From an uncultured Chloroflexia bacterium (GTDB lineage: Bacteria > Chloroflexota > Anaerolineae > B4-G1 > SLSP01), in the NCBI GenBank assembly GCA_963751345.1, contig CAVVUS010000019.1:32001-96000 (forward strand): 64,000 nucleotides of DNA, written 5' to 3'. The notes under the pieces were generated by a model. It was not told where the DNA came from. It saw only the letters and a program-made list of their open reading frames with translations, and did no database searches. The position numbers and the translations under genes are program-made. Positions 1-64,000 of the stretch are shown piece by piece (position 1 is the first letter of the stretch; each line of letters starts with the position of its first letter).

Positions 1-1040
1 GATTACGTGTGGCTCAATCACTACGCTAGCGAGGGCTACATAACCTCGCTCAACGAGCTGGATGCGCGCTGGGTGGGCGATACGGCGCAGGATCTGGAGC
101 CGCCGGTGCTGCGCAACAATTCGGTCGACGGGCGCCTGTACGGGATCCCCGTGCAGGCTGATATTCCGGCATGTGGTATCGCAAGGATTGGTTCGATCGG
201 GAGCAGATCGCCCCGCCCGAGACGTGGGAGCAGTGGCTCGCGGCGCTCGATCACTTCGCCGAGCCGGCGGTGATGGAGCGCTATCATCACCACTATTCGT
301 TGGTGATGCCTGTGACGGCCACAACGGGCGAGACGACGGTCAACTTGCTCTACCCCTTTATCTGGATGGTAGGGGGCGAGGTGGTGGACGCGCAGGGCAA
401 CCTGGCGCTGGATACAAGCCGGGAAGTGATCAGCGGCGCCCTGCGCTTCCTGCAGACTATCACGCTCGACCGCCGCGCGTATTTGCCAAAGGATGTCTTC
501 CGCAGCCGCTGGTGGCACCTGGCGCGCTATTTTGCGCAGGGCGAGGTGCCGATGGCCCTGGGCGGCAGCTACGAGTGGCCTCGCATCCGCGAGGAGTCGG
601 CCTGGGAGGATGAGTATGACGCGGGGGCCCACCTGGGCTTCATGTTGCTGCCGCGGCCATCAAGTGACATTCCCCCGGTTGGCTCGCTCGGCGGCACGAG
701 CTGGGTGATCTTCCAGCAATCGGAGGAGCAGGAGCTCTGCCTCGAGCTGCTCAAGCTGGTCGGCACACGCGATGCCTCGCGGTCCTTCTGTGAGGAGAAC
801 CTCCAGGTCTCGCCCTACGTCTCGGTGAACCAGCACTTCCTGAGACCGGCGCATCCCTGGCTCTCGCAGATCGCGCCGCTGCTGATGAACGTCCGCAACC
901 GTCCCATGCACCGCAACTACATCCGGATCTCCGACTTCCTCCAGGACATGTTTGAGCACGTCCTGTGGGATGGCGCCGATCCCGACGTCGAGATCCGCAA
1001 GACCGCGCAGGCGCTTTCGGTGGTGATGGCGGAGACGTAA
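1..1040 (+). CDS. Extracellular solute-binding protein of a sugar ABC transporter family (5' partial, frameshift near 165)
   Basis: ORFs 7..273 and 171..1040 join: 'VDGRLYGIPVQAD' then 'MWYRKDWF...PPETWEQW', 'FAQGEVPMALGGSY', 'SLGGTSWVI', all typical of family 1 sugar-binding proteins. Confidence 0.8.
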
Positions 1041-1062
1041 GTCGTCACGCATCGCGGGCACC

Positions 1063-1098
1063 AAGATTGGACCAATCTTCCGAGATTGGTCCAATCTT
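1063..1098. repeat. Nested palindromic REP-like hairpin between convergent genes (possible bidirectional terminator)
   Basis: aagattggaccaatct-tccg-agattggtccaatctt is a perfect 16-bp stem, and each arm is itself a near-palindrome. A related copy lies at 62176..62210. Confidence 0.75.
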
Positions 1099-1128
1099 TT
1101 TCAAAGAGCCGTCCCCTCCGGTCACCCG

Positions 1129-2220
1129 TCAATCGCCACCCGCCATCTGCACCTCGTCCCACGCGATCCCCAGCCCCGGCGCGTCCGAGAGATAGATGTA
1201 GCCGTCCTCGCGGAAATCGACCGGCTGCATCACGGGGTCGTTGTGCGAGGTCGGGATAGGCCTCGGTGATCAGGCCGTTCTCGACGGCGGCGACGCAGGT
1301 GGCGCCGATGTTGGGGTTGCCGTGCGGCGCCATCTTCAGGTGGTAGGCGCTGGCGATGGCGGCGATCTTGAGCCACTCGCTGATACCGCCGCAGAGGTTC
1401 GGGTCGAGCTGGATGATGTCGGCGGCCTGGGCCTCGATCAGGTCGCGCGCGCCCCAGCGCGTGAACTCATTCTCGCCGCTCGCGATCGGGATGTCCAGCG
1501 CAGCCACGAGCTGCGCCCCACCGCGAAGGTCGTCCGCGGGAACGGGTTCCTCGAACCAATAGGGATCGTAGCGCTCCACCAGGCGTGCAAAACGCAGGGC
1601 CGTTGGCGCATCCCAGCCGTTGTTGGCGTCGATCATCAGCTCGACGTCGGGCCCGATAGCGTCGCGGACGGCGCGCACCCGCTCGGCGTCCTGCCGGAGC
1701 GTGACGCCCGGCCAACCGACCTTCATCTTCACCGCACGGAAGCCGGCCTTCGCGTAACCTTCAAGCTCCGCTGCCAATTCCTTGAGGCCTTTGCCTTCGG
1801 CGTAGTAGCCGCCCGCGGCATAGGCCTTCACGCGGGACTGCACCCCGCCGGCCAGCTTCCAGACGGGCTGGCCCAGGGCTTTGCCGACGAGATCCCAGAG
1901 CGCGTTGTCCACGGCGCTCATCGCCGCGATGTATTCGCCCTTGGCCACGGGTTTGCGGGTGCCGCCCATGTAAAGCTTGTCCCACAGATATCCGACCCTC
2001 AGCGGGTCCTCGCCCAGCAGCTTCTGCTTCATCGGCCCGAGCAGCGTCGCGCGGTGGGCTGCCGAGGTGGAGCAGGGGGCCATCCCTACGATGCCCTCGT
2101 CGGTCGTGATCTCGATCCTGCCCGGCGCCCCTGTGCGTCGTCTTGATGATCGAGTTCCAGAAGGGGGTCTCCAGCGGCCCCAGATCGACAGCGGTGACGG
2201 TGACAGTCGGTGATTTTCAT
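1129..2220 (-). CDS. Mandelate racemase/muconate lactonizing enzyme (enolase superfamily) protein, frameshifted
   Basis: Starts MKITD behind an aaggag RBS. Motifs 'AMSAVDNALWDLVGK', 'KMKVG', 'LMIDANNGW', 'WFEEP', 'ASGENE', 'GGISEW'. The C-terminus 'DGYIYLSDAPGLGI' is in another frame and ends at TGA 1129. Confidence 0.85.
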
Positions 2221-2263
2221 CGTGACTCCTTTCAGCGTTGGAACGTTCGCAACGTGCAAACGC

Positions 2264-3805
2264 TCAAACGTCTGTTTCCGCTAGCGTTCGTGCCACGGCG
2301 GCCTGCCATTCGGCATAGCGCGCCTCGCGCTCGCCGGCGCCGGTGCGCGGCTCGAAGCGGTCGCGGGGCGGGACCAGGCCGGCGATCTCGCGCTCGTCGG
2401 CCCACAGGCCGGTTGATAGGCCCGCAAGGAAAGCCGCGCCAAGCGGGGAGATCTCGGAGGAGCGGCTGCGCTCCACCGGACAGCCGAGGATGTCGGCCTG
2501 GAGCTGCATCAGCAGGTCGTTCCGGCTGGCGCCGCCGTCGGCGAGCAGCGTTGGCGTTGCTCCGGCCCTCACGTCCATCCCGGCCTCCGCTCGCATGATA
2601 TCGAAGACGTCGCGGACCTGGAAAGCGATGGCATCCAGCGCAGCGCGCGCCAGATGGGCCGGGCCGGTGCCGAGCGTCAACCCCGTCACAGTGCCCCGTG
2701 CTGTGGGCGCCCAGTGCGGCGCACCGAGCCCCACCAGCGCGGGCACAAAGACGACCCCGCCCGCGTCCTCGACTGTGTGTGCCAGGGCTTCCACGGCAGG
2801 CCCCGGCTCATGAAGCCCCAATAGCTCGCCAACCCATTGGACGGCGCCACCGGTGGTAGTGATGTTACCCTCAAGCGCGTAGGTCACGCGTATGGGTTCG
2901 GTTCCTTGTGACGCGTGACCGGATTGGGCCCAGGCCACCGTGGTCGAGAGGCCGTGGGCGGAGGGAACGGCGGTCGGGGTGGGGGTCATCAGCGATGTGC
3001 CGGTGCCGTAGGTGGCTTTGACGCTGCCGGGCCGGAATCCACCCAGGCCGTAGAGCGAGGCGTGGGAGTCGCCGATCATGCCGGCGATAGGGATACCGCT
3101 CGGCAGCAGGCCGCCGCCGGGCAGCGCCACGGGGACGGTCGCGCCGAAGAGCGCGCCTGAGGGCCGGAGCGTGGGCAGCGCCGCTCGGGGGACGCCAAAG
3201 AGCGCCAGTAGTTCGTCGTCCCAGTCCAGCGTCTGAAGGTTGAGCAGTTGCGTGCGCGAGGCGTTGGTCAGATCGGTGGCATGGACTGCACCGCCGGTGA
3301 GGTGCCAGAGCAGCCACGCATCCACGTTGCCGAGACAGAGTTCGCCGGCCTCAGCCCGAGCTTGGCCGCGGGCGGTCTGGCCCAGGAGCCAGCGGAACTT
3401 GCTCGCCGAGAACATGGGATCGACCTGCAGCCCGGTTCGTGCCTGGATCAGAGACTCCAGGCCCTGGGCTTTCAGTGTCTCGCAGAAGTCGACCGTCCGG
3501 CGGCACTGCCAGACAATCGCCGGTCCCAGCGGCAGGCCGCTCGCCCGATCCCAGATCAGGGCAGTCTCGCGTTGGTTGGAGATCGCGATCGCGCTTGGCG
3601 GGTCGGACCGGCCCGCGAGGCATTGCGCGACGGCGTCAAGGGTGCACCGCCAGATTTCGTCCGGATCCTGTTCGACCCATCCGGGCCGGGGGTAATGCAC
3701 GCCGGTGGGCACCGACCCGCGGGCAACGATGGCGCCCGACGCGTCGATCAGCAGTGCCTTGGTGTTGGTCGTGCCCTGGTCGATGGCCAGGATCGATTCA
3801 GACAT
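2264..3805 (-). CDS. FGGY-family carbohydrate kinase (glycerol kinase-like; possibly apulose kinase AplK-like)
   Basis: 'ILAIDQGTTNTKA', 'GWVEQDP', 'ISNQRET', 'WQCRRT', 'TDLTNASRTQL', 'KATYGTGTS', 'ADGGASRN'. ATG at 3805 with ggagg RBS. Confidence 0.88.
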   Translation of the reverse strand: MSESILAIDQGTTNTKALLIDASGAIVARGSVPTGVHYPRPGWVEQDPDEIWRCTLDAVAQCLAGRSDPPSAIAISNQRETALIWDRASGLPLGPAIVWQCRRTVDFCETLKAQGLESLIQARTGLQVDPMFSASKFRWLLGQTARGQARAEAGELCLGNVDAWLLWHLTGGAVHATDLTNASRTQLLNLQTLDWDDELLALFGVPRAALPTLRPSGALFGATVPVALPGGGLLPSGIPIAGMIGDSHASLYGLGGFRPGSVKATYGTGTSLMTPTPTAVPSAHGLSTTVAWAQSGHASQGTEPIRVTYALEGNITTTGGAVQWVGELLGLHEPGPAVEALAHTVEDAGGVVFVPALVGLGAPHWAPTARGTVTGLTLGTGPAHLARAALDAIAFQVRDVFDIMRAEAGMDVRAGATPTLLADGGASRNDLLMQLQADILGCPVERSRSSEISPLGAAFLAGLSTGLWADEREIAGLVPPRDRFEPRTGAGEREARYAEWQAAVARTLAETDV

Positions 3806-3870
3806 CGCGCCTCCTGCGATGTAGCTTTCCACCTTCCGGGCGCCCAACCCGGTAGGTACCGGTAGGTGAC

Positions 3871-4836
3871 CTAGCCCCGGAGCAACTCCATAGCTGCCCC
3901 AGCAATCCCCTCGGGCGTGAGGCCGAAGTGCTCGAACAGAAACTCGGCCGAACCCGTGGGCGCGAAGACGCCCGGGACGCCCAGGATGCGCACCGGGACG
4001 GGGCGCGTCTGCACTACGATCTCCGCGACCGCGCTGCCCAGCCCGCCGTAGACCGTGTGCTCCTCGGCCGTGACGATCGCGCCGGTCTCCTCTGCCGCCG
4101 CGACAATGGCGGCGCGGTCGATGGGACGGATCGAGGCCATGTTGAGCACGCGTGCCCGGATGTGGTGTCCGGCGAGCAGATCCGCTGCCGCAAGCGCACG
4201 CCATACCAGCGTGCCGCATGCGATGAGCGTGACATCCTCGCCGTCACGCAGGCGGGACGCAGTGCCGATCCGGAAGGTGTAGTCAGCCTCGTGGACGGCA
4301 GGGACGGGCATCCGGCTGATGCGCAGATAAATCGGGCCAAAGGTCGCAGCGGCCGCGACCGCGGCCTGCGCCGTCTCCTCCGGGTCGGCCGGCACGATCA
4401 CGGTCATGTTGGCGATCGCCCGGAGCCACGCGATGTCCTCGATGCTATGGTGGGTCGCACCCAGTGCGCCATAGGCCAGACCGGGGCTGACGGCGTAGAG
4501 CTTGACGTTGGTACCGGTATAGGCGAGGTCGTTCTTGATCTGCTCCAGCGCCCGGGCGGTGAGGAACGACCCGGCGCCTGCCACGAAGGGAATCTTGCCG
4601 CCGATGGCCATTCCGGCGGCCATGCCGACCATCGCCTGCTCCGCGATACCGACGTTGAAGAGGCGATCTGGGAACCGCTCGGCGAAATGAACCAGTTTGG
4701 CCGAGCTCACCGAGTCGTTGCAGAGCACAGCGATCGCCGGGTTCTGCTCTGCCAGGCGTTCGAGTGCCGCAACAAAGGCGTCACGACAGTCGTGGCGATC
4801 CGCTCCGAAGCTCTCGCGGAGGCGCTTGTCTGCCAC
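3871..4836 (-). CDS. Transketolase C-terminal (pyrimidine-binding) subunit
   Basis: 'FNVGIAEQAMVGMAAG', 'RALEQIKND', 'GALGATHHSIED', 'VTAEEH...GGLGSAVAE'. Confidence 0.92.
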   Translation of the reverse strand: MADKRLRESFGADRHDCRDAFVAALERLAEQNPAIAVLCNDSVSSAKLVHFAERFPDRLFNVGIAEQAMVGMAAGMAIGGKIPFVAGAGSFLTARALEQIKNDLAYTGTNVKLYAVSPGLAYGALGATHHSIEDIAWLRAIANMTVIVPADPEETAQAAVAAAATFGPIYLRISRMPVPAVHEADYTFRIGTASRLRDGEDVTLIACGTLVWRALAAADLLAGHHIRARVLNMASIRPIDRAAIVAAAEETGAIVTAEEHTVYGGLGSAVAEIVVQTRPVPVRILGVPGVFAPTGSAEFLFEHFGLTPEGIAGAAMELLRG

Positions 4837-4848
4837 GCTCGCCCTTCC

Positions 4849-5517
4849 TCACTCGCCCCGTGCCAACCGTTGGCGTCTGAGCGCCAACTCGTGGGGGTCG
4901 GCGCAGAGCATACGCTGTGAGAGCCAGAAGATCGGCATGATGAGCACCGGCATCTGTAGGACCGGGGTCAGCCCCACATTGAGCAGCGGGATAACCGGCA
5001 TGTTGTCATTGTAGGCCCACATTCCCGTCGCTACCGCGCCAATCTCAACGCCAACCTGCACGGCGGTCGCCAGCACCAGCACGAAGGCCACATACCGCCA
5101 CGGCGGGGGCCACGGCCAGTCCCACTCACCCTTGCGGGCAAGGGTCAGGGCGAAGAAGAGGCCGAGCGCGACGACGCCGTCGGCGGTGGCGGCGCCAAAG
5201 AGCATCCGGACGAGGGCCGGATAGAGGTTTCCCGACTCGGTGAAGTGCATGAAGTAGACAGAGTGCCAGAGCTCCCATGCCAGATTGAGCAGCATGCTGT
5301 AGAAGAAGGCCCACCCCGTGAATCGATAGAAACTGGTCAGTTCGTCGAACCGCACCACCATCACACAACCGAGATAGAGTGCGAAGATGCCGATGAGCGA
5401 CCACAGGGCCATACGAGCAGGGGGCTCCAAGAGGGCGCCGGTCGCCAACGCGGCGACGAGCAGTCCCGTGGTGAGCCACGTAGGCCCGTGGCGGAGGCGC
5501 CTTGCCAGCCGCTTCAC
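4849..5517 (-). CDS. Uncharacterised integral membrane protein (about 6 TM helices)
   Basis: GTG at 5517, just downstream of the transketolase N-subunit stop. Hydrophobic segments and motifs 'LNLAWELWHSVYF', 'ATADG', 'WAYNDNMPVIPLLNVGLTPVLQM'. Confidence 0.75.
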   Translation of the reverse strand: MKRLARRLRHGPTWLTTGLLVAALATGALLEPPARMALWSLIGIFALYLGCVMVVRFDELTSFYRFTGWAFFYSMLLNLAWELWHSVYFMHFTESGNLYPALVRMLFGAATADGVVALGLFFALTLARKGEWDWPWPPPWRYVAFVLVLATAVQVGVEIGAVATGMWAYNDNMPVIPLLNVGLTPVLQMPVLIMPIFWLSQRMLCADPHELALRRQRLARGE

Positions 5518-5521
5518 GTCC

Positions 5522-6406
<885 letters not shown>

Positions 6407-6412
6407 CCTGGC

Positions 6413-7760
6413 CTACGTGCCTGCCTTCACCAGCGCCACCCAATATCCCTCTTCCGTGGGGGTGCGCAGGCGAAGGGTCCGGCCATCCATCTCGACCGAG
6501 ACTTCCGTAGGATCGGTCGCCCAGCGGCTCGCGCGGATCTCGAGCCACTGCAGGGTGAGGGCGCGATCGGCAGCCGCAGCAATGTCGAGCAGCACGTCGC
6601 CGCCGTCGGGGAAGAAGACCGCGTAGGCGACGCCCGGCTGCGCCGTACAGTAGGCCTCGTTGGGGCTGCGATGGGAGACCAGGTCGGTGTGCGGTTCGCA
6701 CGCGAAGATATCCAGCTCCGCGAGAAGCATTCGCATCGATCTCAGGTGCGCCTGGGCGATCGGGTTGAGCCCGAGCCCCGACGGAGGGCGGTGGAAGCGC
6801 GACGAGGCGAGCCCGCCGAAGATGTTGCGCCAGAAGCGTTCCTGGGCGTCGCGCGTCGTGCCGTAGTAGCCGGTGTTTGCACCGTAGATCTTGACGCTGT
6901 TCATCGGCCGGACGTGGCCGGAGGCGAGGATGCGGTCGCGGATCTCCTGCGGCTTGGCCCAGTGCTCGTATCCCACCTGGTGGTTGTTCTGCGAGATGTC
7001 GATGAAGGCGTAGGTCTCGGGATGGTCGAGCGTGTTGGCGTGCTCCGGCCCGAGCAGGTCGTGGTCGTCCCACATCTCGGTGGTGGGCGCGATCAGGCCC
7101 ATGCGGTCCGCTCGCTCGGTGATGGTTCGCGACCAGTAGGCGCCCCACTCGGGCGACTCGTTGGTCTCGTTGTCCATGCAGTAGAGCACGTTGCCGTAGG
7201 GCAGCGAGATCGAGAGCAGCGTGTCGACCTGCTGCTGTTGGTAGGGCAACACCACGGCGTTGTTCTCCAAAGCAGGGAACGGTGCGGAAGAAGGCGCTCT
7301 CGCGCCGGCCCGGATGCGTGTGGATCTCGGGTTTGAGCCCCGACGCCTCTGCCGTGTAGTTGACGTTGTTGACGGGGTTGTAGGGGTTGCTGAGCCAGGG
7401 CGTGCGCGCGAAGTCGAAGCGGTCCCACAGCTCGATCTGGAGGATGATGTCCCGCTCCGCCGTGAGGTCGAGGAAACGCCTGAAGCGTGCCCAATACTCG
7501 ACTCCCGGCTTCTCGAGATCGTAGAGCCCCGTACGATCGTCCCGCTCGAAGGGCCAGACATCTCCCTCGTCGCGGCTCGACATCGTGCAGCGCACGTAGT
7601 TGCCGCCCACGGCGGCCAATAGGTTCAGATGCTCCACGATGTCGGGGATCTGGAAGAGGTTGTCCTCGCGGCTCCCGCCCAGCAGGACAACGGGCTTGCC
7701 CCTGTACTGCCAGTAGAACGGATTACGGCCATAGGGCTGGATACGGTCATCGGATTCCAT
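6413..7760 (-). CDS. Putative TIM-barrel glycoside hydrolase-like protein with C-terminal beta-sandwich, frameshift near 7270
   Basis: The N-part of ORF 6306..7760 ('NPFYWQYRGKPVVLLG', 'GGNYVR', 'IILQIELWDRF') joins the C-part of ORF 6413..7561 ('GNVLYCMDNE', 'DISQNNHQ', 'RFWRNIFGG', 'YAVFFPDGGDV'). The NE motif suggests a clan-A-like fold. Confidence 0.6.
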
Positions 7761-7831
7761 GGTTGGTCCTCCCTCGTCATCAAGGCCACGGCGTCGGATT
7801 CACATCGGAGCACGTTCGGCCTACGAGGGCG

Positions 7832-7859
7832 ATTATAGGTTGGCTGCTGTGCGCGTCAA
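7832..7859 (-). promoter_or_regulatory. Putative sigma70 promoter for the GH/transketolase/kinase operon
   Basis: Minus strand TTGACG-16 nt-TATAAT, about 70 nt upstream of the ATG at 7760. Confidence 0.55.
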
Positions 7860-8414
7860 TGTTGAGGTATAGCAGCATCGCCGCGCTGCACCCATCGGGC
7901 AAGACCGCAGCGCGGCGACCGCATGAAGCCGGTGTGGGACGAGCCTACGCCCTGCGCCGCTCCGTCCGGACCGACCGTAGAGGAGGTGCCGACCGGTAAC
8001 CGTATGTCTCTAGCCTAAGTGTCCGCCTCTATCTCGGCTTCCCACGATTCAGACACGCGCAGTTCATGCGCCCGACACGGCTGGCCTCTCGCATTCAGGT
8101 AGGGTGACGGCAGAGAACGAGTCAGGACGGCGCAGAGGAGCTAAGCGATGAGCGGGCTGTACGAGAATACGATGTACGCGAAGGAGACGGACGATCGCGC
8201 GCTCGCCAACACGAGCCGCGGGAAGCCGGTACGGCATTGGGGCGCGCGAAGTGTACGGCGTCGCGGCACGCTTGCTGCGGCAGCGTGCGCAGTCGCAGGT
8301 CTGGTGACCGCCGCTCGCCGCACCGCTTCCGCGTGCCACTTGGCTGCGACGGTCCTGACACCTCACGCACTGTCGATGACGAGCCGCATCTCCCTGCGGT
8401 ACGGCGTATGCTCA

Positions 8415-9218
8415 TCACTGAGTCAGGAAACTCACGACCTCATCCACGAAGCCCTCGGGGTCGAGGTCCATCGCGATATGCTGCTGGCCCTCGAGAACGA
8501 CGATATGGCTATTTGGCAAGGCTGCGTCGACCGTCTCGGTCTGCCGTCGCACGTGTGCCGGACTGTCACCACCCAGCAGAAGCAGCGTTGGAACCTGCAT
8601 CGAGGCGAACCGCCCGGCGTCGAAGCCATAGGTGCGATCGGCCGAGATCTCGCGCACGAGCGTCGGCGCGAGCTGGATCCGCCGTTGCCACATCGGCAGC
8701 TTACGATAGGCGGACAGCTCGTATTCGGGCATCTGCACGACCTCGCGGAACATCACCTCCAGTGTTGCTTCATACTTGCCCTGGTTGACGAGTGACGTCA
8801 TACGATCCAGGATCTCCCTGGGCACAGTCGGTTCGCCCACGGGAATCGGCGGCTCGTAGAGCACGAGACGGGCGATGACGTTGGTCAGCAGGCTCGCCTC
8901 CAGGCTGCAGAGTGCACCGTACGAATGAGCGAGCACGTTGACAGGCGCCGGCAGGGCGTCGACGACTGCGGCGATGTCCTCAGCCTCGCGCGCCGTAGCG
9001 TAGTCCGGCGCATCGCCGCTCTCCCCACGCCCGCGACGGTCCATCGCGGCTATGGTGAAATGCGACTCCAGCAGCGGCAGGACGGTGTCCCACCGCTGGT
9101 GGTCGGCGGTTGTGCCGTGGACCAGGAGCAGCGACGGTCCCGAGCCCGACACCCAATAGCCGATGGTCGTGCCATCGGTTGATACAACGTGTTCCGTATG
9201 GGAACTCCGGCTGTCCAT
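8415..9218 (-). CDS. Alpha/beta fold hydrolase
   Basis: 'GSGPSLLLVHG', 'MDRRGRGESGD', nucleophile elbow 'AHSYGA', 'LVLYEPP', 'PTLLLLGGDS', 'GQQH'. Confidence 0.9.
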   Translation of the reverse strand: MDSRSSHTEHVVSTDGTTIGYWVSGSGPSLLLVHGTTADHQRWDTVLPLLESHFTIAAMDRRGRGESGDAPDYATAREAEDIAAVVDALPAPVNVLAHSYGALCSLEASLLTNVIARLVLYEPPIPVGEPTVPREILDRMTSLVNQGKYEATLEVMFREVVQMPEYELSAYRKLPMWQRRIQLAPTLVREISADRTYGFDAGRFASMQVPTLLLLGGDSPAHVRRQTETVDAALPNSHIVVLEGQQHIAMDLDPEGFVDEVVSFLTQ

Positions 9219-9471
9219 CCCGCCCTCCTTGTCTTCTGTTCTCAGCGGCCACACGTTCTCCAGGAATCCCACCCGGAGCCCAACTCTCTCCATATTATAG
9301 ACAAGTGTATGCTTTATTCAAGCACTTGCGTCACTCGGGTGAACACAGAAGGAGGTCTCGGGAACAGACGTGCTTGCCTCAGCCGCTACGCTTGGGGGGT
9401 ACCGGGTCCGGCGGCTTCAGACTCTGCGAGGAGTGGTTGCCCTGAAAGCAGGACGGATGGGTCTCTCAGAC

Positions 9472-10674
9472 CTAGGTCTGTGTATCATTGTCCAGCCCCA
9501 TCCTCTCTGTCGCGTGGGGGGAATTCCGTCGCTGCACCCGATAGTAGGCCAATCCCTCGATCAGCGCCTCGATGTTCCTCCACGGCACGCCAGGTGTGAT
9601 CGAGCTCGACGCGCCGAGAACCAGGCCCGTCCGCGGACCTTGCTCGACCAGCCAACGCAGTTCGCGCCGCACGTCGTCCGGGGTGCCATAGGGGAGTGTG
9701 CGGGTGACCGAGACCCCGGCGAAGATGATGAGCGGGTCGCCGCCGGCGGTACGCATCCGACAGATTTTCGCGTAGTCCATCCCATGCTCGTACTGGAAGC
9801 CCTGGAAACCGTGCAGCCCCACCTCCAGCAGCCGCGGCACCATCGCCATCAAGTTGCCGTCACAGTGCCAGATCAGGCGGATGCCGGCGTCCAGTACGGG
9901 CGCCAGGCAGCGGGCGAAATGAGGGAACCAGAGCCGATCGAGCGTCTCGGGCCGGACGAGCAGGCCACGCCCGTCGGCCATATCGTGGTCGAGACGGATC
10001 AGGGGAGGGAGCGCCCCCTCCCGGAAGGCTTGCGCCGCGGCCCGGTTGTTGCACAGGGCAAGGTCGGCCTGGAGCGCGAAGTGGCGCTCGATGACGTCGG
10101 GATAGAGGGCGTAGGCCGAGAAGTAGGCCTCATACCCGTAGGTCCCATAGGAGAGCGAGGGAAAGGCCACGACCCCGTAGGGCACCTTGAGGATGGTCGG
10201 GCCAAGGAGATCCTGCACGTCTCGTTCATCGGCCACGATCTCGGTAGCCCGGCGGCGGACTGCATCCTCGTCATAGGCAGCGATAGCGGCCTTGAGCCTG
10301 GGGAACTCGACCTCTTCGAGATGCGCTGCGACTGCCTCGGGCCCGTCGATCGCAATTCCGTCGCAGACGATGGATGCTGCGCCGCTCGTGGGCCGGTCTC
10401 GCACCTCGGAGTCGACGTCGTAGCCGAGGTTGCCCATCGTCAGCGGATTGCGGGGAATCCATTGGTCGACCAGGCAGACGCCCGCGGCCTGCTGCATCCG
10501 TGTGTAGATGCCTTTGGGATCCTGACGGTAGGCGCCCGGAGGCGCGCCTGCGACTCGCTCGATGTGGGCGTGCTCCATCAGGAAGAGCTGCCACGTCGGG
10601 ATGCCGCGGGTGGGTCGCTGCAGGATGGCGTCGAGCGCAAGCTGTGCAGTCCGGGTCAAGACGGCGGCAGTCAT
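9472..10674 (-). CDS. Uroporphyrinogen decarboxylase / MtaA-CmuA-like family protein
   Basis: 'DHDMADGRGLLVRPE', 'IWHCDGNL', 'GFQGFQYE', 'TLPYGTPDDVRRE', 'SITPGVPWRNI'. Confidence 0.75.
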   Translation of the reverse strand: MTAAVLTRTAQLALDAILQRPTRGIPTWQLFLMEHAHIERVAGAPPGAYRQDPKGIYTRMQQAAGVCLVDQWIPRNPLTMGNLGYDVDSEVRDRPTSGAASIVCDGIAIDGPEAVAAHLEEVEFPRLKAAIAAYDEDAVRRRATEIVADERDVQDLLGPTILKVPYGVVAFPSLSYGTYGYEAYFSAYALYPDVIERHFALQADLALCNNRAAAQAFREGALPPLIRLDHDMADGRGLLVRPETLDRLWFPHFARCLAPVLDAGIRLIWHCDGNLMAMVPRLLEVGLHGFQGFQYEHGMDYAKICRMRTAGGDPLIIFAGVSVTRTLPYGTPDDVRRELRWLVEQGPRTGLVLGASSSITPGVPWRNIEALIEGLAYYRVQRRNSPHATERMGLDNDTQT

Positions 10675-11004
10675 GGGGGTGCTCCTCTCCGTGCCGGTGA
10701 TCTCGCCAGCATACCACCGATCGTGCCACGGCGCGATTGGCCCCCAACTACGGCCAACGCAACCCGCCCTGATTACCAACTGAGAACGCCCCGCAGCGTC
10801 CATACTGTGGCACTATGATGGTAGGCGTGGAATGTGGGTGCAGAGACAGGGCACCGCCCCATTTTCCGGCATCCGCGGCGTAATAGTTCTGTAATATCTC
10901 GATAAGGGCCTCTTAATCTCAACGCTCCATACTGTGTATAGTGCGCGCGGAACTTCCGCGCGTCGCCCCATCGGGTCGTACTTAGCGTGCAGTCAAGGGA
11001 GGGT

Positions 11005-14000
11005 ATGATGCTCAGGAGAGCCAGTCCGTGGATGCTGATCGTGACGCTGTTGTCGCTGGCGGTGCTGTTGGCAGCGCCGGCACCCGTTGCCGCGGCGACG
11101 CCGGTCGCCGGCGGGGACGTCTCGGGGACCTGGACGGCAGCGGGATCTCCGTATCTTATCAATGGGCACATCACCGTGCCCACCGGACAGACATTGACGA
11201 TCGAACCAGGCGTCCAGGTCGTCTTTGGGGACGGAGGATATGGGTTCACGATCAATGGGACGTTGTTGGCTGAGGGTACCGCAGCTGCTCCGATCGTCTT
11301 CACGACGACGGATACGTCGCCGGGATGGCTGGGGATCCGGTTTGTGAATGCCTCGGACGCCAGCAGTTTGAGCTACGCAATCGTCGAGAAGGGCCACGCC
11401 TCTGTCGCCAGCCCGGGGAATATCGGCGGCGGGATCTACATCGAGGGATGTTCGCCCACGATCAGCCACTCGACCATTCGCGACAACTATGCCACGTATG
11501 CCGGAGGTGGGATCGCCCTGACCAACTCCAACGCGATCCTGCGCGATAACCAGATCCTGGACAACCACGCGGGGATTCAGGCGTCGGCCTATGGCGGCGG
11601 GATCTACATGGTCAAATCGAACCCTGAGCTGACGCGGAACGTCATCCGCGGCAACTACTCAGCGTGGCGGGGAGTTTCTCGACGCCCTACGGCGAGGGGG
11701 GGCGATTTTCGCCCGCAGCTCGAGCCCCGTGCTGACGGACAATGTCATCGCGGACAACATGGTCAACGCCTCAGCCAACAGCTACGCCCGCGGCGGTGGG
11801 ATCTACTTCTACTACGGGAGCCCGGTGCTGGTGAACAACACTCTGGCGAACAACGGCGTGACCACGGGCGGAGGTGTCTACTCGTACTGGGAAGGTGGGG
11901 GTCTCTACCTCTACTGGTCACAGGTGACGTTGGTCAACGACATCCTGTCGGGCAACGTCGCCAACAGCGGGGCGCAGATCTACATCGAGGGCCAGACCCA
12001 GCTCACCGTGGCCCACACCGACCTGGATGGCGGGACGGCTGGTGTGGTCAACAGTGACGGCGCGCCGATCGTGCAATTGGGCGGCAACCTCAATGCCGAC
12101 CCGCGCTTCGTCGATGCAGCAGGCGGCGATTACAGCTTGCAGTCCAACTCGCAGGTCATCGACGCCGGAATAGCGCATCTCGAGTACAACGGCACGGTCT
12201 ACGTGGATCTGTCGCCGGATCAGTACAATGGCAGCGCGCCGGACATGGGCGCGTCGAGTTCGGTACGCCGCGGCCAACCAGCCGCCCGTGGCGGTGGCCA
12301 CGGCGACGCCGGACTGTGGCAGCGCGCCGCTCACGGTCCAGTTCGGGTCCGATGGGTCGAGTGATCCCGACGGCACAATTGTGAGCTATTCGTGGGACTT
12401 CGGCGATGGCGGGACGTCGACCGAGGCCAATCCCGCTGCATACATATGCCAGTGTGGGCTCTATAGCGCCACGCTGACGGTCACCGACGATGACGGCGCC
12501 GTTCACACCGACACCATCCCCGTGACCGTTGTGGACGGGACGACGGTCCTGGAGGGGAACGTATCGGGCACCTGGACCGCGGCGGGATCGCCGTACCGCG
12601 TCGATGGCGACATCGTGGTGCCCTCGGGCCAGACGCTCACGATCGAGGCAGGGACGACCGTGCTCTTCGAGAGTTGGTGGAAGCTGACCGTCAACGGCAC
12701 ATTGTTGGTGGAGGGGACACAAGCTGATCCCGTACTTTTCACGGCACCCGACACCACGTCGGGATGGCTAGGCATTCGCTTCGTCAACGCGTCGGACAGC
12801 AGTCATCTCAGCTACGCGATCGTGGAGAAGGGCCACGCTTCGGGCGCGTCCCCGGAGAACACCGGCGGCGGGATCTACATCGAGGGATCGTCCCCACGAT
12901 CGATCACTCAACGGTTCGCGACAACTACGCTACCTATGCGGGCGGCGGCGTCTACCTGACCAACTCAAATGCCGTCCTGCGCGACAACCTGATCGAGAAC
13001 AACCGGGCGGGGATGGGCGGGTCGTCCTACGGTGGCGGCATCTACATGATCAACTCAAGCCCTGAGCTGACACGGAACGTGATCCGTGGCAACTCAACCA
13101 ACGTGGCGGGGACGTACACGACGCCCTATGGTGAGGGGGGCGGGCTCTTCACCCGTAGCTCGAGTCCGGTGCTGACGGGTAACGTGATCGTAGAGAACAT
13201 GGTCAACGCCTCGGCCAACAGTTACGCCCGCGGCGGGGCTGCGTTCTTCTACTACGGGAGCCCGGTGTTGGTGAACAACACGATCGCCAACAACGGGGTG
13301 GAGCTGGGCGGCGGGGTCTACTCATACTGGGAGGGCGGGGGGCTCTACCTCTACTATTCGCAGGTAACGCTGGTCAACGATATCGTGTGGGGCAACGCCG
13401 CCAACAACGGCACCCAGGTCTTCATCGAGGGAACGACTCAGCTCACGGTTGCTTACACTGACGTGGACAGCAGCGCCACGGGTGTGGTCAACAGCGATGG
13501 CGCGCCTATCGTGCAGCTGGGCGGTATGCTCAATGCCGATCCGCGCTTCGTCGATTCGGCGAATGGCGACTACAACCTGCAGGCGAACTCACCGGCTGTC
13601 GACGCCGGCACGGCATATCTCGAGTACAACGGCACGGTCTACGTGAACCTGACGCCCGATCAATACAACGGAAATGCCCCGGATATGGGCGCGTTGGAGT
13701 CAGGTTTCACGGGGACGACGAACCAGCCACCTACGGCGGTGGCATCGGCGAGCCCACAGACCGGCACCGCACCGCTGAGCGTTCAGTTCAGCTCCGCCGG
13801 ATCGAGTGATCCCGACGGCACCATCGCGACCTTCGCGTGGGACTTTGATGACGGGAGCACGGCCTCGGAGGCCAACCCGACGCACACGTACGGCGCAGCC
13901 GGGAGCTATCAGGCGATTCTCACCGTGACGGACGATGGCGGGGCGGCCGCCACCGCGGCGGTGGACATCACGGTGAGCCCGGCCTCGCAGCCCGAGATCC

Positions 14001-14305
14001 ACGTGCAGGCCCAGACCGTTGCGCGGCTCACGAGTGGCAATCGTGCCCGTGGTACGGATACCATCCTGATCGTGGATCAGTCAGGCCAGCCGGTAAACCG
14101 GGTGAGTGTCACCGTCTCCTATGCTGGGCCCAACAGTGGGCAGTTGAGCGGTAGGACCAGCTCCGACGGCCTGGTCACCCTGAGGACGCCGTGGCAACGC
14201 CGGCCGAGCGGCACGTGGTGCTTCACTGTGACGAGTGTTACCAAGGGAGGATACGCGTACAATCCGGCGGCTAACGTCGTGACGATGCAGTGTGAGACGC
14301 CCTGA
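11005..14305 (+). CDS. Secreted protein: signal peptide, two tandem (right-handed beta-helix + PKD) units and a C-terminal beta-sandwich; several frameshifts
   Basis: ORFs 10987..12057, 11729..12364, 12228..12959 and 12764..14305 are collinear. GGGIY repeats, 'NADPRFVD...DYSLQSNS..IDAG', PKD motifs 'SSDPDGTIVSYSWDFGDG' and 'WDFDDG...ANPTHTY'. Confidence 0.8.
11113..13945 (+). repeat. Intragenic direct duplication of about 1.4 kb (approx. 11113..12500 and 12555..13945)
   Basis: Near-identical DNA blocks occur twice, e.g. 'gacctggac.gc.gcgggatc.ccgta', 'gaacatggtcaacgcctc.gccaacag.tacgcccgcggcgg' and 'ctcgagtacaacggcacggtctacgtg'. Confidence 0.9.
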
Positions 14306-14321
14306 ACCTGGGCGCCGGGCG

Positions 14322-14358
14322 GGGGACATGCCGAGGATCTCGATCCCCGGCATGCCCC
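14322..14358 (+). terminator. GC-rich hairpin after the beta-helix gene
   Basis: ggggacatgccgaggat-ctcg-atccccggcatgcccc is an imperfect stem just after the stop, without a strong U-tract. Confidence 0.4.
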
Positions 14359-14469
14359 GTTGCCGTGATTTCCGGCCTTGGGCCTATCGCATTCGAACGC
14401 GGTATCTGAGTCGCAGTGCCGCGGTGTAATACCGGATCCTGACACATCATCTCGAAAAGAGGTCGGACG

Positions 14470-14832
14470 ATGGCGAACAATCCTATCAACCTGGGTATAC
14501 GGTTTCTTCTAGAGCTGGTCGCATGGGGCGCCCTTGGGTATTGGGGCTGGGTCCGTCACGCCGGCGCGTGGCGTTTCCTGTTGGCGATCGGCCTGCCGCT
14601 CGCAGCAATGGTGCTTTGGGGCGTCTTCCGTGTACCAAACGACGGCGGTCCCCCGGTCGTCGCGGTACCTGGCGTGGCACGGCTGGCGCTAGAGGCGGTC
14701 GTCTTCGGGGCTGCGGTAGTACTGCTTGTCGATGCCGGTCAGCGTCCCTTGGGTATCGCGCTGGCCATCATCCTTGTGGCGCACTACGCCGTCTCCTACG
14801 ACCGCGTTGCCCGGCTGCTCACGGTGGGCTGA
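14470..14832 (+). CDS. YrdB family (DUF2568) membrane protein
   Basis: 'NLGIRFLLELVAWGALGYWGW', 'AIGLPLAAMVLWGVFRVPND', 'RLALEAVVFGAA'. Confidence 0.85.
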   Translation: MANNPINLGIRFLLELVAWGALGYWGWVRHAGAWRFLLAIGLPLAAMVLWGVFRVPNDGGPPVVAVPGVARLALEAVVFGAAVVLLVDAGQRPLGIALAIILVAHYAVSYDRVARLLTVG

Positions 14833-14961
14833 CACGCTTCTGCCTGCACCGGGGTCTGAGGTCGGACGGGAGCCGAAAACGGCAATGAGGAGCGAGCGCT
14901 TGCGCTTCATCGCCCTCTCTCCCCTTTCGTGTTTTCGCCCCGAGAGCAAAGCAGAGGGCCG

Positions 14962-15858
14962 TTACCGGCGCCGTTCCTCCAGCTCCTCGACGGTGCGGGG
15001 CCAGTCGTCCTTGAGCAGCCGCGAGAGCGCCCTGTCGGCCAGCAGCCGTCCCTCGGTCTGGCAGGTCGGGCAGTAGTTAGTCTCGTTGGCTGCGTAGCGG
15101 ATGCGTTGCACCGGCGTCCCGCAGACGGGACATGGCTTGCCGTAGCGGCCGTGGACGGCCATGTCGTCGCGGAAGGCAGTGATCTTGGTGGGGAGGCCGT
15201 CGCCGACCTCGGCACGCAGGGCCTCCGTGAACTCGTTGAGGATGGCGCGGGTGGCGTCGAGGAGCCGCGCGACCTGTTCGTCCGAGATGCTCCGGCTGAG
15301 CAGGAAGGGCGACAGCCTCGCCCGGTGCAGAATCTCGTCGGAGTATGCGTTGCCGATGCCGCTCAGGATCGTCGGGTCGGTGAGCGTGCGTTTGAGGGTG
15401 TGGTTCTCGAACCGGATGGCTGCGGCGAAGGCCTCCGGCGTGGCCTCCATCACCTCCAGCCCGCCGCGCTCGAAGGCGGCCAACCCCTCGCGTCCCCGGA
15501 CCACGTGGAGCGACGCGCGTTTCTGCGACGACGCCTCGGTGAGAAGGAGCGTCCCATTGTCAAAGTCGAAAGCCGCCAGCCCGCGTTTTTTCGGAATCGC
15601 CTTGCCCAGATCTTGCCAGGCAAGGCGTCCGCTGACCATCAGGTGGAGAACGAGGTAGATCTCATCCTCGAAGTCGAAGACGATTCGTTTCCCGAAGCGC
15701 TCGAGGTCGACCAGGCGCCGCCCCTCGACATCGCCGACGGGTGGCACAGCGGTGCGTAGCAAGAAGGGGTGGGCGATGCGGACGTGATCCAGCCGCCGCC
15801 CGCCAACGACCGCGCGCAGTCGCTCGATGTAGACGACGACGTCCGGGTACTCCGGCAT
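14962..15858 (-). CDS. Fpg/Nei family DNA glycosylase (formamidopyrimidine-DNA glycosylase-like)
   Basis: N-terminal PE motif 'MPEYPDV', 'RFGKRI', 'HLMVSG', H2TH 'SGIGNAYSDEILHRA', zinc finger CPVC...CPTCQ. Confidence 0.92.
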   Translation of the reverse strand: MPEYPDVVVYIERLRAVVGGRRLDHVRIAHPFLLRTAVPPVGDVEGRRLVDLERFGKRIVFDFEDEIYLVLHLMVSGRLAWQDLGKAIPKKRGLAAFDFDNGTLLLTEASSQKRASLHVVRGREGLAAFERGGLEVMEATPEAFAAAIRFENHTLKRTLTDPTILSGIGNAYSDEILHRARLSPFLLSRSISDEQVARLLDATRAILNEFTEALRAEVGDGLPTKITAFRDDMAVHGRYGKPCPVCGTPVQRIRYAANETNYCPTCQTEGRLLADRALSRLLKDDWPRTVEELEERRR

Positions 15859-15864
15859 AGCCCC

Positions 15865-17622
15865 TCAGGCCGCCTGTGGTATATCCTTCTGTTGATCCGA
15901 GCGCCAATGACAGTTCTTGTATTTCTTCCCGCTGCCGCACCAGCAGGGATCGTTTCGGCCGGGCTGCGGTTGAGTCCGGCCCCCGCCGGGCCAAACGGCA
16001 GCCGCCCGTGGGGTGAGCTCGACGACGTCACCAAGCGGCCTATCCTCATCCTCATCGTCCCAGTCGTATTCATCATCCCAGTCATCGTCGTCCGCGCGCT
16101 CGGCGAACATCGCTCCGACCTGTGCGATGGCATCCTCTGTTGTCATCGGCGTGAACATCATGCTAAAGGCTGCTTCGGCATCGTCCTTGGAGCGGCTCAG
16201 AAGAATGTCCGCGATCTTCGCCAGGGCGCTCCGAGATACATGAGGCTCCCGGCCGGCCGACGCACGTGATAGCTCCTCGATGACGGCCCTGCGCCCGAGG
16301 CGGTGCGCGACGAGGGTGAGCGCGCTTCCGAGGTGTGTCTCCGGCCCTGCAGCATCACTGTCCATCCACCGGAAGAGCGGAACGAGTGCCCTGCGGCCAC
16401 CCACGCGACCTGCCATAGCGAGAAGTTCGTCGAACTCCCAGCCGGCTTCGAGCACTTGCGCCACCGCCTCTTCCGCGCGGGGGTCGCCGAGATCGATCAA
16501 CGCCCACATCGGCCCGATGAGATAGCCGGTTTCTACTGTCATAAGCGCGCTCTGGAAATAGGTCCAGATGCGGTCACTACCCTCACGTGCATCGAGCTGT
16601 CCCAGGACCACGCACGCCAGAGCTTTCCCATAGTCATCGAGCCTGTCAAAGACCTCCAGCAGCGCGGGCACAGCGGGCGGCCCGAGCCGCTGGAGCGCGC
16701 CTGCAAGACGCTCCTGGATCCACGCGCGATCCCTGAAAACAGCTGTGCCGGGCTCGACAAGCCTCTCGGCGATCAAAGCAGCGCTGTCCGGGCCGAAGGC
16801 AGTGATATGCTGCAGCCACTCCGCAACCAGCAATGGGTCACCCACCGGAACGAGATCCAGCAGGTCTGCTGCGGATCCGGCAGTTCGAATGCGGTTGGCC
16901 AGTTTCTCATGGTCAGGCCCGAGGGGCAGTATCTCCGTGGGAATGGCTCCGAGCATGATGTCGATCGTGCTGGGGGAGAGCATCTCCCAGCGGGCCGCCG
17001 TGAGGGGGTGGAAGGTAGGCCCGGCGGGAACGAGCGCGTCCATCATGTCCAGAAGCGCCTCCGTGGTCAGATCCGGGTCGAATGCCGCGGGATCGAAGTC
17101 CTCGCCCGCCCACTCAACCCACGTTCCGTGATCGGGGTTGGCTTTGTCCGCTATGGCCTGCAGAAAGTCCGTGTATCCCCAGATCCCGCCAACATCCTCG
17201 GGTGGGCACGCCCGTCTTCCTGTGACGCAGATCGGATAGTCTTCCTCAGGGTCTGCGGGCAAGATCTTCTCCAGCTTGAGGACGTGGCGCCACGAGTCGC
17301 CGAAGTCATATTCGTACTCCAGTTTGTCGCCTACCCTCTCCAGGACGTCGCTGAGCGCGAACTCCCGCTCGTCGAGCGTGCCCATGCCCCAGTCATCCTG
17401 TGAGACATCGCCGAGCTCCCCGTCGTCGGTGGTGAACATATGGAGATGGTAGTCCTCCCATCCCATCGCCACCTGGATGATATGATGGACGATATCCAGC
17501 GTAAGGTCGGACGGCAGGAGCAGCCGTCGCCAGATCGGGGGATGCGCGTCCCTCAGATCCAGGCGAATCTGATAGATGGGCGCTTCCACGACGTCATCCT
17601 GAGTTTCTCTTTGATCGGTCAT
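15865..17622 (-). CDS. pRiA4b ORF-3-family domain protein with central helical (HEAT-like) region and C-terminal SEC-C motif
   Basis: 'PPIWRRLLLP', 'MGWEDYHLHMF', 'YEYDFGDSWRH', 'GRRACPPEDVGGIWGY'; acidic tract; 'GRNDPCWCGSGKKYKNCH'. Confidence 0.88.
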   Translation of the reverse strand: MTDQRETQDDVVEAPIYQIRLDLRDAHPPIWRRLLLPSDLTLDIVHHIIQVAMGWEDYHLHMFTTDDGELGDVSQDDWGMGTLDEREFALSDVLERVGDKLEYEYDFGDSWRHVLKLEKILPADPEEDYPICVTGRRACPPEDVGGIWGYTDFLQAIADKANPDHGTWVEWAGEDFDPAAFDPDLTTEALLDMMDALVPAGPTFHPLTAARWEMLSPSTIDIMLGAIPTEILPLGPDHEKLANRIRTAGSAADLLDLVPVGDPLLVAEWLQHITAFGPDSAALIAERLVEPGTAVFRDRAWIQERLAGALQRLGPPAVPALLEVFDRLDDYGKALACVVLGQLDAREGSDRIWTYFQSALMTVETGYLIGPMWALIDLGDPRAEEAVAQVLEAGWEFDELLAMAGRVGGRRALVPLFRWMDSDAAGPETHLGSALTLVAHRLGRRAVIEELSRASAGREPHVSRSALAKIADILLSRSKDDAEAAFSMMFTPMTTEDAIAQVGAMFAERADDDDWDDEYDWDDEDEDRPLGDVVELTPRAAAVWPGGGRTQPQPGRNDPCWCGSGKKYKNCHWRSDQQKDIPQAA

Positions 17623-17743
17623 GGCATACGCCTCCTCGGTCGTCTGGTTACCATCTGAATTCTAGTGGCACGCGGTCCGAGGTCAAGGGCAGGTATCGCC
17701 CCGCCTGGTTGACGGTGCCGATGAAGCGCATCGGAAGGGGGCG

Positions 17744-19954
17744 TCAGGCCACGGCCCGGCGGATGGCGAAAAGGGTGACGGCTGCCGTGAGCAACAGCCC
17801 GAGATAGAAGAGGACGTCGTGGGCGGCGACAATAGCGGGCGGCGTCGCGGCCTGTGGCGACTGGCCGACCTTGACCTGCGAGAGGTCTACCTGATCCAGG
17901 ATCGAGGCCGCGAGCGCCGGGCTGTAGCTAGCGGTCTTCTTGAAGATCAGGCAGTTAGGGTGATCATAGACGCTGAACGACTCCTCGGCCTTGGGCAGCG
18001 GCACGTCGATCAGTTTGCCCTGGGTCGACGTCTCCGGTGCCATCAACCGAAACGGCGTCTCCTGGTCGGGGAAGGCGAAGGGGCCGATCGTCGGGTAGGA
18101 AGTGAACTCTCCGACCAACTCAAAGCCTAACTCGCCCGCAAAGAGGGAGCGATAGTACTCGATCGTCAGGGGGTAGCGCTCCGGGAGCCGTGGGATCGAC
18201 GCGTAGAGCCGGTTGCTGGCCAGGAAGATGTAGTCGGTCTCATCGAGCCAGGCAAGCAACTCATCGCGCTTCTCGGGCGTGTCCTCGTCGTAGAGCGCCA
18301 TCGTGATGCCGATGTAGCCGTCGGTGACGCCGCCGCGGGCGTCGACGCGTAGAGGCAGCCCCCAGTCCCAGTGCTCGTTAGCGACGACGCTGTCGACGGG
18401 TACGTTGGCATAGATCCAGCGCGAGGCGGCGATGCGCGTATTGGGGCGGAGATAGACGGTGAAGAAGCCGGCGCCCCACGCAGCGGTACCTCCGACCACT
18501 AGGAATACGGCGGCCCATGCCATCACCCGCGCGGATTGCCCGCGCGGCGATCCGCTTGTCTGCCGGCCGGCCGTTTCGCCGCTTCGGCGCCTCACGAGCC
18601 GCACCAGGGCATAGCTCGCCATCAGGATCAGCAGGGGATAGATAGGCAGGAAGTAGCGCAGTGCCTTCACCCACCGCGTGGCGTAGAAGACGAAGTAGGC
18701 GGTGGTCCAGGGCCATAGCACGAGGTGTTCCAGCCTGCCGCGGGCCAGCTCCACACCCATCAGTGCCCAACCCACCCACGCGGCCAAGCCCAGCGGCAAC
18801 CCCATCCCCCAGAACACGATGTTGACCCACGGGAAAACGACCGGCAGGCGGTCGGTCCACTGCCGGCCCGAGGGGTAGTCGAGCAGACCGCTCTGCTCCT
18901 CGCCAATCTGCTTCAGACGCGCGAACCACTCCGGGCTCGGGCGCACGCCGAAGAATCCCGGCCCCTCGAAGGCGTAGGGCTGCGCCACGCGGAAGGCGAC
19001 GAAGGCAAGCAGACCTGACAGCAGGACCGGCAGGGCGATGGCCAGGATAGCGGCCCACGCCCTCCGCCAGATGCCGCCCGCGCCACCTTCCGGCTGTCCG
19101 TCTCCTTCGGCGGGCGGCCCAGCCGCCGCCGTGTGACGCAGGACCCACGCCGCAGCACCGAGCGCGACAAGCCCTGCGGCGACCGCTGCACTGATCTTGG
19201 ATGCCGTCGCGAGCCCCGTCGACAGTCCAGCGAGGCCCAGGTCGATCCAGGGAGGGTGTCTGGCCTGTGCGGCACGCACCGCGAGATACGCGGTCAGCGT
19301 GGTGAAGAGCGTGGCAGCACTATCGACGGTGAAGAAGTGCGCTTGCTGGATCATCAGCACGGTGACGGACGCGAGGGCCATGGCAATGAGCCCCGCGGTC
19401 TCACCGTAGAGCCGCCGTCCCAGGAGGTAGATCAGCAGGACCGTGCCCAGGTCGGCCAGTGCGGAGAGATGGCGGCCCAGGAAGGCGCTGTAGGTCCACG
19501 TGAAGATGCCGGCAGGGCAGGGCACGTCCACCGGTCGCCCCACGCTTCGGAGGAACAGCGTCGCCAGCCTCGCGTTCAGCGCCCAGGGTGCCGCCTCGGG
19601 TCCGGCAGGCTGGGCACACCCCTGTTCCAGCCACTCGGCCAGCGCCCGCGTGGCGAAGAGGGGCAGGGTTCCGTAGCTGTAGACCTGGCCGTTATTCAGC
19701 GGGTTGAGGGGCGAAGTGTGGGTATCAAAGTAGCTGCTGAGGCTATCGGGCAGGTGAATCGCCCCGGTGACAGTGCGCATGTGACCTTCATCGGGATGGA
19801 TCCACTGCGCCATATCCCAGTTGAGGCCGGTGAAGCGCAGCAGCCCGGCGACGACCAGGACCGCACCCACGAGGCTCCATCGGAGGATGGCTCCCCATAC
19901 GATGTCGGGCGCGCGACTATCGCGGGTCGGTGTGTCGTCGAAAAGGTCGGTCAC
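17744..19954 (-). CDS. GT-C fold membrane glycosyltransferase (PMT/GT39-ArnT-like)
   Basis: 'LRFTGLNWD...HPDE', 'YSYGTLPL', 'GRHLSALADLGT', 'QQAHFFTVDS', 'RYFLPIYP'; many TM segments. Confidence 0.8.
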   Translation of the reverse strand: MTDLFDDTPTRDSRAPDIVWGAILRWSLVGAVLVVAGLLRFTGLNWDMAQWIHPDEGHMRTVTGAIHLPDSLSSYFDTHTSPLNPLNNGQVYSYGTLPLFATRALAEWLEQGCAQPAGPEAAPWALNARLATLFLRSVGRPVDVPCPAGIFTWTYSAFLGRHLSALADLGTVLLIYLLGRRLYGETAGLIAMALASVTVLMIQQAHFFTVDSAATLFTTLTAYLAVRAAQARHPPWIDLGLAGLSTGLATASKISAAVAAGLVALGAAAWVLRHTAAAGPPAEGDGQPEGGAGGIWRRAWAAILAIALPVLLSGLLAFVAFRVAQPYAFEGPGFFGVRPSPEWFARLKQIGEEQSGLLDYPSGRQWTDRLPVVFPWVNIVFWGMGLPLGLAAWVGWALMGVELARGRLEHLVLWPWTTAYFVFYATRWVKALRYFLPIYPLLILMASYALVRLVRRRSGETAGRQTSGSPRGQSARVMAWAAVFLVVGGTAAWGAGFFTVYLRPNTRIAASRWIYANVPVDSVVANEHWDWGLPLRVDARGGVTDGYIGITMALYDEDTPEKRDELLAWLDETDYIFLASNRLYASIPRLPERYPLTIEYYRSLFAGELGFELVGEFTSYPTIGPFAFPDQETPFRLMAPETSTQGKLIDVPLPKAEESFSVYDHPNCLIFKKTASYSPALAASILDQVDLSQVKVGQSPQAATPPAIVAAHDVLFYLGLLLTAAVTLFAIRRAVA

Positions 19955-20094
19955 GAAGTGCAGTCTCGGTCCATTTCGGCGTATTATCCGGTTTCACGCC
20001 TCCGAGTCAAGGCACGACGGGAATAAAGCGATTCTCTGTCCGGGCCAACCGCGGCCAGGTTTGTAGACGAACCACGCCTGTGCCGCGGTTGGGC

Positions 20095-22233
20095 TCAGGG
20101 AGCAGGGATGCTGAGCTCCGCGGTGTAGCCGGCCGCATCGCGTGCAGCGATGCGGATGACGTAGTCCCCCGTCGCTGGTATCTCGCCCGTCCACGTGAGG
20201 GCGCCGGATCCCGGGGCAAGAAGCGGCGTGCCATCGGGCGACGCCACGATGCTCAGGCCGATGGCCCCTGCGGGGGCGGTGACCTGGAGATTCGCGCTCT
20301 GTCCCTCCATCGCGCGGAAGACGAAGTGTTGCACCTGGCCTGCGGCCAGGTCTCCCGCCCACTGCGCCTGGGCGGCGCCCGGCGCGAACGTGATCCGCTC
20401 CGGGCTGGCCGGGCCGAGCGCGTAACCGCCCGAGGTCGCGGGCGCGCCGTAGAGGTCGTGAGCGCAGTTGATGGAGAGGGTGACGTCACGGTTCTCCGGC
20501 GCCACGTCACACGAGGCGATGGGTTGATCGTCGGGGCAGAGTCCCGGCGGTGGCGACCAGCCTACCTCGACCAGGCAGAGGCCGCCGCCCCGGATGAAGC
20601 CCGTGGCTTCCCCCGTCGGCCCGCCTGCCTGGTAAGCGATGCTCTCCTGCCAGCCCTGGTCGCTGAAGTAGGCCCGCAGGAGATTGGCGGTCGCGGCGAT
20701 GTCCGGGAAGTCCGTGCCATTCCCTTCGGCCCGGACCTGGCATCCCGTGCCGCTGCCACCACTGACATAGTCGTTGAAGCTCACGGTCGACGTCACCACC
20801 GGCGTGCCCAGCAGGGGCGCGACGTCGCGCGCGAGGCCGTCGCACGCCAGAGGCGCGAACTGCTGAGGCCCACGGACGACTGTCTTGAGGGGCACCCATC
20901 CGAGCTCGGTCGCGTAAGGCCCGTTCTCGCCCATGGCCACGACCGCCCGTTGTGCACTCCACAGAGGCGACGATGCATCCCCTGCCGACAGCCCCGACTG
21001 CGGCATGCCGAGGAGCCCGACCAGTTGCCCGCTCTCGGCAGTGCAGAGGTAGTTGATCCGTTCGCCGTTGACGCCACCCGTCGCGCCGGTCGCCACGCCG
21101 CACCGGGCGCCGTCTGCCAGCTCGACCAGCCAGGGGCTACCATTCGCTGTGAGCGCGGCCTCGCTCAACGGCAGCGGCTCCGTGAGCTGGAGCGGGAAGC
21201 CCGGATCGCCGGTCAGCGGGTCGGGCGTGCAGACGAGGAGGTCGGATTCACCCGGAATCTCAAAGCACGGATCGGCAATCGAGTTGCCCACGGTACATCG
21301 CCAGGCGTGCGGGTCCGTCACCGCGAGGGCCCCGCTGAAACACGAGCCCCGCTGAACCGGGCCGATGGGCCGTGTGGGCGCGTAGTCGATGACGTTTGTG
21401 GCGGCGAACCCGGCCTGCACCGCACCGTCCAACGGCGAATCGTAGATGCGGGCCTCACTCAGAGGTACGGTCTGCTGCGACGCGATCGCCCATCCGTCGC
21501 CTTGGGGCACGACGTGGGCGAGCGTGGCCGTCCATACGTCGCCGGTGGCGGGGCTGCCGAGCAGGACGTCGCGTCCACCGCCGGCAGCCTCGCTGCCGCA
21601 GTTGTAGGTGGCAGGTTGGCTCTCGATGGTGATCTCGGGCGTCAGGTCGCGCAGGCAGGTCAAGTGGCGTGACGTCGCCGGTGCCGGACAGAACCGGGAT
21701 GACGACATACCACGGTGTGCCGGTGGCTTGCTTGGCCGCCGTCGGTTGCGCCGGCAGGGGCTCGGGCGATAGCAGCACGAAGGCATCGCCCGTCGGGTCG
21801 CAGACGAGCGTGCCGTCCGGCTGCTGAAGGCAGGGGTCCGCGCCGTCCGTGCCGTCGTCGCGGGGAGTATATGAGCGACACTTCCAGGCCGACAGGCTCG
21901 GCACGACGTCTGAGCTGCCGAGGCAAACGCCCTGATGCCCGGGTAGGTTGGTGGCGCTGCCAGCGCCGTCTCGACGACTACGTTCGTTACGGTCACCTGG
22001 GCTGTAGCGAGCACAGGGGCAGCGGCGCTCCCCCCGGGCGTCGCCGTCGGGATCGAGGTGGACTTGGGCGACGGCGCTGCAGGCGTCTCAGTGGGTACCA
22101 GCGTGGGGCGAAGCGTCTGGGTTGGACCGGCGGAGGGCCCGTTCCGGCACCCGAAGAGCAGCGTGAGTGCCAGGGCGAGCGCCGCCAGGGCACCCGAAGC
22201 CGGTTGTCCGATCTGCCTACCTATCTTGCGCAT
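20095..22233 (-). CDS. Cys-rich putative lipoprotein with duplicated domain and C-terminal PPC-like domain (internal compensating frameshifts)
   Basis: ATG 22233 with ggagg RBS; lipobox-like 'LLFGC'; PT linker; 'AWRC..N.IADPCF'; C-terminal 'ERITFAPGA...WTGEIPATGDYVIRI'. Confidence 0.7.
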   Translation of the reverse strand: MRKIGRQIGQPASGALAALALALTLLFGCRNGPSAGPTQTLRPTLVPTETPAAPSPKSTSIPTATPGGSAAAPVLATAQVTVTNVVVETALAAPPTYPGIRAFASAAQTSCRACRPGSVAHILPATTARTARTPAFSSRTARSSATRRAMPSCCYRPSPCRRNRRRPSKPPAHRGMSSSRFCPAPATSRHLTCLRDLTPEITIESQPATYNCGSEAAGGGRDVLLGSPATGDVWTATLAHVVPQGDGWAIASQQTVPLSEARIYDSPLDGAVQAGFAATNVIDYAPTRPIGPVQRGSCFSGALAVTDPHAWRCTVGNSIADPCFEIPGESDLLVCTPDPLTGDPGFPLQLTEPLPLSEAALTANGSPWLVELADGARCGVATGATGGVNGERINYLCTAESGQLVGLLGMPQSGLSAGDASSPLWSAQRAVVAMGENGPYATELGWVPLKTVVRGPQQFAPLACDGLARDVAPLLGTPVVTSTVSFNDYVSGGSGTGCQVRAEGNGTDFPDIAATANLLRAYFSDQGWQESIAYQAGGPTGEATGFIRGGGLCLVEVGWSPPPGLCPDDQPIASCDVAPENRDVTLSINCAHDLYGAPATSGGYALGPASPERITFAPGAAQAQWAGDLAAGQVQHFVFRAMEGQSANLQVTAPAGAIGLSIVASPDGTPLLAPGSGALTWTGEIPATGDYVIRIAARDAAGYTAELSIPAP

Positions 22234-22318
22234 GTCCTCCGTCCTCTCAGTATAGCCGAAGGGGCTGCGGAGACGCGACACGCAGCCCCTGGGTGGGTCA
22301 CTCGTTACTCGTCACCCG

Positions 22319-22867
22319 TCACTGTGCGGGAGCGCTTACCTTATACCATATCTCCGAGATGTAACCCTGCGCATCCGGATGGTAGACCTGTTGGACGATC
22401 TCGGGCGCACCGTCGGTACAGCGCCATTCGTAGACCGTCTCGCGACCGGTGACAACCGCCGGGATGAAGTCGACACTGGGGTTCTGGATGCAGTAATCGA
22501 TCTCCGCCTGGGTCGGTGTCTGGTCGGTGTTCGCCTTAGCGTCGCACGGCAGGTTTGCGCCGACGAAGCAGGCGTAGACGCTGCCGTCCATACAGCGCCA
22601 GGACATCCCGTTCTCCAGCACGTTCAGGGGCGTGTCGGGCGCGTTGAGCGCCACTTGCAGTCCCTGGGCTACAGACTCGGGGGCCTTGGGGCCGGTGTAG
22701 TCGCCGCCGGGCGTATCGACGGTGCCCACCGCCGTGCAGTAAGTGAAGGGATCGCTGTAGGTTGTCGCGGTCGGCGTCACCGCCGGAGTCGCGGTGGCTC
22801 CGCAGGCCGCGATGATCGCGGTCGCGAGCGCCAGCACAAGGATCACAGCCATACGTCTTGGTTTCAT
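22319..22867 (-). CDS. Small Cys-rich lipoprotein of unknown function
   Basis: ATG 22867 with aggagg RBS; lipobox 'IAAC'; 'DPFTYCTAVGTVD', 'WRCMDGSVYACFVGANLPC', 'IPAVVTG..TVYEWRC'. Confidence 0.8.
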   Translation of the reverse strand: MKPRRMAVILVLALATAIIAACGATATPAVTPTATTYSDPFTYCTAVGTVDTPGGDYTGPKAPESVAQGLQVALNAPDTPLNVLENGMSWRCMDGSVYACFVGANLPCDAKANTDQTPTQAEIDYCIQNPSVDFIPAVVTGRETVYEWRCTDGAPEIVQQVYHPDAQGYISEIWYKVSAPAQ

Positions 22868-23144
22868 CGTAGATGTCCTCCTGATTGTAGTTACCGGCTG
22901 CGGGCGCGGTTGCTCCCGTAGAGCGGCAGCGTATCGGCATGGCTTCTCACGCCACACGTCCATCATACACGCACGGTGGCCACGCCGCATCAGGGCGATG
23001 TGGTATTTCCCTCTACCACAATTCAGGTATGGCCTCATAGCCGGGATGCTGTACCATGTGCAGGGCATCTGGTTCAGCTTCGGCGAGGGGCCATAGCGTC
23101 GCGGACGGTTGTGCGCATACTGTGGTCGCGCAAGGGGAGAGACG

Positions 23145-23813
23145 ATGGGAACGATCACGGTGTTGTTGGCAGAGGATCACACGATCGTGCGTGAGGGGAC
23201 CCACCAACTGCTGGCCGATGTTGAGGGTATTTCCGTCGTCGGTGAGGCATCGGATGGCGCCGAGGCGGTGCAGATGGCCTCCCGGCTGCTGCCGGACGTC
23301 GTTGTGATGGACGTGCATATGCCCCGGATGGACGGCATCGCGGCAACGAAGCAGCTCAAGGCGGAGCACCCGAAGATGCGCGTGTTGATCCTCTCCGCCT
23401 ACGAAGATGACCACTACGTCTTCCCACTGCTGGAGGCCGGGGCGGACGGCTACCTGCTCAAGACGGCCGGCGGGGATGACTTGGTGCAGGCCCTCCGCAC
23501 CGTCGTCCGTGGTGAGACGGTGCTGGATCCGCTGGTGGCAGACAGGGTGGTCCGCCACCTGACGCAGGATTCGCCGTCGTCCCGCAAGCTTGACGGGCTT
23601 GTAGATGCCCTCACTGAGCGTGAGCTCGAGGTCCTGCAGGAAGTCGCCAGGGGCAAGACCAATAGAGAGGTTGCAGAAGCTCTCTGCATCAGCCCTTCTA
23701 CCGTTCAGGTGCACCTGCGCAATGTCTTCGATAAGCTCGGCGTGGGCAGCCGCACGGAAGCCGTGACCTGTGCCTTGCGTCAGGGCTGGATTCGGTTGGA
23801 TGATGATCTCTAA
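23145..23813 (+). CDS. NarL/FixJ family DNA-binding response regulator
   Basis: Receiver domain 'LLAEDH', 'VVMDVHMP', 'GYLLK'; LuxR HTH 'LTERELEVL...GKTNREVAEALCIS..TV..HLRNVFDKLGV'. Confidence 0.95.
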   Translation: MGTITVLLAEDHTIVREGTHQLLADVEGISVVGEASDGAEAVQMASRLLPDVVVMDVHMPRMDGIAATKQLKAEHPKMRVLILSAYEDDHYVFPLLEAGADGYLLKTAGGDDLVQALRTVVRGETVLDPLVADRVVRHLTQDSPSSRKLDGLVDALTERELEVLQEVARGKTNREVAEALCISPSTVQVHLRNVFDKLGVGSRTEAVTCALRQGWIRLDDDL

Positions 23814-23876
23814 ACCCCGCTACTCAGGAACCGGGTTCGCTGAGTGGTAGGCGCCAGTGGAACCATCCGGAGGCCT

Positions 23877-25745
23877 ATGTCCCGGCTCAGCACTCGTACA
23901 CGCATCATGGCCGCGACGTTTGCACCGCTCCTGCTCTTCGTCCTCCTTGGGGTGGGGGCGGTGGTCTACGTCATCCCCGGCATCATCCAGGGCTTGGTCC
24001 TGCAGCGCCAGACGGCGCTCGCCGAGGTGGCTGCGGCGGGCGTTGCCGGTGAGATGCAGGGCCATCTGCGGCTCCTCCTGAGTACCGCCGACGACGTTGG
24101 CGCCATCGTGGGGGTGTCACCAGCCGAGGACGCTGCGGCGATACAGCAGTTGCTGGCGCGGCGGGCGATGCTCCTGGAGGTCTTCACCGGCGGCATGGCC
24201 TACGTCGATCTCGACGGCACGCTCGTGGCAACCGGCCCCGGCGCCAGAGGCCAGGTGGGAGAGAGTTTCGGCCACGCCGACTACCTCGAACGCGTCTTCG
24301 CCAGCCGGACGCCCACCTTCTCTTCGGTGATAGACAGCGTGCCAGGTGGCAGCGGGAGCATGATGGTGGCCGTGCCGGTGCGTGGTGGCGGCCAGGTCAC
24401 CGGCGCGCTGGTGGGCGAGTTCGATCTGCAGCGCAACACCTGGGCGAGCAATCTGAACCTGTTGCGCACGCCCCAAGGCGGCACGGTGAGCCTCATCGAT
24501 GCTGCGAGCACCGTGATCTACGATCTCGATCCCAAGCAGATCGGGCGCACAGTCCAGCAGGATTCCCCGCAGCTCTGGCAGATGGTCCTCGCAGGGGAAC
24601 CGGACAGCCGCCTCTTCGACATCGGGCAGCTCCCTCGCGAGGTTATCGCGTATGCGCCCGTGCCCGGCATCGCCTGGGGTCTGATCCTCAGGGAGTCATG
24701 GGATGCGATTATGGCGCAGACGCGCCTCTCTTTCTGGGCGATCGGCGGACTGTGGCTGGTGGGGCTCCTGGTTGCGGCTCTGGTGCTCTCGCTGAGCGTC
24801 CGTCGGGCCCTGCTGCCCCTCGATGCGGTCATCACCGAGGCCCGGAACGTCGCTGAGGGTGGCACATTCAACCCGTTGCCCGAAGCGGGTCCGCCTGACA
24901 TCAGGGCGCTGGTCGCGGCGCTGAACCGGATGGTGGCGCAACTCAACTCGCAGCAGGCCACGCTACGCGACTACGCTCGCCGCGTCCTACAGGGCCAGGA
25001 GGCGGAGCGCAAGCGGATCTCGCGCGACCTGCACGACGAGACCGTCCAGTCGCTGGTCGGCCTCTGCCAGCGGCTGGAGCTCGTAGATCGCGCACTGGCG
25101 AAGTGCGACGCCGCTGCCCATGAAGGCGATGCCCGGGAGGGCGAGGCGGGGGCGGCCGATCCGCCGATGGCTGCTGATCTCGACACCGAACTCCAGGAGG
25201 CCCTTGAGCTTGCCGGAAAGCGGCTCGAGCAGGTCAAGGCGCTGGCCGATGACACGCTCACGGACGTGCGCCGTATGAGTTACAACCTTCGACCCTTTAT
25301 GCTGGAGGATCTCGGCCTCGCGGCCGCGCTTCAGGGCCTGGCCCGCGATCTTGGCGCCCGCTTCCCCGACGCGCATGTGAGTTGTGAGATTGTCGGCGCG
25401 GTGCGCCGGCTGCCGCCGGATGTGGAGCTAACGATCTTCCGGATCGTGCAGGAAGCGCTGAGCAATGTGCGCAAACACGCCGCAGCCGTCGGGGCGACGC
25501 ACGTGAGCGTTGCGCTCATCTACGAGGACCGTGGGATCCTGGCGCTGGTCGAGGACAATGGGCCGGGCGCGATGCTCCCTTCGACCGACGAGCTGGTCCG
25601 GATGGGGCATCTGGGCATTGCGGGGATGGTGGAGCGGGCGCGGCTGTTCGGCGGGTCGCTGGACATCGTCACCGCGCCGGGCGAGGGGACCGAGGTGCGG
25701 CTGTGGCTGCCGGACGGATTTGTTCATCTGGCATACGCCAGCTAG
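23877..25745 (+). CDS. Sensor histidine kinase (TM-Cache-TM-HAMP-HisKA_3-HATPase)
   Basis: 'ERKRISRDLHDETVQSL', 'LRPFMLEDLGL', 'FRIVQEALSNVRKHA', 'EDNGPG', 'GIAGMVERA'. Confidence 0.93.
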   Translation: MSRLSTRTRIMAATFAPLLLFVLLGVGAVVYVIPGIIQGLVLQRQTALAEVAAAGVAGEMQGHLRLLLSTADDVGAIVGVSPAEDAAAIQQLLARRAMLLEVFTGGMAYVDLDGTLVATGPGARGQVGESFGHADYLERVFASRTPTFSSVIDSVPGGSGSMMVAVPVRGGGQVTGALVGEFDLQRNTWASNLNLLRTPQGGTVSLIDAASTVIYDLDPKQIGRTVQQDSPQLWQMVLAGEPDSRLFDIGQLPREVIAYAPVPGIAWGLILRESWDAIMAQTRLSFWAIGGLWLVGLLVAALVLSLSVRRALLPLDAVITEARNVAEGGTFNPLPEAGPPDIRALVAALNRMVAQLNSQQATLRDYARRVLQGQEAERKRISRDLHDETVQSLVGLCQRLELVDRALAKCDAAAHEGDAREGEAGAADPPMAADLDTELQEALELAGKRLEQVKALADDTLTDVRRMSYNLRPFMLEDLGLAAALQGLARDLGARFPDAHVSCEIVGAVRRLPPDVELTIFRIVQEALSNVRKHAAAVGATHVSVALIYEDRGILALVEDNGPGAMLPSTDELVRMGHLGIAGMVERARLFGGSLDIVTAPGEGTEVRLWLPDGFVHLAYAS

Positions 25746-25786
25746 AATGGAGGAGACGGACTGCCCGTGAGATCGGGAGGGTGACG

Positions 25787-27899
25787 ATGCCAGAGCCAAC
25801 GCAGGTGGAGAACGGCGTCCTATGGGCGAGGTTTGATGGCCGGTCGGGAGTCTGGCTGGGCCTGGGATATGTAGGCTCGGAGGAGTCGGTGATTCGGGCG
25901 GGAGAGCCCCCGTTCGAGCTGATCGTGGATGGAGAGCCCTTCTTCGGCGCGCGCCGCCGCGTGGCGGAGCGCCGATCCTATTCATGGGATCGCGGCGCCG
26001 TGCTCATCTTCGAGCGTGACGGCCTCCAGATTACCCACACCATAGAGGTGGACCCCGTGCGACCGGCGCTGCGACAGCAGGTCAGCGTCCGATGCCTGGA
26101 AGGGCGAGACCCACGACTGCTCACGCACGTGGTCTACCGCCTCCCCGGTCTCGCACCCGGCGACCCCGCGGATTGTCTCTACCAAGCGCCCGGTCAGATC
26201 GTGCCCGTCGATACACCCTACGGTGACGTCGTGGCCCGCTGTGCACGCGAGGGCTGCCTTGAGCTTCAGCCGTCGCCCTGTCACACGTCCGGCGTGGTGG
26301 CGATCGAGAACGCCCGGCTTCGGCGAGTGGCCTCGGCGTGGCTGATTTCGGATGAAGCGGTGGCTTTTCCACGGGTGGTGGGCGACTGCGAGCGGTTGAC
26401 GGTGGAGCATCGCCATCACATCGCCGCTTGGCTGCGCCCGGGCACCGAGGTCGTGTCGAGGGGGCACGGTGTGTTGCTGACGAAGGGTTCCTTGGAGAAG
26501 CACCTGGCAGGGTTCCGTGACGTGGCGTACGAGCTTTACGCCGCAGGCGGCCCGCGGCTGGCCTCGGCGACGGACGTGCCTGCGTGGTTCAGGGACGCGA
26601 GGGTCTTCCAGATTGCGCCTTATCCCCTGTCGGATTGGACGCCGCGGCTGTCCGAGATCCGCGAGATGGGCTTCAACGTCGTCTACCTCTGCCCCGTACA
26701 ATCCACGCCCGACGTCGGCTGGTACGATATTCTGGACCATTTTACGATCAGCAGCCGGGTTGGGACGGAGGAGGAGCTCAAGCGCTTTGTGACCGATGCG
26801 CACGCGCTTGGGCTGCGCGTGATCCTCGACTACCTGCCGCAAGGTGTGAGCGTGGAGAGCCCCTTTGTCGATGCCCACCCCGAGTGGCTGGTACGCGATG
26901 CGCTTGGGCGCACGGCCGGGTCGCACGGGTGGGGGCCACGCGCGGGCGCGCCGGTCCGCCCGAAGGCCGCCGAGACGCTCAGCCTCGACTGGGGCGATCC
27001 CGGCTACCGGCGTTTTGCCGTTGACTGGGCGCTATGGTATGTCCGCGGCTTCGATATTGACGGCTTCCGGTGCGACGCGATGCACTGGAAGGAGCCGAAC
27101 CTCTCGCCGGACAATCCCCGCCCTGCCTGGGCCACGATCTATGGCGGTATCCGCATCCTTGAGGAGCTACGCCCCGAGCTCCGCGCGCTCAAGCCTGATG
27201 CGGCGCTGCTGAGCGAAGTGTGGGGGCCAATCTTCCAGCCGGTGACCGATGGATCGTACGAGAACGGGTGGATCCTACAGGCCTTGAACGCGAGCTGGCT
27301 GGGCCCGGACGGCGCGCCGCGGATGACGGCCCGCCAGTACCAGCGTTACCTGGAGGTCACCTGCGCTGCCAGGCCAGAGGGCTACCTTCGGGCGAGCTTT
27401 ACCGCCAACCACGATATGCAGCCTCTGGGGCGTGCTGCCCGTGATCATCCGCTGGGTGCGGCTGTCAGTTTTGTCCACGCGTTCTCAGGGCGACATCCCT
27501 TTCGTGATGTGGTTGGAGCCCGAGGGCCGTGAGGGCTTCTTCACCGGGCTGATGCGCGAGCGGGCGGCGCTGTCGGGCTTTGCTCCCGACTTCGGCGCGG
27601 CGAAGAGTGACGCACCCGATCTCTTCCTGACCCTCTGGCGGGCGCCAGGCCGGGCGCCGATCCTGGCGGCGGCGAGTCTCTCGCGGCGTCCGCTAGAGGC
27701 CGGCGTGTCGATGGATGTGTCATTGGCCAACCCGCGTGTCCGGTACGGGTCCGAGGGCGTCGCCGTGGCAGCCGACGCGGCAGGCATCCGCGTGAGCCTG
27801 CCGTCGGGCGGTTACGCGTTGATCGAGGGACCAGGTTGGTCTAGGTGCCGATTCATCGGTTCCGGGAAGACGGGGATTCATTGCCAGGAGGATCTATGA
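25787..27899 (+). CDS. Alpha-amylase family (GH13-like) glycoside hydrolase with N-terminal beta-domain, frameshift near 27485
   Basis: 'MGFNVVYLCPV', 'AHALGLRVILD', catalytic regions 'DIDGFRCDAMH', 'LLSEVW', 'TANHD'. The C-terminus continues in ORF 27432..27899. Confidence 0.75.
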
Positions 27900-29068
27900 A
27901 TCATCGAGAGCGAGCATTGGCAGCACTGCGTCACGAGACGACCGACAGGGTGCCGTTCGAGCTCGGGTCGACGCGAAACACGGGTGTTCTTCAGGCACCG
28001 TACGAGGCGCTGGTGGCTCATCTGGGACTCGGCGACGGGCACGGTGAGAGGCCAAGCCTCGATGCCAGCAGACCTTCAGGCCACGGCATCGGCAAGGTGC
28101 TCGGCCTTGCGACACCCAACGAGGCCGTGTTGCGGCGGTTGGGCGTCGACTTCCGGGGCGTCTTCCTGGGAAAGGCGGACGTCTCTGCGGAGGCACTGCT
28201 CCCCGACGCCCCCGACGGCTCCGCGATGCACCGCGATGAGTTCGGCGTGATCCGACGCTGCCCGCCGGGTGGGCATTACTTCGACGTCGTGCGTTCGCCG
28301 CTCGCCGGCGACATCACGGCTGCCGAGATCGCTCGCTACCCTTGGCCCGATCCGACCGATCCGGGCGTCACCCGCGGGCTGCGGGAGAGGGCCCTCCACC
28401 TGCGCGAGACCCAGGACTGCGCGGTTGTGCTTCACCTGTCCGATATCTTCGTGCACACGACTCAGTATCTTCGCGGCTTCGAACCCTGGTATATCGATCT
28501 GGCGCTGTCACCCGATCTGGCAGGCACGCTGATGGATGCGGTGTTGGAGATCCGAATGGAGGTCGCGCGGCGGGCGCTGGAGGCTGTGGGCGATCTGGTC
28601 GACGTGGTGAGTACGGCTGACGACGTGGCCGACCAACGCGGCCCGCAGATGTCGCTGCGGATGTATCGCAGTCTCATCAAGCCGCGCCATGCGCGCTACC
28701 TGCGCCAGATCCGGGACATGACCGACGCGACGCTCCTCTATCACTCGTGTGGCTCGGTCGTCGACCTGCTGCCGGACTTTGTCGACATGGGCATTCAGGT
28801 GCTCAACCCGGTCCAGGTGACGGCCCGGGGAATGGATCCCGCCGCGCTCAAGGCTCAGTGGGGAGACGAACTGGCCTTCTGCGGCGCGATCGACACGATG
28901 CACGTACTGCCCTTCGGCACGCCCGGAGACGTGCGGGCCGAGGTTCGCCGCCGCATCCGCGAACTCGGCGAGGGTGGCGGCTACGTCGTCGCAGCGGTGC
29001 ACAACATCCAGCCGGATGTGCCACCGGAGAATATCGTGGCGATGAGCGACGAGGCGACGGGTGGATGA
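27896..29068 (+). CDS. Uroporphyrinogen decarboxylase / MtaA-CmuA-like family protein
   Basis: 'MNHRERALAALRHETTDRVP', 'YLRGFE', 'ADDVADQRGPQMS', 'YHSCG', 'LNPVQ', 'LPFGTP', 'VHNIQPDVPPENI'; ATGA overlap with the upstream gene. Confidence 0.88.
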   Translation: MNHRERALAALRHETTDRVPFELGSTRNTGVLQAPYEALVAHLGLGDGHGERPSLDASRPSGHGIGKVLGLATPNEAVLRRLGVDFRGVFLGKADVSAEALLPDAPDGSAMHRDEFGVIRRCPPGGHYFDVVRSPLAGDITAAEIARYPWPDPTDPGVTRGLRERALHLRETQDCAVVLHLSDIFVHTTQYLRGFEPWYIDLALSPDLAGTLMDAVLEIRMEVARRALEAVGDLVDVVSTADDVADQRGPQMSLRMYRSLIKPRHARYLRQIRDMTDATLLYHSCGSVVDLLPDFVDMGIQVLNPVQVTARGMDPAALKAQWGDELAFCGAIDTMHVLPFGTPGDVRAEVRRRIRELGEGGGYVVAAVHNIQPDVPPENIVAMSDEATGG

Positions 29069-29118
29069 CCGGTGACGATTGACGAGTGATAGGAGACTCT
29101 CCGATCGATCGTCACGCG

Positions 29119-30432
29119 TCAATCATCATTCTTTCCGTCATCGGCCAGTCGCACAACCGCATCCGCCGCCATCCCCAGCTTGAGCACGCCATCCGGGTTC
29201 GGCACGTCGACGTCGACCGCGAAGACGAGGTTGACGCGTTGGGCCTCGGTCTGGACGTTCTCGGGCGTGAACTCCGCCTGCCCTGCGATGCTTGCCACCG
29301 TGCCCGCGAAGACGCGATCGGGGAACGTGTCGACGGTCACGGAGACCGGTTGGCCGGTGTGGATCTGCCCGATCTGGTCCTCGGGCACGTAGATGACCAG
29401 CCTCAGGTCGGTGAGATCGGCGATCGTGAGCAGGGGCGCCCCTGCGGTGGCTGACTCGCCCACCTCGGCATCGCGGGAGGTCACGACGCCGGCTATCGGC
29501 GCCGTGAGCGTGAGGTGCGCGATCTGGACGTCGAGGATGCCCACCGCAGCCTGGGCCTGCGCCACCTGCGCCTGGGCGATGGCGATCTCCTGGTCTGTCG
29601 GCCCGGCATTGAGCTCCTCGGCTTTGGCGGAGGCTGCCGCCACCTGCGCTTCGTCAAGCGCGGCCTCTGCCTCGGCCTGGTGCAGCGCCGCCTCCAACTG
29701 CAGCGGCGACCGGCGGAGGGCGTAAAGCTGCGCGAGCACGGCCTGAGCACCGTCAAGATTGGCCTGGGCCTGGTCGAGCGCCGCCTGGGATGCTGTCAAC
29801 TGCAGGTCCCACGTCCGCTTGACGTCACCGCCCTTGGTCCGCGTAGACGTCGCGCTTGAGCTGTGTGGCTGCCAGTTGCGCTCTTGCCATCTCGACGCCC
29901 TGGGCTGCCAGGTCGCGCTGGGTCCGCGCCTGCGTGATCTGCTGATCGATGGTCTGTGGTGTCGTGATGGCAGTTCGCGCATCGATGACGGCCTGCATCG
30001 CCCCGGCGTACCGCGCCTCGGCCTCGCTCTGTGCGGCCCGGGCCGCCGCGATCTCCTCGGGCCGCGTGCCCTCCTGTACCTGCTGGAGGGCGGCTTCGGC
30101 TGCCACGACGGCTGCCTCGGCCTCCGCGCGCTGCTGCTGAAGCGTGCGTGTCGTCGAGCTGCACTACCACATCGTCCGCCAGGACGTCGTCGCCATTGGC
30201 CACCAAGATGGCGGCAATCCGTCCGTCTGTGTCCGCGGCCACGGTCACTTCCGTGCCCTCAAGGAAACCCGACGCCTGGATGGTGCCGGACGAGCTGGTA
30301 TTGGCCCCGGCGCCGGTCAGTCCCGAGATGGCGGGCAATGCACTGCAGCCTGTCACGACGATCGATACCGCTGCCAGGAGGGTGAACGACAACCGCAACC
30401 CGAGTGCCCTGGTGCTCCATACGCGCTTTCAT
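29119..30432 (-). CDS. HlyD/YbhG-type membrane fusion (adaptor) protein, frameshifted
   Basis: 'ASGFLEGTEVTVAA..GRI', coiled coil, 'LTAPIAGVV', 'AEFTPENVQT..QRVNLVFAV', 'LKLGMAAD'. Confidence 0.82.
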
Positions 30433-30433
30433 C

Positions 30434-31836
30434 TCAGTTCCCCTCCGTGAGGATTGTGGCCTGGGCGTACGTGCCGGGTTTGAGCACGTGGTCGGGATTG
30501 GGAATGCTCACGTCGACGCCGAAGACCAGCGAGACGCGCTCCTGCTGTGTCTGGACGTTGCGCGGTGTGAACTCGGCGTTGCTGGCGATGGCGACAACCC
30601 GACCGTCGAAGACGGTGCCCGGCGCGCTGTCGGCCTGCACCTCCACAGGCTGGCCAATGCTGACGCGCCCCAACTCGTCCTGGCGGACGTAGACGGTCAG
30701 TTTCACGTCATCGAGGTTGCCGAGCGTCAGCACGGTGGTCCCCGGCGCGACCAACTCGCCGGCGTGGCGGGCTGACGTCGAGGACGAGGCCGCCCGACCG
30801 GCGCGGCGACCGTCCCCTGTGCCTTCTGCTGTGCCAGCGTTGCGACGCCCGCCTGCGCCTCCTCGACCTGGGCGGACAGCACGGCAATCTGCGCGTCGGT
30901 GGCGCCGGCCTGCAGTGCTTCCAACTGTGCCCTGGCCTGATCCGCCCCGGCCATCGCCTGCTCGTAGCGGGCCTGCGCCGCATCGACCTGCTGCTGCAGA
31001 TCCTGCGGGTTCGCGCGCATCGCCAGCAGGTCGCGCAGCTCGGCTTTGGCGCCGTCGAGCTGCGCGGTGGCGGTGTTGAGCGCCACCCAGGCCTGCCAAT
31101 AGGCGTTGGGAATCAGGTGGAAATCCAACTGCGTCTCGATGACGGGGCGCGGCGGACGCTGATCCGCCGGGATCTTGCCCCACGCATCGAGCGCGTCCTG
31201 GATCTTCTTCTGTGCGTCGTAGAAGTCGTCGTTGGCAATCGTGGCGGCATCCTTGTTCGCCTCGGCCTGGGCCACGCCGGCCTGGGCCGAGGCGACAGTC
31301 GGCCCGTGCCCTGGCGATGGCGAGGTCGATCTCCTGTGGGTTATCGAGGATCGCCTGGGCGTCCTGCAAGTGCCTGGTAGGCACCCTCCTGTGCGGCCTC
31401 GGCCTGCTGCACGGCGGCTTCTGCCTGCCGGATCTGCTCGGGGCGGGCGCCCGCGGTGGCCTGGGCCAGTTGCGCCTCGGCCATCGTCACCTTCGCCTCG
31501 GCTGCCGCGATGGAAGCGTCCAGCAGGTCGGTGGTGAGGTGGAAGAGCGGCGTCCCGGCTGCGACGTCATCGCCCTTCGCCACTTCAACGGCGGCCAGCC
31601 GCCCGCCGATCGGCGGGCCGAGCTGTACCTCGTCGGCCTCGATAAAGCCCCACGCGACCAGGCCCTGGTCCGTGGGTTGGGCCAGTTTCAGCTCGACCAG
31701 GGTCTGGTGAACCGTCTCCTGGAACCTGCGGCGGCAGGGTGATGCTCGGCCCACGCGATATCCAGATGGCGGCCCCCGCCGCGACAAGGACGACGAGCAA
31801 AGCTGCGATAATGATGAGTCTGGGTCTGATGCGCAT
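30434..31836 (-). CDS. Second HlyD/YbhG-type membrane fusion protein, frameshifted
   Basis: N-terminal TM 'MRIRPRLIIIAALLVVLV', 'AWGFIEADEV', coiled coil, 'AEFTPRNVQTQQERVSLVFGV', 'LKPG'. Confidence 0.82.
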
Positions 31837-31871
31837 ATGTGTGACTCGCTCTCTACGTTACGCTGTCTGAA

Positions 31872-32837
31872 TCACGGATTCGATGCAAATCTGTGATTCA
31901 GACATCTTCCTGCATCTTCGCAATGAAATACGTCCTCCAGCGACGGGCGGATCGACCTCAACCGACGAGGTCGCGATGCCCGCATCGACCAGGGCTCGGC
32001 GGACGCTGATCCTGCTGCTGCGGCAGCATGCTCTCCGACAGCGTGAATCTGGGCGCCGTGGAGCGAGACTTCGTCGAAGAGCCCTGTCGACTGCAGCACG
32101 CCCACGGCACGGTTCGGCGCGTCACAGCCGATCTCCAGGATGTCACCCGGCATCGATTCCTGCTTGATCTGCGCGGGTGAGCCGCTGGCGATGATCCGGC
32201 CACGCTGGATGAAGGCGAGGCGGTGGCAGTGCTCTGCTTCATCCATATAGTGCGTGGTCACGAAGACGGTCACGCCACCGGCCACCAGCTCGTAGAGCAG
32301 GTCCCAGAAGGCGCGACGCGAGACGGGATCGACGCCCGCCGTCGGCTCGTCGAGGAAGACCAACTCCGGATGGTGGAGGATGGCCGCATTGAGCGCCAGT
32401 CGCTGTCGCCACCCCCCGGAGAGGTCGCGGGTGGGGGTGTGCTCGCGCCCGGCCAGGTCGGTGCGCGCCAGGGCCTCGCGGATGCGCCGGTTGAGCTCTC
32501 CGGGCGCGATGCCGTACGAGCGGCCGTAGAATCGCAGGTTTTGCAGCACCGTCAGATCGTTGTAGAGGCTGAAGGCCTGCGCCATATAGCCCACGCGCGG
32601 GCGAATCCGGCGGGGGGCGGCGGCGACCGACAGCCCCAGGACCTCGACGCTGCCCGACGTCGGCCGCACCAGCCCGAGCATCATGCGGATGGTCGTGGTC
32701 TTGCCGGCGCCGTTTGGACCGAGGAAGCCGAAGATCTCGCCGCGGCGCACCTCGAACGAGACGTCATCGACGGCGGTGAAGTCGCCGAATCGCTTGGTCA
32801 GCCCCTGTACGACAATGGCGGACGGTTGCCGGCTCAT
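31872..32837 (-). CDS. ABC-2 type exporter ATP-binding protein (C-terminus frameshifted)
   Basis: Walker A 'GPNGAGKTT', signature 'LSGGWRQR', Walker B 'VFLDEPTAGVDP', 'TTHYMDEAEHC'. Confidence 0.92.
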   Translation of the reverse strand: MSRQPSAIVVQGLTKRFGDFTAVDDVSFEVRRGEIFGFLGPNGAGKTTTIRMMLGLVRPTSGSVEVLGLSVAAAPRRIRPRVGYMAQAFSLYNDLTVLQNLRFYGRSYGIAPGELNRRIREALARTDLAGREHTPTRDLSGGWRQRLALNAAILHHPELVFLDEPTAGVDPVSRRAFWDLLYELVAGGVTVFVTTHYMDEAEHCHRLAFIQRGRIIASGSPAQIKQESMPGDILEIGCDAPNRAVGVLQSTGLFDEVSLHGAQIHAVGEHAAAAAGSASAEPWSMRASRPRRLRSIRPSLEDVFHCEDAGRCLNHRFASNP

Positions 32838-32847
32838 CGCCTGCCCC

Positions 32848-33991
32848 TCAGTTCAGCGCCCTGCGCACGTAGCGCAGCGAGAAGGTGCCGATGACCAGGC
32901 CCAGCGCGGCGAGCGCCAGCACCTGGGGCCAGAGCACGTCGAGGCCGGATCCCTTCAGGAGCAGGCCGCGCAGGATGGTCAGCCAATGGTTGGCCGGGAT
33001 GATCTGTGCTACCCACTGGAGCACCTTGGGCATCGACGAGACAGGCGCGGCGTAGCCGGTGAACATGAAGTCGATCATGCCGACCATCAACACGAGCAGG
33101 AAAGCCTGGTGTTGGCTTCGTGAGATCACGGAGATGACGAGCCCCTTGCTGAGCTCGACGAGCAGATAGCCCCACGCAAGCACGACAGAGCAAGGGCAGG
33201 GAGCCACGCACCGGCACGCCGAAGGCGAAGTGGATCACGCCCAGCATCAGCATGAAGTCGGCGAAGCCCACGACTGCCGCGGGGATGGCCTTGCCGACGA
33301 TGATCTCCAGGGACGAGAAGGGCATCACCAGGAGCTGTTCGAGCGTACCCAGTTCGCGCTCCCTGGCGAACGAGAGGGCCGCGAAGAGCAACACGGTGAA
33401 CTCGAGCATCAGCCCGAGCTCCGCCGGGGTGGTGTAGAGCGCATCGCTGAGCGCCTCGTTGTACCACACCCTGAGGCTGGGGGTGAAGCCCTGCACCACG
33501 TCCTTCGAGAGCCCCAGGCGTTCGATCGTGATGTTCTGGCCGAGTTGCCCAATGGCGCCCTCGGCCGCGCGCTGGGCCGCGCCGGCGCTGGTGCTGTCCG
33601 CACCGTCGAGCCAGAGCGCCACGGCGGGGCGATCCGCGATAGCTTGATCCTGACAGCACCTCGCCAGCGCATCGCCAAAGCCGGGAGGGATGACCAGGGC
33701 CGTGCTCACTTCGCCGCGGTCCATGGCCTGCTCGATGGCTGCCAGGCTGGACGCAGGTGTGGGCGGCCCGAAGGTGTCGGTGTTCTCCAAGGCGGTGATC
33801 ACCGAGCGGCTGGCGGCGGTGCGATCCTGGTCGAGCACCATCAGGGTCAGGTTGGAGATCGGACGGGAGGTTGCCCAGCCGACGAGCAGCAGCTCGGACG
33901 TTCCGCCGATAAGCATGAAGGCGGGCATCCACCAATCGTGCAAGAGGTGCAGGAACTCCTTGAGTGCCAGGGACCAGATACGACGTAACAT
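32848..33991 (-). CDS. ABC-2 type exporter permease (YbhR/S-like), frameshift near 33190
   Basis: 'KEFLHL', 'VLDQDRTAASR', 'ARERELGTLEQLLVMP', 'GKAIP'; C-terminus in ORF 32848..33207. Confidence 0.88.
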
Positions 33992-33998
33992 GGCTTGC

Positions 33999-35129
33999 CT
34001 ACCCTAGCCTTTTCTGGAAGAACCGCGCGGACACCGCAGTGAAGACGAGGCCCAGACCCACGAGCGCGACTAGATGGGGCCACAAGGTGCCCATCCCGGC
34101 GTCCCGCAGAAAGATCGCGCGGGTGATGATGGCGTAGTGGGTGCCGGGGAGCGCCATCGCCTCCAGTTGCAGCTCCTGAGGCATCGACGAGATGGGGAAG
34201 AAGATGCCCGTGAGGAAGAAGCCCGGGAAGAAGATCACCAGGAACGAGAGCGCCAGGGCCGCGGGTTGCGTTTTCATGAAGACCCCCACCAGCGTGCCCA
34301 TACCCAGCATCGCAAAGAGAAAGACCAGGGAGAAGATGAAGAAGAGTGGGAAGCTGCCATGGAATGGAACCCCGAAGCTGACCATCGCGACCAGGGGGAT
34401 CAGGAGCACGTTGAGCAGCCCCACCGCGATGTAGGGGATCATCTTGCCGACGAGGAGCTCCGCCCGCGTGATGGGCGTCACCATGATCTGCTCCAACGTC
34501 CCGTGCTCTCGTTCATGCGCGATGGCGAGCGCAACGGAGAGCGCCGGGAAGCCGAGGACCAATGAGATCAAGCCCGGTACCAGGTCGACCTGCGACCTGA
34601 GGCCGGGATTGTACCGCGCGCGGACGTCGATCCGGATCGGCTGGAGCGTCTCCACCTGGAGGGGGCCGCCCAGCCGGGCGAGGTACTGCGTGGCGAAGGC
34701 CTCGGCGCGTCCGCTGATGTGCTGGACCGCAAAGGTGCCGCCTTGAGGCTCTGTGCCATCGATGACCACCTGGAGCGGCAGCCCCCGGCCCGCCGAGAGT
34801 TCCTGCTCGAAGGTCGGGGCGATGATCAGTCCCGCCTTGATCTTGCCGCGCATCAGGAGGTCGTCGATGTCGGAGAGTGTCGCGACCTGAGCTGCAAGGT
34901 CCAGATCCACGCCGACCGTGACCTGCTGGATGAAGCTCCGCGAGGCCGCGCTGCGGTCGAGGTCGAGCACCGCGATCGGCACGTGCTTGATGTCGACCGT
35001 GAGCGCGTAGGCCATCACGAAAAGGGTCGCGAGGGGCGTGAGCAGCACCAAGATGAAGGTCGCCCGATCTCGGAAGATGTGCTGGATCTCCTTGCGAATG
35101 ACGGCCCTCAGATGGGCGAAGGCGCTCAT
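33999..35129 (-). CDS. ABC-2 type exporter permease (YbhR/S-like)
   Basis: 'KEIQHIFRD', 'VLDLDRSAASR', 'YNPGL', 'EREHGTLEQIMVTP', 'LTGIFFPISSMP'. Confidence 0.9.
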   Translation of the reverse strand: MSAFAHLRAVIRKEIQHIFRDRATFILVLLTPLATLFVMAYALTVDIKHVPIAVLDLDRSAASRSFIQQVTVGVDLDLAAQVATLSDIDDLLMRGKIKAGLIIAPTFEQELSAGRGLPLQVVIDGTEPQGGTFAVQHISGRAEAFATQYLARLGGPLQVETLQPIRIDVRARYNPGLRSQVDLVPGLISLVLGFPALSVALAIAHEREHGTLEQIMVTPITRAELLVGKMIPYIAVGLLNVLLIPLVAMVSFGVPFHGSFPLFFIFSLVFLFAMLGMGTLVGVFMKTQPAALALSFLVIFFPGFFLTGIFFPISSMPQELQLEAMALPGTHYAIITRAIFLRDAGMGTLWPHLVALVGLGLVFTAVSARFFQKRLG

Positions 35130-35145
35130 ATGACGGAGCGACACG

Positions 35146-36093
35146 TCAGGCCTCCTCTTCCGTCTCGAGACCGCGGACGAGCGAGATAAACGCCTCCTCC
35201 ATCCTGGGTCGGGCCAGGCGCAAGGCCTGGGTCTCCAGCCCGGCCTCGGCGAGTCGCGCACGGATCTCGGGCAGCCGCCGCGCCGCGTCATCGACGATAA
35301 GGTGGAGCGACGCGCCGTAGGTCTGCATCTCGCGCACGCCCGGCGCGTTGCCCAGCAGCGTACGGGCAGCCTGCCAGTCCTCGGCTTGCACCTCGATCAG
35401 GTCGCCACCGATATCCTGGCGGATGACCTCGGGACGGTCGCAGCGGATCAGGCGGCCCTCGTACATCAGCGCCACGCGGGAGCAGCGATCGGCCTCGTCC
35501 ATATAGGGCGTGCTGACGATCACCGTCGTCCCACCGGTGTAGAGTTCGGTCAGGATCTCCCAGAACTCGCGACGCGAGACGGGGTCGACGCCGGTGGTCG
35601 GCTCGTCGAGCAGGAGCAGGGGGGGCTCGTGGATGAGCGTGCAGGCCAGGGCCAGCTTCTTCTTCATGCCGCCCGAGAGGTAGATGGCGCGCCGCTCCTT
35701 GAACGGTGCCAGGCCGGCGAAGTCCAGTAGACGTTCCGTTCGGGCAACTCGCTCGGCAGCGGGGACATCGTAGAGTTCCGCGAAGAAGGTCAGGTTCTCG
35801 ACGACGCTCAGCTCGCCGTAGAGGCTGAAACGCTGGGCCATGTAGCCGATGAGCGGCTTGACCGCCTCGGCGTCGCGCGCCAGGTCGTGGCCTGCGACGG
35901 TCGCCGACCCGGCGGAGATGGTCAGCAGGCCGGCCAGGAGGCGCAGCGTCGTCGTCTTCCCGGCGCCATCGGGACCCACCAGGCCGAAGAGCTCGCCACG
36001 CCTGATCTCCAGATCGAGCCCGGCGACGGCGCGCGTGTGTTTGAAGTCACGCGTCAGCCCCTGCGTGGCAACCACGATGTCCTCGTCTCTCAT
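35146..36093 (-). CDS. ABC-2 type exporter ATP-binding protein
   Basis: 'GPDGAGKTT', 'LSGGMKKK', 'LLLDEPTTGVDP', 'STPYMDEADRC'. Confidence 0.93.
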   Translation of the reverse strand: MRDEDIVVATQGLTRDFKHTRAVAGLDLEIRRGELFGLVGPDGAGKTTTLRLLAGLLTISAGSATVAGHDLARDAEAVKPLIGYMAQRFSLYGELSVVENLTFFAELYDVPAAERVARTERLLDFAGLAPFKERRAIYLSGGMKKKLALACTLIHEPPLLLLDEPTTGVDPVSRREFWEILTELYTGGTTVIVSTPYMDEADRCSRVALMYEGRLIRCDRPEVIRQDIGGDLIEVQAEDWQAARTLLGNAPGVREMQTYGASLHLIVDDAARRLPEIRARLAEAGLETQALRLARPRMEEAFISLVRGLETEEEA

Positions 36094-36173
36094 CTACCTA
36101 TGCCCCCTCCGCGGTGCCGGGCACTGCGCCTCGGACGGCGGGAAGTGCCAGGCACCCGGTCCGGCGAGTCCAC

Positions 36174-36782
36174 TCATGCGTCCACCTCCACGAGCAGACC
36201 GCGCAGTAGCGTATCGACGAAGGCCGCGGTGATGCGGGGCAGATCCAGGTCCGGTTTGAACATCGCGTAGGCTGCCAGGCCATCGTAGGCCGCCATCAAC
36301 GCATAGACGATGCTGTCGGCGTCGACGTCACGGAACTCGCCCTGGGCGACACCGCGCTCGATGACGCCCACGAGCACTTGCTTGTACTCATCCAGCACCT
36401 GAACCCACAGCCCGGCAGCGTCCTCGCGGTTAGGGGTCGAGGCCCAGTATTCCAGAAAGAGGCCGAAGAGCCCCTCAGCCCAGTCGGCAAGGCGCGTCAT
36501 CGCCGCGGCCAGCGCCCGGATGGTCTCGGCTGCGGTGGGGTGGGCCAGGACCTCGCCGAGCACCTCTTCGCCGAACGCTGTGTCGAAGGCCGAGAACATC
36601 GCGGCCTGGAGCAGATCCTCCTTGCTGTCGAAGTACCAGTAGAGCGTGCCTTTGCTGGTCTCGCTGGCCGCGGCGATCTCATCCATCGTCGTCTTGTTGT
36701 AGCCGTTGCGCTGGAAGCACTCCAGGGCAGCGGCCAGGATGCGGCGGCGGGCCTCCGTGTCGGTGGTGGACTTAGGTGCCAT
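36174..36782 (-). CDS. TetR/AcrR family transcriptional regulator
   Basis: 'RRILAAALECF..NGYNKTTMDEIAAASETSKGTLYWYFDSKEDLL'. Confidence 0.95.
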   Translation of the reverse strand: MAPKSTTDTEARRRILAAALECFQRNGYNKTTMDEIAAASETSKGTLYWYFDSKEDLLQAAMFSAFDTAFGEEVLGEVLAHPTAAETIRALAAAMTRLADWAEGLFGLFLEYWASTPNREDAAGLWVQVLDEYKQVLVGVIERGVAQGEFRDVDADSIVYALMAAYDGLAAYAMFKPDLDLPRITAAFVDTLLRGLLVEVDA

Positions 36783-36812
36783 CCCCTCTCCGTTCTTGCG
36801 ACCGGTGTCTTG

Positions 36813-36866
36813 TAGACTGACCGGTCAGTCTATGAACAGTTTACGACTGATTGCACTTCGTGTCAA
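36813..36866 (-). promoter_or_regulatory. Sigma70 promoter with perfect 20-bp palindromic operator (likely TetR autoregulatory site)
   Basis: Minus strand TTGACA(36866-36861)-17 nt-TAAACT(36843-36838), followed by the palindrome TAGACTGACCGGTCAGTCTA at 36813..36832. Confidence 0.8.
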
Positions 36867-36920
36867 TAGGGAACCTACGCAAAGGTGTGCGTCAGATTTC
36901 CGGAACCCGTGCTGCTTCTT

Positions 36921-37048
36921 GTAGAGACGGGGCGGTGCCCCGTCTCCGGACGCCGCTTCACCCCGATACCGGGAAGCTCGCAACGGAGATCAGGCCGGGG
37001 TTCAACGATGTCTGCGCGCCAGAAGACGCGCCACCGGCGCGTCTCTAC
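36921..37048. repeat. Inverted pair of GTAG-type REP-like hairpins
   Basis: gtagagacggggcggtgccccgtctc at 36921..36946 and, on the minus strand, gtagagacgcgccggtggcgcgtct at 37024..37048. Confidence 0.7.
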
Positions 37049-37254
37049 GAAAGTTGTGGGGGCGATGCCGAAAACTGACGTGCGCCACCTTCGCAAGGTT
37101 GGCGTACTCGTTGGATGGGGAGTAGACTCCGGGAATCGGCGCCGGCTACCTTCCGGGTTGCTGCGCGGTGAGTTCGTCTGGTAGGCACCCGCGCCAAGCA
37201 ACCCGGAAGGTTTCCGGGCGCTTATGTATATCGCTCTCACCCAGGAGGCTACCT

Positions 37255-38472
37255 GTGACCAAGATCACCGCCGTGAAATGCATCCGCACCCGAGCGACCG
37301 GGATGTGGGCGATTGTGAAGGTGCTGACCGACCAGCCGGGGCTCTACGGCATCGGTTCGGTGAGCGACGTGCGCCACCCTGAGACCGTGATCAAGGCCGT
37401 CGAGACGATCGCGCCCATGTTGATCGGGCGCGACGCGGGCCGGATCGAGGATATCTGGCAGTCGGTCTACACCAGCGCCTACTGGCGCAACGGATCGATC
37501 CTCAACACCGCGCTCGGGGGTATCGACATGGCGCTGTGGGACATCAAGGGCAAGGAGGCCGGGATGCCGGTCTACGCGCTCCTCGGCGGACCGTGTCGGG
37601 CTGCGGTGCCGGCGTATGCCCACGCCGGCGGTCGCGACGTCGACGAGCTCGAACAAGATGTCCGGCGCTATATGGCCGAGGGGTACGAGGTGATTCGCTG
37701 CCAGCTTGGCGCCTATGGTGGCGGCGGCTTCCGCGATCCGGCGACGGTCAGTATGCCGAAGAACGCCTGGCCGATGCGCCACGCCTTCGACGATGAGGCC
37801 TACCTGGAAGCGATCCCCGCGATGTTCGAGGCGTTGCGCGACCGGCTGGGCTTCGGCGTCAAGTTCACCCACGATGTCCACAGCCACCTCCGTCCGCAGA
37901 TGGCCGTGCAACTCGCCAAGCGGCTGGAGCCCTACCGGCTCTTCTTCGTGGAGGACATCCTGCCGCCGGAGCAGGTCGCCTGGTACCGGCTGATCCGCGA
38001 GCAGTGCGCCACGCCGCAGGCGGTCGGCGAGCTCTTTGTCAACCCACAGGAGTACGTCCCGCTGATCAGCGAGCGGTTGATCGATTTCATCCGCGTGCGG
38101 GTGTCCAAGGGCGGCGGCATCACGCCGTGCCGCAAGATCGCGGCGCTGGGCGAGTGGTTCGGGGTCCACACGGCCTGGCAGGAGGGCGGCGACAACGACC
38201 CGGTGAACCAGATGGCTGCGTGTCACCTCGATATGGCGAGCTGGACCTTCGGGATCCAGGAGGAAAACGACTTCCGGCCTGAGGAGAAGGCCGTCTTCCC
38301 CGGCCACGCGGTGCTGGAGGGGGGCTATCTCTATCCGAATGAGCAGCCGGGACTGGGCATTGACATCGACGAGGAGGGCGCTGCGGCGCTGCTCGATCCC
38401 GAGCGGATGAAGCGGAGCTTCCTCCACGGTGAGCCCGACCGCAAGGCGGATGGCACGGCGGTCCGGCCGTAG
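37255..38472 (+). CDS. RspA/ManD-like sugar-acid dehydratase (enolase superfamily)
   Basis: GTG 37255 behind aggagg; 'KVLTDQPGLYGIG', 'IEDIWQ...YWRNG', 'IDMALWDIKGK', 'HDVH', 'FFVEDILPPE', 'AVGE', 'GGITP', 'FGIQE'. Confidence 0.88.
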   Translation: MTKITAVKCIRTRATGMWAIVKVLTDQPGLYGIGSVSDVRHPETVIKAVETIAPMLIGRDAGRIEDIWQSVYTSAYWRNGSILNTALGGIDMALWDIKGKEAGMPVYALLGGPCRAAVPAYAHAGGRDVDELEQDVRRYMAEGYEVIRCQLGAYGGGGFRDPATVSMPKNAWPMRHAFDDEAYLEAIPAMFEALRDRLGFGVKFTHDVHSHLRPQMAVQLAKRLEPYRLFFVEDILPPEQVAWYRLIREQCATPQAVGELFVNPQEYVPLISERLIDFIRVRVSKGGGITPCRKIAALGEWFGVHTAWQEGGDNDPVNQMAACHLDMASWTFGIQEENDFRPEEKAVFPGHAVLEGGYLYPNEQPGLGIDIDEEGAAALLDPERMKRSFLHGEPDRKADGTAVRP

Positions 38473-38501
38473 GGGAGGCAGAACGACAGAGGGGGAGGCG
38501 A

Positions 38502-38526
38502 AACGACTGAAGTCGTTACTGCGAAC
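38502..38526 (-). repeat. Short palindromic REP-like element
   Basis: aacgactgaagtcgtt palindrome followed by actgcgaac; reads gttcgcagtaacgacttcagtcgtt on the minus strand. Confidence 0.55.
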
Positions 38527-38827
38527 CTGGGCGGTTCGGGATCGTGGCACCGCCTCAGCGTTTCCAACGATGGGCGCGCGAGCTGCAACTCTGGCCTGCT
38601 TTGGTATGAGCACCGGGCTGCGGCGGGACCGCCATGCCCGTTGACGGGGCACTGTCCCATCCCTAGTGCAAGATCAGGCGAAGTCTTCGGGACGGTCGGC
38701 GAAGACCTTTGGGGTTTCCTCGTCGAGTAGGCACCTGCTTGTGAAGGCCCGAGGCTACTCGGGCATGACCCCAAAGGTCTCAGCGCGGGCGAGGAGGTCC
38801 TTTCCCGAGGATCTCTTCTGTCTTCGA

Positions 38828-41800
38828 CTAGGGGAGGTAGGGCAGGACCTTAACGGGGATGGTGATCCGGCGCCGGACGGCCATGCCGTTGTCGGCCACC
38901 GCGGCCAGTGTGGCGGTGAAGAGCGCCTCCATCGGCGCCGGCAAGTCACGCGCGTAGAGCGTCCAGCCCGGGCCGGGCTGTGTGTTGGCATGGAACGGCA
39001 CCTTGGGGCTATCGTGCCAGTCCACGACCAGGTCGAGGTCTGGGGGCCACATCACCCAGAAGGGAGCGACCTCCTGGTGGAGGTGAGACACCGCGCCGAG
39101 GTCGACCGTGACATTGGTGTCGTAGGCCTCGGGTGGCTCCCAAAGTCGTGGTGGGCGCCCCGCCACTACCCATGGACCTGGGCATGTCAGCGTGACGTTC
39201 ACGTCCTGCAGGTCGAGCCCGGTACCGTTCGCCACGAGCAGCCGCATCGTCAGGGGCATGGCATGGGGATCCCAGAGTGCATCGAGTTCCCAATGGCCCC
39301 ATAGCTGTTCGGGGCCAAACCGCTTGAAGACGATGCCGTCCTGGCCCATCGCCGCCACGGCCTTGGCCACCATGGCCGTCTCGGTGAGACTCTCGGGCTC
39401 GCCGCCATCCAGCGCGGCGTGCAGCATCTGCAGCGTGGCCCCAGGGGCGGCCAGTCCGGCGCGCCAGGCCATCGTGCCGGCGGCACCGGTGTCCGGCGGC
39501 CGCAGGCCCACCTTGACCATCCACGGCTCAGTGTTGTGGTTGGTCACCTGGACCAGGGTGTAGCGCTCGTCGGGCTCGTCGGTCTGCCAGGGGGAGACGG
39601 CTCCCGTGTCAACCACGCCCGCACGCACCTCGTCATCGCCGTCATCATTCGGCCCCTCGTGCCAGAGGATGTCAAAACGGTACGGGCCGGCGCGGAATCC
39701 GCGCCACGTCACACCCGTCAGCAGGCCGCGAGGTGCCACGGTCAGCGTGTGGCTGGCTGCGTCGACCTCCAGCCCAAGCCACTGCCTGAGATAGTGCCAG
39801 GCAAAGGCGCCCTGGCCCTGGCTGCAGCGGGTCAGAGAGCGCTTGTACTCCAGGCCGTGCGGCCACCAGAAGACGCTGCCGGTCACCTCGTCGACGGCGC
39901 AGTCCCAGAGCGTGCGGAAGGCTTCGACCATCTCCTGGCGCGTGATGCTCCCGGCGAGGCGCGAGAAGAAGGCCGTGCCATCCAGCGCACCGGCGGAAAA
40001 GCCCCGCGGGGTCCAGCGGAGCGCCCCAAACTCCGGATCGAAGTTCGCACACCACGGCGACCGCGCGAAGCGATGGTAGTTGACCCACGCGGCGTCGCTG
40101 AATTCGATCATCCCGTAGGTGGGGGCCAGCATGCTGGAGGTGTCCTCTCCGTCGTAGTACGGTGCTCCCTTGCCGGTCGCGCTTTCGGCGAGGTAGAACG
40201 TGCCCGGATCCTCCCCGAGATTGGTGCCCCCGACGATCTGCCGGCCGAAGGGCCCGTTGCCCGTCATCCTGAGGGCGATCGCATCGCGGAGGGCGGTCGC
40301 CGTCTCACGGAGCGATTCCGCGCCGTGTGTGTCACCGACCCGCTCCAGCAGGTAAGCCATCGAGTCGAGCGCGTACCAGACCTTGACGTTGGTTCCATAA
40401 TCATACCGTCGCCCGACCGGGCCATCGCTGGCATAGCGCGTCGGGAAGAGCGTCTCGTCCGGCGCCTTGAGCGCCATCACATCGGCGACGATGCGGCGCA
40501 GACCGCTCATGACGGCGGTCTCGTGGACGAGGTGCGCGACATTCCCCGTCACCTGCAGCCACTGCCGGGCAATGATGACGGGGGCGACGAGGATCGGGAC
40601 CGAGTGGTCCTGGGGCCCTCTTGGCGCGTGACTTCGCTCCAGGAAGAAGCGCAGGGCAGCCCAGGCAAGCTCCGGGCAGATGATGGACGATGCTGACGGC
40701 GGTGGGTTCCACATCGATGCCCCAGATGGTGCCGTAGCCGTGGGAGGGGGCGCCCTGCCAGTGGGCCAGCAGGTTGCCCCCGGCATCGGTCTGCAGGCAG
40801 TTGAAGTTGTCCAGCAGGCTACGCACGTAGACGTCACGGCTGCACAGCGCCTCGTCGGTCGCGCCCTCCGCGCTTACCGCGAGCGATCCCAGCCGCTCGC
40901 GCCAGAAGCCGACTGTCGCGTTGAGCCAATGCCAAGGCCGGCTGCATATGCAGGTCGAAGATCGTGGGAAGCACGCTGTCATAGCCTGCGCCCAGGGCGA
41001 CGTAGGCCTCAAAGGCCTGCTCGGCTCCTGCTGCGAGGGAGAAGGCGACCTCGGCCTCGAAAGGGCTCACAAGCTGCGTCCACTTGCCGTCGTGGAGGTG
41101 GATGCCCGACGGCGCCCCATGCCTGCGACAGGATCAGCGTGTTCTGGCGCAGGCTCACGGCGGGGCGGGTGAAGTCGCGGCGGTCGGGCAGTGCATCCTC
41201 GTAGTGGCCGAGGAGCAGATCGCCGCAGCGGAGCACGACCTTACCCCGGACCGGCGTGGCTCCGGTATTGCGGACGTGCAGGACGTAGAGCACGCCCGCG
41301 GGTCCGGGCAGGGGAGCGGGCGCGAGGGGGGCTGCGTACGGGTCGGTCGCCACGGGAGCATAGCTAACGATAGCTATGTCGAGGCCGTCGGCCGATGCCG
41401 TGGAGATCGGGAGGAAGTCCTCTGCGTAGCCGGTATCGCCGCAGACGCCGGACATTGGGTCATAGGAGGAGGCCGTCACGATGGGATCGTCTCGGCCCTC
41501 GATCTTGAGCCGGAACGTCAGGTTGCCGACGTACATCACGGTGTCGAAGTGATGGTACATCCCGGGGCCCAGCCCGAACTCGCCGGCCCCGGTTGGCGCG
41601 GCGTAGACCTGTGTCGGCATCGCGACAAACCGGAGCATACCGTTGGCTGCATGGCCCAGCAGCACGCGGGCATTCGACTGGGTGAAGAGCGCCTCGGTGT
41701 TGGGTGCCGGGACCTCCGATGGGCCGCGACCGTGCCGGGAGCGATCGAAAGCGACATCGGCCTTCTCGCCGCCGAAGAACGGTGAGTGGCGAGCCCGGGA

Positions 41801-41842
41801 CAGATCGGACCAGGACTTGAAGGCAGGTTCGGTTGGCGGCAT
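38828..41842 (-). CDS. Large putative (alpha/alpha)6-barrel glycoside hydrolase-like protein (distantly GH125-like), multiple frameshifts
   Basis: ORFs 41009..41926, 40834..41070, 40401..41012 and 38828..40837 are collinear. Motifs 'YGTIWGID', 'YDYGTNVKVWYAL', 'YYDGEDTSSMLAPTYG...YHRFARS'. Confidence 0.5.
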
Positions 41843-41948
41843 CCGCGGCCCTCTCGATGTATGTGACGCTGTAACCCTGCCACAATGGTCGGAGCCCGGT
41901 GCATTGCCGACGCGCCCGGACCTCACGCCCGTGCAAGGTTTTACACTC

Positions 41949-41982
41949 TTCCGTATTCTACACTAAAGTTAGAAATACGGAA
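41949..41982. promoter_or_regulatory. Inverted repeat in an AT-rich divergent intergenic region (candidate operator)
   Basis: ttccgtatt-N16-aatacggaa. Confidence 0.45.
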
Positions 41983-42268
41983 ATCGACGTGACCGTGAAG
42001 AGGGCCACGATCCGGCGTGGGTCCGTGCCGGCACGACCCATAGGGGCCAGATGTTGTGGTACCTGCCTTCTACATCGCAAGATCTATACGTCGCCTTCCG
42101 TCCGGCGCCAGCAAGAAATATGTGTTCCATCTCCTTCGGCATCAAAGGATAGTGCGAGAGGGCCCCAACGTTCGCAACGCGATCCACCGCCAAACCCAAC
42201 CAGGCCCAATCCGGCCCTGGTCCGGTCCATGGTATCCTAGATGGGACGTATACGAGAGGGAGGCTACC

Positions 42269-43627
42269 TTGGACCACGTCGACCTTGCGGTCATCGGCAG
42301 TGGACAGGGCGGGGTGCCGCTGGCGATTGAGTACGCCGACCGCGGCTACGATGTGGTGCTCTTCGAGCGCGGCGCGTTTGGCGGTAGCTGTATGAACTAC
42401 GGCTGCACACCCTCGAAGATGCTGCTGGCGTCGGCGCACGCCGCGGCTGCGGCGCGCAATGCGGACGATCTCGGCGTGCATGCCGAGGTCACCGTCGACT
42501 TCGACGCCGTGATGGCACGCATCCGCGAGACGACGTCCGCGTGGAGCGAGCGGACGCGGCGGCATCTGGATGATGCCGGCGTCCGGGTGGTGGCTTCGGA
42601 GGCGCACTTCGTTGGCCCGCGACAGGTCGCGGGTGGCGGGGTGACTGTCGAGGCGGATGCCGTGGTCATCGACACCGGATTGTCTCCCCGTGTCCCGGAG
42701 GTCGCCGGCTCCCCCGGGCTTCGCGCCTCACCCTATCTCACCTATCGCAGCATCTGGGACCTCGCACGCCTGCCCTCTGTCACACTCGTGATGGGAGCCG
42801 GATTCGTGGGTATCGAGCTGGGCCAGGCGCTGGCCCGACTGGGCAGTGAGGTGCACTTCGTCGAACGCCGTGACCGTCCCGTGCCCGAAATGGAGCCGGA
42901 CGTGGGCAAGACGCTGCAGTCGGCACTCGAGGCGGATGGGGCAGCCTTTCACCTGGACTCGGTGGCGTCGTGGGTGGACCACGATGGTGCGATGTTCACG
43001 GTTGGCCTTGATGACGGTGAGGTGTTGACGGGCGACGCGCTGCTGGTTGCCACCGGGCAGCAACCCAACACGGCTGCGCTGAACGCCATGGCGTCCGGCG
43101 TTGAGCTCGATCCGCAGGGCTACGTCCTGGTCGGCCCCCACTTCGGAACCACGTGCCTGGGCGTCTACGCCATCGGGGATGTCACCGGTCAACCCGCGTT
43201 CACCCACGTCTCTGTGGAGGACTACCGGCGGCTCCGGGAGATTCTCGACGGCGGCGTGCGGTCCCGGATGGACCGTGTGCTCGGCTATTCGCTGTTCACC
43301 GAACCCCAGGCGGCGCACGCTGGGCTCACGTTGGCGCAGGCCAGGAAGGAGGGACGCAACGCACGCGAGGAGACGATACAGCTCTCCGAGGTCGTCCGTG
43401 CCACCGAGATAGGTCGCACCCGCGGCTTCTACCGGATGGTCGTCGACAAGAACACGGACCGCATCCTCGGTGCGACCCTGGTCTCGCCTGCGGCTGCGGA
43501 GTTGATTCACATCATCATCGCGCACATCGAGGCGGGCTCGACCTGGCATCTGTTGGATCAGTCGGTCCACATCCATCCCACGTTAGCCGAAGGTCTCCCC
43601 GCGTTGGCGCGGCGCTTTGCAGAGTAG
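42269..43627 (+). CDS. Class I pyridine nucleotide-disulfide oxidoreductase (E3/MerA/RclA-like)
   Basis: 'VIGSGQGG', redox motif 'GGSCMNYGCTPSK', 'GAGFVGIE', 'YAIGDV', 'HIHPTLAE'; TTG start behind gggagg. Confidence 0.9.
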   Translation: MDHVDLAVIGSGQGGVPLAIEYADRGYDVVLFERGAFGGSCMNYGCTPSKMLLASAHAAAAARNADDLGVHAEVTVDFDAVMARIRETTSAWSERTRRHLDDAGVRVVASEAHFVGPRQVAGGGVTVEADAVVIDTGLSPRVPEVAGSPGLRASPYLTYRSIWDLARLPSVTLVMGAGFVGIELGQALARLGSEVHFVERRDRPVPEMEPDVGKTLQSALEADGAAFHLDSVASWVDHDGAMFTVGLDDGEVLTGDALLVATGQQPNTAALNAMASGVELDPQGYVLVGPHFGTTCLGVYAIGDVTGQPAFTHVSVEDYRRLREILDGGVRSRMDRVLGYSLFTEPQAAHAGLTLAQARKEGRNAREETIQLSEVVRATEIGRTRGFYRMVVDKNTDRILGATLVSPAAAELIHIIIAHIEAGSTWHLLDQSVHIHPTLAEGLPALARRFAE

Positions 43628-43655
43628 TAGGTGGTTCATTATGAGCATCACTGTT

Positions 43656-46363
43656 CTATCCCCGGTCCTGAAGGGCGCGCGCAAAGACGCCGGCGATCTC
43701 GTCGAGCTGCGGGGGTTTCTGAAGCCAGCCTGCAAGTCCCCGCGCCTGTAGCGTCTGCCACTCCTGCTGCATCGGGTGGCCGCTCATCAGCACGATCGGC
43801 ACCGTGACGCCCTTCTCACTCAGCACTTCAAAGAGGGCTTGCCCACCCATGCCGGGCATCACCATATCGCTGAGGATGAGGGCTATGCCTTCGCCCTTAT
43901 GGTCCGGATCGGGCTGCTCGCTCCCTGCTTGTTGCTCGAGGATGGCGAGGGCCGCGAGGCCGTCGGTCGCCTCCAGGGCGCGATAGTTCAGCACCTCAAG
44001 CGTGCTCACCAGCGCCTGGCGCAGGGCGGCGTTGTCCTCTACGACGAGAACGAGCTCGCCGTGGCCGTGCTGCAGATGCTGCTGCGGTGCGTGGGGAGCG
44101 AGGGTGCCCAGTGGACGAGCGCGGGGAGGTAGACTGTGAAGGTTGTCCCACACCCGGGCTTGGAGTCCAGCGCGATCGTGCCGTTGTGTTGTTTGACGAT
44201 CCCATAGACCTGCGCCAGTCCTAACCCGCTGCCCTTACCGGGCTCCTTGGTCGTATAGAAGGGTTCGAAGATGTGCGGCTGTGCCTCGGGCGCAATGCCC
44301 GTCCCTGTATCGGCGAAGGTCAAGCAGATCCATTCGCCCGGCGCCATGTCGCGCAGCGGCGGGTCCGTGCCCGGCGCCACATTCAGGGCGTTGACGCCGA
44401 TGGTGAACGTTCCGCCGTGCGGCATCGCGTCGCGCGCGTTGACGGCCAAGTTGGTGACCATTTGCTGCATCCGCGTTGGATCGGCATGCACCATAGCCTC
44501 GGAGCAGCTGAGATGGAGCGCGATCCTGATGTCCTCCGGCAGCGTTCGTTCGAGGAGCTTGGTTTGCTCCTCCAGGAACGGCACGAGGTCCATCGGGCGA
44601 GGCTCAAGCATAGCGCGCCGGCCAAAGTCCAGGATCTGTTGCACCAGGTCCGCTGCGTGGTCCGCCTCCTGCGCGATCACGCGAATATCGGACCTGAGCC
44701 GCTGCGGCAGATCCTGCCCCTGGAGGGCCATCTGTGCGTAGAGTACGATGACCGCCAGAATGTTGTTGAAGTCGTGGGCGATGCCCGCGGCCAGCTGACC
44801 GACCGCCGCCAGACGTTCCTGTTGGCGTAGTTCAGCCCGCACCTGCCGTTCCTCGGTCACATCGTTGATCACCAGTACGTACGCCTCGGTATGGAGGCCA
44901 TCTTCGACGGGCCGGGCGATCACCTCGTAGTGGCGCGACTCGGCGTCCACCTCGTGCCACAGCCCTGTGGGGGGCGGCGTGAGTATTTGGCCTATCGGTC
45001 GGCCGCCGAGGTGGGCGAGCCGCCCGCCGACCTGTGTCTGGGCCAAAGAGGCGAGATTTTCCTCCGCGACGGGATTGGCGAGGAGGATCCGGCCATCGGC
45101 ACCGAGGAGCACGACGCCCTCGGGTACGGTGTCTAGGATCGCTTGAACGCGGCGCACCTGCTCGCGGATCTCCGTCAGGAGCTGTTCGCGCTCGGTGACG
45201 TCCTGGTTAAGCACGATGGCCCCATACAGGCGACCTGTATCGTCCATCACCGGGGCCGCATAGTTGAGGATGGCCTTCTTCCTGCCGTCGAAGGTGTCGA
45301 TCTCCAGGAGTTCATCTGTGACCGTAATTCCCTCGCTGATCACGTGGGCGAGCGCCCCGTCGTCGGGTGCGATCGGCTCTCGCGACGGCAGGCGGCGCGC
45401 ACTGAAGACGCCATAGTCTGCCGGTGCGACCGCCGGCCCCGCACCCCAGATCTTCGCGCCTGCTGCGTTCCCACGAAGCAACTTGCCGTTCTCATCTGCG
45501 ATCCACAGCCCGATCGGCAGGATGTCGAAGATCTTCTGTAGAAGGCTCTCGCGAGACCGTAAGTCATCTTCAGCACGCCGGCGCAGGGTAACATCCGATG
45601 CAAATCCGAGGTAACGGGTTGGCGAGAGTCTGACCGCGTTGATCGCCCACGTACCGATGCGGCCGTCCTTGTGAAGGAACGGCAACTCCCCGCTATACCG
45701 GCCGGCCTCAACAACCGTCGAAAACGCCTCTATGACCATCGCCAAGGACTCCGGCGGCGTCATGTCTGAAATACAGCGCGACAGCAGCTCCTCGTGTCTG
45801 TAGCCGGTGATCTCGCCGGCGGCGGGATTGATCTCGAGGTAGCAGCCGCGTTCATCCGCGATGAAGACGCCGTAAGGGGCGTTGTCGATATAGCTGCGAT
45901 AGCGCGCCTCGCTTTCCCGCAGCGCCAGCTCCGCCTGCTTGCGGTCGGTGATCTCCGTGAGCAGGTTGAGCGTAGCAACTCTGCCTTCGTAGTTGACTAC
46001 GCTGACGGCTAATGCCACCCAAATCGGATCGCCGCTCTTCGGGATAATCCTGATATCGCAGCGGGATGGGAGTTCGGCGCCTTGCTGTTTCTGCACATCC
46101 GGCTCCATCACGAGTGCGCGATCGTCAGGATGGACGAACTCGATGAAGGGTCTGTCCATCAGTTCCTCGCGTGCGTGACCGATGAGCCTTTCTGTACTGC
46201 GATTGACCAGCCTGAATCGCCCGTCCTGAGCCACGAAGAGCGCCGCGGGTGCGCTCTCCACAAGGTCACGGTAGCTGACACCCGGCTCTCCCAATGCGGC
46301 ATCGGGCGTTCTCGGTTCGAGGCGGTCGTGGTTGGTGTTATGGCCTGCAGTGTTGTCTGTCAT
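43656..46363 (-). CDS. Cytoplasmic multi-PAS hybrid histidine kinase with C-terminal receiver, frameshift near 44115
   Basis: About four PAS domains ('FVHPDDR'), 'GQLAAGIAHDFNNIL', 'NLAVNARDAMP', 'DTGTGI', 'FEPFYTTKEPGKGSGLGL'. The receiver 'VLVVED...ILSDMVMPGMGG...LQKP' is in ORF 43656..44153. Confidence 0.9.
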
Positions 46364-46901
46364 ACGTGCCATCCTCCACTGTTCGAGCTGACGCGCTCCG
46401 GTGGAAGCAAACCTTGGTGTCATGGGGCCCGGCTGTCTGAGCGAGGGGTTGGGCGCACCATCGGAATCGAGCCTCCATTCATTATAGCTTGGTTTCACCG
46501 ACGAGCATCACGCTGGGGCTAGCTTGACACAGTGATCGTGCTTCTGTGTCACCGAGACCTAATGGTTCGCCCCGTGGATCGACCGGTAGACCTGCGTTGT
46601 CAGCCAATTGCTGCACTCGGGCGCTACCCGCAATGCAAAGGGCGCCCTCTGATAGGCGTGTCAAACCACATTTCCATCGCTATTCCAACTCTACGATCTC
46701 TTTCCGTAGGGGATGCCAACACGATCCGGCGCGTGCCGGGATCTTTCTGGGGGATAATGATTGATGATCACGAGCTGGGGTCGAATTGTGTTTCGGATCC
46801 AGTGGGTCGGATCACCCACATTATGCGGTGGAACGTAATGTCGCCGCTGCAAGAGGCGGTCCCAAGGTATCTCACTCTATCCTGGGGGGTAATTTGTACT
46901 A

Positions 46902-46930
46902 TTGCATTCTTTTCAATATTGTTTTATAAT
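46902..46930 (+). promoter_or_regulatory. Putative sigma70 promoter of the exopolysaccharide operon
   Basis: TTGCAT-17 nt-TATAAT in an AT-rich stretch about 85 nt upstream of ATG 47014. Confidence 0.65.
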
Positions 46931-47013
46931 GTATATGATTGAGTGGGAATTAACGTGACGCAACATGCATTGCTCAAACTTTAGGTGGCAAGTGAAAAGG
47001 CGGAGGGTGTGCG

Positions 47014-49534
47014 ATGAACCGTAGGTATCGAGTGGGCCTTCGTATCGTGTATGTCGTGGTTCTTCTGTTGTCGGTGTCGGTCGGACAGGTACGGGCCGAT
47101 CCGATCGATACGCCAATCGGGCCGCCGTTGCCGCAGCAGCCCGATCTGCCGTTCCACCTGCAGTCCGGTCCCCTTACACGGGTACCATAGCGCCTCTGGC
47201 CGTCACGTCGGCGCCGCCGCTGAAGGTGATCACGGACCCGACGCTGGATATGAGAGTGCTCGTCATCATGGATAGCGAGATCCAGGTCATCGACTATACG
47301 TCCGACGGCGTTAACCAGATGATCACTGGGCTATCTGGACATCCTGGGTATCCCCTATGACGTCCATCGATATCAACGGTCGGGACCGGGCGTTCCACTG
47401 TTCACCGATGCGGAACTGTGGGACGGGGTGAACCACGGCAACTACTACGCGATCTTTGTCGGCACCTACGCTGTCTGGTTGTATGGACCGGACAAGCTCA
47501 CCGCTGACGAGCGTGCTCCTGATCCAGGCCTACGAGCGCAATTTCGACGTGCGACAGGTGACGTGGTACGCGTACCACTGAGGCCACCCAATGGGGACTT
47601 GATCCTGGGCCAGACGGCGGTCAGCCGTGACGACGACGCTGACAGACGCAACGGCGAGACGGTCTTCAGCTACCTCAAGTCCGACATCGAGCTACCGATC
47701 ACCGATGCCTACACCTATCTCGGGACACGTGCTGCTGGGGCCGTCGTCACACCACTGCTCGAGTTCCGCGATCCGGCCACATCTACACGGACAGTCGATA
47801 GCTATCCGATCGTGAGCATCTTCGAGCCCACCGATTCCGGCGACCAGATGGTGGTGACGGCGGCTGCGTACTATCCCGCGACGCCGCCAGTGAGCATCCA
47901 GGCCGGCTGTTGCCCTACGGCATCATCAACTGGGCGACCAAGGGGGTTTTCCTCGGCCAGCGCCACCTCTACTTCACGCCGCAGCCCGACGATATGCTCT
48001 CGTATCGGCGACCGGTGGGATGCGACCACACACACTACGGTCTTTGATCAGGGCTTCCGGCTGAAACCGAGCGATGTGGACAATCTGATCTCGTGGATGA
48101 CTGCGTTCCGCGCCACGGCCAACGCAGCAGAACTTCAAGATCGAGATGCCATTCAACGGCGAGGGTGTGGAGTACGATACCGAGATGGCACGATGAACGG
48201 TACCATCCTGCCCAACACCCTGACGGCCAAGGTCATCAAGCAGACGTAAAGGACATTCGTCTGGCTCAATCACACGTGGAGCCATCCGGATCTCTACACG
48301 TCCACGTACCAGTTCGCATACGATGACATCTACAGCAACACCCTCACGGCCCAGCTTCTCGGCTTCACGGATTACACGACCACCACGCTGCTGACGGGGG
48401 CCTACAGCGGGCTGACAAACACCAGGTGATCAGCGCCGCCTACGACCTGGGCGTCCGCTACATGGAGTCGAACGCATCGCAGCCGGGCTTCAACAATCCC
48501 AGCCCCAACACCGGGATCTACACCGGCACCGGCGGGGCGATGCTCCTGGTGCCGCGCCTGGCCAACAAATCTTCTACTTCGCGGGCACGCCGGACGAGGA
48601 GGTGGACTACTACAACCTCGTGTACGATGCAATCAACGGTGCTGTACTATTGCGAGCCTATTACGACCACTCCGATTCCGGGGCACCTTTGCTACAACTA
48701 CAACGAGATCCTGGATAGGGTCACAAACCAGGCGCTGGGCTTCCTGCTCGACTTCAACGTCGACGCGACGATGTTCCATATGAACAACCTGAACCAGTAC
48801 TCGGGTGGCACCAACACCTTGATGGGCGACTACGTGACCGCGCTCTACAGCAAGTACAACACCTACTACAACACAACGTGCCGATCCTGAGCCCGCGCAC
48901 GCAGGAGATCGGCGACCTGATGCAGCAGCGGATGGACTACAACGCTTCCGGCGTATCGGGCATCATCGCCTGCGCCAACCAGATCACGGTGACCATCCCG
49001 ACGACCGCGACCACCGGCGCCCGGGTACCGGTCACCGGCGTGGACTTCGGCGGCGACACCGAGAACTACGCCGGGCAGGACATCTCCTACGTGCAGATGG
49101 GCATCGGCGAGACGGTGGTGATCCCCGGCACGGGGTCGGCTTCGACGCCGGCGCCGTCACCAATCTGCAGGTCACACCGGGGACGCCCACGACGCTGACC
49201 TGGGACTGCTGACCCGAATGCCTATGGCTACCGCGTCTACGGCAGCACGACGTCCGGTCACACCTGGCCTACAACCGAGCTGGGCGTGGTCACGACAGCG
49301 ACGTACTCCGATGACTCCGGCAGCACCTACTACGCCGTGACCGCGATCGCCAATGACTGCTGGAAACACGAGTCGGCGGCGTCCTTCGTGAATATACCCC
49401 CCACGGCACTGACGCTGGTCGGGATAGGCGCCACATCGGGCTCGCTCGTGCTCGTGGGCCTAGTCCCGCTGGCTGCGGTCGCCCTGGTGGTCCTGAGTCT
49501 CGTGTGGAGCAAGCGCAGGCATCAGGTAAGGTGA
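47014..49534 (+). CDS. Agd3-like (CE18) polysaccharide deacetylase with signal peptide and C-terminal membrane anchor, heavily frameshifted
   Basis: Signal peptide MNRRYRVGLRIVYVVVLLLSVSVGQVRA. Manual translation gives 'GIINWATKGVFLGQRHLYFTPQPDDM' (from 47919), 'WLNHTWSHPDL', 'LLTGAYSGL', 'LLVPR', 'TMFHMNNL', matching the Agd3 motif order. C-terminus is 'PPTALTL'+TM+'KRR'. Confidence 0.72.
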
Positions 49535-49540
49535 CCCATC

Positions 49541-51170
49541 ATGAGTGATCGCGCAAACGAAGTAGACGTTCGGGAACCCGATGGTGACGGCGGAAGCAGC
49601 ATCTTCCGCCATCACCCCCTGCGCGTCTGCCTCGTGGCCGAGGGAAGCTATCCTCACTACCGCGGCGGGGTCAGCACGTGGTGCGACATGCTGGTGCGCG
49701 GCATCACCGAGGTGCAGTTCTCGCTGGTAAGCATCATCGCCGACCCGAGTGTCGAGCCCGTCTACGAACTCCCCGGCAACGTGCGGGAGCTGCGGCCGGT
49801 GGCGCTCTGGGGAACCGGCGAGGTGCTTGAGCTGCATCGCGACCTGGGGTTGCTGGACGTGATTCGCAGGAAGCGCAGCGCACCCGCTCGCGTGATCGAG
49901 GGCGAGTTCCTGCCGTCCTTCGCCGAGTTCGTGGATCTGCTCTGGCAGGAGGAGGCGGCCCCGGACCGCGTCGCCCACACACTGCAGTCGATGGCGGCCT
50001 ACTTCGTCGGGCACGACTACGACATCACCATGCGGTCCCGCCTGGTGTGGGAGACCTTCCTGGAGCGCAGCGTGCCTGCGTATCAGGCCAGCCACGGGAG
50101 CGCGGCCCCGGTGGCGATGAGCGACGCTACAGACGTCATGCGATTGCTCTACCGGTGGCTCACCATGCTCTCGATCCCGGTCCCGGACGTGGACGTGATC
50201 CACGCGGCGTCGGCAGGGCTTGCCAGCATGATGGGCATCGTGGCTGCGGCGCGACCGGGCATCGCTTTCCTGCTGACCGAGCACGGCATCTACCTGCGCG
50301 AGCGGCTGCTGGCGCTCACCCGCAGCGAGAGCAGCGTCTTCGAGCAGGCCTTTCAGGCTGCTTTTGCCCAGCGGATCACCGAGGCGAGTTACTGGTCGGC
50401 CGACCAGATCGCGCCCGGCAGCAACTACAACCATCGCTGGGAGACCTACGTCGGCGCAGAGCCCTCGTTGATTCAGACCATCTACAACGGACCGGATCCC
50501 GCGGAGTTCACGCCGACGGTTCTGAATCGCCCACCGGGCGAGGCGCCGATCGTGATCTGGTTGGGCCGCATCGATCCGCTGAAGGATCTGGAGACGCTGA
50601 TCCGGGCGGCCGCCATCGTTGTCGACCAAATGCCCGATGTGCAGTTCGTGCTCTACGGCAAGGCTCCGAGGGGCAATGAATGGTACTACGACCGGTGCGT
50701 GGCTCTGAGGGATAGCCTGGGCATTGCGGACAACGTGACCTTCGCCGGCTTTGCCGCGAGTGCCGCGGCTGCCTACAACGAGGGGGATTTTGTGCTCCTC
50801 TCGAGCATCTCGGAGGGTTTCCCCTATAGCGTCGTCGAGGCAATGATGTGCGCGCGAACGGTCGTAGGCACCGATGTGGGGGGGGTGAGCGAGGCACTTG
50901 AGGATGTTGGGCTGGTGGTGGAGCCCCGGAACCCGGAGCAGATGGCCCAGGCCTGTCTCAAGCTGCTGCGAGACCCGGACCTGGCCCGAGAGATGGGGCG
51001 GCGGGCGCGGGAGAAGGCGCTGTCGCAGTTCAGCCTCCAGCAGTGCAATGCTGCTTATCTGTCAACCTATCAATCCCTGGCACGCCGGGCCCGGCTCGGG
51101 ACAGGGCGACCGCCGGATCGCGGAATCGGCAGCCGTGGCAACTCCGGTACCGCAGGTGGTGCGGCGATGA
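49541..51170 (+). CDS. pelF: PelF-like GT4 glycosyltransferase (DUF3492 + Glycos_transf_1)
   Basis: 'VCLVAEGSYPHYRGGVSTWCD', 'LLTEHGIYLRER', 'LGRIDPLKDLETL', 'LSSISEGFPYSVVEAM', 'TDVGG'. Probable true stop at TGA 51170 (ATGA overlap) after a frameshift. Confidence 0.88.
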
Positions 51171-52801
51171 GCCAGCCAAGCGGTCCCGTGAGCGCTCTGC
51201 CGTCGTCGCTGGAGGCCTACGAGTCGGTCCAGCTCCTTGCCGATGACATTCGCGACACCTGCCCCGCGCCTGTCAACACGCTGCAAATCGCGGCGCTCCT
51301 GGAGTCGGCCGGTGTGACCGACGCCATTGCCGCGCACCGCTACGGGTATCGCGATGTCTTTGGCGTGGCGGACACTGTCGCGGATCTGCTGGATGGGCGC
51401 GGCGTTTGACTGCGAGCCGCAGAAGGAGCCCGTTGCAGAGCCATCGACGGATTGGCGGTCGGCCACGATGAACTATCTGCGCGGCCCCCTGGGGGTCGTG
51501 CCGCTGGTCCTGCTGATGTCGATTGTCGGGGCGTTGCAGAGCTTCGGCCAGTGGCAAGGACCGCGGGTGCTCACGTTGAGCGCTGCAACGATTGGCAGCC
51601 TGCTCATCACAGGTGGGTTCGTGCAGATCGCTTCGCGCAAAGGCTCCAGCTATCTTAGCCAGGGGTACGCCAGGGCCGCCGGGCGGTTCGTGGTCAGGAT
51701 GCTCGCCGTGGCCGTGGCCGTCGTCGTCGTGACTGCCTTCCCGCTCGCCTGGATGGGTCGGGCGACCGGGTGGCTGGCGGCGACTGATGCGCCACTGATG
51801 ATGATCGCCTACGTTGCGCTCTCCTGTCTGTGGTTGCTGTCGGCGGTGCTCTCGATCTTCAAGCGCGTACACTGGTTTGGCATCGCCCTCGCATTGGGCG
51901 TGGGCCTCAGCCGTCTGTCGCTGATCGGGCTCGCGCGGTCGACGCTGCTGCCTCAGGTGACGGTTGGGGTGGCTGTGGGGGTGGGACTCCTGGTGACGAT
52001 CGGGGTGGGGGCTTGGGCTGCCCTGCGGGCGGTGTCTGCGGAATCCTCCGCGTCGGAGAGTGGCGACCACGTCGTCCGGACGCCGCCGCTGCCCCAACTT
52101 GTGGTCAATCTGACGCCCTATTTCATCTATGGCATCATCTATATTCTGGCCGTGCTCTCGGGGCACGTGGGGGGATGGCTCGGGCGGCTCCCCGCGGGAC
52201 TTGACCGTATGGACGCGATTGCGAGAAGCGAGCTGGGCCTCACGGTCGCACTTGTGGCGTACATCCTGGTCGGCGGCGTGGCAGAGGAGACAATGCAGCG
52301 CTTCTGGCAGTGGGTTCACGTCTATCAGGCGGAAACGATGGCGGCACAGCCCGGTGGCTTCTCGGCGAAGCTGCGTGACTTCCAGCGTACCGAGCTCAGG
52401 TGGTTTGTTGTCGCGTTTCTGGCGTCCGCGGGCCTGGTGCTCGTGCTCGTGGCCGTGAGTCGTGGTGCTTTCCCCAGACGGCATGCTGCTTGGGTTGCCC
52501 TGGGGACCGGACCTGGGCCATCGTGCTCGGCTTCGGCCTGGTCGGCTGTGGCCTGCTGGGTATCAGTGCGTTCGACTGCATGATGCTGATCACGCTCTCC
52601 CGCCCGTGGCCCGCGGTGCTGGCCCTTACTGCCGGCACGGTGACCACGCTCATTGCGAGTCTTGGCTGGGGGCATTGGGTGGGCTTCGCGTATGGTGCGG
52701 CCGGGATGGTTTTCGGGAATCTGGTTGCTTTTCTGGTGGCACACCGCGCCTTGCAGCGCGTGTTGCGTCACGCTGATTACTACTACTTCACGTCGTTTTA
52801 G
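51167..52801 (+). CDS. Multi-TM membrane protein at the PelG-like (export/polymerisation) position, two frameshifts
   Basis: N-terminal 'QIAALLESAGVTD..A..RYGYRDVFGVA', about 12 TM segments, 'SLLITGGFVQ...RKGSSY', 'PYFIYG', C-terminal 'ADYYYF'. Confidence 0.65.
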
Positions 52802-52853
52802 AGCGCGGGATGCCTCCCGCGACATCTACCACACCAAGCAGCACAAGGAGGCA

Positions 52854-53846
52854 ATGATGGATTGGACAGGGAAACGAGTTCTCGTGACGGGCGCGAGTGG
52901 GTTCATCGGTAGTCATCTGGTTGAGGCCCTCGTAGGTGAGGGCGCCACGGTGCGCGCGCTCGCCCACTACAACTCACGAAACGATGCCGGGCTGTTGCGC
53001 CGGCTGCCGCCCGACGTGCAGCGCGAGGTCGACGTCTTCTACGGGGATCTCAAGGATCCCTGGTCGGTGCATCAGGCGATGGAGGGGACGGAGACCGTCT
53101 TCCACCTCGGCGCACTCATCGGGATCCCGTACTCATACGTGAATCCCTACGACGTCGTGCAGACGAATGTCCTGGGCACCTACCACGTGCTGGCGGCTGC
53201 CCGGGATCTTGGCGTGGGCCGCGTGGTCCACACGTCGACGAGCGAGGTGTACGGGTCGGCGCAGTATGTGCCGATCGACGAGAACCATCCGCTGCAGGGC
53301 CAGTCGCCCTACAGCGCGAGCAAGATCGGCGCGGACAAGCTTGCGGAGAGCTTCTATCTCTCTTTCGAGCTTCCCGTCAGCACGGTCCGGCCCTTCAATA
53401 CCTATGGGCCGCGCCAGTCTGCGCGGGCTGTGATCCCCACGATCATCACCCAGGCGCTGACCCAGGATTTCGTCAAGCTGGGCGCGCTCTATCCGCGGCG
53501 CGATTTTACCTATGCGACGGATACGGCGGCGGGCTTCATCGCGGCTGCCGAGAGCGATGCTACCGTCGGGCAGGTGGTCAACCTCGGCACCGGTGATGAC
53601 ATCACCATTGGGGAGCTGGTCGACCTGGTCGTTGAACTCATCGGTCGCGATATCGAGGTGCGAAGTGACCAGGGGCGGATTCGACCGGAGGGAAGTGAGG
53701 TGGTACGTCTGCTGTCCAACAATCAGAAGGCGAAGGCGATCATGGGATGGGAACCGCGGGTCGGATTTCGTGAGGGCTTGGAGAGGACAATTTCGTGGAT
53801 TGGCGAGAACCTGGACCTCTATCAAACGGAGCGGTACACGATATAG
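52854..53846 (+). CDS. NAD-dependent NDP-sugar 4,6-dehydratase/epimerase (LegB-like extended SDR)
   Basis: 'VLVTGASGFIGSHL', 'YNSRN', 'FHLGALIGIPYSY', 'TSTSEVYG', 'QSPYSASK', 'PFNTYGPRQSARAVIPTII'. Confidence 0.85.
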   Translation: MMDWTGKRVLVTGASGFIGSHLVEALVGEGATVRALAHYNSRNDAGLLRRLPPDVQREVDVFYGDLKDPWSVHQAMEGTETVFHLGALIGIPYSYVNPYDVVQTNVLGTYHVLAAARDLGVGRVVHTSTSEVYGSAQYVPIDENHPLQGQSPYSASKIGADKLAESFYLSFELPVSTVRPFNTYGPRQSARAVIPTIITQALTQDFVKLGALYPRRDFTYATDTAAGFIAAAESDATVGQVVNLGTGDDITIGELVDLVVELIGRDIEVRSDQGRIRPEGSEVVRLLSNNQKAKAIMGWEPRVGFREGLERTISWIGENLDLYQTERYTI

Positions 53847-53895
53847 CGCTGGATCTTTTTGGAATGATGCTTGTGCCGAATTTGGGGGGTGTGAA

Positions 53896-54658
53896 ATGAA
53901 AGCAGTGATTATGGCAGGCGGGAAAGGGACGCGGCTGGCGCCTTTTACGAAGGTACTTCCGAAACCACTTGATACCGCTGGGGGACTATCCCATCCTGGA
54001 GATCATCATCAGCCAGCTCAGAGAGGCCGGATTTGATGAGATCATCCTGACCGTCAATTACCTGGCCCATCTCTTTGAGGCCTACTTCGGCAATGGTGAG
54101 CGGCTGGGGGTCAACATCCGGTATTCGCTGGAGGAGCGGCCTCTGGGAACGGCAGGGCCCCTGGCACTGATCGACGGCCTCGATGAGGAGCCGTTCCTTG
54201 TGATGAATGCGGATTTGCTGACCGACATTGACTTCCGGCATCTCTACTCGACGCACCTCGCACAGGACGCCGCGGTCACGATGGCGCTCTATGCCAAGGA
54301 GTACAAGATTGACTTCGGCGTGATCGAGACGGATGACACCGGGCGGGTGTTGGCGTGCCGGGAGAAGCCGGTACTCAATTACCTGATCAATATGGGGGTC
54401 TACGTCGTCTCACCCTACGTCCTTGACGAGATCCCCTACAACAGCTTCTTCGACATGACGGACGTCATCGCACGGGTCAGTCCCAGCCCGAGGGGTGTCT
54501 ATGGCTACCGGTTTGAGGGCACGTGGATGGATCTGGGCAAGGTCGATGACTTCGACCGGGTCGCGTCGAAGTTCCAGCACCTGATCTCGGTCGCGGAGAC
54601 GCGGATCCCGCTCGAATCGTACATCCATCTCCTGTCGGCAGCGCCGGCGGAGGCATAG
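53896..54658 (+). CDS. Sugar-1-phosphate nucleotidyltransferase, frameshift near 53968
   Basis: 'MKAVIMAGGKGTRLAPFTKVLPKPL' joins 'IPLGDYPILE', 'PLGTAGPL', 'VMNADLLTD', 'INMGVY', 'WMDLG'. Confidence 0.9.
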
Positions 54659-54661
54659 GCT

Positions 54662-55612
54662 GTGGAGCGAATGGCCGGCCCGGTGCTGGTGACCGGGGCG
54701 ACAGGGTTTGTGGGTCGCCACATGATCGACTTGCTGTTGAGCCACGGGTACGAGGTAGCCGCGGCGAGCATCCCCGGCGATCCCCTTCTCGCCGCGCTGC
54801 CGCCGGGCGTCTCCCGGTTGGCGTTCGACATCCTCGACCTTGACGCCACGACCGGGGTGCTGGCCCAACTGCACCCGTCTGTCGTCTTCCACCTTGCGGG
54901 GCTCGCGCGCGGCGGTGACCTCCAGCGGCTGCTGGCAGTGAACGTCATAGGCACAGAGTGTCTGCTCAAGGCAGCACGCGCGCTGGATCAGCCCGCCACC
55001 GTGGTCATACCGGGCTCCGCGTCGGAATATGGGATCCTCCCGGCTCCTGAGCCGGTGAACGAGGACGCGCCCCTCGCGCCGATCTCGGCGTACGGCGTGA
55101 GCAAGGCCGCGCAGACGCTGCTCGGGCTGAGCTATGCGCGGCGCGGTGACGTGCCTGTGGTGGTGGGGCGGATCTTCAACATCACGGGGCCGCGTGAGCC
55201 GCAGGCCATGCTCGTCGGGGCGATGGCCGGGCAGGTCGCCGCGATTGAGCGAGGCCGGCTCCCGGCCGTGGTCAGCGTCGGCAATCTCGATCCCTATCGC
55301 GATTACATCGATGTCCGCGATGCTGTGCAGGGTCTGTGGCTGCTCTGGCGCTATGGCGAGTCGGGCCGGGCGTATAACCTGTGCAGCGGCACCGCGATCC
55401 AGGTGCGTGAGGTGGTACGGAGGGTGGTGGCGCTGTCGAGCGTGCCGATCAGGATCGAGCCCGATCCCGACCGCCAAAGGCCCTCTGACATCCCGTACTG
55501 TGCCGGGGATCCGCAGCGTGTAGCATCCGCCACGGGCTGGCAGCCGCAGTATTCGCTCGACGAATCGCTCCAGGCTACGCTTTCGTGGTGGCGAGAGGCG
55601 TCGCAAGCCTAA
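54662..55612 (+). CDS. NAD(P)-dependent NDP-4-keto-6-deoxysugar reductase/epimerase (Rmd-like extended SDR)
   Basis: 'VLVTGATGFVGRH', 'VFHLAG', 'GSASEYG', 'YGVSK', 'FNITGP', 'VGNLDPYRDYIDVRD', 'YNLCSG', 'DPDRQRPSD'. Confidence 0.8.
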   Translation: MERMAGPVLVTGATGFVGRHMIDLLLSHGYEVAAASIPGDPLLAALPPGVSRLAFDILDLDATTGVLAQLHPSVVFHLAGLARGGDLQRLLAVNVIGTECLLKAARALDQPATVVIPGSASEYGILPAPEPVNEDAPLAPISAYGVSKAAQTLLGLSYARRGDVPVVVGRIFNITGPREPQAMLVGAMAGQVAAIERGRLPAVVSVGNLDPYRDYIDVRDAVQGLWLLWRYGESGRAYNLCSGTAIQVREVVRRVVALSSVPIRIEPDPDRQRPSDIPYCAGDPQRVASATGWQPQYSLDESLQATLSWWREASQA

Positions 55613-56355
55613 GGCAGCGTATCGAGCCGGTAGTTCGTGACGAAGGGCACGAACCCGTGGGCCAGGGCACGCTTGATCGCTTTGGCCCTCAGAGCGTGGT
55701 CGCCGGGCGCCGCGTAATCGAGCGCCAGCAGTACATGCCGGTCGAAGGTCGCCCGCAATTCCAGGGCTTTCTGCGTCGTCCACGCGAGGTCCGCGCCGAG
55801 CCACGATCTGTAGCGTGTGCCGTCGTAGTGGCTGGTGAACGCCTCGAAGACCACGCCGTCCGCCACCTCGCGGACCGTCTCCAGGACAGTGAACCCACGA
55901 TTGACGAGCAGGCCGGTCTCCGGATAGGCCGCCCGGATCCGACGCATCAGCTGCTCAACCCCTGGTCGTGTATCCGCGACTCGGTCCTGCACGTCCACTG
56001 TGTCGAGAAAGAGTCCGCTGAAACCTACGCCCAGCAGGCGTGGCACCAGATCGTCGAGCACGTGATCCTGCCACAGCAACGACCGGCAGTCCACCAGACC
56101 CGTACCCCACTTCAGATTCACCATGGGTCTGCCGGTATCGGGATCGAGGATCTGCCACGGGCCCTCCGCTTCGGATCCGAAGGCTTCTCCCAACGATAGG
56201 TAAGCGAACGTCCGCGTGCCTGCCGCCTCGAGGGAGGCGATCTCCGGAGGCGTGTAGTGGGCGGCCTGCAGGATCACCAGATTGTAGGCTGCCAACTGGA
56301 CGAGGCGGCCCATACCGTAATAACACGCGTATCGCGTAGGTAGTGCCAATCGCAT
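55609..56355 (-). CDS. Endo-alpha-1,4-polygalactosaminidase-like hydrolase (GH114/GH166, PelA hydrolase-like), no signal peptide
   Basis: 'YACYYG', 'FAYLSLGE', 'GFSGLFLDTVD', 'LLVNRGF', 'GVVFEAF', 'LLALDY'. Confidence 0.85.
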   Translation of the reverse strand: MRLALPTRYACYYGMGRLVQLAAYNLVILQAAHYTPPEIASLEAAGTRTFAYLSLGEAFGSEAEGPWQILDPDTGRPMVNLKWGTGLVDCRSLLWQDHVLDDLVPRLLGVGFSGLFLDTVDVQDRVADTRPGVEQLMRRIRAAYPETGLLVNRGFTVLETVREVADGVVFEAFTSHYDGTRYRSWLGADLAWTTQKALELRATFDRHVLLALDYAAPGDHALRAKAIKRALAHGFVPFVTNYRLDTLP

Positions 56356-56463
56356 ACGTATTTATTCCCCCCACATTCCCTCCGCTCTGCCCGGTCCACG
56401 TATTATAGACGATGTCGATCGGGTTGTCCGCCTCTCCTGTTCTAACCGTAATCCTCCTTGTGC

Positions 56464-56492
56464 TTGCGTTATGGTTGTATTATGACTATAAT
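56464..56492 (+). promoter_or_regulatory. Sigma70 promoter
   Basis: TTGCGT-17 nt-TATAAT upstream of the two-domain hydrolase. Confidence 0.65.
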
Positions 56493-56512
56493 GCGCGGCA
56501 TGGAGGTATTAC

Positions 56513-58760
56513 ATGATGGTAAGCGAGATGTGTTTCAAAGTTGGCCGTTGGATGCGGCCCGCGGCGAAGAGCACTGTGGTGCTCATTCTCCTGCTGGTCC
56601 TCACACCACTGGCACAGGTCTCGGCACTGGCCGCAGCACCCGACATCGAGACACCAGCAGCGCAAGCCGCCGATCCGCCGTATAGGGTGTTTGTGCCCCT
56701 TCTGCGGCGCGATCCGGTACCCTCTCTTTCCACACCCACACCAACTCCTTCACCTACACAGGCTCCAGGCGGGGCCGACTGGTCCTCAGTAGAGACTTGG
56801 GTTTATCAACTATCGGGTTACACGAATGACTCACTGGATGAGATTGCAGCAAGCGGCTTCGACATGGCCGTGATCGATCTGGCTCGCGACGGTGGCAGCG
56901 ACTACTGGTCGCGCAGCGAGATCAATGCACTCCGGGCAACCGGTACGATCGCATTGGCCTACTTCGAAGTTGGGGCCATCGAGAACTACCGGCCGGAGTG
57001 GGGGGATGTCCCGGCTGATATGAAGCTGGGGGCTGTCTCGGGATGGCCATCAGAGCAATATGTGGCCTACTGGGACCCACGTTGGTGGCCGATCGTGCAA
57101 GGACGCGTCGACCAGGCGATTGCCGCGGGTTTCGATGGCGCCTACCTCGACATGATCGTGACCTATGAGGAGATCCCCGCCGGTGCAGCCGGGACCAACC
57201 GCGCCGATCTGGCCCAGAAGATGGTGGATCTGATCGCGCGCCTTTCGACGTATGCCAAGGCGCAGGATCCGGACTTCAAAGTTGTACCGCAGAACTCGCC
57301 CGAGCTGCGGAAGTACAATGGTTACCTGGATGCGATCGACGGGCTGGGCATGGAGGAGCTGTACTTCAAGGCTACAGACCGCGCGTGCACGCAGGCCTGG
57401 TGCTACGAGAACCAGGACAACGCCGCCGCGGTGGCGGCTGCCGGCAAACCGGTCCTGACCATCGATTACGCTAACGATCCGGCCAATATCGACAGCGCCT
57501 ACGAGCAGTCGTTGGCGGCCGGTTTTGTGCCTTACGTGAGCGTCGTCAACCTCGATGTCGTGCGACTCAACTGCCCCTGGAGACCACACCCGGTTCATCC
57601 GCCGCACCCGGGCGACCCGAAGTCCACCCCGACCCCAACCGGTACACCTGACCCAACCGCTACACCCGTGCCAACGTCGACGCCAACAAGCACGGCCACA
57701 GCCACCTTGACACCCACAAGTTCACCTACGGCATCGCCGACGCCGACGAGCCCGCCCACGGCGACGCCGCAGCCCACCAATACACCGACGCCGACGGCGA
57801 CGCCCACGGCAACCCCGACACCTACGAGCACGCCTACGGCAACGCCGCAGCCGACCAATACACCTACGCCGACGGCGACGCCCACGGCGACCCCGACACC
57901 TACGAATACACCTACACCCACCCCAACCGCACCGGCGGGCGGGGGCAACTGGGGGTCGGTATCGGACTGGGTCTATCAGCTGAGCGGGTACCAGAACGAC
58001 AGCCTGAACCAGATCGCCGCAAGCAACTTCGATCTGGCGGTCGTGGATCTGGCACGTGACGGTGAAGCAGATTACTTCACGCGAGCCGAGGTGCAGGCGG
58101 CACAGGCTACGGGCAAGATCATACTGGCCTACTTCGAAATCGGGGCCATCGAGAACTATCGCCCGGAGTGGGGGGACGTCCCGGCGGATATGAAGCTGGG
58201 CGCCGTGGACGGATGGCCGTCGGAGCAGTATGTGGCCTACTGGGATCCTCGCTGGTGGCCGATCGTGCAGGGCCGGGTTGACCAGGCCCTGGCAGCAGGC
58301 TTCGATGGCTGCTATCTGGACATGATCGTGACCTATGAGGAGATCCCCGCGGGCGCCGCAGGCACCAACCGTGCCGATCTGGCACAGAAGATGGTGGACC
58401 TGATCGCGCGCCTTTCGGCCTACGCCAAGGCAAAGGCCCCTGACTTCAAGGTGGTGCCACAGAACTCACCTGAGCTGCGGACGAATACGGGTTATATGAG
58501 CGCCATCGACGGTCTGGGTATGGAAGAGCTCTACTTCATGGCGACGGACAAAGCCTGCAGCCAGAGCTGGTGCATCGAGAACCGAGACAACGCTGCTGCG
58601 ATCGCAGCAGGCGGGGAAACTCGTGCTGTCGATTGACTACGCCAACAATCAGGCGAACATCAGCAGCGCCTACACCCAATCGCGTGCTGCGGGGTTTGTG
58701 CCCTACGTGAGCGTGGTGGCCTTGGACGTGATGCGCATCAACCCGGGGTTCGAGCCCTGA
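56513..58760 (+). CDS. Secreted protein with two GH114-like (MJ1477/TM1410-type) domains joined by a Pro/Thr linker, frameshift near 58615
   Basis: Signal peptide; 'WVYQLSGY', '[14 protein letters not shown]', 'YVAYWDPRW', 'GFDG.YLD', 'VVPQNSPEL', 'G.GMEEL', '.IDYA' each occur twice. Confidence 0.85.
57620..57930 (+). repeat. Pro/Thr-rich linker with approximately 78-bp tandem units
   Basis: '[24 protein letters not shown]' occurs twice, with matching DNA. Confidence 0.85.
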
Positions 58761-58831
58761 TCTCTGTCGTTGAGAATCACTGAGCCGACCGGGTCGGGAG
58801 CACTCCCGTACGTCGCTTCCGGCCCGGCCGT

Positions 58832-58858
58832 GAGATGGCACCCATCGGGTGCCATCTC
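58832..58858 (+). terminator. Hairpin, probable intrinsic terminator
   Basis: gagatggcaccc-atc-gggtgccatctc is a perfect 12-bp stem followed by ttgctt. Confidence 0.6.
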
Positions 58859-58886
58859 TTGCTTATAGTTGCATTCTAATTATAAT
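58859..58886 (+). promoter_or_regulatory. Sigma70 promoter resembling the one at 56464
   Basis: TTGCTT-16 nt-TATAAT. Confidence 0.6.
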
Positions 58887-58904
58887 GGCGTAATGGGTTT
58901 GCGA

Positions 58905-59972
58905 ATGATGACCACAAGAACCACGTTCCTCGTCGGGAGCCGCCTGCGTGCACTTGGTGCAGTCCTGGTTCTGGCGGGAGTCACGCTCGCGCCGGTTCCC
59001 TTTGCCAGGTCGTCCGATCTGGGTGGGTCTACCTCTGGTCCGCTACCTGCCGCGCTTGCCGCCGCCGCGGAGGGGACGCGCGTCTACTTGCCGCTGGTTC
59101 AAGGTCAGATGCCCCCCGCGGTTTCTCCGCCGACACCGGTCCCGCCGTCCGACGATGGGAGCTGGAATGGCGTCGCGAACTGGGTCTACCAACTGAGTGG
59201 TTATCCCAATGGTTGCCTTGACCAGATCGCCGGTTCGGGCTTCGATCTGGCGGTGGTCGACCTCGCCCGCGACGGGAGCGATGACTACTTCACACGCGCC
59301 GAGGTCGGGGCTGCCCAGGCGACGGGCAAGGTGATGCTGGCCTATTTCGAGATCGGCGCCATCGAGGACTATCGTCCCGAGTGGGGTGACGTTCCGGCGG
59401 ATATGAAACTCGGCGCTGTGGACGGGTGGCCCTCCGAGCAGTACGTGGCCTACTGGGATCCGCGCTGGTGGCCGATCGTGCAGGGCAGGGTCGACCAGGC
59501 GCTTGCGGCGGGCTTCGACGGCTGCTATCTGGACATGATCGTGACCTACGAGGAGATCCCGGCCGGCGCCGCAGGCACCAATCGGGCGGATCTGGCTCGA
59601 AAGATGGTCGACCTGATCGCGCGTCTCTCGGCTTACGCCAAGGCGCGGGATCCGGGCTTTAGGGTAGTCCCACAGAACTCACCGGAGTTACGTGAGGTCT
59701 CAGGCTATCTGGACGCGGTCGACGGGCTGGGCATCGAGGAGCTCTACTTCCTGGCCACGGACAAGGCGTGCACCCAGACCTGGTGCTACGAGAACCGGGA
59801 TCACGCTGCGGCGATTGGGGCCGCGGGGAAGCTCGTCCTGACCATCGACTACGCCAACCAGCAGGCCAACATCGATAGCGCCTACAAGCAGTCGTCGGCC
59901 GCGGGTTTTGTGCCCTACGTGAGCGTCCGGAACCTCGACGTCGCGCGACTCAACGTCGGATGGGAGCCGTAA
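58905..59972 (+). CDS. Secreted single-domain GH114-like (MJ1477/TM1410-type) hydrolase
   Basis: Signal-like N-terminus, 'RVYLPLVQ', and a catalytic domain nearly identical to both domains of 56513..58760. Confidence 0.87.
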   Translation: MMTTRTTFLVGSRLRALGAVLVLAGVTLAPVPFARSSDLGGSTSGPLPAALAAAAEGTRVYLPLVQGQMPPAVSPPTPVPPSDDGSWNGVANWVYQLSGYPNGCLDQIAGSGFDLAVVDLARDGSDDYFTRAEVGAAQATGKVMLAYFEIGAIEDYRPEWGDVPADMKLGAVDGWPSEQYVAYWDPRWWPIVQGRVDQALAAGFDGCYLDMIVTYEEIPAGAAGTNRADLARKMVDLIARLSAYAKARDPGFRVVPQNSPELREVSGYLDAVDGLGIEELYFLATDKACTQTWCYENRDHAAAIGAAGKLVLTIDYANQQANIDSAYKQSSAAGFVPYVSVRNLDVARLNVGWEP

Positions 59973-59996
59973 AGACGATTCGGTAGCTCTATCTGT

Positions 59997-60172
59997 AACC
60001 TTTCGAAGGTGGCCCGAGGATCGGCGCTGATGCCGCCGACCCTCGGGCTTGACCTATCGCGAGGTCGGTTGAATGATAACCTTGCGAAGGTCGTGTCGCG
60101 CCTTCTCTTGTGGGCGCCGGCGGTTACGCAATCATCGTCGATGCGAGGCCCGGTCGCAACCTTGGCAAGGTT
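59997..60172. repeat. Cluster of short ACCT(T)-N-(A)AGGT palindromes plus a hairpin
   Basis: aacctttcgaaggt (59997), gacctatcgcgaggtc (60051), aaccttgcgaaggt (60078), aaccttggcaaggtt (60158); hairpin gcccgagg...cctcgggc (60012..60048). Confidence 0.6.
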
Positions 60173-60195
60173 TGCAGCTCCCTTAGGAGGCGACG

Positions 60196-62148
60196 ATGCG
60201 ACGTCGGTGGTTATTTGGCATCCTGATTCTGTTGGCGCTGGCGGTGCGCCCGACGTACGCCGCGCCCGCTCCACCGGAGGACTTCGGCGGCGGGCCGATC
60301 GAGCCCCCGCGGTCCGAGATTTCCGACGCGGAATGGGCCTCGATTCAGCACGACGTCGATGCGGCCATCGCGCAGCTCGAGGCCGACGGTCGCCTCTCCG
60401 CGGCGAGTGGGGAGGCCGTCTCCTTCGGCTGGCCGCTGCGCGCGGCCAACGGGCTCACCGACTACGGCTACCACGGCGTCTCGGGCTTCGTCGATCACAA
60501 CCCGGCGACGGGCGCGTGGCTCGACTACACCTGCGGCAATAGATCCTACGATCTGAGCAGCGGCTACGATCACCAGGGCACCGACTTCTTCACGTATCCC
60601 TATCCCTGGTACAAGGTGGAGCACTCCGAGGTCGAGATCGTGGCCGCAGCAGCGGGCACCCTGGTCTCCCGACACGATGGGGAGTATGACCGGCAGTGCG
60701 CGATGACCGGCGTCACCGCCAACTCCGTCGTGATCCGCCACGCCGATGGGACGCTGGCCTACTATCTGCACATGAAGAAGGGGTCCGTTACGCCCAAGGG
60801 TGTCGGGGCATCCATCGCGGCGGGGGAGTACCTCGGCGTCGTCGCGAGCTCCGGCAGCTCGACGGGGCCCCACCTTCACTTCGAGGTGCGGTCGGCGACC
60901 AATCAGGTGCTCGACCCCTTCCACGGTGCCTGCAACGCGCCGGCGTCCATGTGGGCAGACCAACCTCCCTATTACGATTCGGCGGTGATCGCGGTTCACA
61001 CCGGTGATGCGCCACCCTACCGGCCCACGTGCCCCGGCGTCGAGACGACGCACATCGAGGACCATTTCGCGCCCGACGACACGGTCTATTTCGTGACCAC
61101 CTATCGCGACCAGCTTGCCGGACAGCAGAGCACCTACCGGGTTATCCGGCCTGACGGCTCCACGTACCAGACCCGGACCTATACCGCCACCTACCCGCAC
61201 TACACCGCCTCGTACTGGTACTGGTCGACGGGCCTTGATCTGTACGGGACGCCGCCCCTGGGCACGTGGCGCTTCGAGGTCGACTTCGAGGGCCGGACCT
61301 ACGAGAACGAGTTCCACGTCGGCGTGCCGACGGCGATCACCGTGACCTATCTTAACGGCGGGGAGGCCTGGCCTACGCGCGGCGTACTCCCTATCACCTG
61401 GGACGACACGGTGCCCGGCAATGTCGGGATCGATCTCTACGCCGGCGGGGCGCTCACCCGGCCGATCACCACGTCCACGCCCAGCGACGGCGTCGTCTTC
61501 TGGGGGATTCCTGCAGATCTGGCGCCAAGGACCGACTACCAGGTGCGGATCACGGAGCTGGCCAACCCCGCCGTCTTTGACGAGAGCGACGCCGCCTTCA
61601 CGATCGCGCCCGTGCCGGTGGCGGACTTCGTCGCGGCGCCGGTCACGGGGATTGCGCCGCTGACGGTGAGCTTCACCGACACTTCCAGCTCGCTCGTGGA
61701 TGCGTGGCGGTGGGGGTTCGGCGACGGGATCACGGCGACCCTGCAGTACCCAACGCACGTCTACACTACCACCGGCGTCTATACGGTTACCCTGTCGGCA
61801 ACCGGCCCGACGGGTACCGGCGTGATCACCCGCACGGATGCCATCACGGTCACGCCGCCGCCGCTTGCCGCGGACTTCACGGGCTACCCGATCCTGGGCA
61901 CGCCACCGTTGACGGTCACCTTTACCGACCGCTCGGTTGGCCCGCCGGTTGGGGCGTGGGCGTGGGCCTTTGGCGACGGCATCACCAGCACGCTGCAGCA
62001 TCCTGTGCACGCCTACACGCAGACCGGCGTCTACACCGTCACGCTGGGCGTCATCGCGGCGGATGACGATGATCTCGTCGCGCGCCCGGCCTACGTCCAC
62101 GTCGTTGACCAGGTGTGGGGGGTGTACTTGCCGCTGGCCTTGCGGTAG
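60196..62148 (+). CDS. Secreted M23-family metallopeptidase with Ser/Thr-rich beta-domain and two PKD domains
   Basis: Signal peptide; 'HQGTD', 'YYLHM', 'SGSSTGPHLHFEV'; PKD 'WGFGDG..ATLQYPTHVYTTTGVYTVTL' twice; C-terminal 'VYLPLALR'. Confidence 0.9.
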   Translation: MRRRWLFGILILLALAVRPTYAAPAPPEDFGGGPIEPPRSEISDAEWASIQHDVDAAIAQLEADGRLSAASGEAVSFGWPLRAANGLTDYGYHGVSGFVDHNPATGAWLDYTCGNRSYDLSSGYDHQGTDFFTYPYPWYKVEHSEVEIVAAAAGTLVSRHDGEYDRQCAMTGVTANSVVIRHADGTLAYYLHMKKGSVTPKGVGASIAAGEYLGVVASSGSSTGPHLHFEVRSATNQVLDPFHGACNAPASMWADQPPYYDSAVIAVHTGDAPPYRPTCPGVETTHIEDHFAPDDTVYFVTTYRDQLAGQQSTYRVIRPDGSTYQTRTYTATYPHYTASYWYWSTGLDLYGTPPLGTWRFEVDFEGRTYENEFHVGVPTAITVTYLNGGEAWPTRGVLPITWDDTVPGNVGIDLYAGGALTRPITTSTPSDGVVFWGIPADLAPRTDYQVRITELANPAVFDESDAAFTIAPVPVADFVAAPVTGIAPLTVSFTDTSSSLVDAWRWGFGDGITATLQYPTHVYTTTGVYTVTLSATGPTGTGVITRTDAITVTPPPLAADFTGYPILGTPPLTVTFTDRSVGPPVGAWAWAFGDGITSTLQHPVHAYTQTGVYTVTLGVIAADDDDLVARPAYVHVVDQVWGVYLPLALR

Positions 62149-62175
62149 TCGTCTCCTCCTCTACCTGCGAGGCCG

Positions 62176-62210
62176 AGATGGGTCCAATCTTCCGAAGATA
62201 GGACCCATCT
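62176..62210. repeat. REP-like hairpin related to 1063..1098, between convergent genes
   Basis: agatgggtccaatctt-ccg-aagataggacccatct is a 16-bp stem with one mismatch. Confidence 0.7.
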
Positions 62211-62214
62211 ATTC

Positions 62215-63349
62215 TTACGGTAGCGCCCACCTCGTCCAAAGCAGACTGCACGGCTCGCCTTCGCGCACCTTCTGATAGTAGACGGTGAAGAGTGAGCCGC
62301 CGGGCAGCTCGACGCTGGCAGGATAGCCGAGGTCGCCGTCGGGGCCGTCGTCGCGCAGCACGTAGCCTGCCTCCCAGCTTTCGCCCTCGTCATAGCTGAC
62401 CATCGCGCGTTGCCCGAAGGGGGCCAGCCGGTAGCCGTAGACGGCGACGAGCGCGCCGCCGGAGTGGCGGATGACGTGCGGCGGAGAGCCGTGGAAGCCC
62501 AGCGGCTGCGCCGTGGTCCACGTGCGCCCGCCGTCGCCGGACGTGGTCTGCATCATCGAGAAGTCGGGGATCCCGGCGTCCGCCAGCAGAGGCGCGGTGC
62601 CGTGGTTCTGGATGCGGATGAGGCCCAGGAGCCGGTCGTGCCCAAGGGCGACGACGTGGGGCTCGTGGTAGTGCTCGGCGACCGTGTGCAGGGCCAACGG
62701 CACCGTGCCCAGCTCGTGCCACGTGAGGCCACGGTCCTCGCTGCGCCACGCCTGGATGGCCTCGCCGCGCCCGTGCGTGAAGACCTTGCCGAGGTAGAGC
62801 AGCGCGTGCCCGTCGGGGAGCAGGATAGGACCGTGCGGGGCGGTGACAGGGACGTGGCGTGGGGGACCCCAGGTGTCGCCTCCATCGTCGCTGACGCGCG
62901 TCCACGATCCGAGCCAGCGGTCGACGGCAGCGTCCGTAAGGCGCCGGAAGCCATCCTCATAGCGGCGGACCGCCGCGGGATCCGCCAGGCTGTGATAGCT
63001 CTTCGCGACGTCGTAGCGGCGGGTGTCGGACGTGAACCACGTGACGAGCAGCGCCCCGCCACCGAGGCTGACGATGCCGGCGTCGCGGTCGTCGATGGGC
63101 AGGTCGTTGATGACCGTGGGTGTTGTCCACGTGTGGCCCTCGTCGCGGCTGCGCAGGAGCAGCGTGCGCCCGAAGGGGTCCACATGGGTGTGGCGGAAGC
63201 CCCGAGGCCACGACCAGCAGGGCGCCGTCGTCGGTGCGCGCGACGCTGGGCCACCCGAAGTATCCGAAGAACTCGCCGGGCAGCGTGCAGACGACGCCGT
63301 GTTCCGCCGTGACGGGCCGCGGCGCGTGGTTCACGACCGGTGCGGACAT
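62215..63349 (-). CDS. Sialidase-like BNR/Asp-box beta-propeller protein, frameshift near 63200
   Basis: 'YFGWPSVAR', Asp-boxes 'SRDEGHTW', 'SDDGGDTW', 'SEDRGLTW', 'SGDGGRTW', 'SYDEGESW', and 'DLGYPAS'. Confidence 0.85.
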
Positions 63350-63526
63350 AGGAGCCTCCTTAGGATGACGATGGTGGTCAGTCTGTGCCAATTCGATGGG
63401 ACGTGCATCAGGTATCCGGAGTGCGGTGGCCTACAGCGCACGAAGGCGTGGGCACTGGGGCGGAAGTGTCGTGACATACCCCCACCGTTCAGAGCGGCAC
63501 GTGGGGCATCCTGATCGCAGGTCGGG

Positions 63527-64000
63527 TCATTCGGCGGCGTCACCCGCGGCCTGTAACTCCACGTCAGGCCGGTTGATCCCCGGTCCCTTCAGCAGGTACC
63601 ATGGACGGTGCATATCCAGTACCTGGGGCCGGATCCCTTTGACGAGACCGATCACGACGAGCATCGCCAGGCCACCGGCGAACCCATTGTTGTAGAGGTT
63701 AATGAAGCCGTGCAGGCTGCCCACGTGCATCACCATCGGGAGGTGCACCGCTCCGACGACCAACCCGGCGAAGAAGCCGAACTGGCCGGCGATCGGCGCG
63801 AGCGTGGTGCAAAAGAGGGCTGCCAGCAGCGGGCCCGGCTCAGCGTGGGTCCAGACCTTGGGAATGCACATCAAGTACACGCCCAGCATGATTGGGAAGA
63901 TATTGCGCAGGTGCTTGCCCAGCGCACCAAAGGCGACGATGGTCAGCACGCCTGCCAGCGTCGCCCCGTTGACGTCGCCGCCGACGATCAGGATGTAGGC
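63527..64000 (-). CDS. DUF1576-family membrane protein (5' end outside the window)
   Basis: 'AFGALGKHLRNIFPIMLGV', 'AALFCTTLAPIAGQFG', 'LHGFINLYNNGFAGG'. Confidence 0.8.
   Translation of the reverse strand, partial: AYILIVGGDVNGATLAGVLTIVAFGALGKHLRNIFPIMLGVYLMCIPKVWTHAEPGPLLAALFCTTLAPIAGQFGFFAGLVVGAVHLPMVMHVGSLHGFINLYNNGFAGGLAMLVVIGLVKGIRPQVLDMHRPWYLLKGPGINRPDVELQAAGDAAE

Follow-up and report, generated by a model that had tools for sequence, protein, structure and literature searches.

The 64,000-nt window of DNA from an uncultured Chloroflexia bacterium contains, at positions 47014-59972, a locus whose products, to judge from their families, most likely synthesise and export a sticky cationic polymer related to Pel and galactosaminogalactan (GAG), remove acetyl groups from it and trim it. 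The locus is likely to be a cassette for synthase-dependent exopolysaccharide of the agd3-operon type known from bacteria, and this form of it is conserved in Anaerolineae. The breaks in its genes here are probably assembly errors. All the genes named in an earlier sequence-only reading were found at this position, and the family calls behind its claim of a Pel/GAG-type synthesis and modification cassette, in which a CE18 (Agd3-type) deacetylase replaces the deacetylase of PelA, hold. We infer all biochemical steps of the cassette from the families, folds, catalytic motifs and gene order observed.

The PelF-type GT4 glycosyltransferase (49541..51166, plus strand) has a DUF3492 N-domain and a GT1 domain (Pfam DUF3492, 160.6 bits; Glycos_transf_1, 97.4 bits). 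It scored 170.6 bits with the NCBIfam PelF equivalog (cut-off 100) and was 74% identical to a same-genus orthologue. PelF of this type is divergent, with 26-29% identity to canonical Chloroflexota PelF. This protein, the sole glycosyltransferase of the cassette, would polymerise the chain in the cytoplasm. Its ORF stays open in frame to 51409 and runs into the part of the following gene that codes for an N-terminal domain. That gene (51167..52801, plus strand) encodes a PelG-like MOP-fold membrane protein, to which about 95 conserved cytoplasmic residues are added at the N terminus as an extra domain. The link of this protein to PelG is weak by sequence. Pfam PelG gave 28.1 bits (cut-off 29) on the middle piece of the window protein, no match on an intact orthologue, and matches on 9 of 28 family members (best E 9.2e-10), and hhalign against two canonical PelG sequences gave a probability of 0.5%. 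The best folds for the AF2 model of an orthologue (pLDDT 86.5) were MATE/MurJ/Wzx. As a distant MOP-fold relative of PelG, the protein would move the chain over a single membrane.

A docking model of the N-terminal domain of the PelG-like protein with PelF scored 0.86, against 0.00 for the best of three controls. Of 157 solved complexes 116 reached this mark, as did 2 of 215 mismatched pairs; these counts hold only roughly here because custom alignments were used. At least 54% of contacts were common to the docking runs, partner pLDDT was at least 65, and residues invariant in each of the two families lie in the predicted interface. The models suggest that the extra domain probably holds PelF directly. 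It would then substitute for PelD/PelE, and the cassette would therefore have no c-di-GMP receptor. As the sequence-only reading had stated, no PelD, PelE, PelB or PelC was recognised in Pfam scans of the window ORFs; in the 93%-complete genome, tblastn gave no match with a Chloroflexota PelD-like GAF protein, HEAT protein or canonical PelG.

The Agd3-like CE18 polysaccharide de-N-acetylase (47014..49534, plus strand) comprises a signal peptide, a CBM87-like region, a CE domain and a C-terminal membrane anchor. The window gene, as ORF pieces, had no Pfam match. Intact orthologues in a same-genus genome matched Pfam Agd3_CE at 87-91 bits, and a 28-sequence family profile matched the Agd3 crystal structure (PDB 6NWZ) at E 2.6e-53. 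Within these 28 sequences the D-D and HxxxH motifs and the catalytic His were invariant and the CM3 Arg was nearly invariant. On three-frame reading, the window pieces still show all four motifs (QPDD, HTWSH, VPRLAN and TMFHMNN), at family columns that vary hardly or not at all. The membrane-anchored enzyme would strip part of the N-acetyl groups outside the cell to give a cationic, adhesive polymer. In a sample of 401 Chloroflexota genomes, Agd3_CE occurred in 8 and full-length PelF in 9, and the 8 were all among the 9. Pel in Chloroflexota is thus usually accompanied by Agd3.

By three-frame reading, and by comparison with the intact same-genus orthologue in tblastn and in a DNA alignment, the Agd3 gene falls into about 12 frame pieces, with an in-frame TAA at 48247. 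Two frame breaks, near 51391-51429 and 52460-52490, spread the tblastn pieces of the PelG-like gene over three frames; the nucleotidyltransferase gene has one break near 53966; and one extra base near 58607 ends the ORF of the tandem GH191 gene at 58636, the shifted frame being open to 58760. We read the breaks, with fairly good confidence, as assembly errors rather than decay, because the assembly has 1-base indels elsewhere (rpoB, an aldolase and a regulator), with rpoB split over two frames. An ABC-2 permease within the window is also split, as are domains of ordinary genes in four of six other high-switch regions examined. Of the indels private to the window, those at 48004, 48568 and 58607 are missing from run X1. 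Contig C31, a 90%-identical copy, also lacks the extra base near 58607; one gene that the window has intact carries eight frame-breaking differences in C31.

It is rather unlikely that the cassette is dead here, with the Agd3-like gene, possibly joined by those for the PelG-like protein and the nucleotidyltransferase, being a true pseudogene of a dispensable, patchy accessory locus. The crowding of about 12 frame changes and a stop into 2.5 kb would fit such decay; the 14 frame switches counted in this stretch are the highest density in the genome (mean 0.8 per kb), on a contig whose typical ORF lengths are normal. The orthologous cassette is also patchy, a true PelF orthologue occurring in no more than 3 of the 21 other genomes of the genus. 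Since the indels are not located in homopolymers and the TAA is in frame, the Agd3 gene could have decayed in reality. However, the four catalytic motifs can all still be read, amino-acid identity remains high inside the correct-frame pieces (80% over 35 residues in one case), and insertions are at least as many as deletions. The breaks in rpoB, the break clusters in ordinary genes, and the absence of three private indels from all other sequences that cover them also argue against decay and for errors of assembly.

Downstream, three genes carry four GH114-clan domains (Pfam, window ORFs). The sequence-only reading had given the same number of domains and genes; they fall into GH166 and GH191, not strict GH114, and while the synthesis genes lie on the plus strand as described, the first hydrolase gene (55609..56355) is on the minus strand. 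Its 248-aa product is a homologue of the PelA hydrolase domain (GH166) and matched PelA in the PDB over residues 6-247 (9CGY, E 1.5e-24; 5TCB, E 4.1e-22) and Pfam GH114 at 37.5 bits. The stop-to-stop frame is just 250 codons and has no room for a signal peptide. The three remaining domains are assigned by sequence to the new family GH191. A secreted tandem protein (56513..~58760, plus strand) has two of them, separated by a Pro/Thr-rich linker, and matched Pfam GH114 in two stretches (197.6 bits) and NCBIfam TIGR01370 (320.8 bits). The other is a secreted endo-alpha-1,4-galactosaminidase-like enzyme (58869..59972, plus strand), which matched Env-GH191 (PDB 9EP5) over residues 87-367 (E 2.5e-121, 408.6 bits) with about 65% identity by hand count on the printed alignment. 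According to the published description, Env-GH191 cuts Pseudomonas aeruginosa Pel, favouring GalN-rich stretches, and shares 99% identity with a protein of Myxococcus fulvus (PMC12054363). The GH166 enzyme and the three GH191 domains would trim or release the polymer.

Further GH191 copies are present in the genome beyond the three secreted domains. These copies, the secreted domains themselves and the high identity to an enzyme so close to a M. fulvus protein, a hint that a useful secreted enzyme was transferred, could also mean that the locus uses GH191 and the deacetylase to attack or consume foreign Pel/GAG of neighbouring bacteria and fungi and not to build its own matrix. This is very improbable, as the hydrolases are conserved beside a PelF-type synthase and exporter and no sugar-uptake or catabolic genes lie within the cassette.

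Conservation of the cassette was followed in 11 further loci, 10 labelled as Chloroflexota of several lineages and one as Firmicutes. PelF was upstream of the PelG-like gene in all 11. Agd3 was upstream in seven; of the rest, two contigs were cut and two were without Agd3. The dehydratase-nucleotidyltransferase-reductase trio was found in 7 of the 11, the nucleotidyltransferase alone in two and none of the three in two. GH166 was on the opposite strand in eight loci and was followed by GH191 in six. The complete cassette, its gene order unchanged, is found again in Chloroflexota genomes of several lineages; it is conserved in Anaerolineae, and its gene set is syntenic.

The trio lies between the synthase and hydrolase genes. 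The SDR NDP-sugar 4,6-dehydratase (52854..53846, plus strand) matched Pfam GDP_Man_Dehyd (229.8 bits) and, in the PDB, best a TDP-glucose 4,6-dehydratase (1R66, 8.6e-39); its orthologue was nearest to NCBIfam TIGR04180 LegB (439.3 bits, under the cut-off of 475). LegB is a GDP-GlcNAc 4,6-dehydratase. The sugar-1-phosphate nucleotidylyltransferase (53896..54658, plus strand) has Pfam NTP_transferase divided between two ORFs, which cover positions 1-24 and 26-241 of the profile. The top NCBIfam match of its orthologue was a Man-1-P guanylyltransferase (171.6 bits, under cut-off), and the best PDB matches were a UTP-glucose-1-P uridylyltransferase and Man-1-P guanylyltransferases. The third enzyme, an Rmd-like SDR NDP-4-keto-6-deoxyhexose 4-reductase (54662..55612, plus strand), matched best a GDP-6-deoxy-D-lyxo-4-hexulose reductase (2PK3, E 8.1e-54) and next a GDP-6-deoxy-D-mannose reductase (6X3B, 4.6e-38). 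Together they would provide an activated sugar, probably 6-deoxy. Such a module fits a 6-deoxy sugar and not UDP-GalNAc, the Pel precursor (PMC13254593), and therefore the polymer may not be plain GalNAc/GalN.

We infer that the polymer is a Pel/GAG-like chain of alpha-1,4-linked hexosamine. The sequence-only reading had proposed such a polymer, and the similarity of GH191 to a Pel-cutting enzyme agrees with it, whereas the sugar module does not. A contribution to a cell sheath, as suggested in that reading, is conjectural. Possibly, though we doubt it, the product is instead a polymer of or with the 6-deoxy sugar of the module, the candidates being a D-rhamnose-type sugar and a 6-deoxy-N-acetylhexosamine such as QuiNAc or FucNAc. 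The position of the trio in 7 of 11 loci, the nearest relatives of its three enzymes, the divergence of PelF and the lack of a second glycosyltransferase in the cassette point to this. The module is not obligatory, however, as shown by the four loci with the nucleotidyltransferase alone or none of the genes, and it could supply another pathway. SDR substrates are not readable from sequence, and the GH191 identity is to a cutter of GalN-rich Pel, which favours the Pel/GAG-like chain.

The galactosaminogalactan cluster of Aspergillus fumigatus consists of uge3, sph3, ega3, agd3 and gtb3. Both systems have a CE18 deacetylase with four catalytic motifs, adjoined by an endo-galactosaminidase of the same TIM-barrel clan. 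The synthase here is a PelF and PelG pair and not Gtb3, no Uge3-type 4-epimerase is present, the window ORFs had no Pfam match to GH135 (Sph3), and the hydrolases are GH191/GH166 and not GH114. Compared with Env-GH191 (9EP5), one window gene carries two catalytic domains in tandem, and the GH166 homologue stands alone without a signal peptide, unlike the N-terminal domain of periplasmic PelA (5TCB, 9CGY). Two canonical-type Pel and Agd3 loci of other Chloroflexota likewise combine, within a single operon, PelF, a GH114-clan hydrolase and an Agd3-like CE18 enzyme that carries CBM87. They contain a GAF-domain PelD-like protein, a HEAT-repeat protein and a canonical PelG (364-370 bits), which the window does not, and are without the sugar module; their NCBIfam PelF scores are 461-509 bits, against 169-178 bits for the window subtype.

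The pelDEA(DA)FG system of Bacillus cereus (PMC7112168; PMC13254593) shares with the cassette a monoderm layout without outer-membrane parts; both have PelF as polymerase, an exporter of MOP type and, for the emerging chain, a three-domain extracellular deacetylase anchored in the membrane. In contrast to it, PelD (the c-di-GMP receptor) and PelE were not found here, the deacetylase is CE18 and not CE26, PelF is divergent, PelG is represented by a remote relative, and the precursor module is not a 4-epimerase. The closest precedent is the bacterial agd3 operons catalogued by Bamford et al. 2020 in Nat Commun (PMC7229062), a bioinformatic description only, so the 'hybrid' of the sequence-only reading is not new. 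As described there, these operons combine an Agd3 homologue that has CE and CBM regions with genes for a glycosyltransferase of the cytoplasm and a multi-spanning membrane protein, and with GH114-type genes, one or several; the phyla named are Actinobacteria, Deinococcus-Thermus and Proteobacteria, and none of six Chloroflexota-related terms occurs in the five supplements covered. Compared with their text description, the cassette here adds a conserved 4,6-dehydratase/nucleotidyltransferase/4-reductase module, a GH166 and GH191 pair, and an N-terminal domain on the PelG-like protein. The window cassette is a lineage-specific form of this already described, still uncharacterised agd3-operon type.

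The genome that contains the window is assembled into 49 contigs totalling 5.4 Mb, with completeness rated at 93.4% and contamination at 5.6%. Genes between 47014 and 59972 were called from the ORF list together with Pfam and NCBIfam scans, and those named in the sequence-only reading were found there. The cassette opens with an Agd3-like CE18 deacetylase gene (47014-49534), whose ORF pieces matched no Pfam family and which was identified through orthologues and a family profile. From 49541 it is followed by a PelF-type GT4, a cytoplasmic glycosyltransferase with a DUF3492 N-terminal domain as scored by Pfam (160.6 bits) and by the NCBIfam PelF equivalog (170.6 bits, cut-off 100). A PelG-like membrane protein (51167-52801), a 4,6-dehydratase-like SDR (52854-53846), a nucleotidyltransferase (53896-54658) and a second, 4-reductase-like SDR (54662-55612) come next. 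The remaining genes encode a GH166 hydrolase on the minus strand (55609-56355), a tandem GH191 protein (56513 to about 58760) and a single-domain GH191 protein (58869-59972). Four GH114-clan domains were spread over these three hydrolase genes according to Pfam.

After the cassette (60196-62148) comes a secreted M23 peptidase that has two PKD domains. It was not next to the cassette in related loci and is therefore a local neighbour only. Three overlapping plus-strand ORFs in different frames at 11633-14302 carry beta-helix and PKD domains and probably belong to a single large surface protein whose frame is broken. A 598-codon frame at 15868-17661 carries a PRiA4_ORF3 domain (219.6 bits), with a SEC-C motif at its C-terminus.

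An intact syntenic locus in a genome of the same genus (G016) contains two Agd3-like paralogues, 872 and 878 residues long. Both orthologues matched Pfam Agd3_CE with 87-91 bits (cut-off 27.6), and CBM87 was weak in them (18.9-21.4 bits, under the cut-off). A profile of 28 family sequences matched the Agd3 crystal structure 6NWZ with an E value of 2.6e-53 in two stretches (profile positions 81-377 and 389-657). Only the profile succeeded, as phmmer with the intact orthologue as a single query gave no match in the PDB. By its relation to Agd3 in the family profile and in Pfam Agd3_CE, the protein belongs to CE18. The catalytic motifs of Agd3 are CM1 Asp-Asp, CM2 HxxxH, CM3 Arg and CM4 Met-x-His (PMC7229062). 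In the alignment to these motifs D352, D353, H443, H447 and H613 were invariant and R539 was nearly invariant among the 28 family sequences, and QPDD, HTWSH, VPRLAN and TMFHMNN could all be read in the window copy, though in different frames. The protein sequence was read as having a signal peptide and, at its C-terminus, a hydrophobic anchor with a basic tail. A second Agd3-like gene, itself in three frames, was located on another contig of the same genome (C33:56164-58352; 9168-11383 of the fetched region L032), with 55% identity to the G016 paralogue across the C-terminal 447 residues. PelF was absent nearby, and the gene was flanked by an SDR/aldo-keto reductase group and a GH42 beta-galactosidase-GDSL fusion.

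The PelG-like family, of which 60 members were found, has a length of about 540 residues. Pfam PelG matched 9 of 28 aligned members (best E 9.2e-10) and reached 28.1 bits on the window piece (cut-off 29), and the intact orthologue had no match. The PelG set appeared in 25 of 30 Atlas feature matches, with a score of 0.93. PelG of the Pel system is a membrane protein of the MOP superfamily with 12 helices. The AF2 model (pLDDT 86.5, pTM 0.82) of the PelG-like protein had a fold resembling MATE, MurJ and Wzx transporters. Comparison of the family with two canonical PelG sequences by hhalign was uninformative (probability 0.5%), and phmmer against the PDB returned nothing at E up to 1. At the N-terminus these proteins have a conserved helical domain, about 95 residues long, which is absent from a canonical PelG of another Chloroflexota genome (in locus L029 the PelG match starts at residue 8).

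In the sequence-only reading PelD, PelE, PelB and PelC were not recognisable in the window, and the searches found none, genome-wide by tblastn for PelD (the c-di-GMP receptor) and PelE and among the Pfam matches of the window ORFs for the outer-membrane parts PelB and PelC. PelD_GGDEF had no match in the genome; the same search was also silent in every control genome and is hence weak by itself. With a PelD-like GAF protein from Chloroflexota and the HEAT-repeat protein next to it as tblastn queries (E 1e-4), we found nothing in this 93% complete genome, and tblastn likewise found no canonical PelG there. By Pfam, the flanks of seven related loci held no PelD or PelE candidates beside the cassette; flanking GAF proteins occurred only in L044 and L046, more than 6 kb from it.

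The complex of PelF with the N-terminal domain of the PelG-like protein was modelled with a score of 0.86 in three runs, and the best of three controls scored 0.00. This mark was attained by 116 of 157 solved complexes and by 2 of 215 mismatched pairs, which are rough counts because our own alignments were used. The runs had at least 54% of contacts in common, with a partner pLDDT of at least 65. Invariant residues at the modelled interface were R252, E253, L256 and R298 of PelF and L39, A43, E46, G49 and F65 of the domain. The model supports, rather than shows, binding of PelF by the N-terminal domain of the exporter.

The first SDR of the sugar module was nearest to the LegB 4,6-dehydratase model (439.3 bits, cut-off 475) and also to TDP-glucose 4,6-dehydratases. 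The second was nearest to the GDP-6-deoxy-D-lyxo-4-hexulose reductase 2PK3 (E 8.1e-54), and the nucleotidyltransferase to Man-1-P guanylyltransferases and a uridylyltransferase. Judged by these nearest relatives, the trio resembles a pathway to an NDP-6-deoxy sugar rather than the 4-epimerase route to UDP-GalNAc.

The minus-strand hydrolase of 248 residues matched the PelA hydrolase structures 9CGY (E 1.5e-24) and 5TCB (E 4.1e-22) over its full length, and its frame is too short for a signal peptide. The hydrolase part of PelA is thus represented by a GH166 homologue; the deacetylase is of CE18, not of CE21 or CE26. The single-domain enzyme of 367 residues matched 9EP5, the Env-GH191 enzyme that cleaves Pel, with E 2.5e-121 and about 65% identity (counted from the alignment); TM1410 followed with 2e-31 and the GH114 enzyme Ega3 with only 1.5e-4. 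With NCBIfam TIGR01370 (cut-off 181.25) the tandem gene scored 320.8 bits and the single-domain gene 180.2, just below. The GH191 family was defined from the 9EP5 and TM1410 proteins (PMC12054363). By sequence relationship the secreted hydrolases are classed as GH191, not GH114 in the strict sense, so that of the GH114/GH166-like hydrolases first proposed the GH166 part stands for the minus-strand gene and the secreted enzymes are reassigned. The result of the Env-GH191 paper is the best clue to the kind of substrate. According to the same paper (PMC12054363), Env-GH191 shares 99% identity with a protein of Myxococcus fulvus, and the identity of about 65% between 9EP5 and the Anaerolineae enzyme suggests transfer of GH191 genes between phyla. 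Another GH191-like copy, in two frames and with 66-70% identity to the single-domain enzyme of the window, lies about 3.3 kb ahead of the window start (C19:27813-28677).

Several genes of the cassette are broken. The Agd3 gene has about 12 frame changes and one in-frame TAA at 48247, the PelG-like gene two frame breaks, and the nucleotidyltransferase and tandem hydrolase genes one each, near 53966 and 58607. We consider it likely that these breaks are assembly errors rather than decay. Two observations counted for error were the four catalytic Agd3 motifs, all readable in the window, and rpoB of the same genome (C10:143888-147659), an essential gene broken into abutting frames of 723 and 624 codons; rpoC was unbroken, as were two uvrA genes. 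Short rpoB/rpoC-like fragments were also seen at C14:94340-96104. The ABC-2 permease at 32837-34003 of the window, on the minus strand, was split over two ORFs covering profile positions 19-244 and 250-346. Contig C31 (1-7394) was a 90%-identical copy of window 55601-63000 with many 1-base gaps, eight of them within the M23/PKD gene, which in the window is a single frame open over 650 codons. The contig, which also carries that gene after the hydrolases, begins exactly where the reductase gene ends. It is probably not a real duplication but a related strain co-binned here (contamination 5.6%).

Coding frames were followed across the genome with a codon-usage score and a Viterbi frame tracker, since a GC3 filter was too noisy. 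At least 10 same-strand frame switches occurred in 38 of 10588 overlapping 2.5-kb windows. Six other high-switch regions were fetched, and four of them held ordinary genes with Pfam domains split between frames or shortened, namely a class II aldolase, an FGGY kinase, a TIG-domain protein, a PAS/OmpR pair and a truncated DHDPS. The remaining two (L049, C25:16000-19800; L051, C21:117000-120200) contained few coding ORFs, matched nothing in Rfam and were left out of the broken-gene count. Real decay, to which we give the smaller share of probability, would agree with the position of the Agd3 window as the most extreme of the genome (14 frame switches), with ordinary ORF lengths across C19, with indels outside homopolymers and with the nonsense codon in the Agd3 gene. 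A search of sequencing runs gave one soil run with 5% of the words, whose short contigs covered parts of the locus only and derive from a relative, mostly at 85-99% identity. They showed 1-base differences at 48004, 48568 and 58607, each of frame-restoring sign and consistent with the G016 alignment and with C31; as contigs of a relative with partial cover, they do not settle error against mutation. Under the preferred reading of assembly error, the practical lesson from this copy concerns clustered 1-base indels in an assembly.

At 49541-51409 there is no stop between the PelF ORF and the PelG-like N-terminal domain, which share one frame. The G016 orthologues are separate genes with an ATGA overlap. 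A PelF-PelG gene fusion was rejected as a firm claim because the run-on is present only in this error-prone copy and the orthologues are separate; the run-on reflects an indel error or else a local fusion between predicted binding partners.

A scan with the PelG-like alignment, taking one genome per species, gave 13 loci, 12 from Chloroflexota (by record title Anaerolineae, Anaerolineales, Ardenticatenaceae, Promineifilaceae and Anaerolinea sp.) and one from Firmicutes. Gene order was counted by tblastn on 11 further loci, where protein identity to the query set was 35-76%. The expectation of a syntenically conserved gene set held: PelF was upstream of the PelG-like gene in all 11. Agd3 was upstream of PelF in 7 (two contigs begin inside PelF and two loci lack it), and the dehydratase-nucleotidyltransferase-reductase trio was also present in 7, with the nucleotidyltransferase only in two and none of the three in two. 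GH166 was on the opposite strand in 8 (two contigs stop short and one locus lacks it), followed by GH191 in 6. The Firmicutes locus (L046, Firmicutes bacterium UBA3570, 6603-21557) has a distant PelF/PelG-like pair with 43% and 27% identity; instead of Agd3 and GH191, this pair is accompanied by a GT2, a CE4 deacetylase with DUF3473, a MurJ-like flippase and a GAF-HD protein.

In 401 genomes sampled evenly from the phylum, Agd3_CE was found in 8 and full-length PelF in 9, and all 8 were within those 9. PelF and Agd3_CE were no more than a few kb apart in 6 of the 7 sampled Agd3_CE genomes other than that of the window. A canonical subtype (L027, L029) consists of a GAF protein, a HEAT-repeat protein, PelF, PelG (364-370 bits) and Agd3, and in L027 additionally ends with GH114. 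The subtype of the window, with a divergent PelF, a remote PelG relative and neither PelD nor PelE, was also found in another sampled genome (G319). Orthologous PelF occurred in 3 of 21 other genomes of the same genus, and the search of 19 further genomes at family or order level gave none.

For the canonical complex, PelD and PelE are described as the partners that hold PelF and activate it (PMC13254593). The probable working of the cassette, each biochemical step of which we infer by analogy with Pel, is as follows. PelF would polymerise the chain and the PelG-like protein would export it, with the N-terminal domain of the exporter holding PelF where PelD and PelE are missing. Extracellular de-N-acetylation would fall to the Agd3-like enzyme, and the GH191 and GH166 enzymes may then trim the chain. 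A more specific and rather improbable reading is a minimal c-di-GMP-independent two-protein synthase, in which exporter-docked PelF would use a GDP-6-deoxy-N-acetylhexosamine to make a "6-deoxy-Pel" that the CE18 enzyme would then render cationic. D-FucNAc (6-deoxy-GalNAc) would be an example of such a monomer. If true, "6-deoxy-Pel" would be a matrix polymer without earlier chemical description.

Anaerolineae are abundant filamentous bacteria in sludge flocs, granules, sediments and soils, and to our knowledge the glue between their cells is poorly known. The conserved cassette offers a concrete and testable candidate for this glue, a predicted cationic Pel/GAG-like polymer. PelF and an exporter with a predicted docking domain, without PelD and PelE, would also offer a simpler synthase in which to study the tethering and activation of Pel-type polymerases, and the sugar module hints at 6-deoxy variants among Pel/GAG polymers.

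Literature searches returned no paper that connects Pel, GAG or Agd3 with Chloroflexota, and none of the Chloroflexota-related terms looked for occurred in the searched supplements of Bamford et al. 2020. In that paper (PMC7229062), Agd3 homologues are reported in 45 bacterial species, and in 30 of the 35 species in its tree agd3 is in or near operons of carbohydrate-active enzymes. All four elements of those operons (an agd3 homologue, a cytoplasmic glycosyltransferase, a multi-spanning membrane protein and one or more GH114-type genes) are also present here, in the same order in related loci. In the sequence-only reading no characterised system of this composition was known in Chloroflexota. 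Bacterial agd3 operons had already been reported (PMC7229062) and are still uncharacterised; the present loci extend them to another phylum. The fungal GAG cluster has the Gtb3 synthase and the Uge3 4-epimerase, whereas the synthase here is of PelF/PelG type and the SDRs are nearest to a 4,6-dehydratase and a 4-reductase; for Sph3 (GH135), Spherulin-4 gave no Pfam match among the window ORFs. PelF is shared with the Pel system, whereas PelD and PelE were not found and a CE18 deacetylase takes the place of CE21/CE26. What is specific here is an Anaerolineae-wide form without PelD and PelE, with a predicted PelF-docking exporter, a putative 6-deoxy-sugar module and a GH166 and GH191 pair. Since the form is specific and the general kind is known yet uncharacterised, the cassette is a variant of bacterial agd3 operons and not a wholly new system.

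Follow-up and report, generated by a model that had tools for sequence, protein, structure and literature searches.

The window analysed here is a stretch of 64,000 nucleotides from the MAG of an uncultured Chloroflexia bacterium (GCA_963751345.1 CAVVUS010000019.1:32001-96000), and the three genes under study lie at 52854-55612. The original prediction had placed them there, and they are indeed found at these coordinates on the plus strand, with matches far beyond chance and in the same gene order in relatives. They belong to an operon with the order Agd3-like CE18 deacetylase, PelF, PelG-like membrane protein, SDR1, nucleotidyltransferase (NT), SDR2 and GH114 hydrolases:

47015..49534, plus strand: Agd3-like CE18 polysaccharide deacetylase, first gene of the operon, with signal peptide and C-terminal membrane anchor; in frames 1, 3 and 2 here
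49541..51100, plus strand: PelF-like GT4 glycosyltransferase with DUF3492 and GT1 domains (NF038011, PF11997)
51167..52801, plus strand: PelG-like multi-spanning membrane protein (relatives: 544-545 aa); split over frames 2, 3 and 2 here
52854..53846, plus strand: SDR1, LegB-like predicted NAD-dependent NDP-HexNAc 4,6-dehydratase, 330 aa (TIGR04180)
53896..54658, plus strand: NT, short-form sugar-1-phosphate nucleotidyltransferase (PF00483), with a +1 frameshift near 53969
54662..55612, plus strand: SDR2, Rmd-like predicted NDP-4-keto-6-deoxy-sugar 4-reductase, 316 aa, last gene of the plus-strand operon
55609..56355, minus strand: small GH114-like protein, convergent with SDR2 and located beside it in Pel-linked loci (PF03537, 37.5 bits)
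56513..58757, plus strand: secreted protein with two GH114 domains and Pro/Thr-rich linkers (PF03537, 197.6 bits, 2 stretches)
58869..59972, plus strand: secreted single-domain GH114 hydrolase (PF03537, 115.8 bits; TIGR01370, 180.2 bits)

The operon genes are co-stranded and separated by gaps of 3-77 nt. Scans of 46400-56600 for promoter and terminator consensus sequences gave no excess over shuffles (2 vs 2.7 and 4 vs 4.7, respectively) and are uninformative on the operon limits. Every ORF of 47015-59972 was assigned to an Agd3-like, PelF, PelG-like, SDR1, NT, SDR2 or GH114 gene, and this interval contains neither a PelA-type deacetylase/hydrolase nor a PelD/PelE c-di-GMP receptor module. Orthologues of the single-domain GH114 hydrolase come after the cassette of SDR1, NT and SDR2 in relatives as well.

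The Agd3-like gene begins with an ATG at 47015. Its intact 862-aa orthologue (L013:4259-6844) matches Agd3_CE (PF25115, 91.2 bits) together with CBM87 (PF25116); a PDB sequence search with this orthologue returned no match, and the family call rests on Pfam. PelF, the sole glycosyltransferase of the operon, reaches 170.6 bits on NF038011 (cut-off 100) and 160.6 bits on PF11997. In the PDB it finds only generic GT4 enzymes with at most 68 bits, which use UDP-, GDP- or ADP-sugars and do not indicate the donor nucleotide. Canonical PelF is described as a user of UDP-sugars. The PelF reading frame of the window overruns to 51409, where its residues 542-617 match the N-terminus of relatives' PelG-like proteins. 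By tblastn with an intact PelG-like orthologue (L013:8468-10099) the gene was recovered from the window as three collinear pieces. The middle one scores 28.1 bits on the PelG model PF16933 (cut-off 29), and the orthologue itself has no Pfam match at E <=1e-3.

The components of a bacterial Agd3-type EPS operon, as given in excerpts of Bamford et al. 2020 (PMC7229062), are an Agd3-like CE18 deacetylase with CBM87, at least one GH114 gene, a membrane protein with several spans and a glycosyltransferase of the cytoplasm. All of them are present here, whereas the same excerpts mention no SDR or nucleotidyltransferase genes for the published operons. The host operon is a bacterial Agd3-type operon with an added sugar-nucleotide cassette. 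The arrangement behind the earlier term "Pel-like operon" is of the Agd3/PelF/PelG-like/GH114 type and not that of canonical Pel.

Several of these genes are disrupted in the window. The original prediction of a nucleotidyltransferase between both SDRs is borne out by position and by PF00483 (29.3 bits for the N-terminal and 106.9 bits for the C-terminal piece), but it had overlooked the frameshift: the G-loop MKAVIMAGGKGTRLAPFTKVLPKPL is read in frame 1 and the rest (IPLGDYPILE...) in frame 2. The double-GH114 gene probably changes from frame 2 to 3 at ~58611-58651. If the frameshifts in the NT, PelG-like, Agd3-like and double-GH114 genes were real, the locus would be decaying and the pathway dead in this organism. 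Such a view could draw on the density of frame changes at 47000-58800 (at least 6, ~0.5 per kb) compared with 0.27 per kb averaged over the genome. However, frame changes occur genome-wide, with 50 events in 184 kb affecting 39 of 132 conserved MAG genes, some of them at 93-96% identity to relatives, and a pseudogenised locus was rejected on these grounds. In addition, single-base indels at 48004 and 48568, in garbled Agd3-like stretches, separate the window from independent contigs of run X1. This was the one sequencing run found, containing 5% of the words, and its contigs are of low depth and stem from a related strain. The NT frameshift is spanned by no run X1 contig (record 4 begins at 53969). 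SDR1, SDR2 and PelF are intact in the window, and the NT is unbroken in all 18 Pel-linked orthologous loci, with an orthologue length of 253 aa. Since the NT is intact in these loci and 39 of 132 conserved genes are frame-changed, its frameshift is most likely an assembly error, as are those in the neighbouring genes. Real decay of the locus seems very unlikely to us.

SDR1 had been proposed to be LegB-like, and the family margin is wide: TIGR04180 'LegB' gives 437.4 bits (2.1e-131), the runner-up family 158 bits. The Pfam match is GDP_Man_Dehyd (4.8e-68). The curated cut-off of TIGR04180 is 475 bits, which places SDR1 below it together with its Pel-linked orthologues (427.9-439.3 bits); the same applies to 7 of 24 homologues in verified or inferred Leg clusters (439.9-471.7 bits). 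The motifs YNSRN (residue 39), ALIGIPYSY (87), STSEVYG (128), QSPYSASK (150) and RQSARAVIP (187) are all found, and T129/E131/Y153/K157, within STSEVYG and YSASK, are the putative catalytic residues. The Glu of this T-S-E motif is presumably the dehydratase residue, by analogy with GMD and RmlB. LegBs of verified Leg clusters show near-invariance at 109 columns (the same residue in at least 23 of 24 sequences), and SDR1 is identical at 103 of these. W47L, A86G and Y101V are its systematic departures from the Leg-context enzymes. In the tree SDR1 falls into a Pel-linked clade (SH-aLRT 100) outside the mostly-Leg clade. SDR1 is likely a LegB-family dehydratase, though below the curated cut-off. 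Legionaminic acid synthesis was rejected as its role, with no Leg genes near SDR1: tblastn detected no LegC, NeuB/LegI, NeuC/LegG, NeuD-type protein or CMP-transferase in the part of the window from 42001 to 64000 and no Leg genes in the loci L013, L017 and L018, while identical queries were positive in 24 other loci.

Excerpts of PMC5378307 describe the LegBs of Campylobacter jejuni and Tannerella forsythia as GDP-GlcNAc-specific enzymes that carry out C4,6-dehydration without C5 epimerisation; the characterised LegBs take GDP-GlcNAc only, and PtmE is GTP-specific. In comparison with this LegB/PtmE/LegC pathway, the dehydratase belongs to the same TIGR04180 family (52-57% identity to Leg-cluster homologues), the NT family is shared, and the first two steps, leading to GDP-4-keto-6-deoxy-GlcNAc, are presumed to be common. 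In contrast to it, the 4-keto intermediate is here predicted to be reduced by an Rmd-like SDR instead of being transaminated, the interval 42001-64000 is without Leg genes, the NT is short, and SDR1 remains below the cut-off and outside the Leg clade.

For SDR2 the prediction of an Rmd-like enzyme is supported by end-to-end alignment with solved Rmd structures, 2pk3 from Aneurinibacillus thermoaerophilus (186.1 bits, 8.1e-54, residues 8-313) and 6x3b from Pseudomonas aeruginosa (134.3 bits, 4.6e-38). Its translation contains GSASEYG, YGVSK and VGNLDPYRDYIDVRD, and the triad S119/Y144/K148 is invariant in an alignment of 24 sequences. SDR2 represents a subfamily of its own: homologues are found at 50-67% identity, followed by a drop to <=45%. 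At an identity of ~40%, the stereochemistry of 4-reduction (an equatorial OH for Rmd) is not fixed by sequence. The Gmd/Rmd pathway for GDP-D-rhamnose follows the same logic, a 4,6-dehydratase and then a 4-reductase acting on a GDP-sugar, and SDR2 is a full-length homologue of its reductase. The dehydratase next to SDR2, however, is LegB-like and not a GMD (87.3 bits on the GMD model, cut-off 415), and the substrate is therefore probably a HexNAc.

An alternative in line with canonical chemistry would be that one SDR is a PelX/Uge3-like C4-epimerase supplying NDP-GalNAc for a Pel/GAG-like poly-GalNAc. Extended SDR function is hard to call from sequence alone, and one SDR epimerase is common in Pel and GAG clusters according to published abstracts and excerpts, which likewise place PelX and Uge3, the UDP-GlcNAc/Glc C4-epimerases of Pel and GAG, as precursor-supply genes within EPS clusters. 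These are single UDP-sugar epimerases, whereas the window has three enzymes with dehydratase and reductase homology. Matched to the PelX structures 6wj9/6wjb, SDR1 reaches 108-110 bits and SDR2 reaches 63-66 bits, less than SDR1 on its best solved match, a dTDP-glucose dehydratase (145 bits), or SDR2 on Rmd. Also on the galE model both stay far below the cut-off of 262.3 bits (122.1 for SDR1, 95.8 for SDR2). Neither SDR is nearest to PelX. The dehydratase Glu of SDR1 and the superfluity of two SDRs and a dedicated NT for an epimerisation point in the same direction. We consider an epimerase role very unlikely.

The NT is homologous to that of Leg clusters but of short form (253 aa vs 352-362 aa); in the Leg-cluster proteins the domain starts at residue 120-133, and their N-terminal extension of ~120 aa is missing from the window NT. 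In 62 of 80 genome loci, the SDR1 homologue has an NT homologue no more than 250 nt away. Among solved structures, the NT comes closest to 8x7s (133 bits), followed by 7d72 (122 bits), a GDP-mannose pyrophosphorylase. The former carries the annotation UTP-glucose-1-P uridylyltransferase, which leaves the NT's choice of nucleotide uncertain.

The family assignments of NT, SDR1 and SDR2 agree with the order activation, 4,6-dehydration and 4-reduction that had been suggested at the outset. In the pathway we propose, the NT would use a nucleotide, most likely GTP, to activate GlcN-1-P or GlcNAc-1-P. SDR1 would then oxidise C4 and remove water across C5-C6, giving an NDP-2-acetamido-2,6-dideoxy-hexos-4-ulose, the 4-keto group of which would be reduced by SDR2 to GDP-D-QuiNAc or GDP-D-FucNAc. 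The PelF-like GT4 could take this product as donor, and the secreted polymer, processed by Agd3 and trimmed by GH114 hydrolases, would contain the 6-deoxy-HexNAc as monomer or co-monomer. The product of the cassette is likely GDP-QuiNAc or GDP-FucNAc because SDR1 keeps nearly all of the Leg-invariant residues; GDP as the nucleotide, the N-acetyl group, the C4 stereochemistry and the use of the product by PelF are what we infer from the enzyme families. The predicted net chemistry, from HexNAc via 4-keto-6-deoxy-HexNAc to QuiNAc or FucNAc, is that of the pathways to UDP-D-QuiNAc and UDP-D-FucNAc. In these, a WbpM or PglF-type dehydratase acts with a WbpV/WreQ or WbpK reductase; the sugars are UDP-linked and the dehydratases of the Polysacc_synt_2 type, whereas the window enzymes come from GDP-linked families. 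GDP-QuiNAc, GDP-FucNAc and variant names were not found in the literature searched.

The product might instead be a 6-deoxyhexose without N-acetyl group, either GDP-D-rhamnose or GDP-6-deoxy-D-talose from mannose-1-P, or NDP-quinovose or NDP-fucose from glucose-1-P. This would mean that SDR1 has moved away from HexNAc, the LegB substrate. The nearest characterised relatives of SDR2 do use GDP-4-keto-6-deoxy-mannose, mannose-1-P guanylyltransferases and a UGPase are among the best NCBIfam and PDB matches of the NT, and the position of SDR1 under the LegB cut-off and outside the Leg clade would suit such a shift. On the other hand, the Leg-invariant columns are largely kept by SDR1, its three systematic changes are shared by the aminotransferase-linked LegB-like cassettes, its GMD score is far below the cut-off, and the processing enzymes of the operon come from families of amino-sugar polymers. 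A sugar without N-acetyl group thus appears quite unlikely.

The original prediction treated the deoxysugar genes as part of the operon, and their linkage is conserved. In the metagenomes, 23 loci have an SDR2 of at least 50% identity; 21 of them show PelF, PelG-like, Agd3 or GH114 neighbours and the other two are too short to tell. Such neighbours are present in none of 57 loci with an SDR2 of <=42% identity. Among 41 relatives, PelF occurs in exactly 4, the same genomes that hold Pel-linked SDR1. The gene order is kept even where PelG-like identity falls to 41-47%, and the PelFs accompanied by the cassette form one clade (15 rows, SH-aLRT 100). In one Chloroflexota clade, the cassette belongs to the operon as a conserved and integral component. 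Within this PelF clade, two genomes (G547 and G751) have the operon with the NT and without SDR1 and SDR2; the 6-deoxy step is therefore dispensable for the polymer machinery and an add-on in this operon type. Versions of the operon without cassette occur in other Chloroflexota (G319, G669, G759). The conserved unit includes no further glycosyltransferase and no 4-epimerase, and its flanks vary between lineages. Four long metagenome loci share no phosphohexosamine mutase, N-acetyltransferase or additional glycosyltransferase in their flanking regions. A HAD hydrolase is encoded upstream in two of these four loci.

Our preferred reading, with a probability of about 0.5, is that the cassette is a dedicated nucleotide-sugar module fixed in the Agd3/PelF/PelG-like/GH114 operon and provides a 6-deoxy-HexNAc donor used by PelF, as monomer or co-monomer. 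The predicted NDP-6-deoxy sugar may also be made for another purpose, as primer, cap or minor substituent, or for a co-regulated glycoconjugate with its glycosyltransferase encoded elsewhere. This would fit the two lineages in which the operon runs on the NT without the SDRs. It would also fit the finding that 13 of 86 loci have a cassette of LegB-like enzyme, NT and reductase within an ordinary heteropolysaccharide cluster of the GT4/GT2/Wzx kind. Moreover, Agd3 and GH114 are GalNAc/GalN-directed families according to excerpts of PMC7229062. Yet the conserved unit has one glycosyltransferase with lineage-variable flanks, and the SDR2 subfamily of at least 50% identity was seen only in the Agd3/PelF operon type, which loose co-regulation hardly explains. 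We regard such a use, other than as the main monomer, as rather unlikely.

Among cationic biofilm polysaccharides, Pel and the GAG of fungi serve as the reference, and a UDP-HexNAc 4-epimerase is considered sufficient for their chemistry. Here, three enzymes from families of GDP-linked deoxysugar pathways are hard-wired into otherwise recognisable Agd3/PelF/PelG-like/GH114 machinery, and these genes, predicted to make a rare GDP-linked 6-deoxy amino sugar, hint at a polymer chemistry not yet described. Should the product be incorporated, this would mean a new polymer of the 6-deoxy poly-HexN(Ac) type, a new nucleotide sugar and a PelF-family enzyme with a different donor. More speculatively, and as a whole rather doubtful, the Chloroflexota clade could make a cationic Pel/GAG-like synthase-dependent EPS with a backbone of D-FucNAc or D-QuiNAc activated by GDP. 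PelF would then be a GDP-sugar-dependent polymerase working on an undescribed nucleotide sugar, a separate GDP-linked pool would keep EPS synthesis independent of the UDP-GlcNAc needed by the cell wall, and in NT-only lineages the same GDP-HexNAc would give the 6-hydroxy counterpart. Lineages with the full cassette and those with the NT only offer a natural comparison.

Beyond this operon, two LegB-like cassettes are widespread outside legionaminic acid clusters; in one the dehydratase is accompanied by an aminotransferase, in the other by a reductase. Neither is treated in the literature searched, and an annotation as 'LegB' or 'GDP-mannose 4,6-dehydratase' is therefore likely to be imprecise for such enzymes.

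The three genes at 52854-55612, which had been proposed to form a dedicated 6-deoxy-sugar cassette, are borne out and all lie on the plus strand:

52854-53846, plus strand: SDR1, LegB-like SDR, 330 aa, Pfam GDP_Man_Dehyd (4.8e-68)
from 53896, between SDR1 and SDR2, plus strand: NT, sugar-1-phosphate nucleotidyltransferase, PF00483
54662-55612, plus strand: SDR2, Rmd-like SDR, 316 aa, with the motifs GSASEYG, YGVSK and VGNLDPYRDYIDVRD

SDR1 carries the four motifs listed in the original prediction and STSEVYG in addition. Its LegB-like nature is confirmed by the NCBIfam models, where TIGR04180 ('NAD-dependent 4,6-dehydratase LegB', 437.4 bits) leads by a wide margin over every other family, among them dTDP-glucose dehydratase (158 bits), galE (122 bits) and gmd (87 bits). 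The Rmd-like motifs of SDR2 are likewise present, and solved Rmd-type reductases are its aligned relatives: residues 8-313 align with the GDP-6-deoxy-D-lyxo-4-hexulose reductase 2pk3 at 186 bits, and the P. aeruginosa Rmd 6x3b follows at 134 bits. The PelX structures 6wj9 and 6wjb rank far under the top matches of both SDR1 and SDR2. By family assignment, the suggested order of activation, 4,6-dehydration and 4-reduction is the best-supported enzymatic reading.

A frame break in NT had been overlooked: the gene begins with MKAVIMAGGKGTRLAPFTKVLPKPL and continues in the next frame from near 53969 (IPLGDYPILE...). Further breaks are found in the operon. The reading of its first gene, Agd3-like (47015-49534), is spread over frames 1, 3 and 2 and that of the PelG-like gene over frames 2, 3 and 2 (indels near 51391-51429 and 52460-52490), the double-GH114 gene shifts frame at about 58611-58651, and the PelF ORF extends into the N-terminus of the PelG-like gene. 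We asked whether the breaks point to decay of this locus or are a general feature of the assembly. From 400 kb of three genomes of the same genus, 176 ORFs of at least 300 aa were searched against the window's genome (G000), and 132 of them had an orthologue at ≥55% identity and ≥80% coverage. Frame changes were detected in 39 of these 132 conserved genes (50 events in 184 kb, about 0.27 per kb), including some with 93-96% identity to the relatives; split genes are exemplified by C23:252416-254539, C44:75528-92334 and C38:32814-47299. In all 18 orthologous loci, NT is encoded by one uninterrupted ORF of about 253 aa. Low-depth contigs of an independent run, none of which crosses the NT site, show single-base indels against the window at 48004 and 48568, both within garbled parts of the Agd3-like gene. 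Given the genome-wide frame changes, the intact NT orthologues and the indels in the run contigs, we attribute all frame breaks of the operon to assembly errors; the break in NT, too, is probably artefactual. Every ORF-based reading of this MAG (93% complete, 49 contigs) needs to carry a frame-shift caveat.

The label "Pel-like operon" has to be corrected to Agd3-type, not Pel proper. Agd3-like and GH114 genes are present, no PelA, PelD or PelE gene lies within the operon unit, and the arrangement does not match the canonical pelABCDEFG. The operon opens with the gene of an Agd3-like CE18 deacetylase, whose unbroken orthologue in the same-genus genome G016 (L013:4259-6844) matches PF25115 at 91 bits, together with CBM87. 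It is followed by PelF (NF038011, 170.6 bits, cut-off 100), a multi-spanning protein of 544 aa whose similarity to PelG is no more than borderline (28.1 bits against a cut-off of 29; the intact orthologue has no Pfam match at E ≤1e-3), the SDR1-NT-SDR2 cassette, a small convergent GH114-like gene and two secreted GH114 genes. Bamford et al. 2020 (PMC7229062) describe bacterial Agd3-type operons with a cytoplasmic glycosyltransferase, a multi-spanning membrane protein and GH114, and the window's operon matches them in these components. The text consulted there mentions neither an SDR nor a nucleotidyltransferase gene.

At its N-terminus, the PelG-like protein of this clade has a cytoplasmic domain of about 75 aa (…LQIAALLESAGVTD…, 51164-51409) without family match; in the window it is joined in frame to PelF, and in the relatives the membrane protein begins with it. 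The two secreted GH114 proteins (56513-58757 and 58869-59972) together contain three GH114 domains of 67-69% mutual identity and carry long linkers rich in Pro and Thr. After them, at 60196-62148, comes an M23 peptidase with PKD domains. In G016 (C89, L013:491-4024), the operon is immediately preceded by a second Agd3-like gene, whose open frame spans 880 aa, and by a second NT paralogue that is 61% identical to the window's NT.

Several lines indicate that the cassette is a genuine part of the operon. Among 41 relatives, operon-borne SDR1 (71-84% identity) and PelF are both confined to four genomes, all belonging to one genus (G000, G007, G012 and G016), in which the order PelF, PelG-like, SDR1, NT, SDR2, GH114 is conserved. 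Metagenome contigs were scanned with an alignment of SDR2 homologues; 80 loci were kept and their neighbours identified by tblastn, although some contigs may stem from the same organisms as the genomes, so that not all loci are independent. SDR2 reaches at least 50% identity in 23 of the 80, and 21 of these adjoin PelF, PelG-like, Agd3-like or GH114 genes (PelF itself in 11), while for the other two (L142, L147) the contig is too short to judge. By tblastn, no such neighbour occurs at any of the other 57 loci, where SDR2 identity is ≤42%. The operon order persists in the metagenome loci despite identities down to 41-47% for the PelG-like and 39-49% for the Agd3-like protein. Beyond the eight-gene unit, the flanks vary among four long metagenome loci. 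Two of these four have a HAD-family hydrolase gene directly 5' of the Agd3-like gene (L134:709-1254, L136:1345-1788), which could encode a sugar-phosphate phosphatase or mutase tied to the pathway.

A genome-wide scan with the SDR1 alignment gave 80 loci (52-65% identity) from many bacterial phyla and archaea, and 62 of them have an NT homologue no more than 250 nt away. None of the 80 contains a true PelF, PelG-like or GH114 gene. Neighbourhoods were typed by tblastn calibrated on NCBIfam-verified clusters. The 86 rows comprise 24 legionaminic-acid (Leg) clusters (LegC, NeuB, NeuC, NeuD, CMP-transferase), 28 SDR1-NT-aminotransferase triads, 13 SDR1-NT-reductase triads located in ordinary GT4/GT2/Wzx/AsnB clusters, four loci with the cassette in the operon and 17 other contexts. 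In a quick ML tree (87 rows), the operon-borne SDR1s form one clade (SH-aLRT 100) within a poorly resolved non-Leg group, and the Leg-context enzymes mostly fall into another clade, where they make up 24 of 29 rows. On TIGR04180, Leg-context rows score 440-542, seven of 24 being under the cut-off of 475, and operon-borne rows 428-439. SDR1 is LegB-like, as predicted, but no LegB orthologue. It is identical at 103 of the 109 columns that are nearly invariant among the 24 Leg-context enzymes, and three of its six deviations (W47L, A86G, Y101V) recur in the aminotransferase and reductase cassettes.

From the context survey, the conserved columns and the GTP specificity of PtmE (PMC5378307), the LegB-like family looks like a common generator of GDP-4-keto-6-deoxy-HexNAc. 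This intermediate would be transaminated in Leg clusters and aminotransferase triads, and reduced in reductase triads and in the window's operon, where 4-keto reduction would yield GDP-D-QuiNAc or GDP-D-FucNAc. In a 2026 preprint (10.64898/2026.04.20.719630), GDP-GlcNAc is suggested to separate the Leg pathway from UDP pools. Neither GDP-QuiNAc nor GDP-FucNAc, nor any of four variants of these terms, was found in the literature searched; nor did PelF, PelG and Chloroflexi occur together there, and among the matches listed, no title or opening of an abstract describes such a set of genes within a pel operon. Since the cassette is strictly linked to the operon, PelF is the sole glycosyltransferase of the conserved unit and no epimerase is present, we infer that the PelF-like enzyme uses the cassette product as donor.

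A phylum sample of 401 genomes contained 3 with PelF and a class sample of 401 contained 16 (G000 counted in both), and the PelF neighbourhood was examined in all 17 other genomes. The full cassette is found in G507 (PelF 63%) and is absent from all 14 genomes with PelF at 33-45%. Two genomes of one genus (PelF 67-69%) show an NT-only variant:

G547:C49:8200-28199 (L222): NT-only operon
G751:C578:1000-14738 (L223): NT-only operon

Here Agd3, PelF, PelG-like and NT are followed by two GH114 genes, leaving no space for SDR1 or SDR2; elsewhere in these genomes there is an SDR1-family gene at only 61-62% and no SDR2 homologue above 38%. A quick ML tree was built from 29 PelFs, with HSPs below 400 aa and hence L134 and L146 excluded; in it, all module-bearing PelFs form one clade (15 rows, SH-aLRT 100), and the NT-only pair is nested within this clade with weak support (81). 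NT, kept even in this SDR-less pair, therefore defines the clade; SDR1 and SDR2 occur in most of its members and probably disappeared in a single loss. Within the clade, the 6-deoxy pathway is an optional component of the operon. As the NT-only variant shows, the EPS machinery does not depend on the 6-deoxy step. This fits a clade of PelFs using the NDP-HexNAc made by NT or its 6-deoxy derivative, and is equally compatible with the deoxysugar being a minor component. The NT-only operon offers a natural comparison for the effect of the 6-deoxy step.

The aminotransferase triad, in which a LegB-like dehydratase is joined by a short NT and a DegT/PseC-like aminotransferase, is very common in Chloroflexota and other phyla, and no treatment of it was found in the literature searched. 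The 28 triads among the 86 loci lie outside any legionaminic acid cluster (L024, L026, L028-L030, L033, L036-L039 and others). Their product is probably a GDP-4-amino-4,6-dideoxy-HexNAc.
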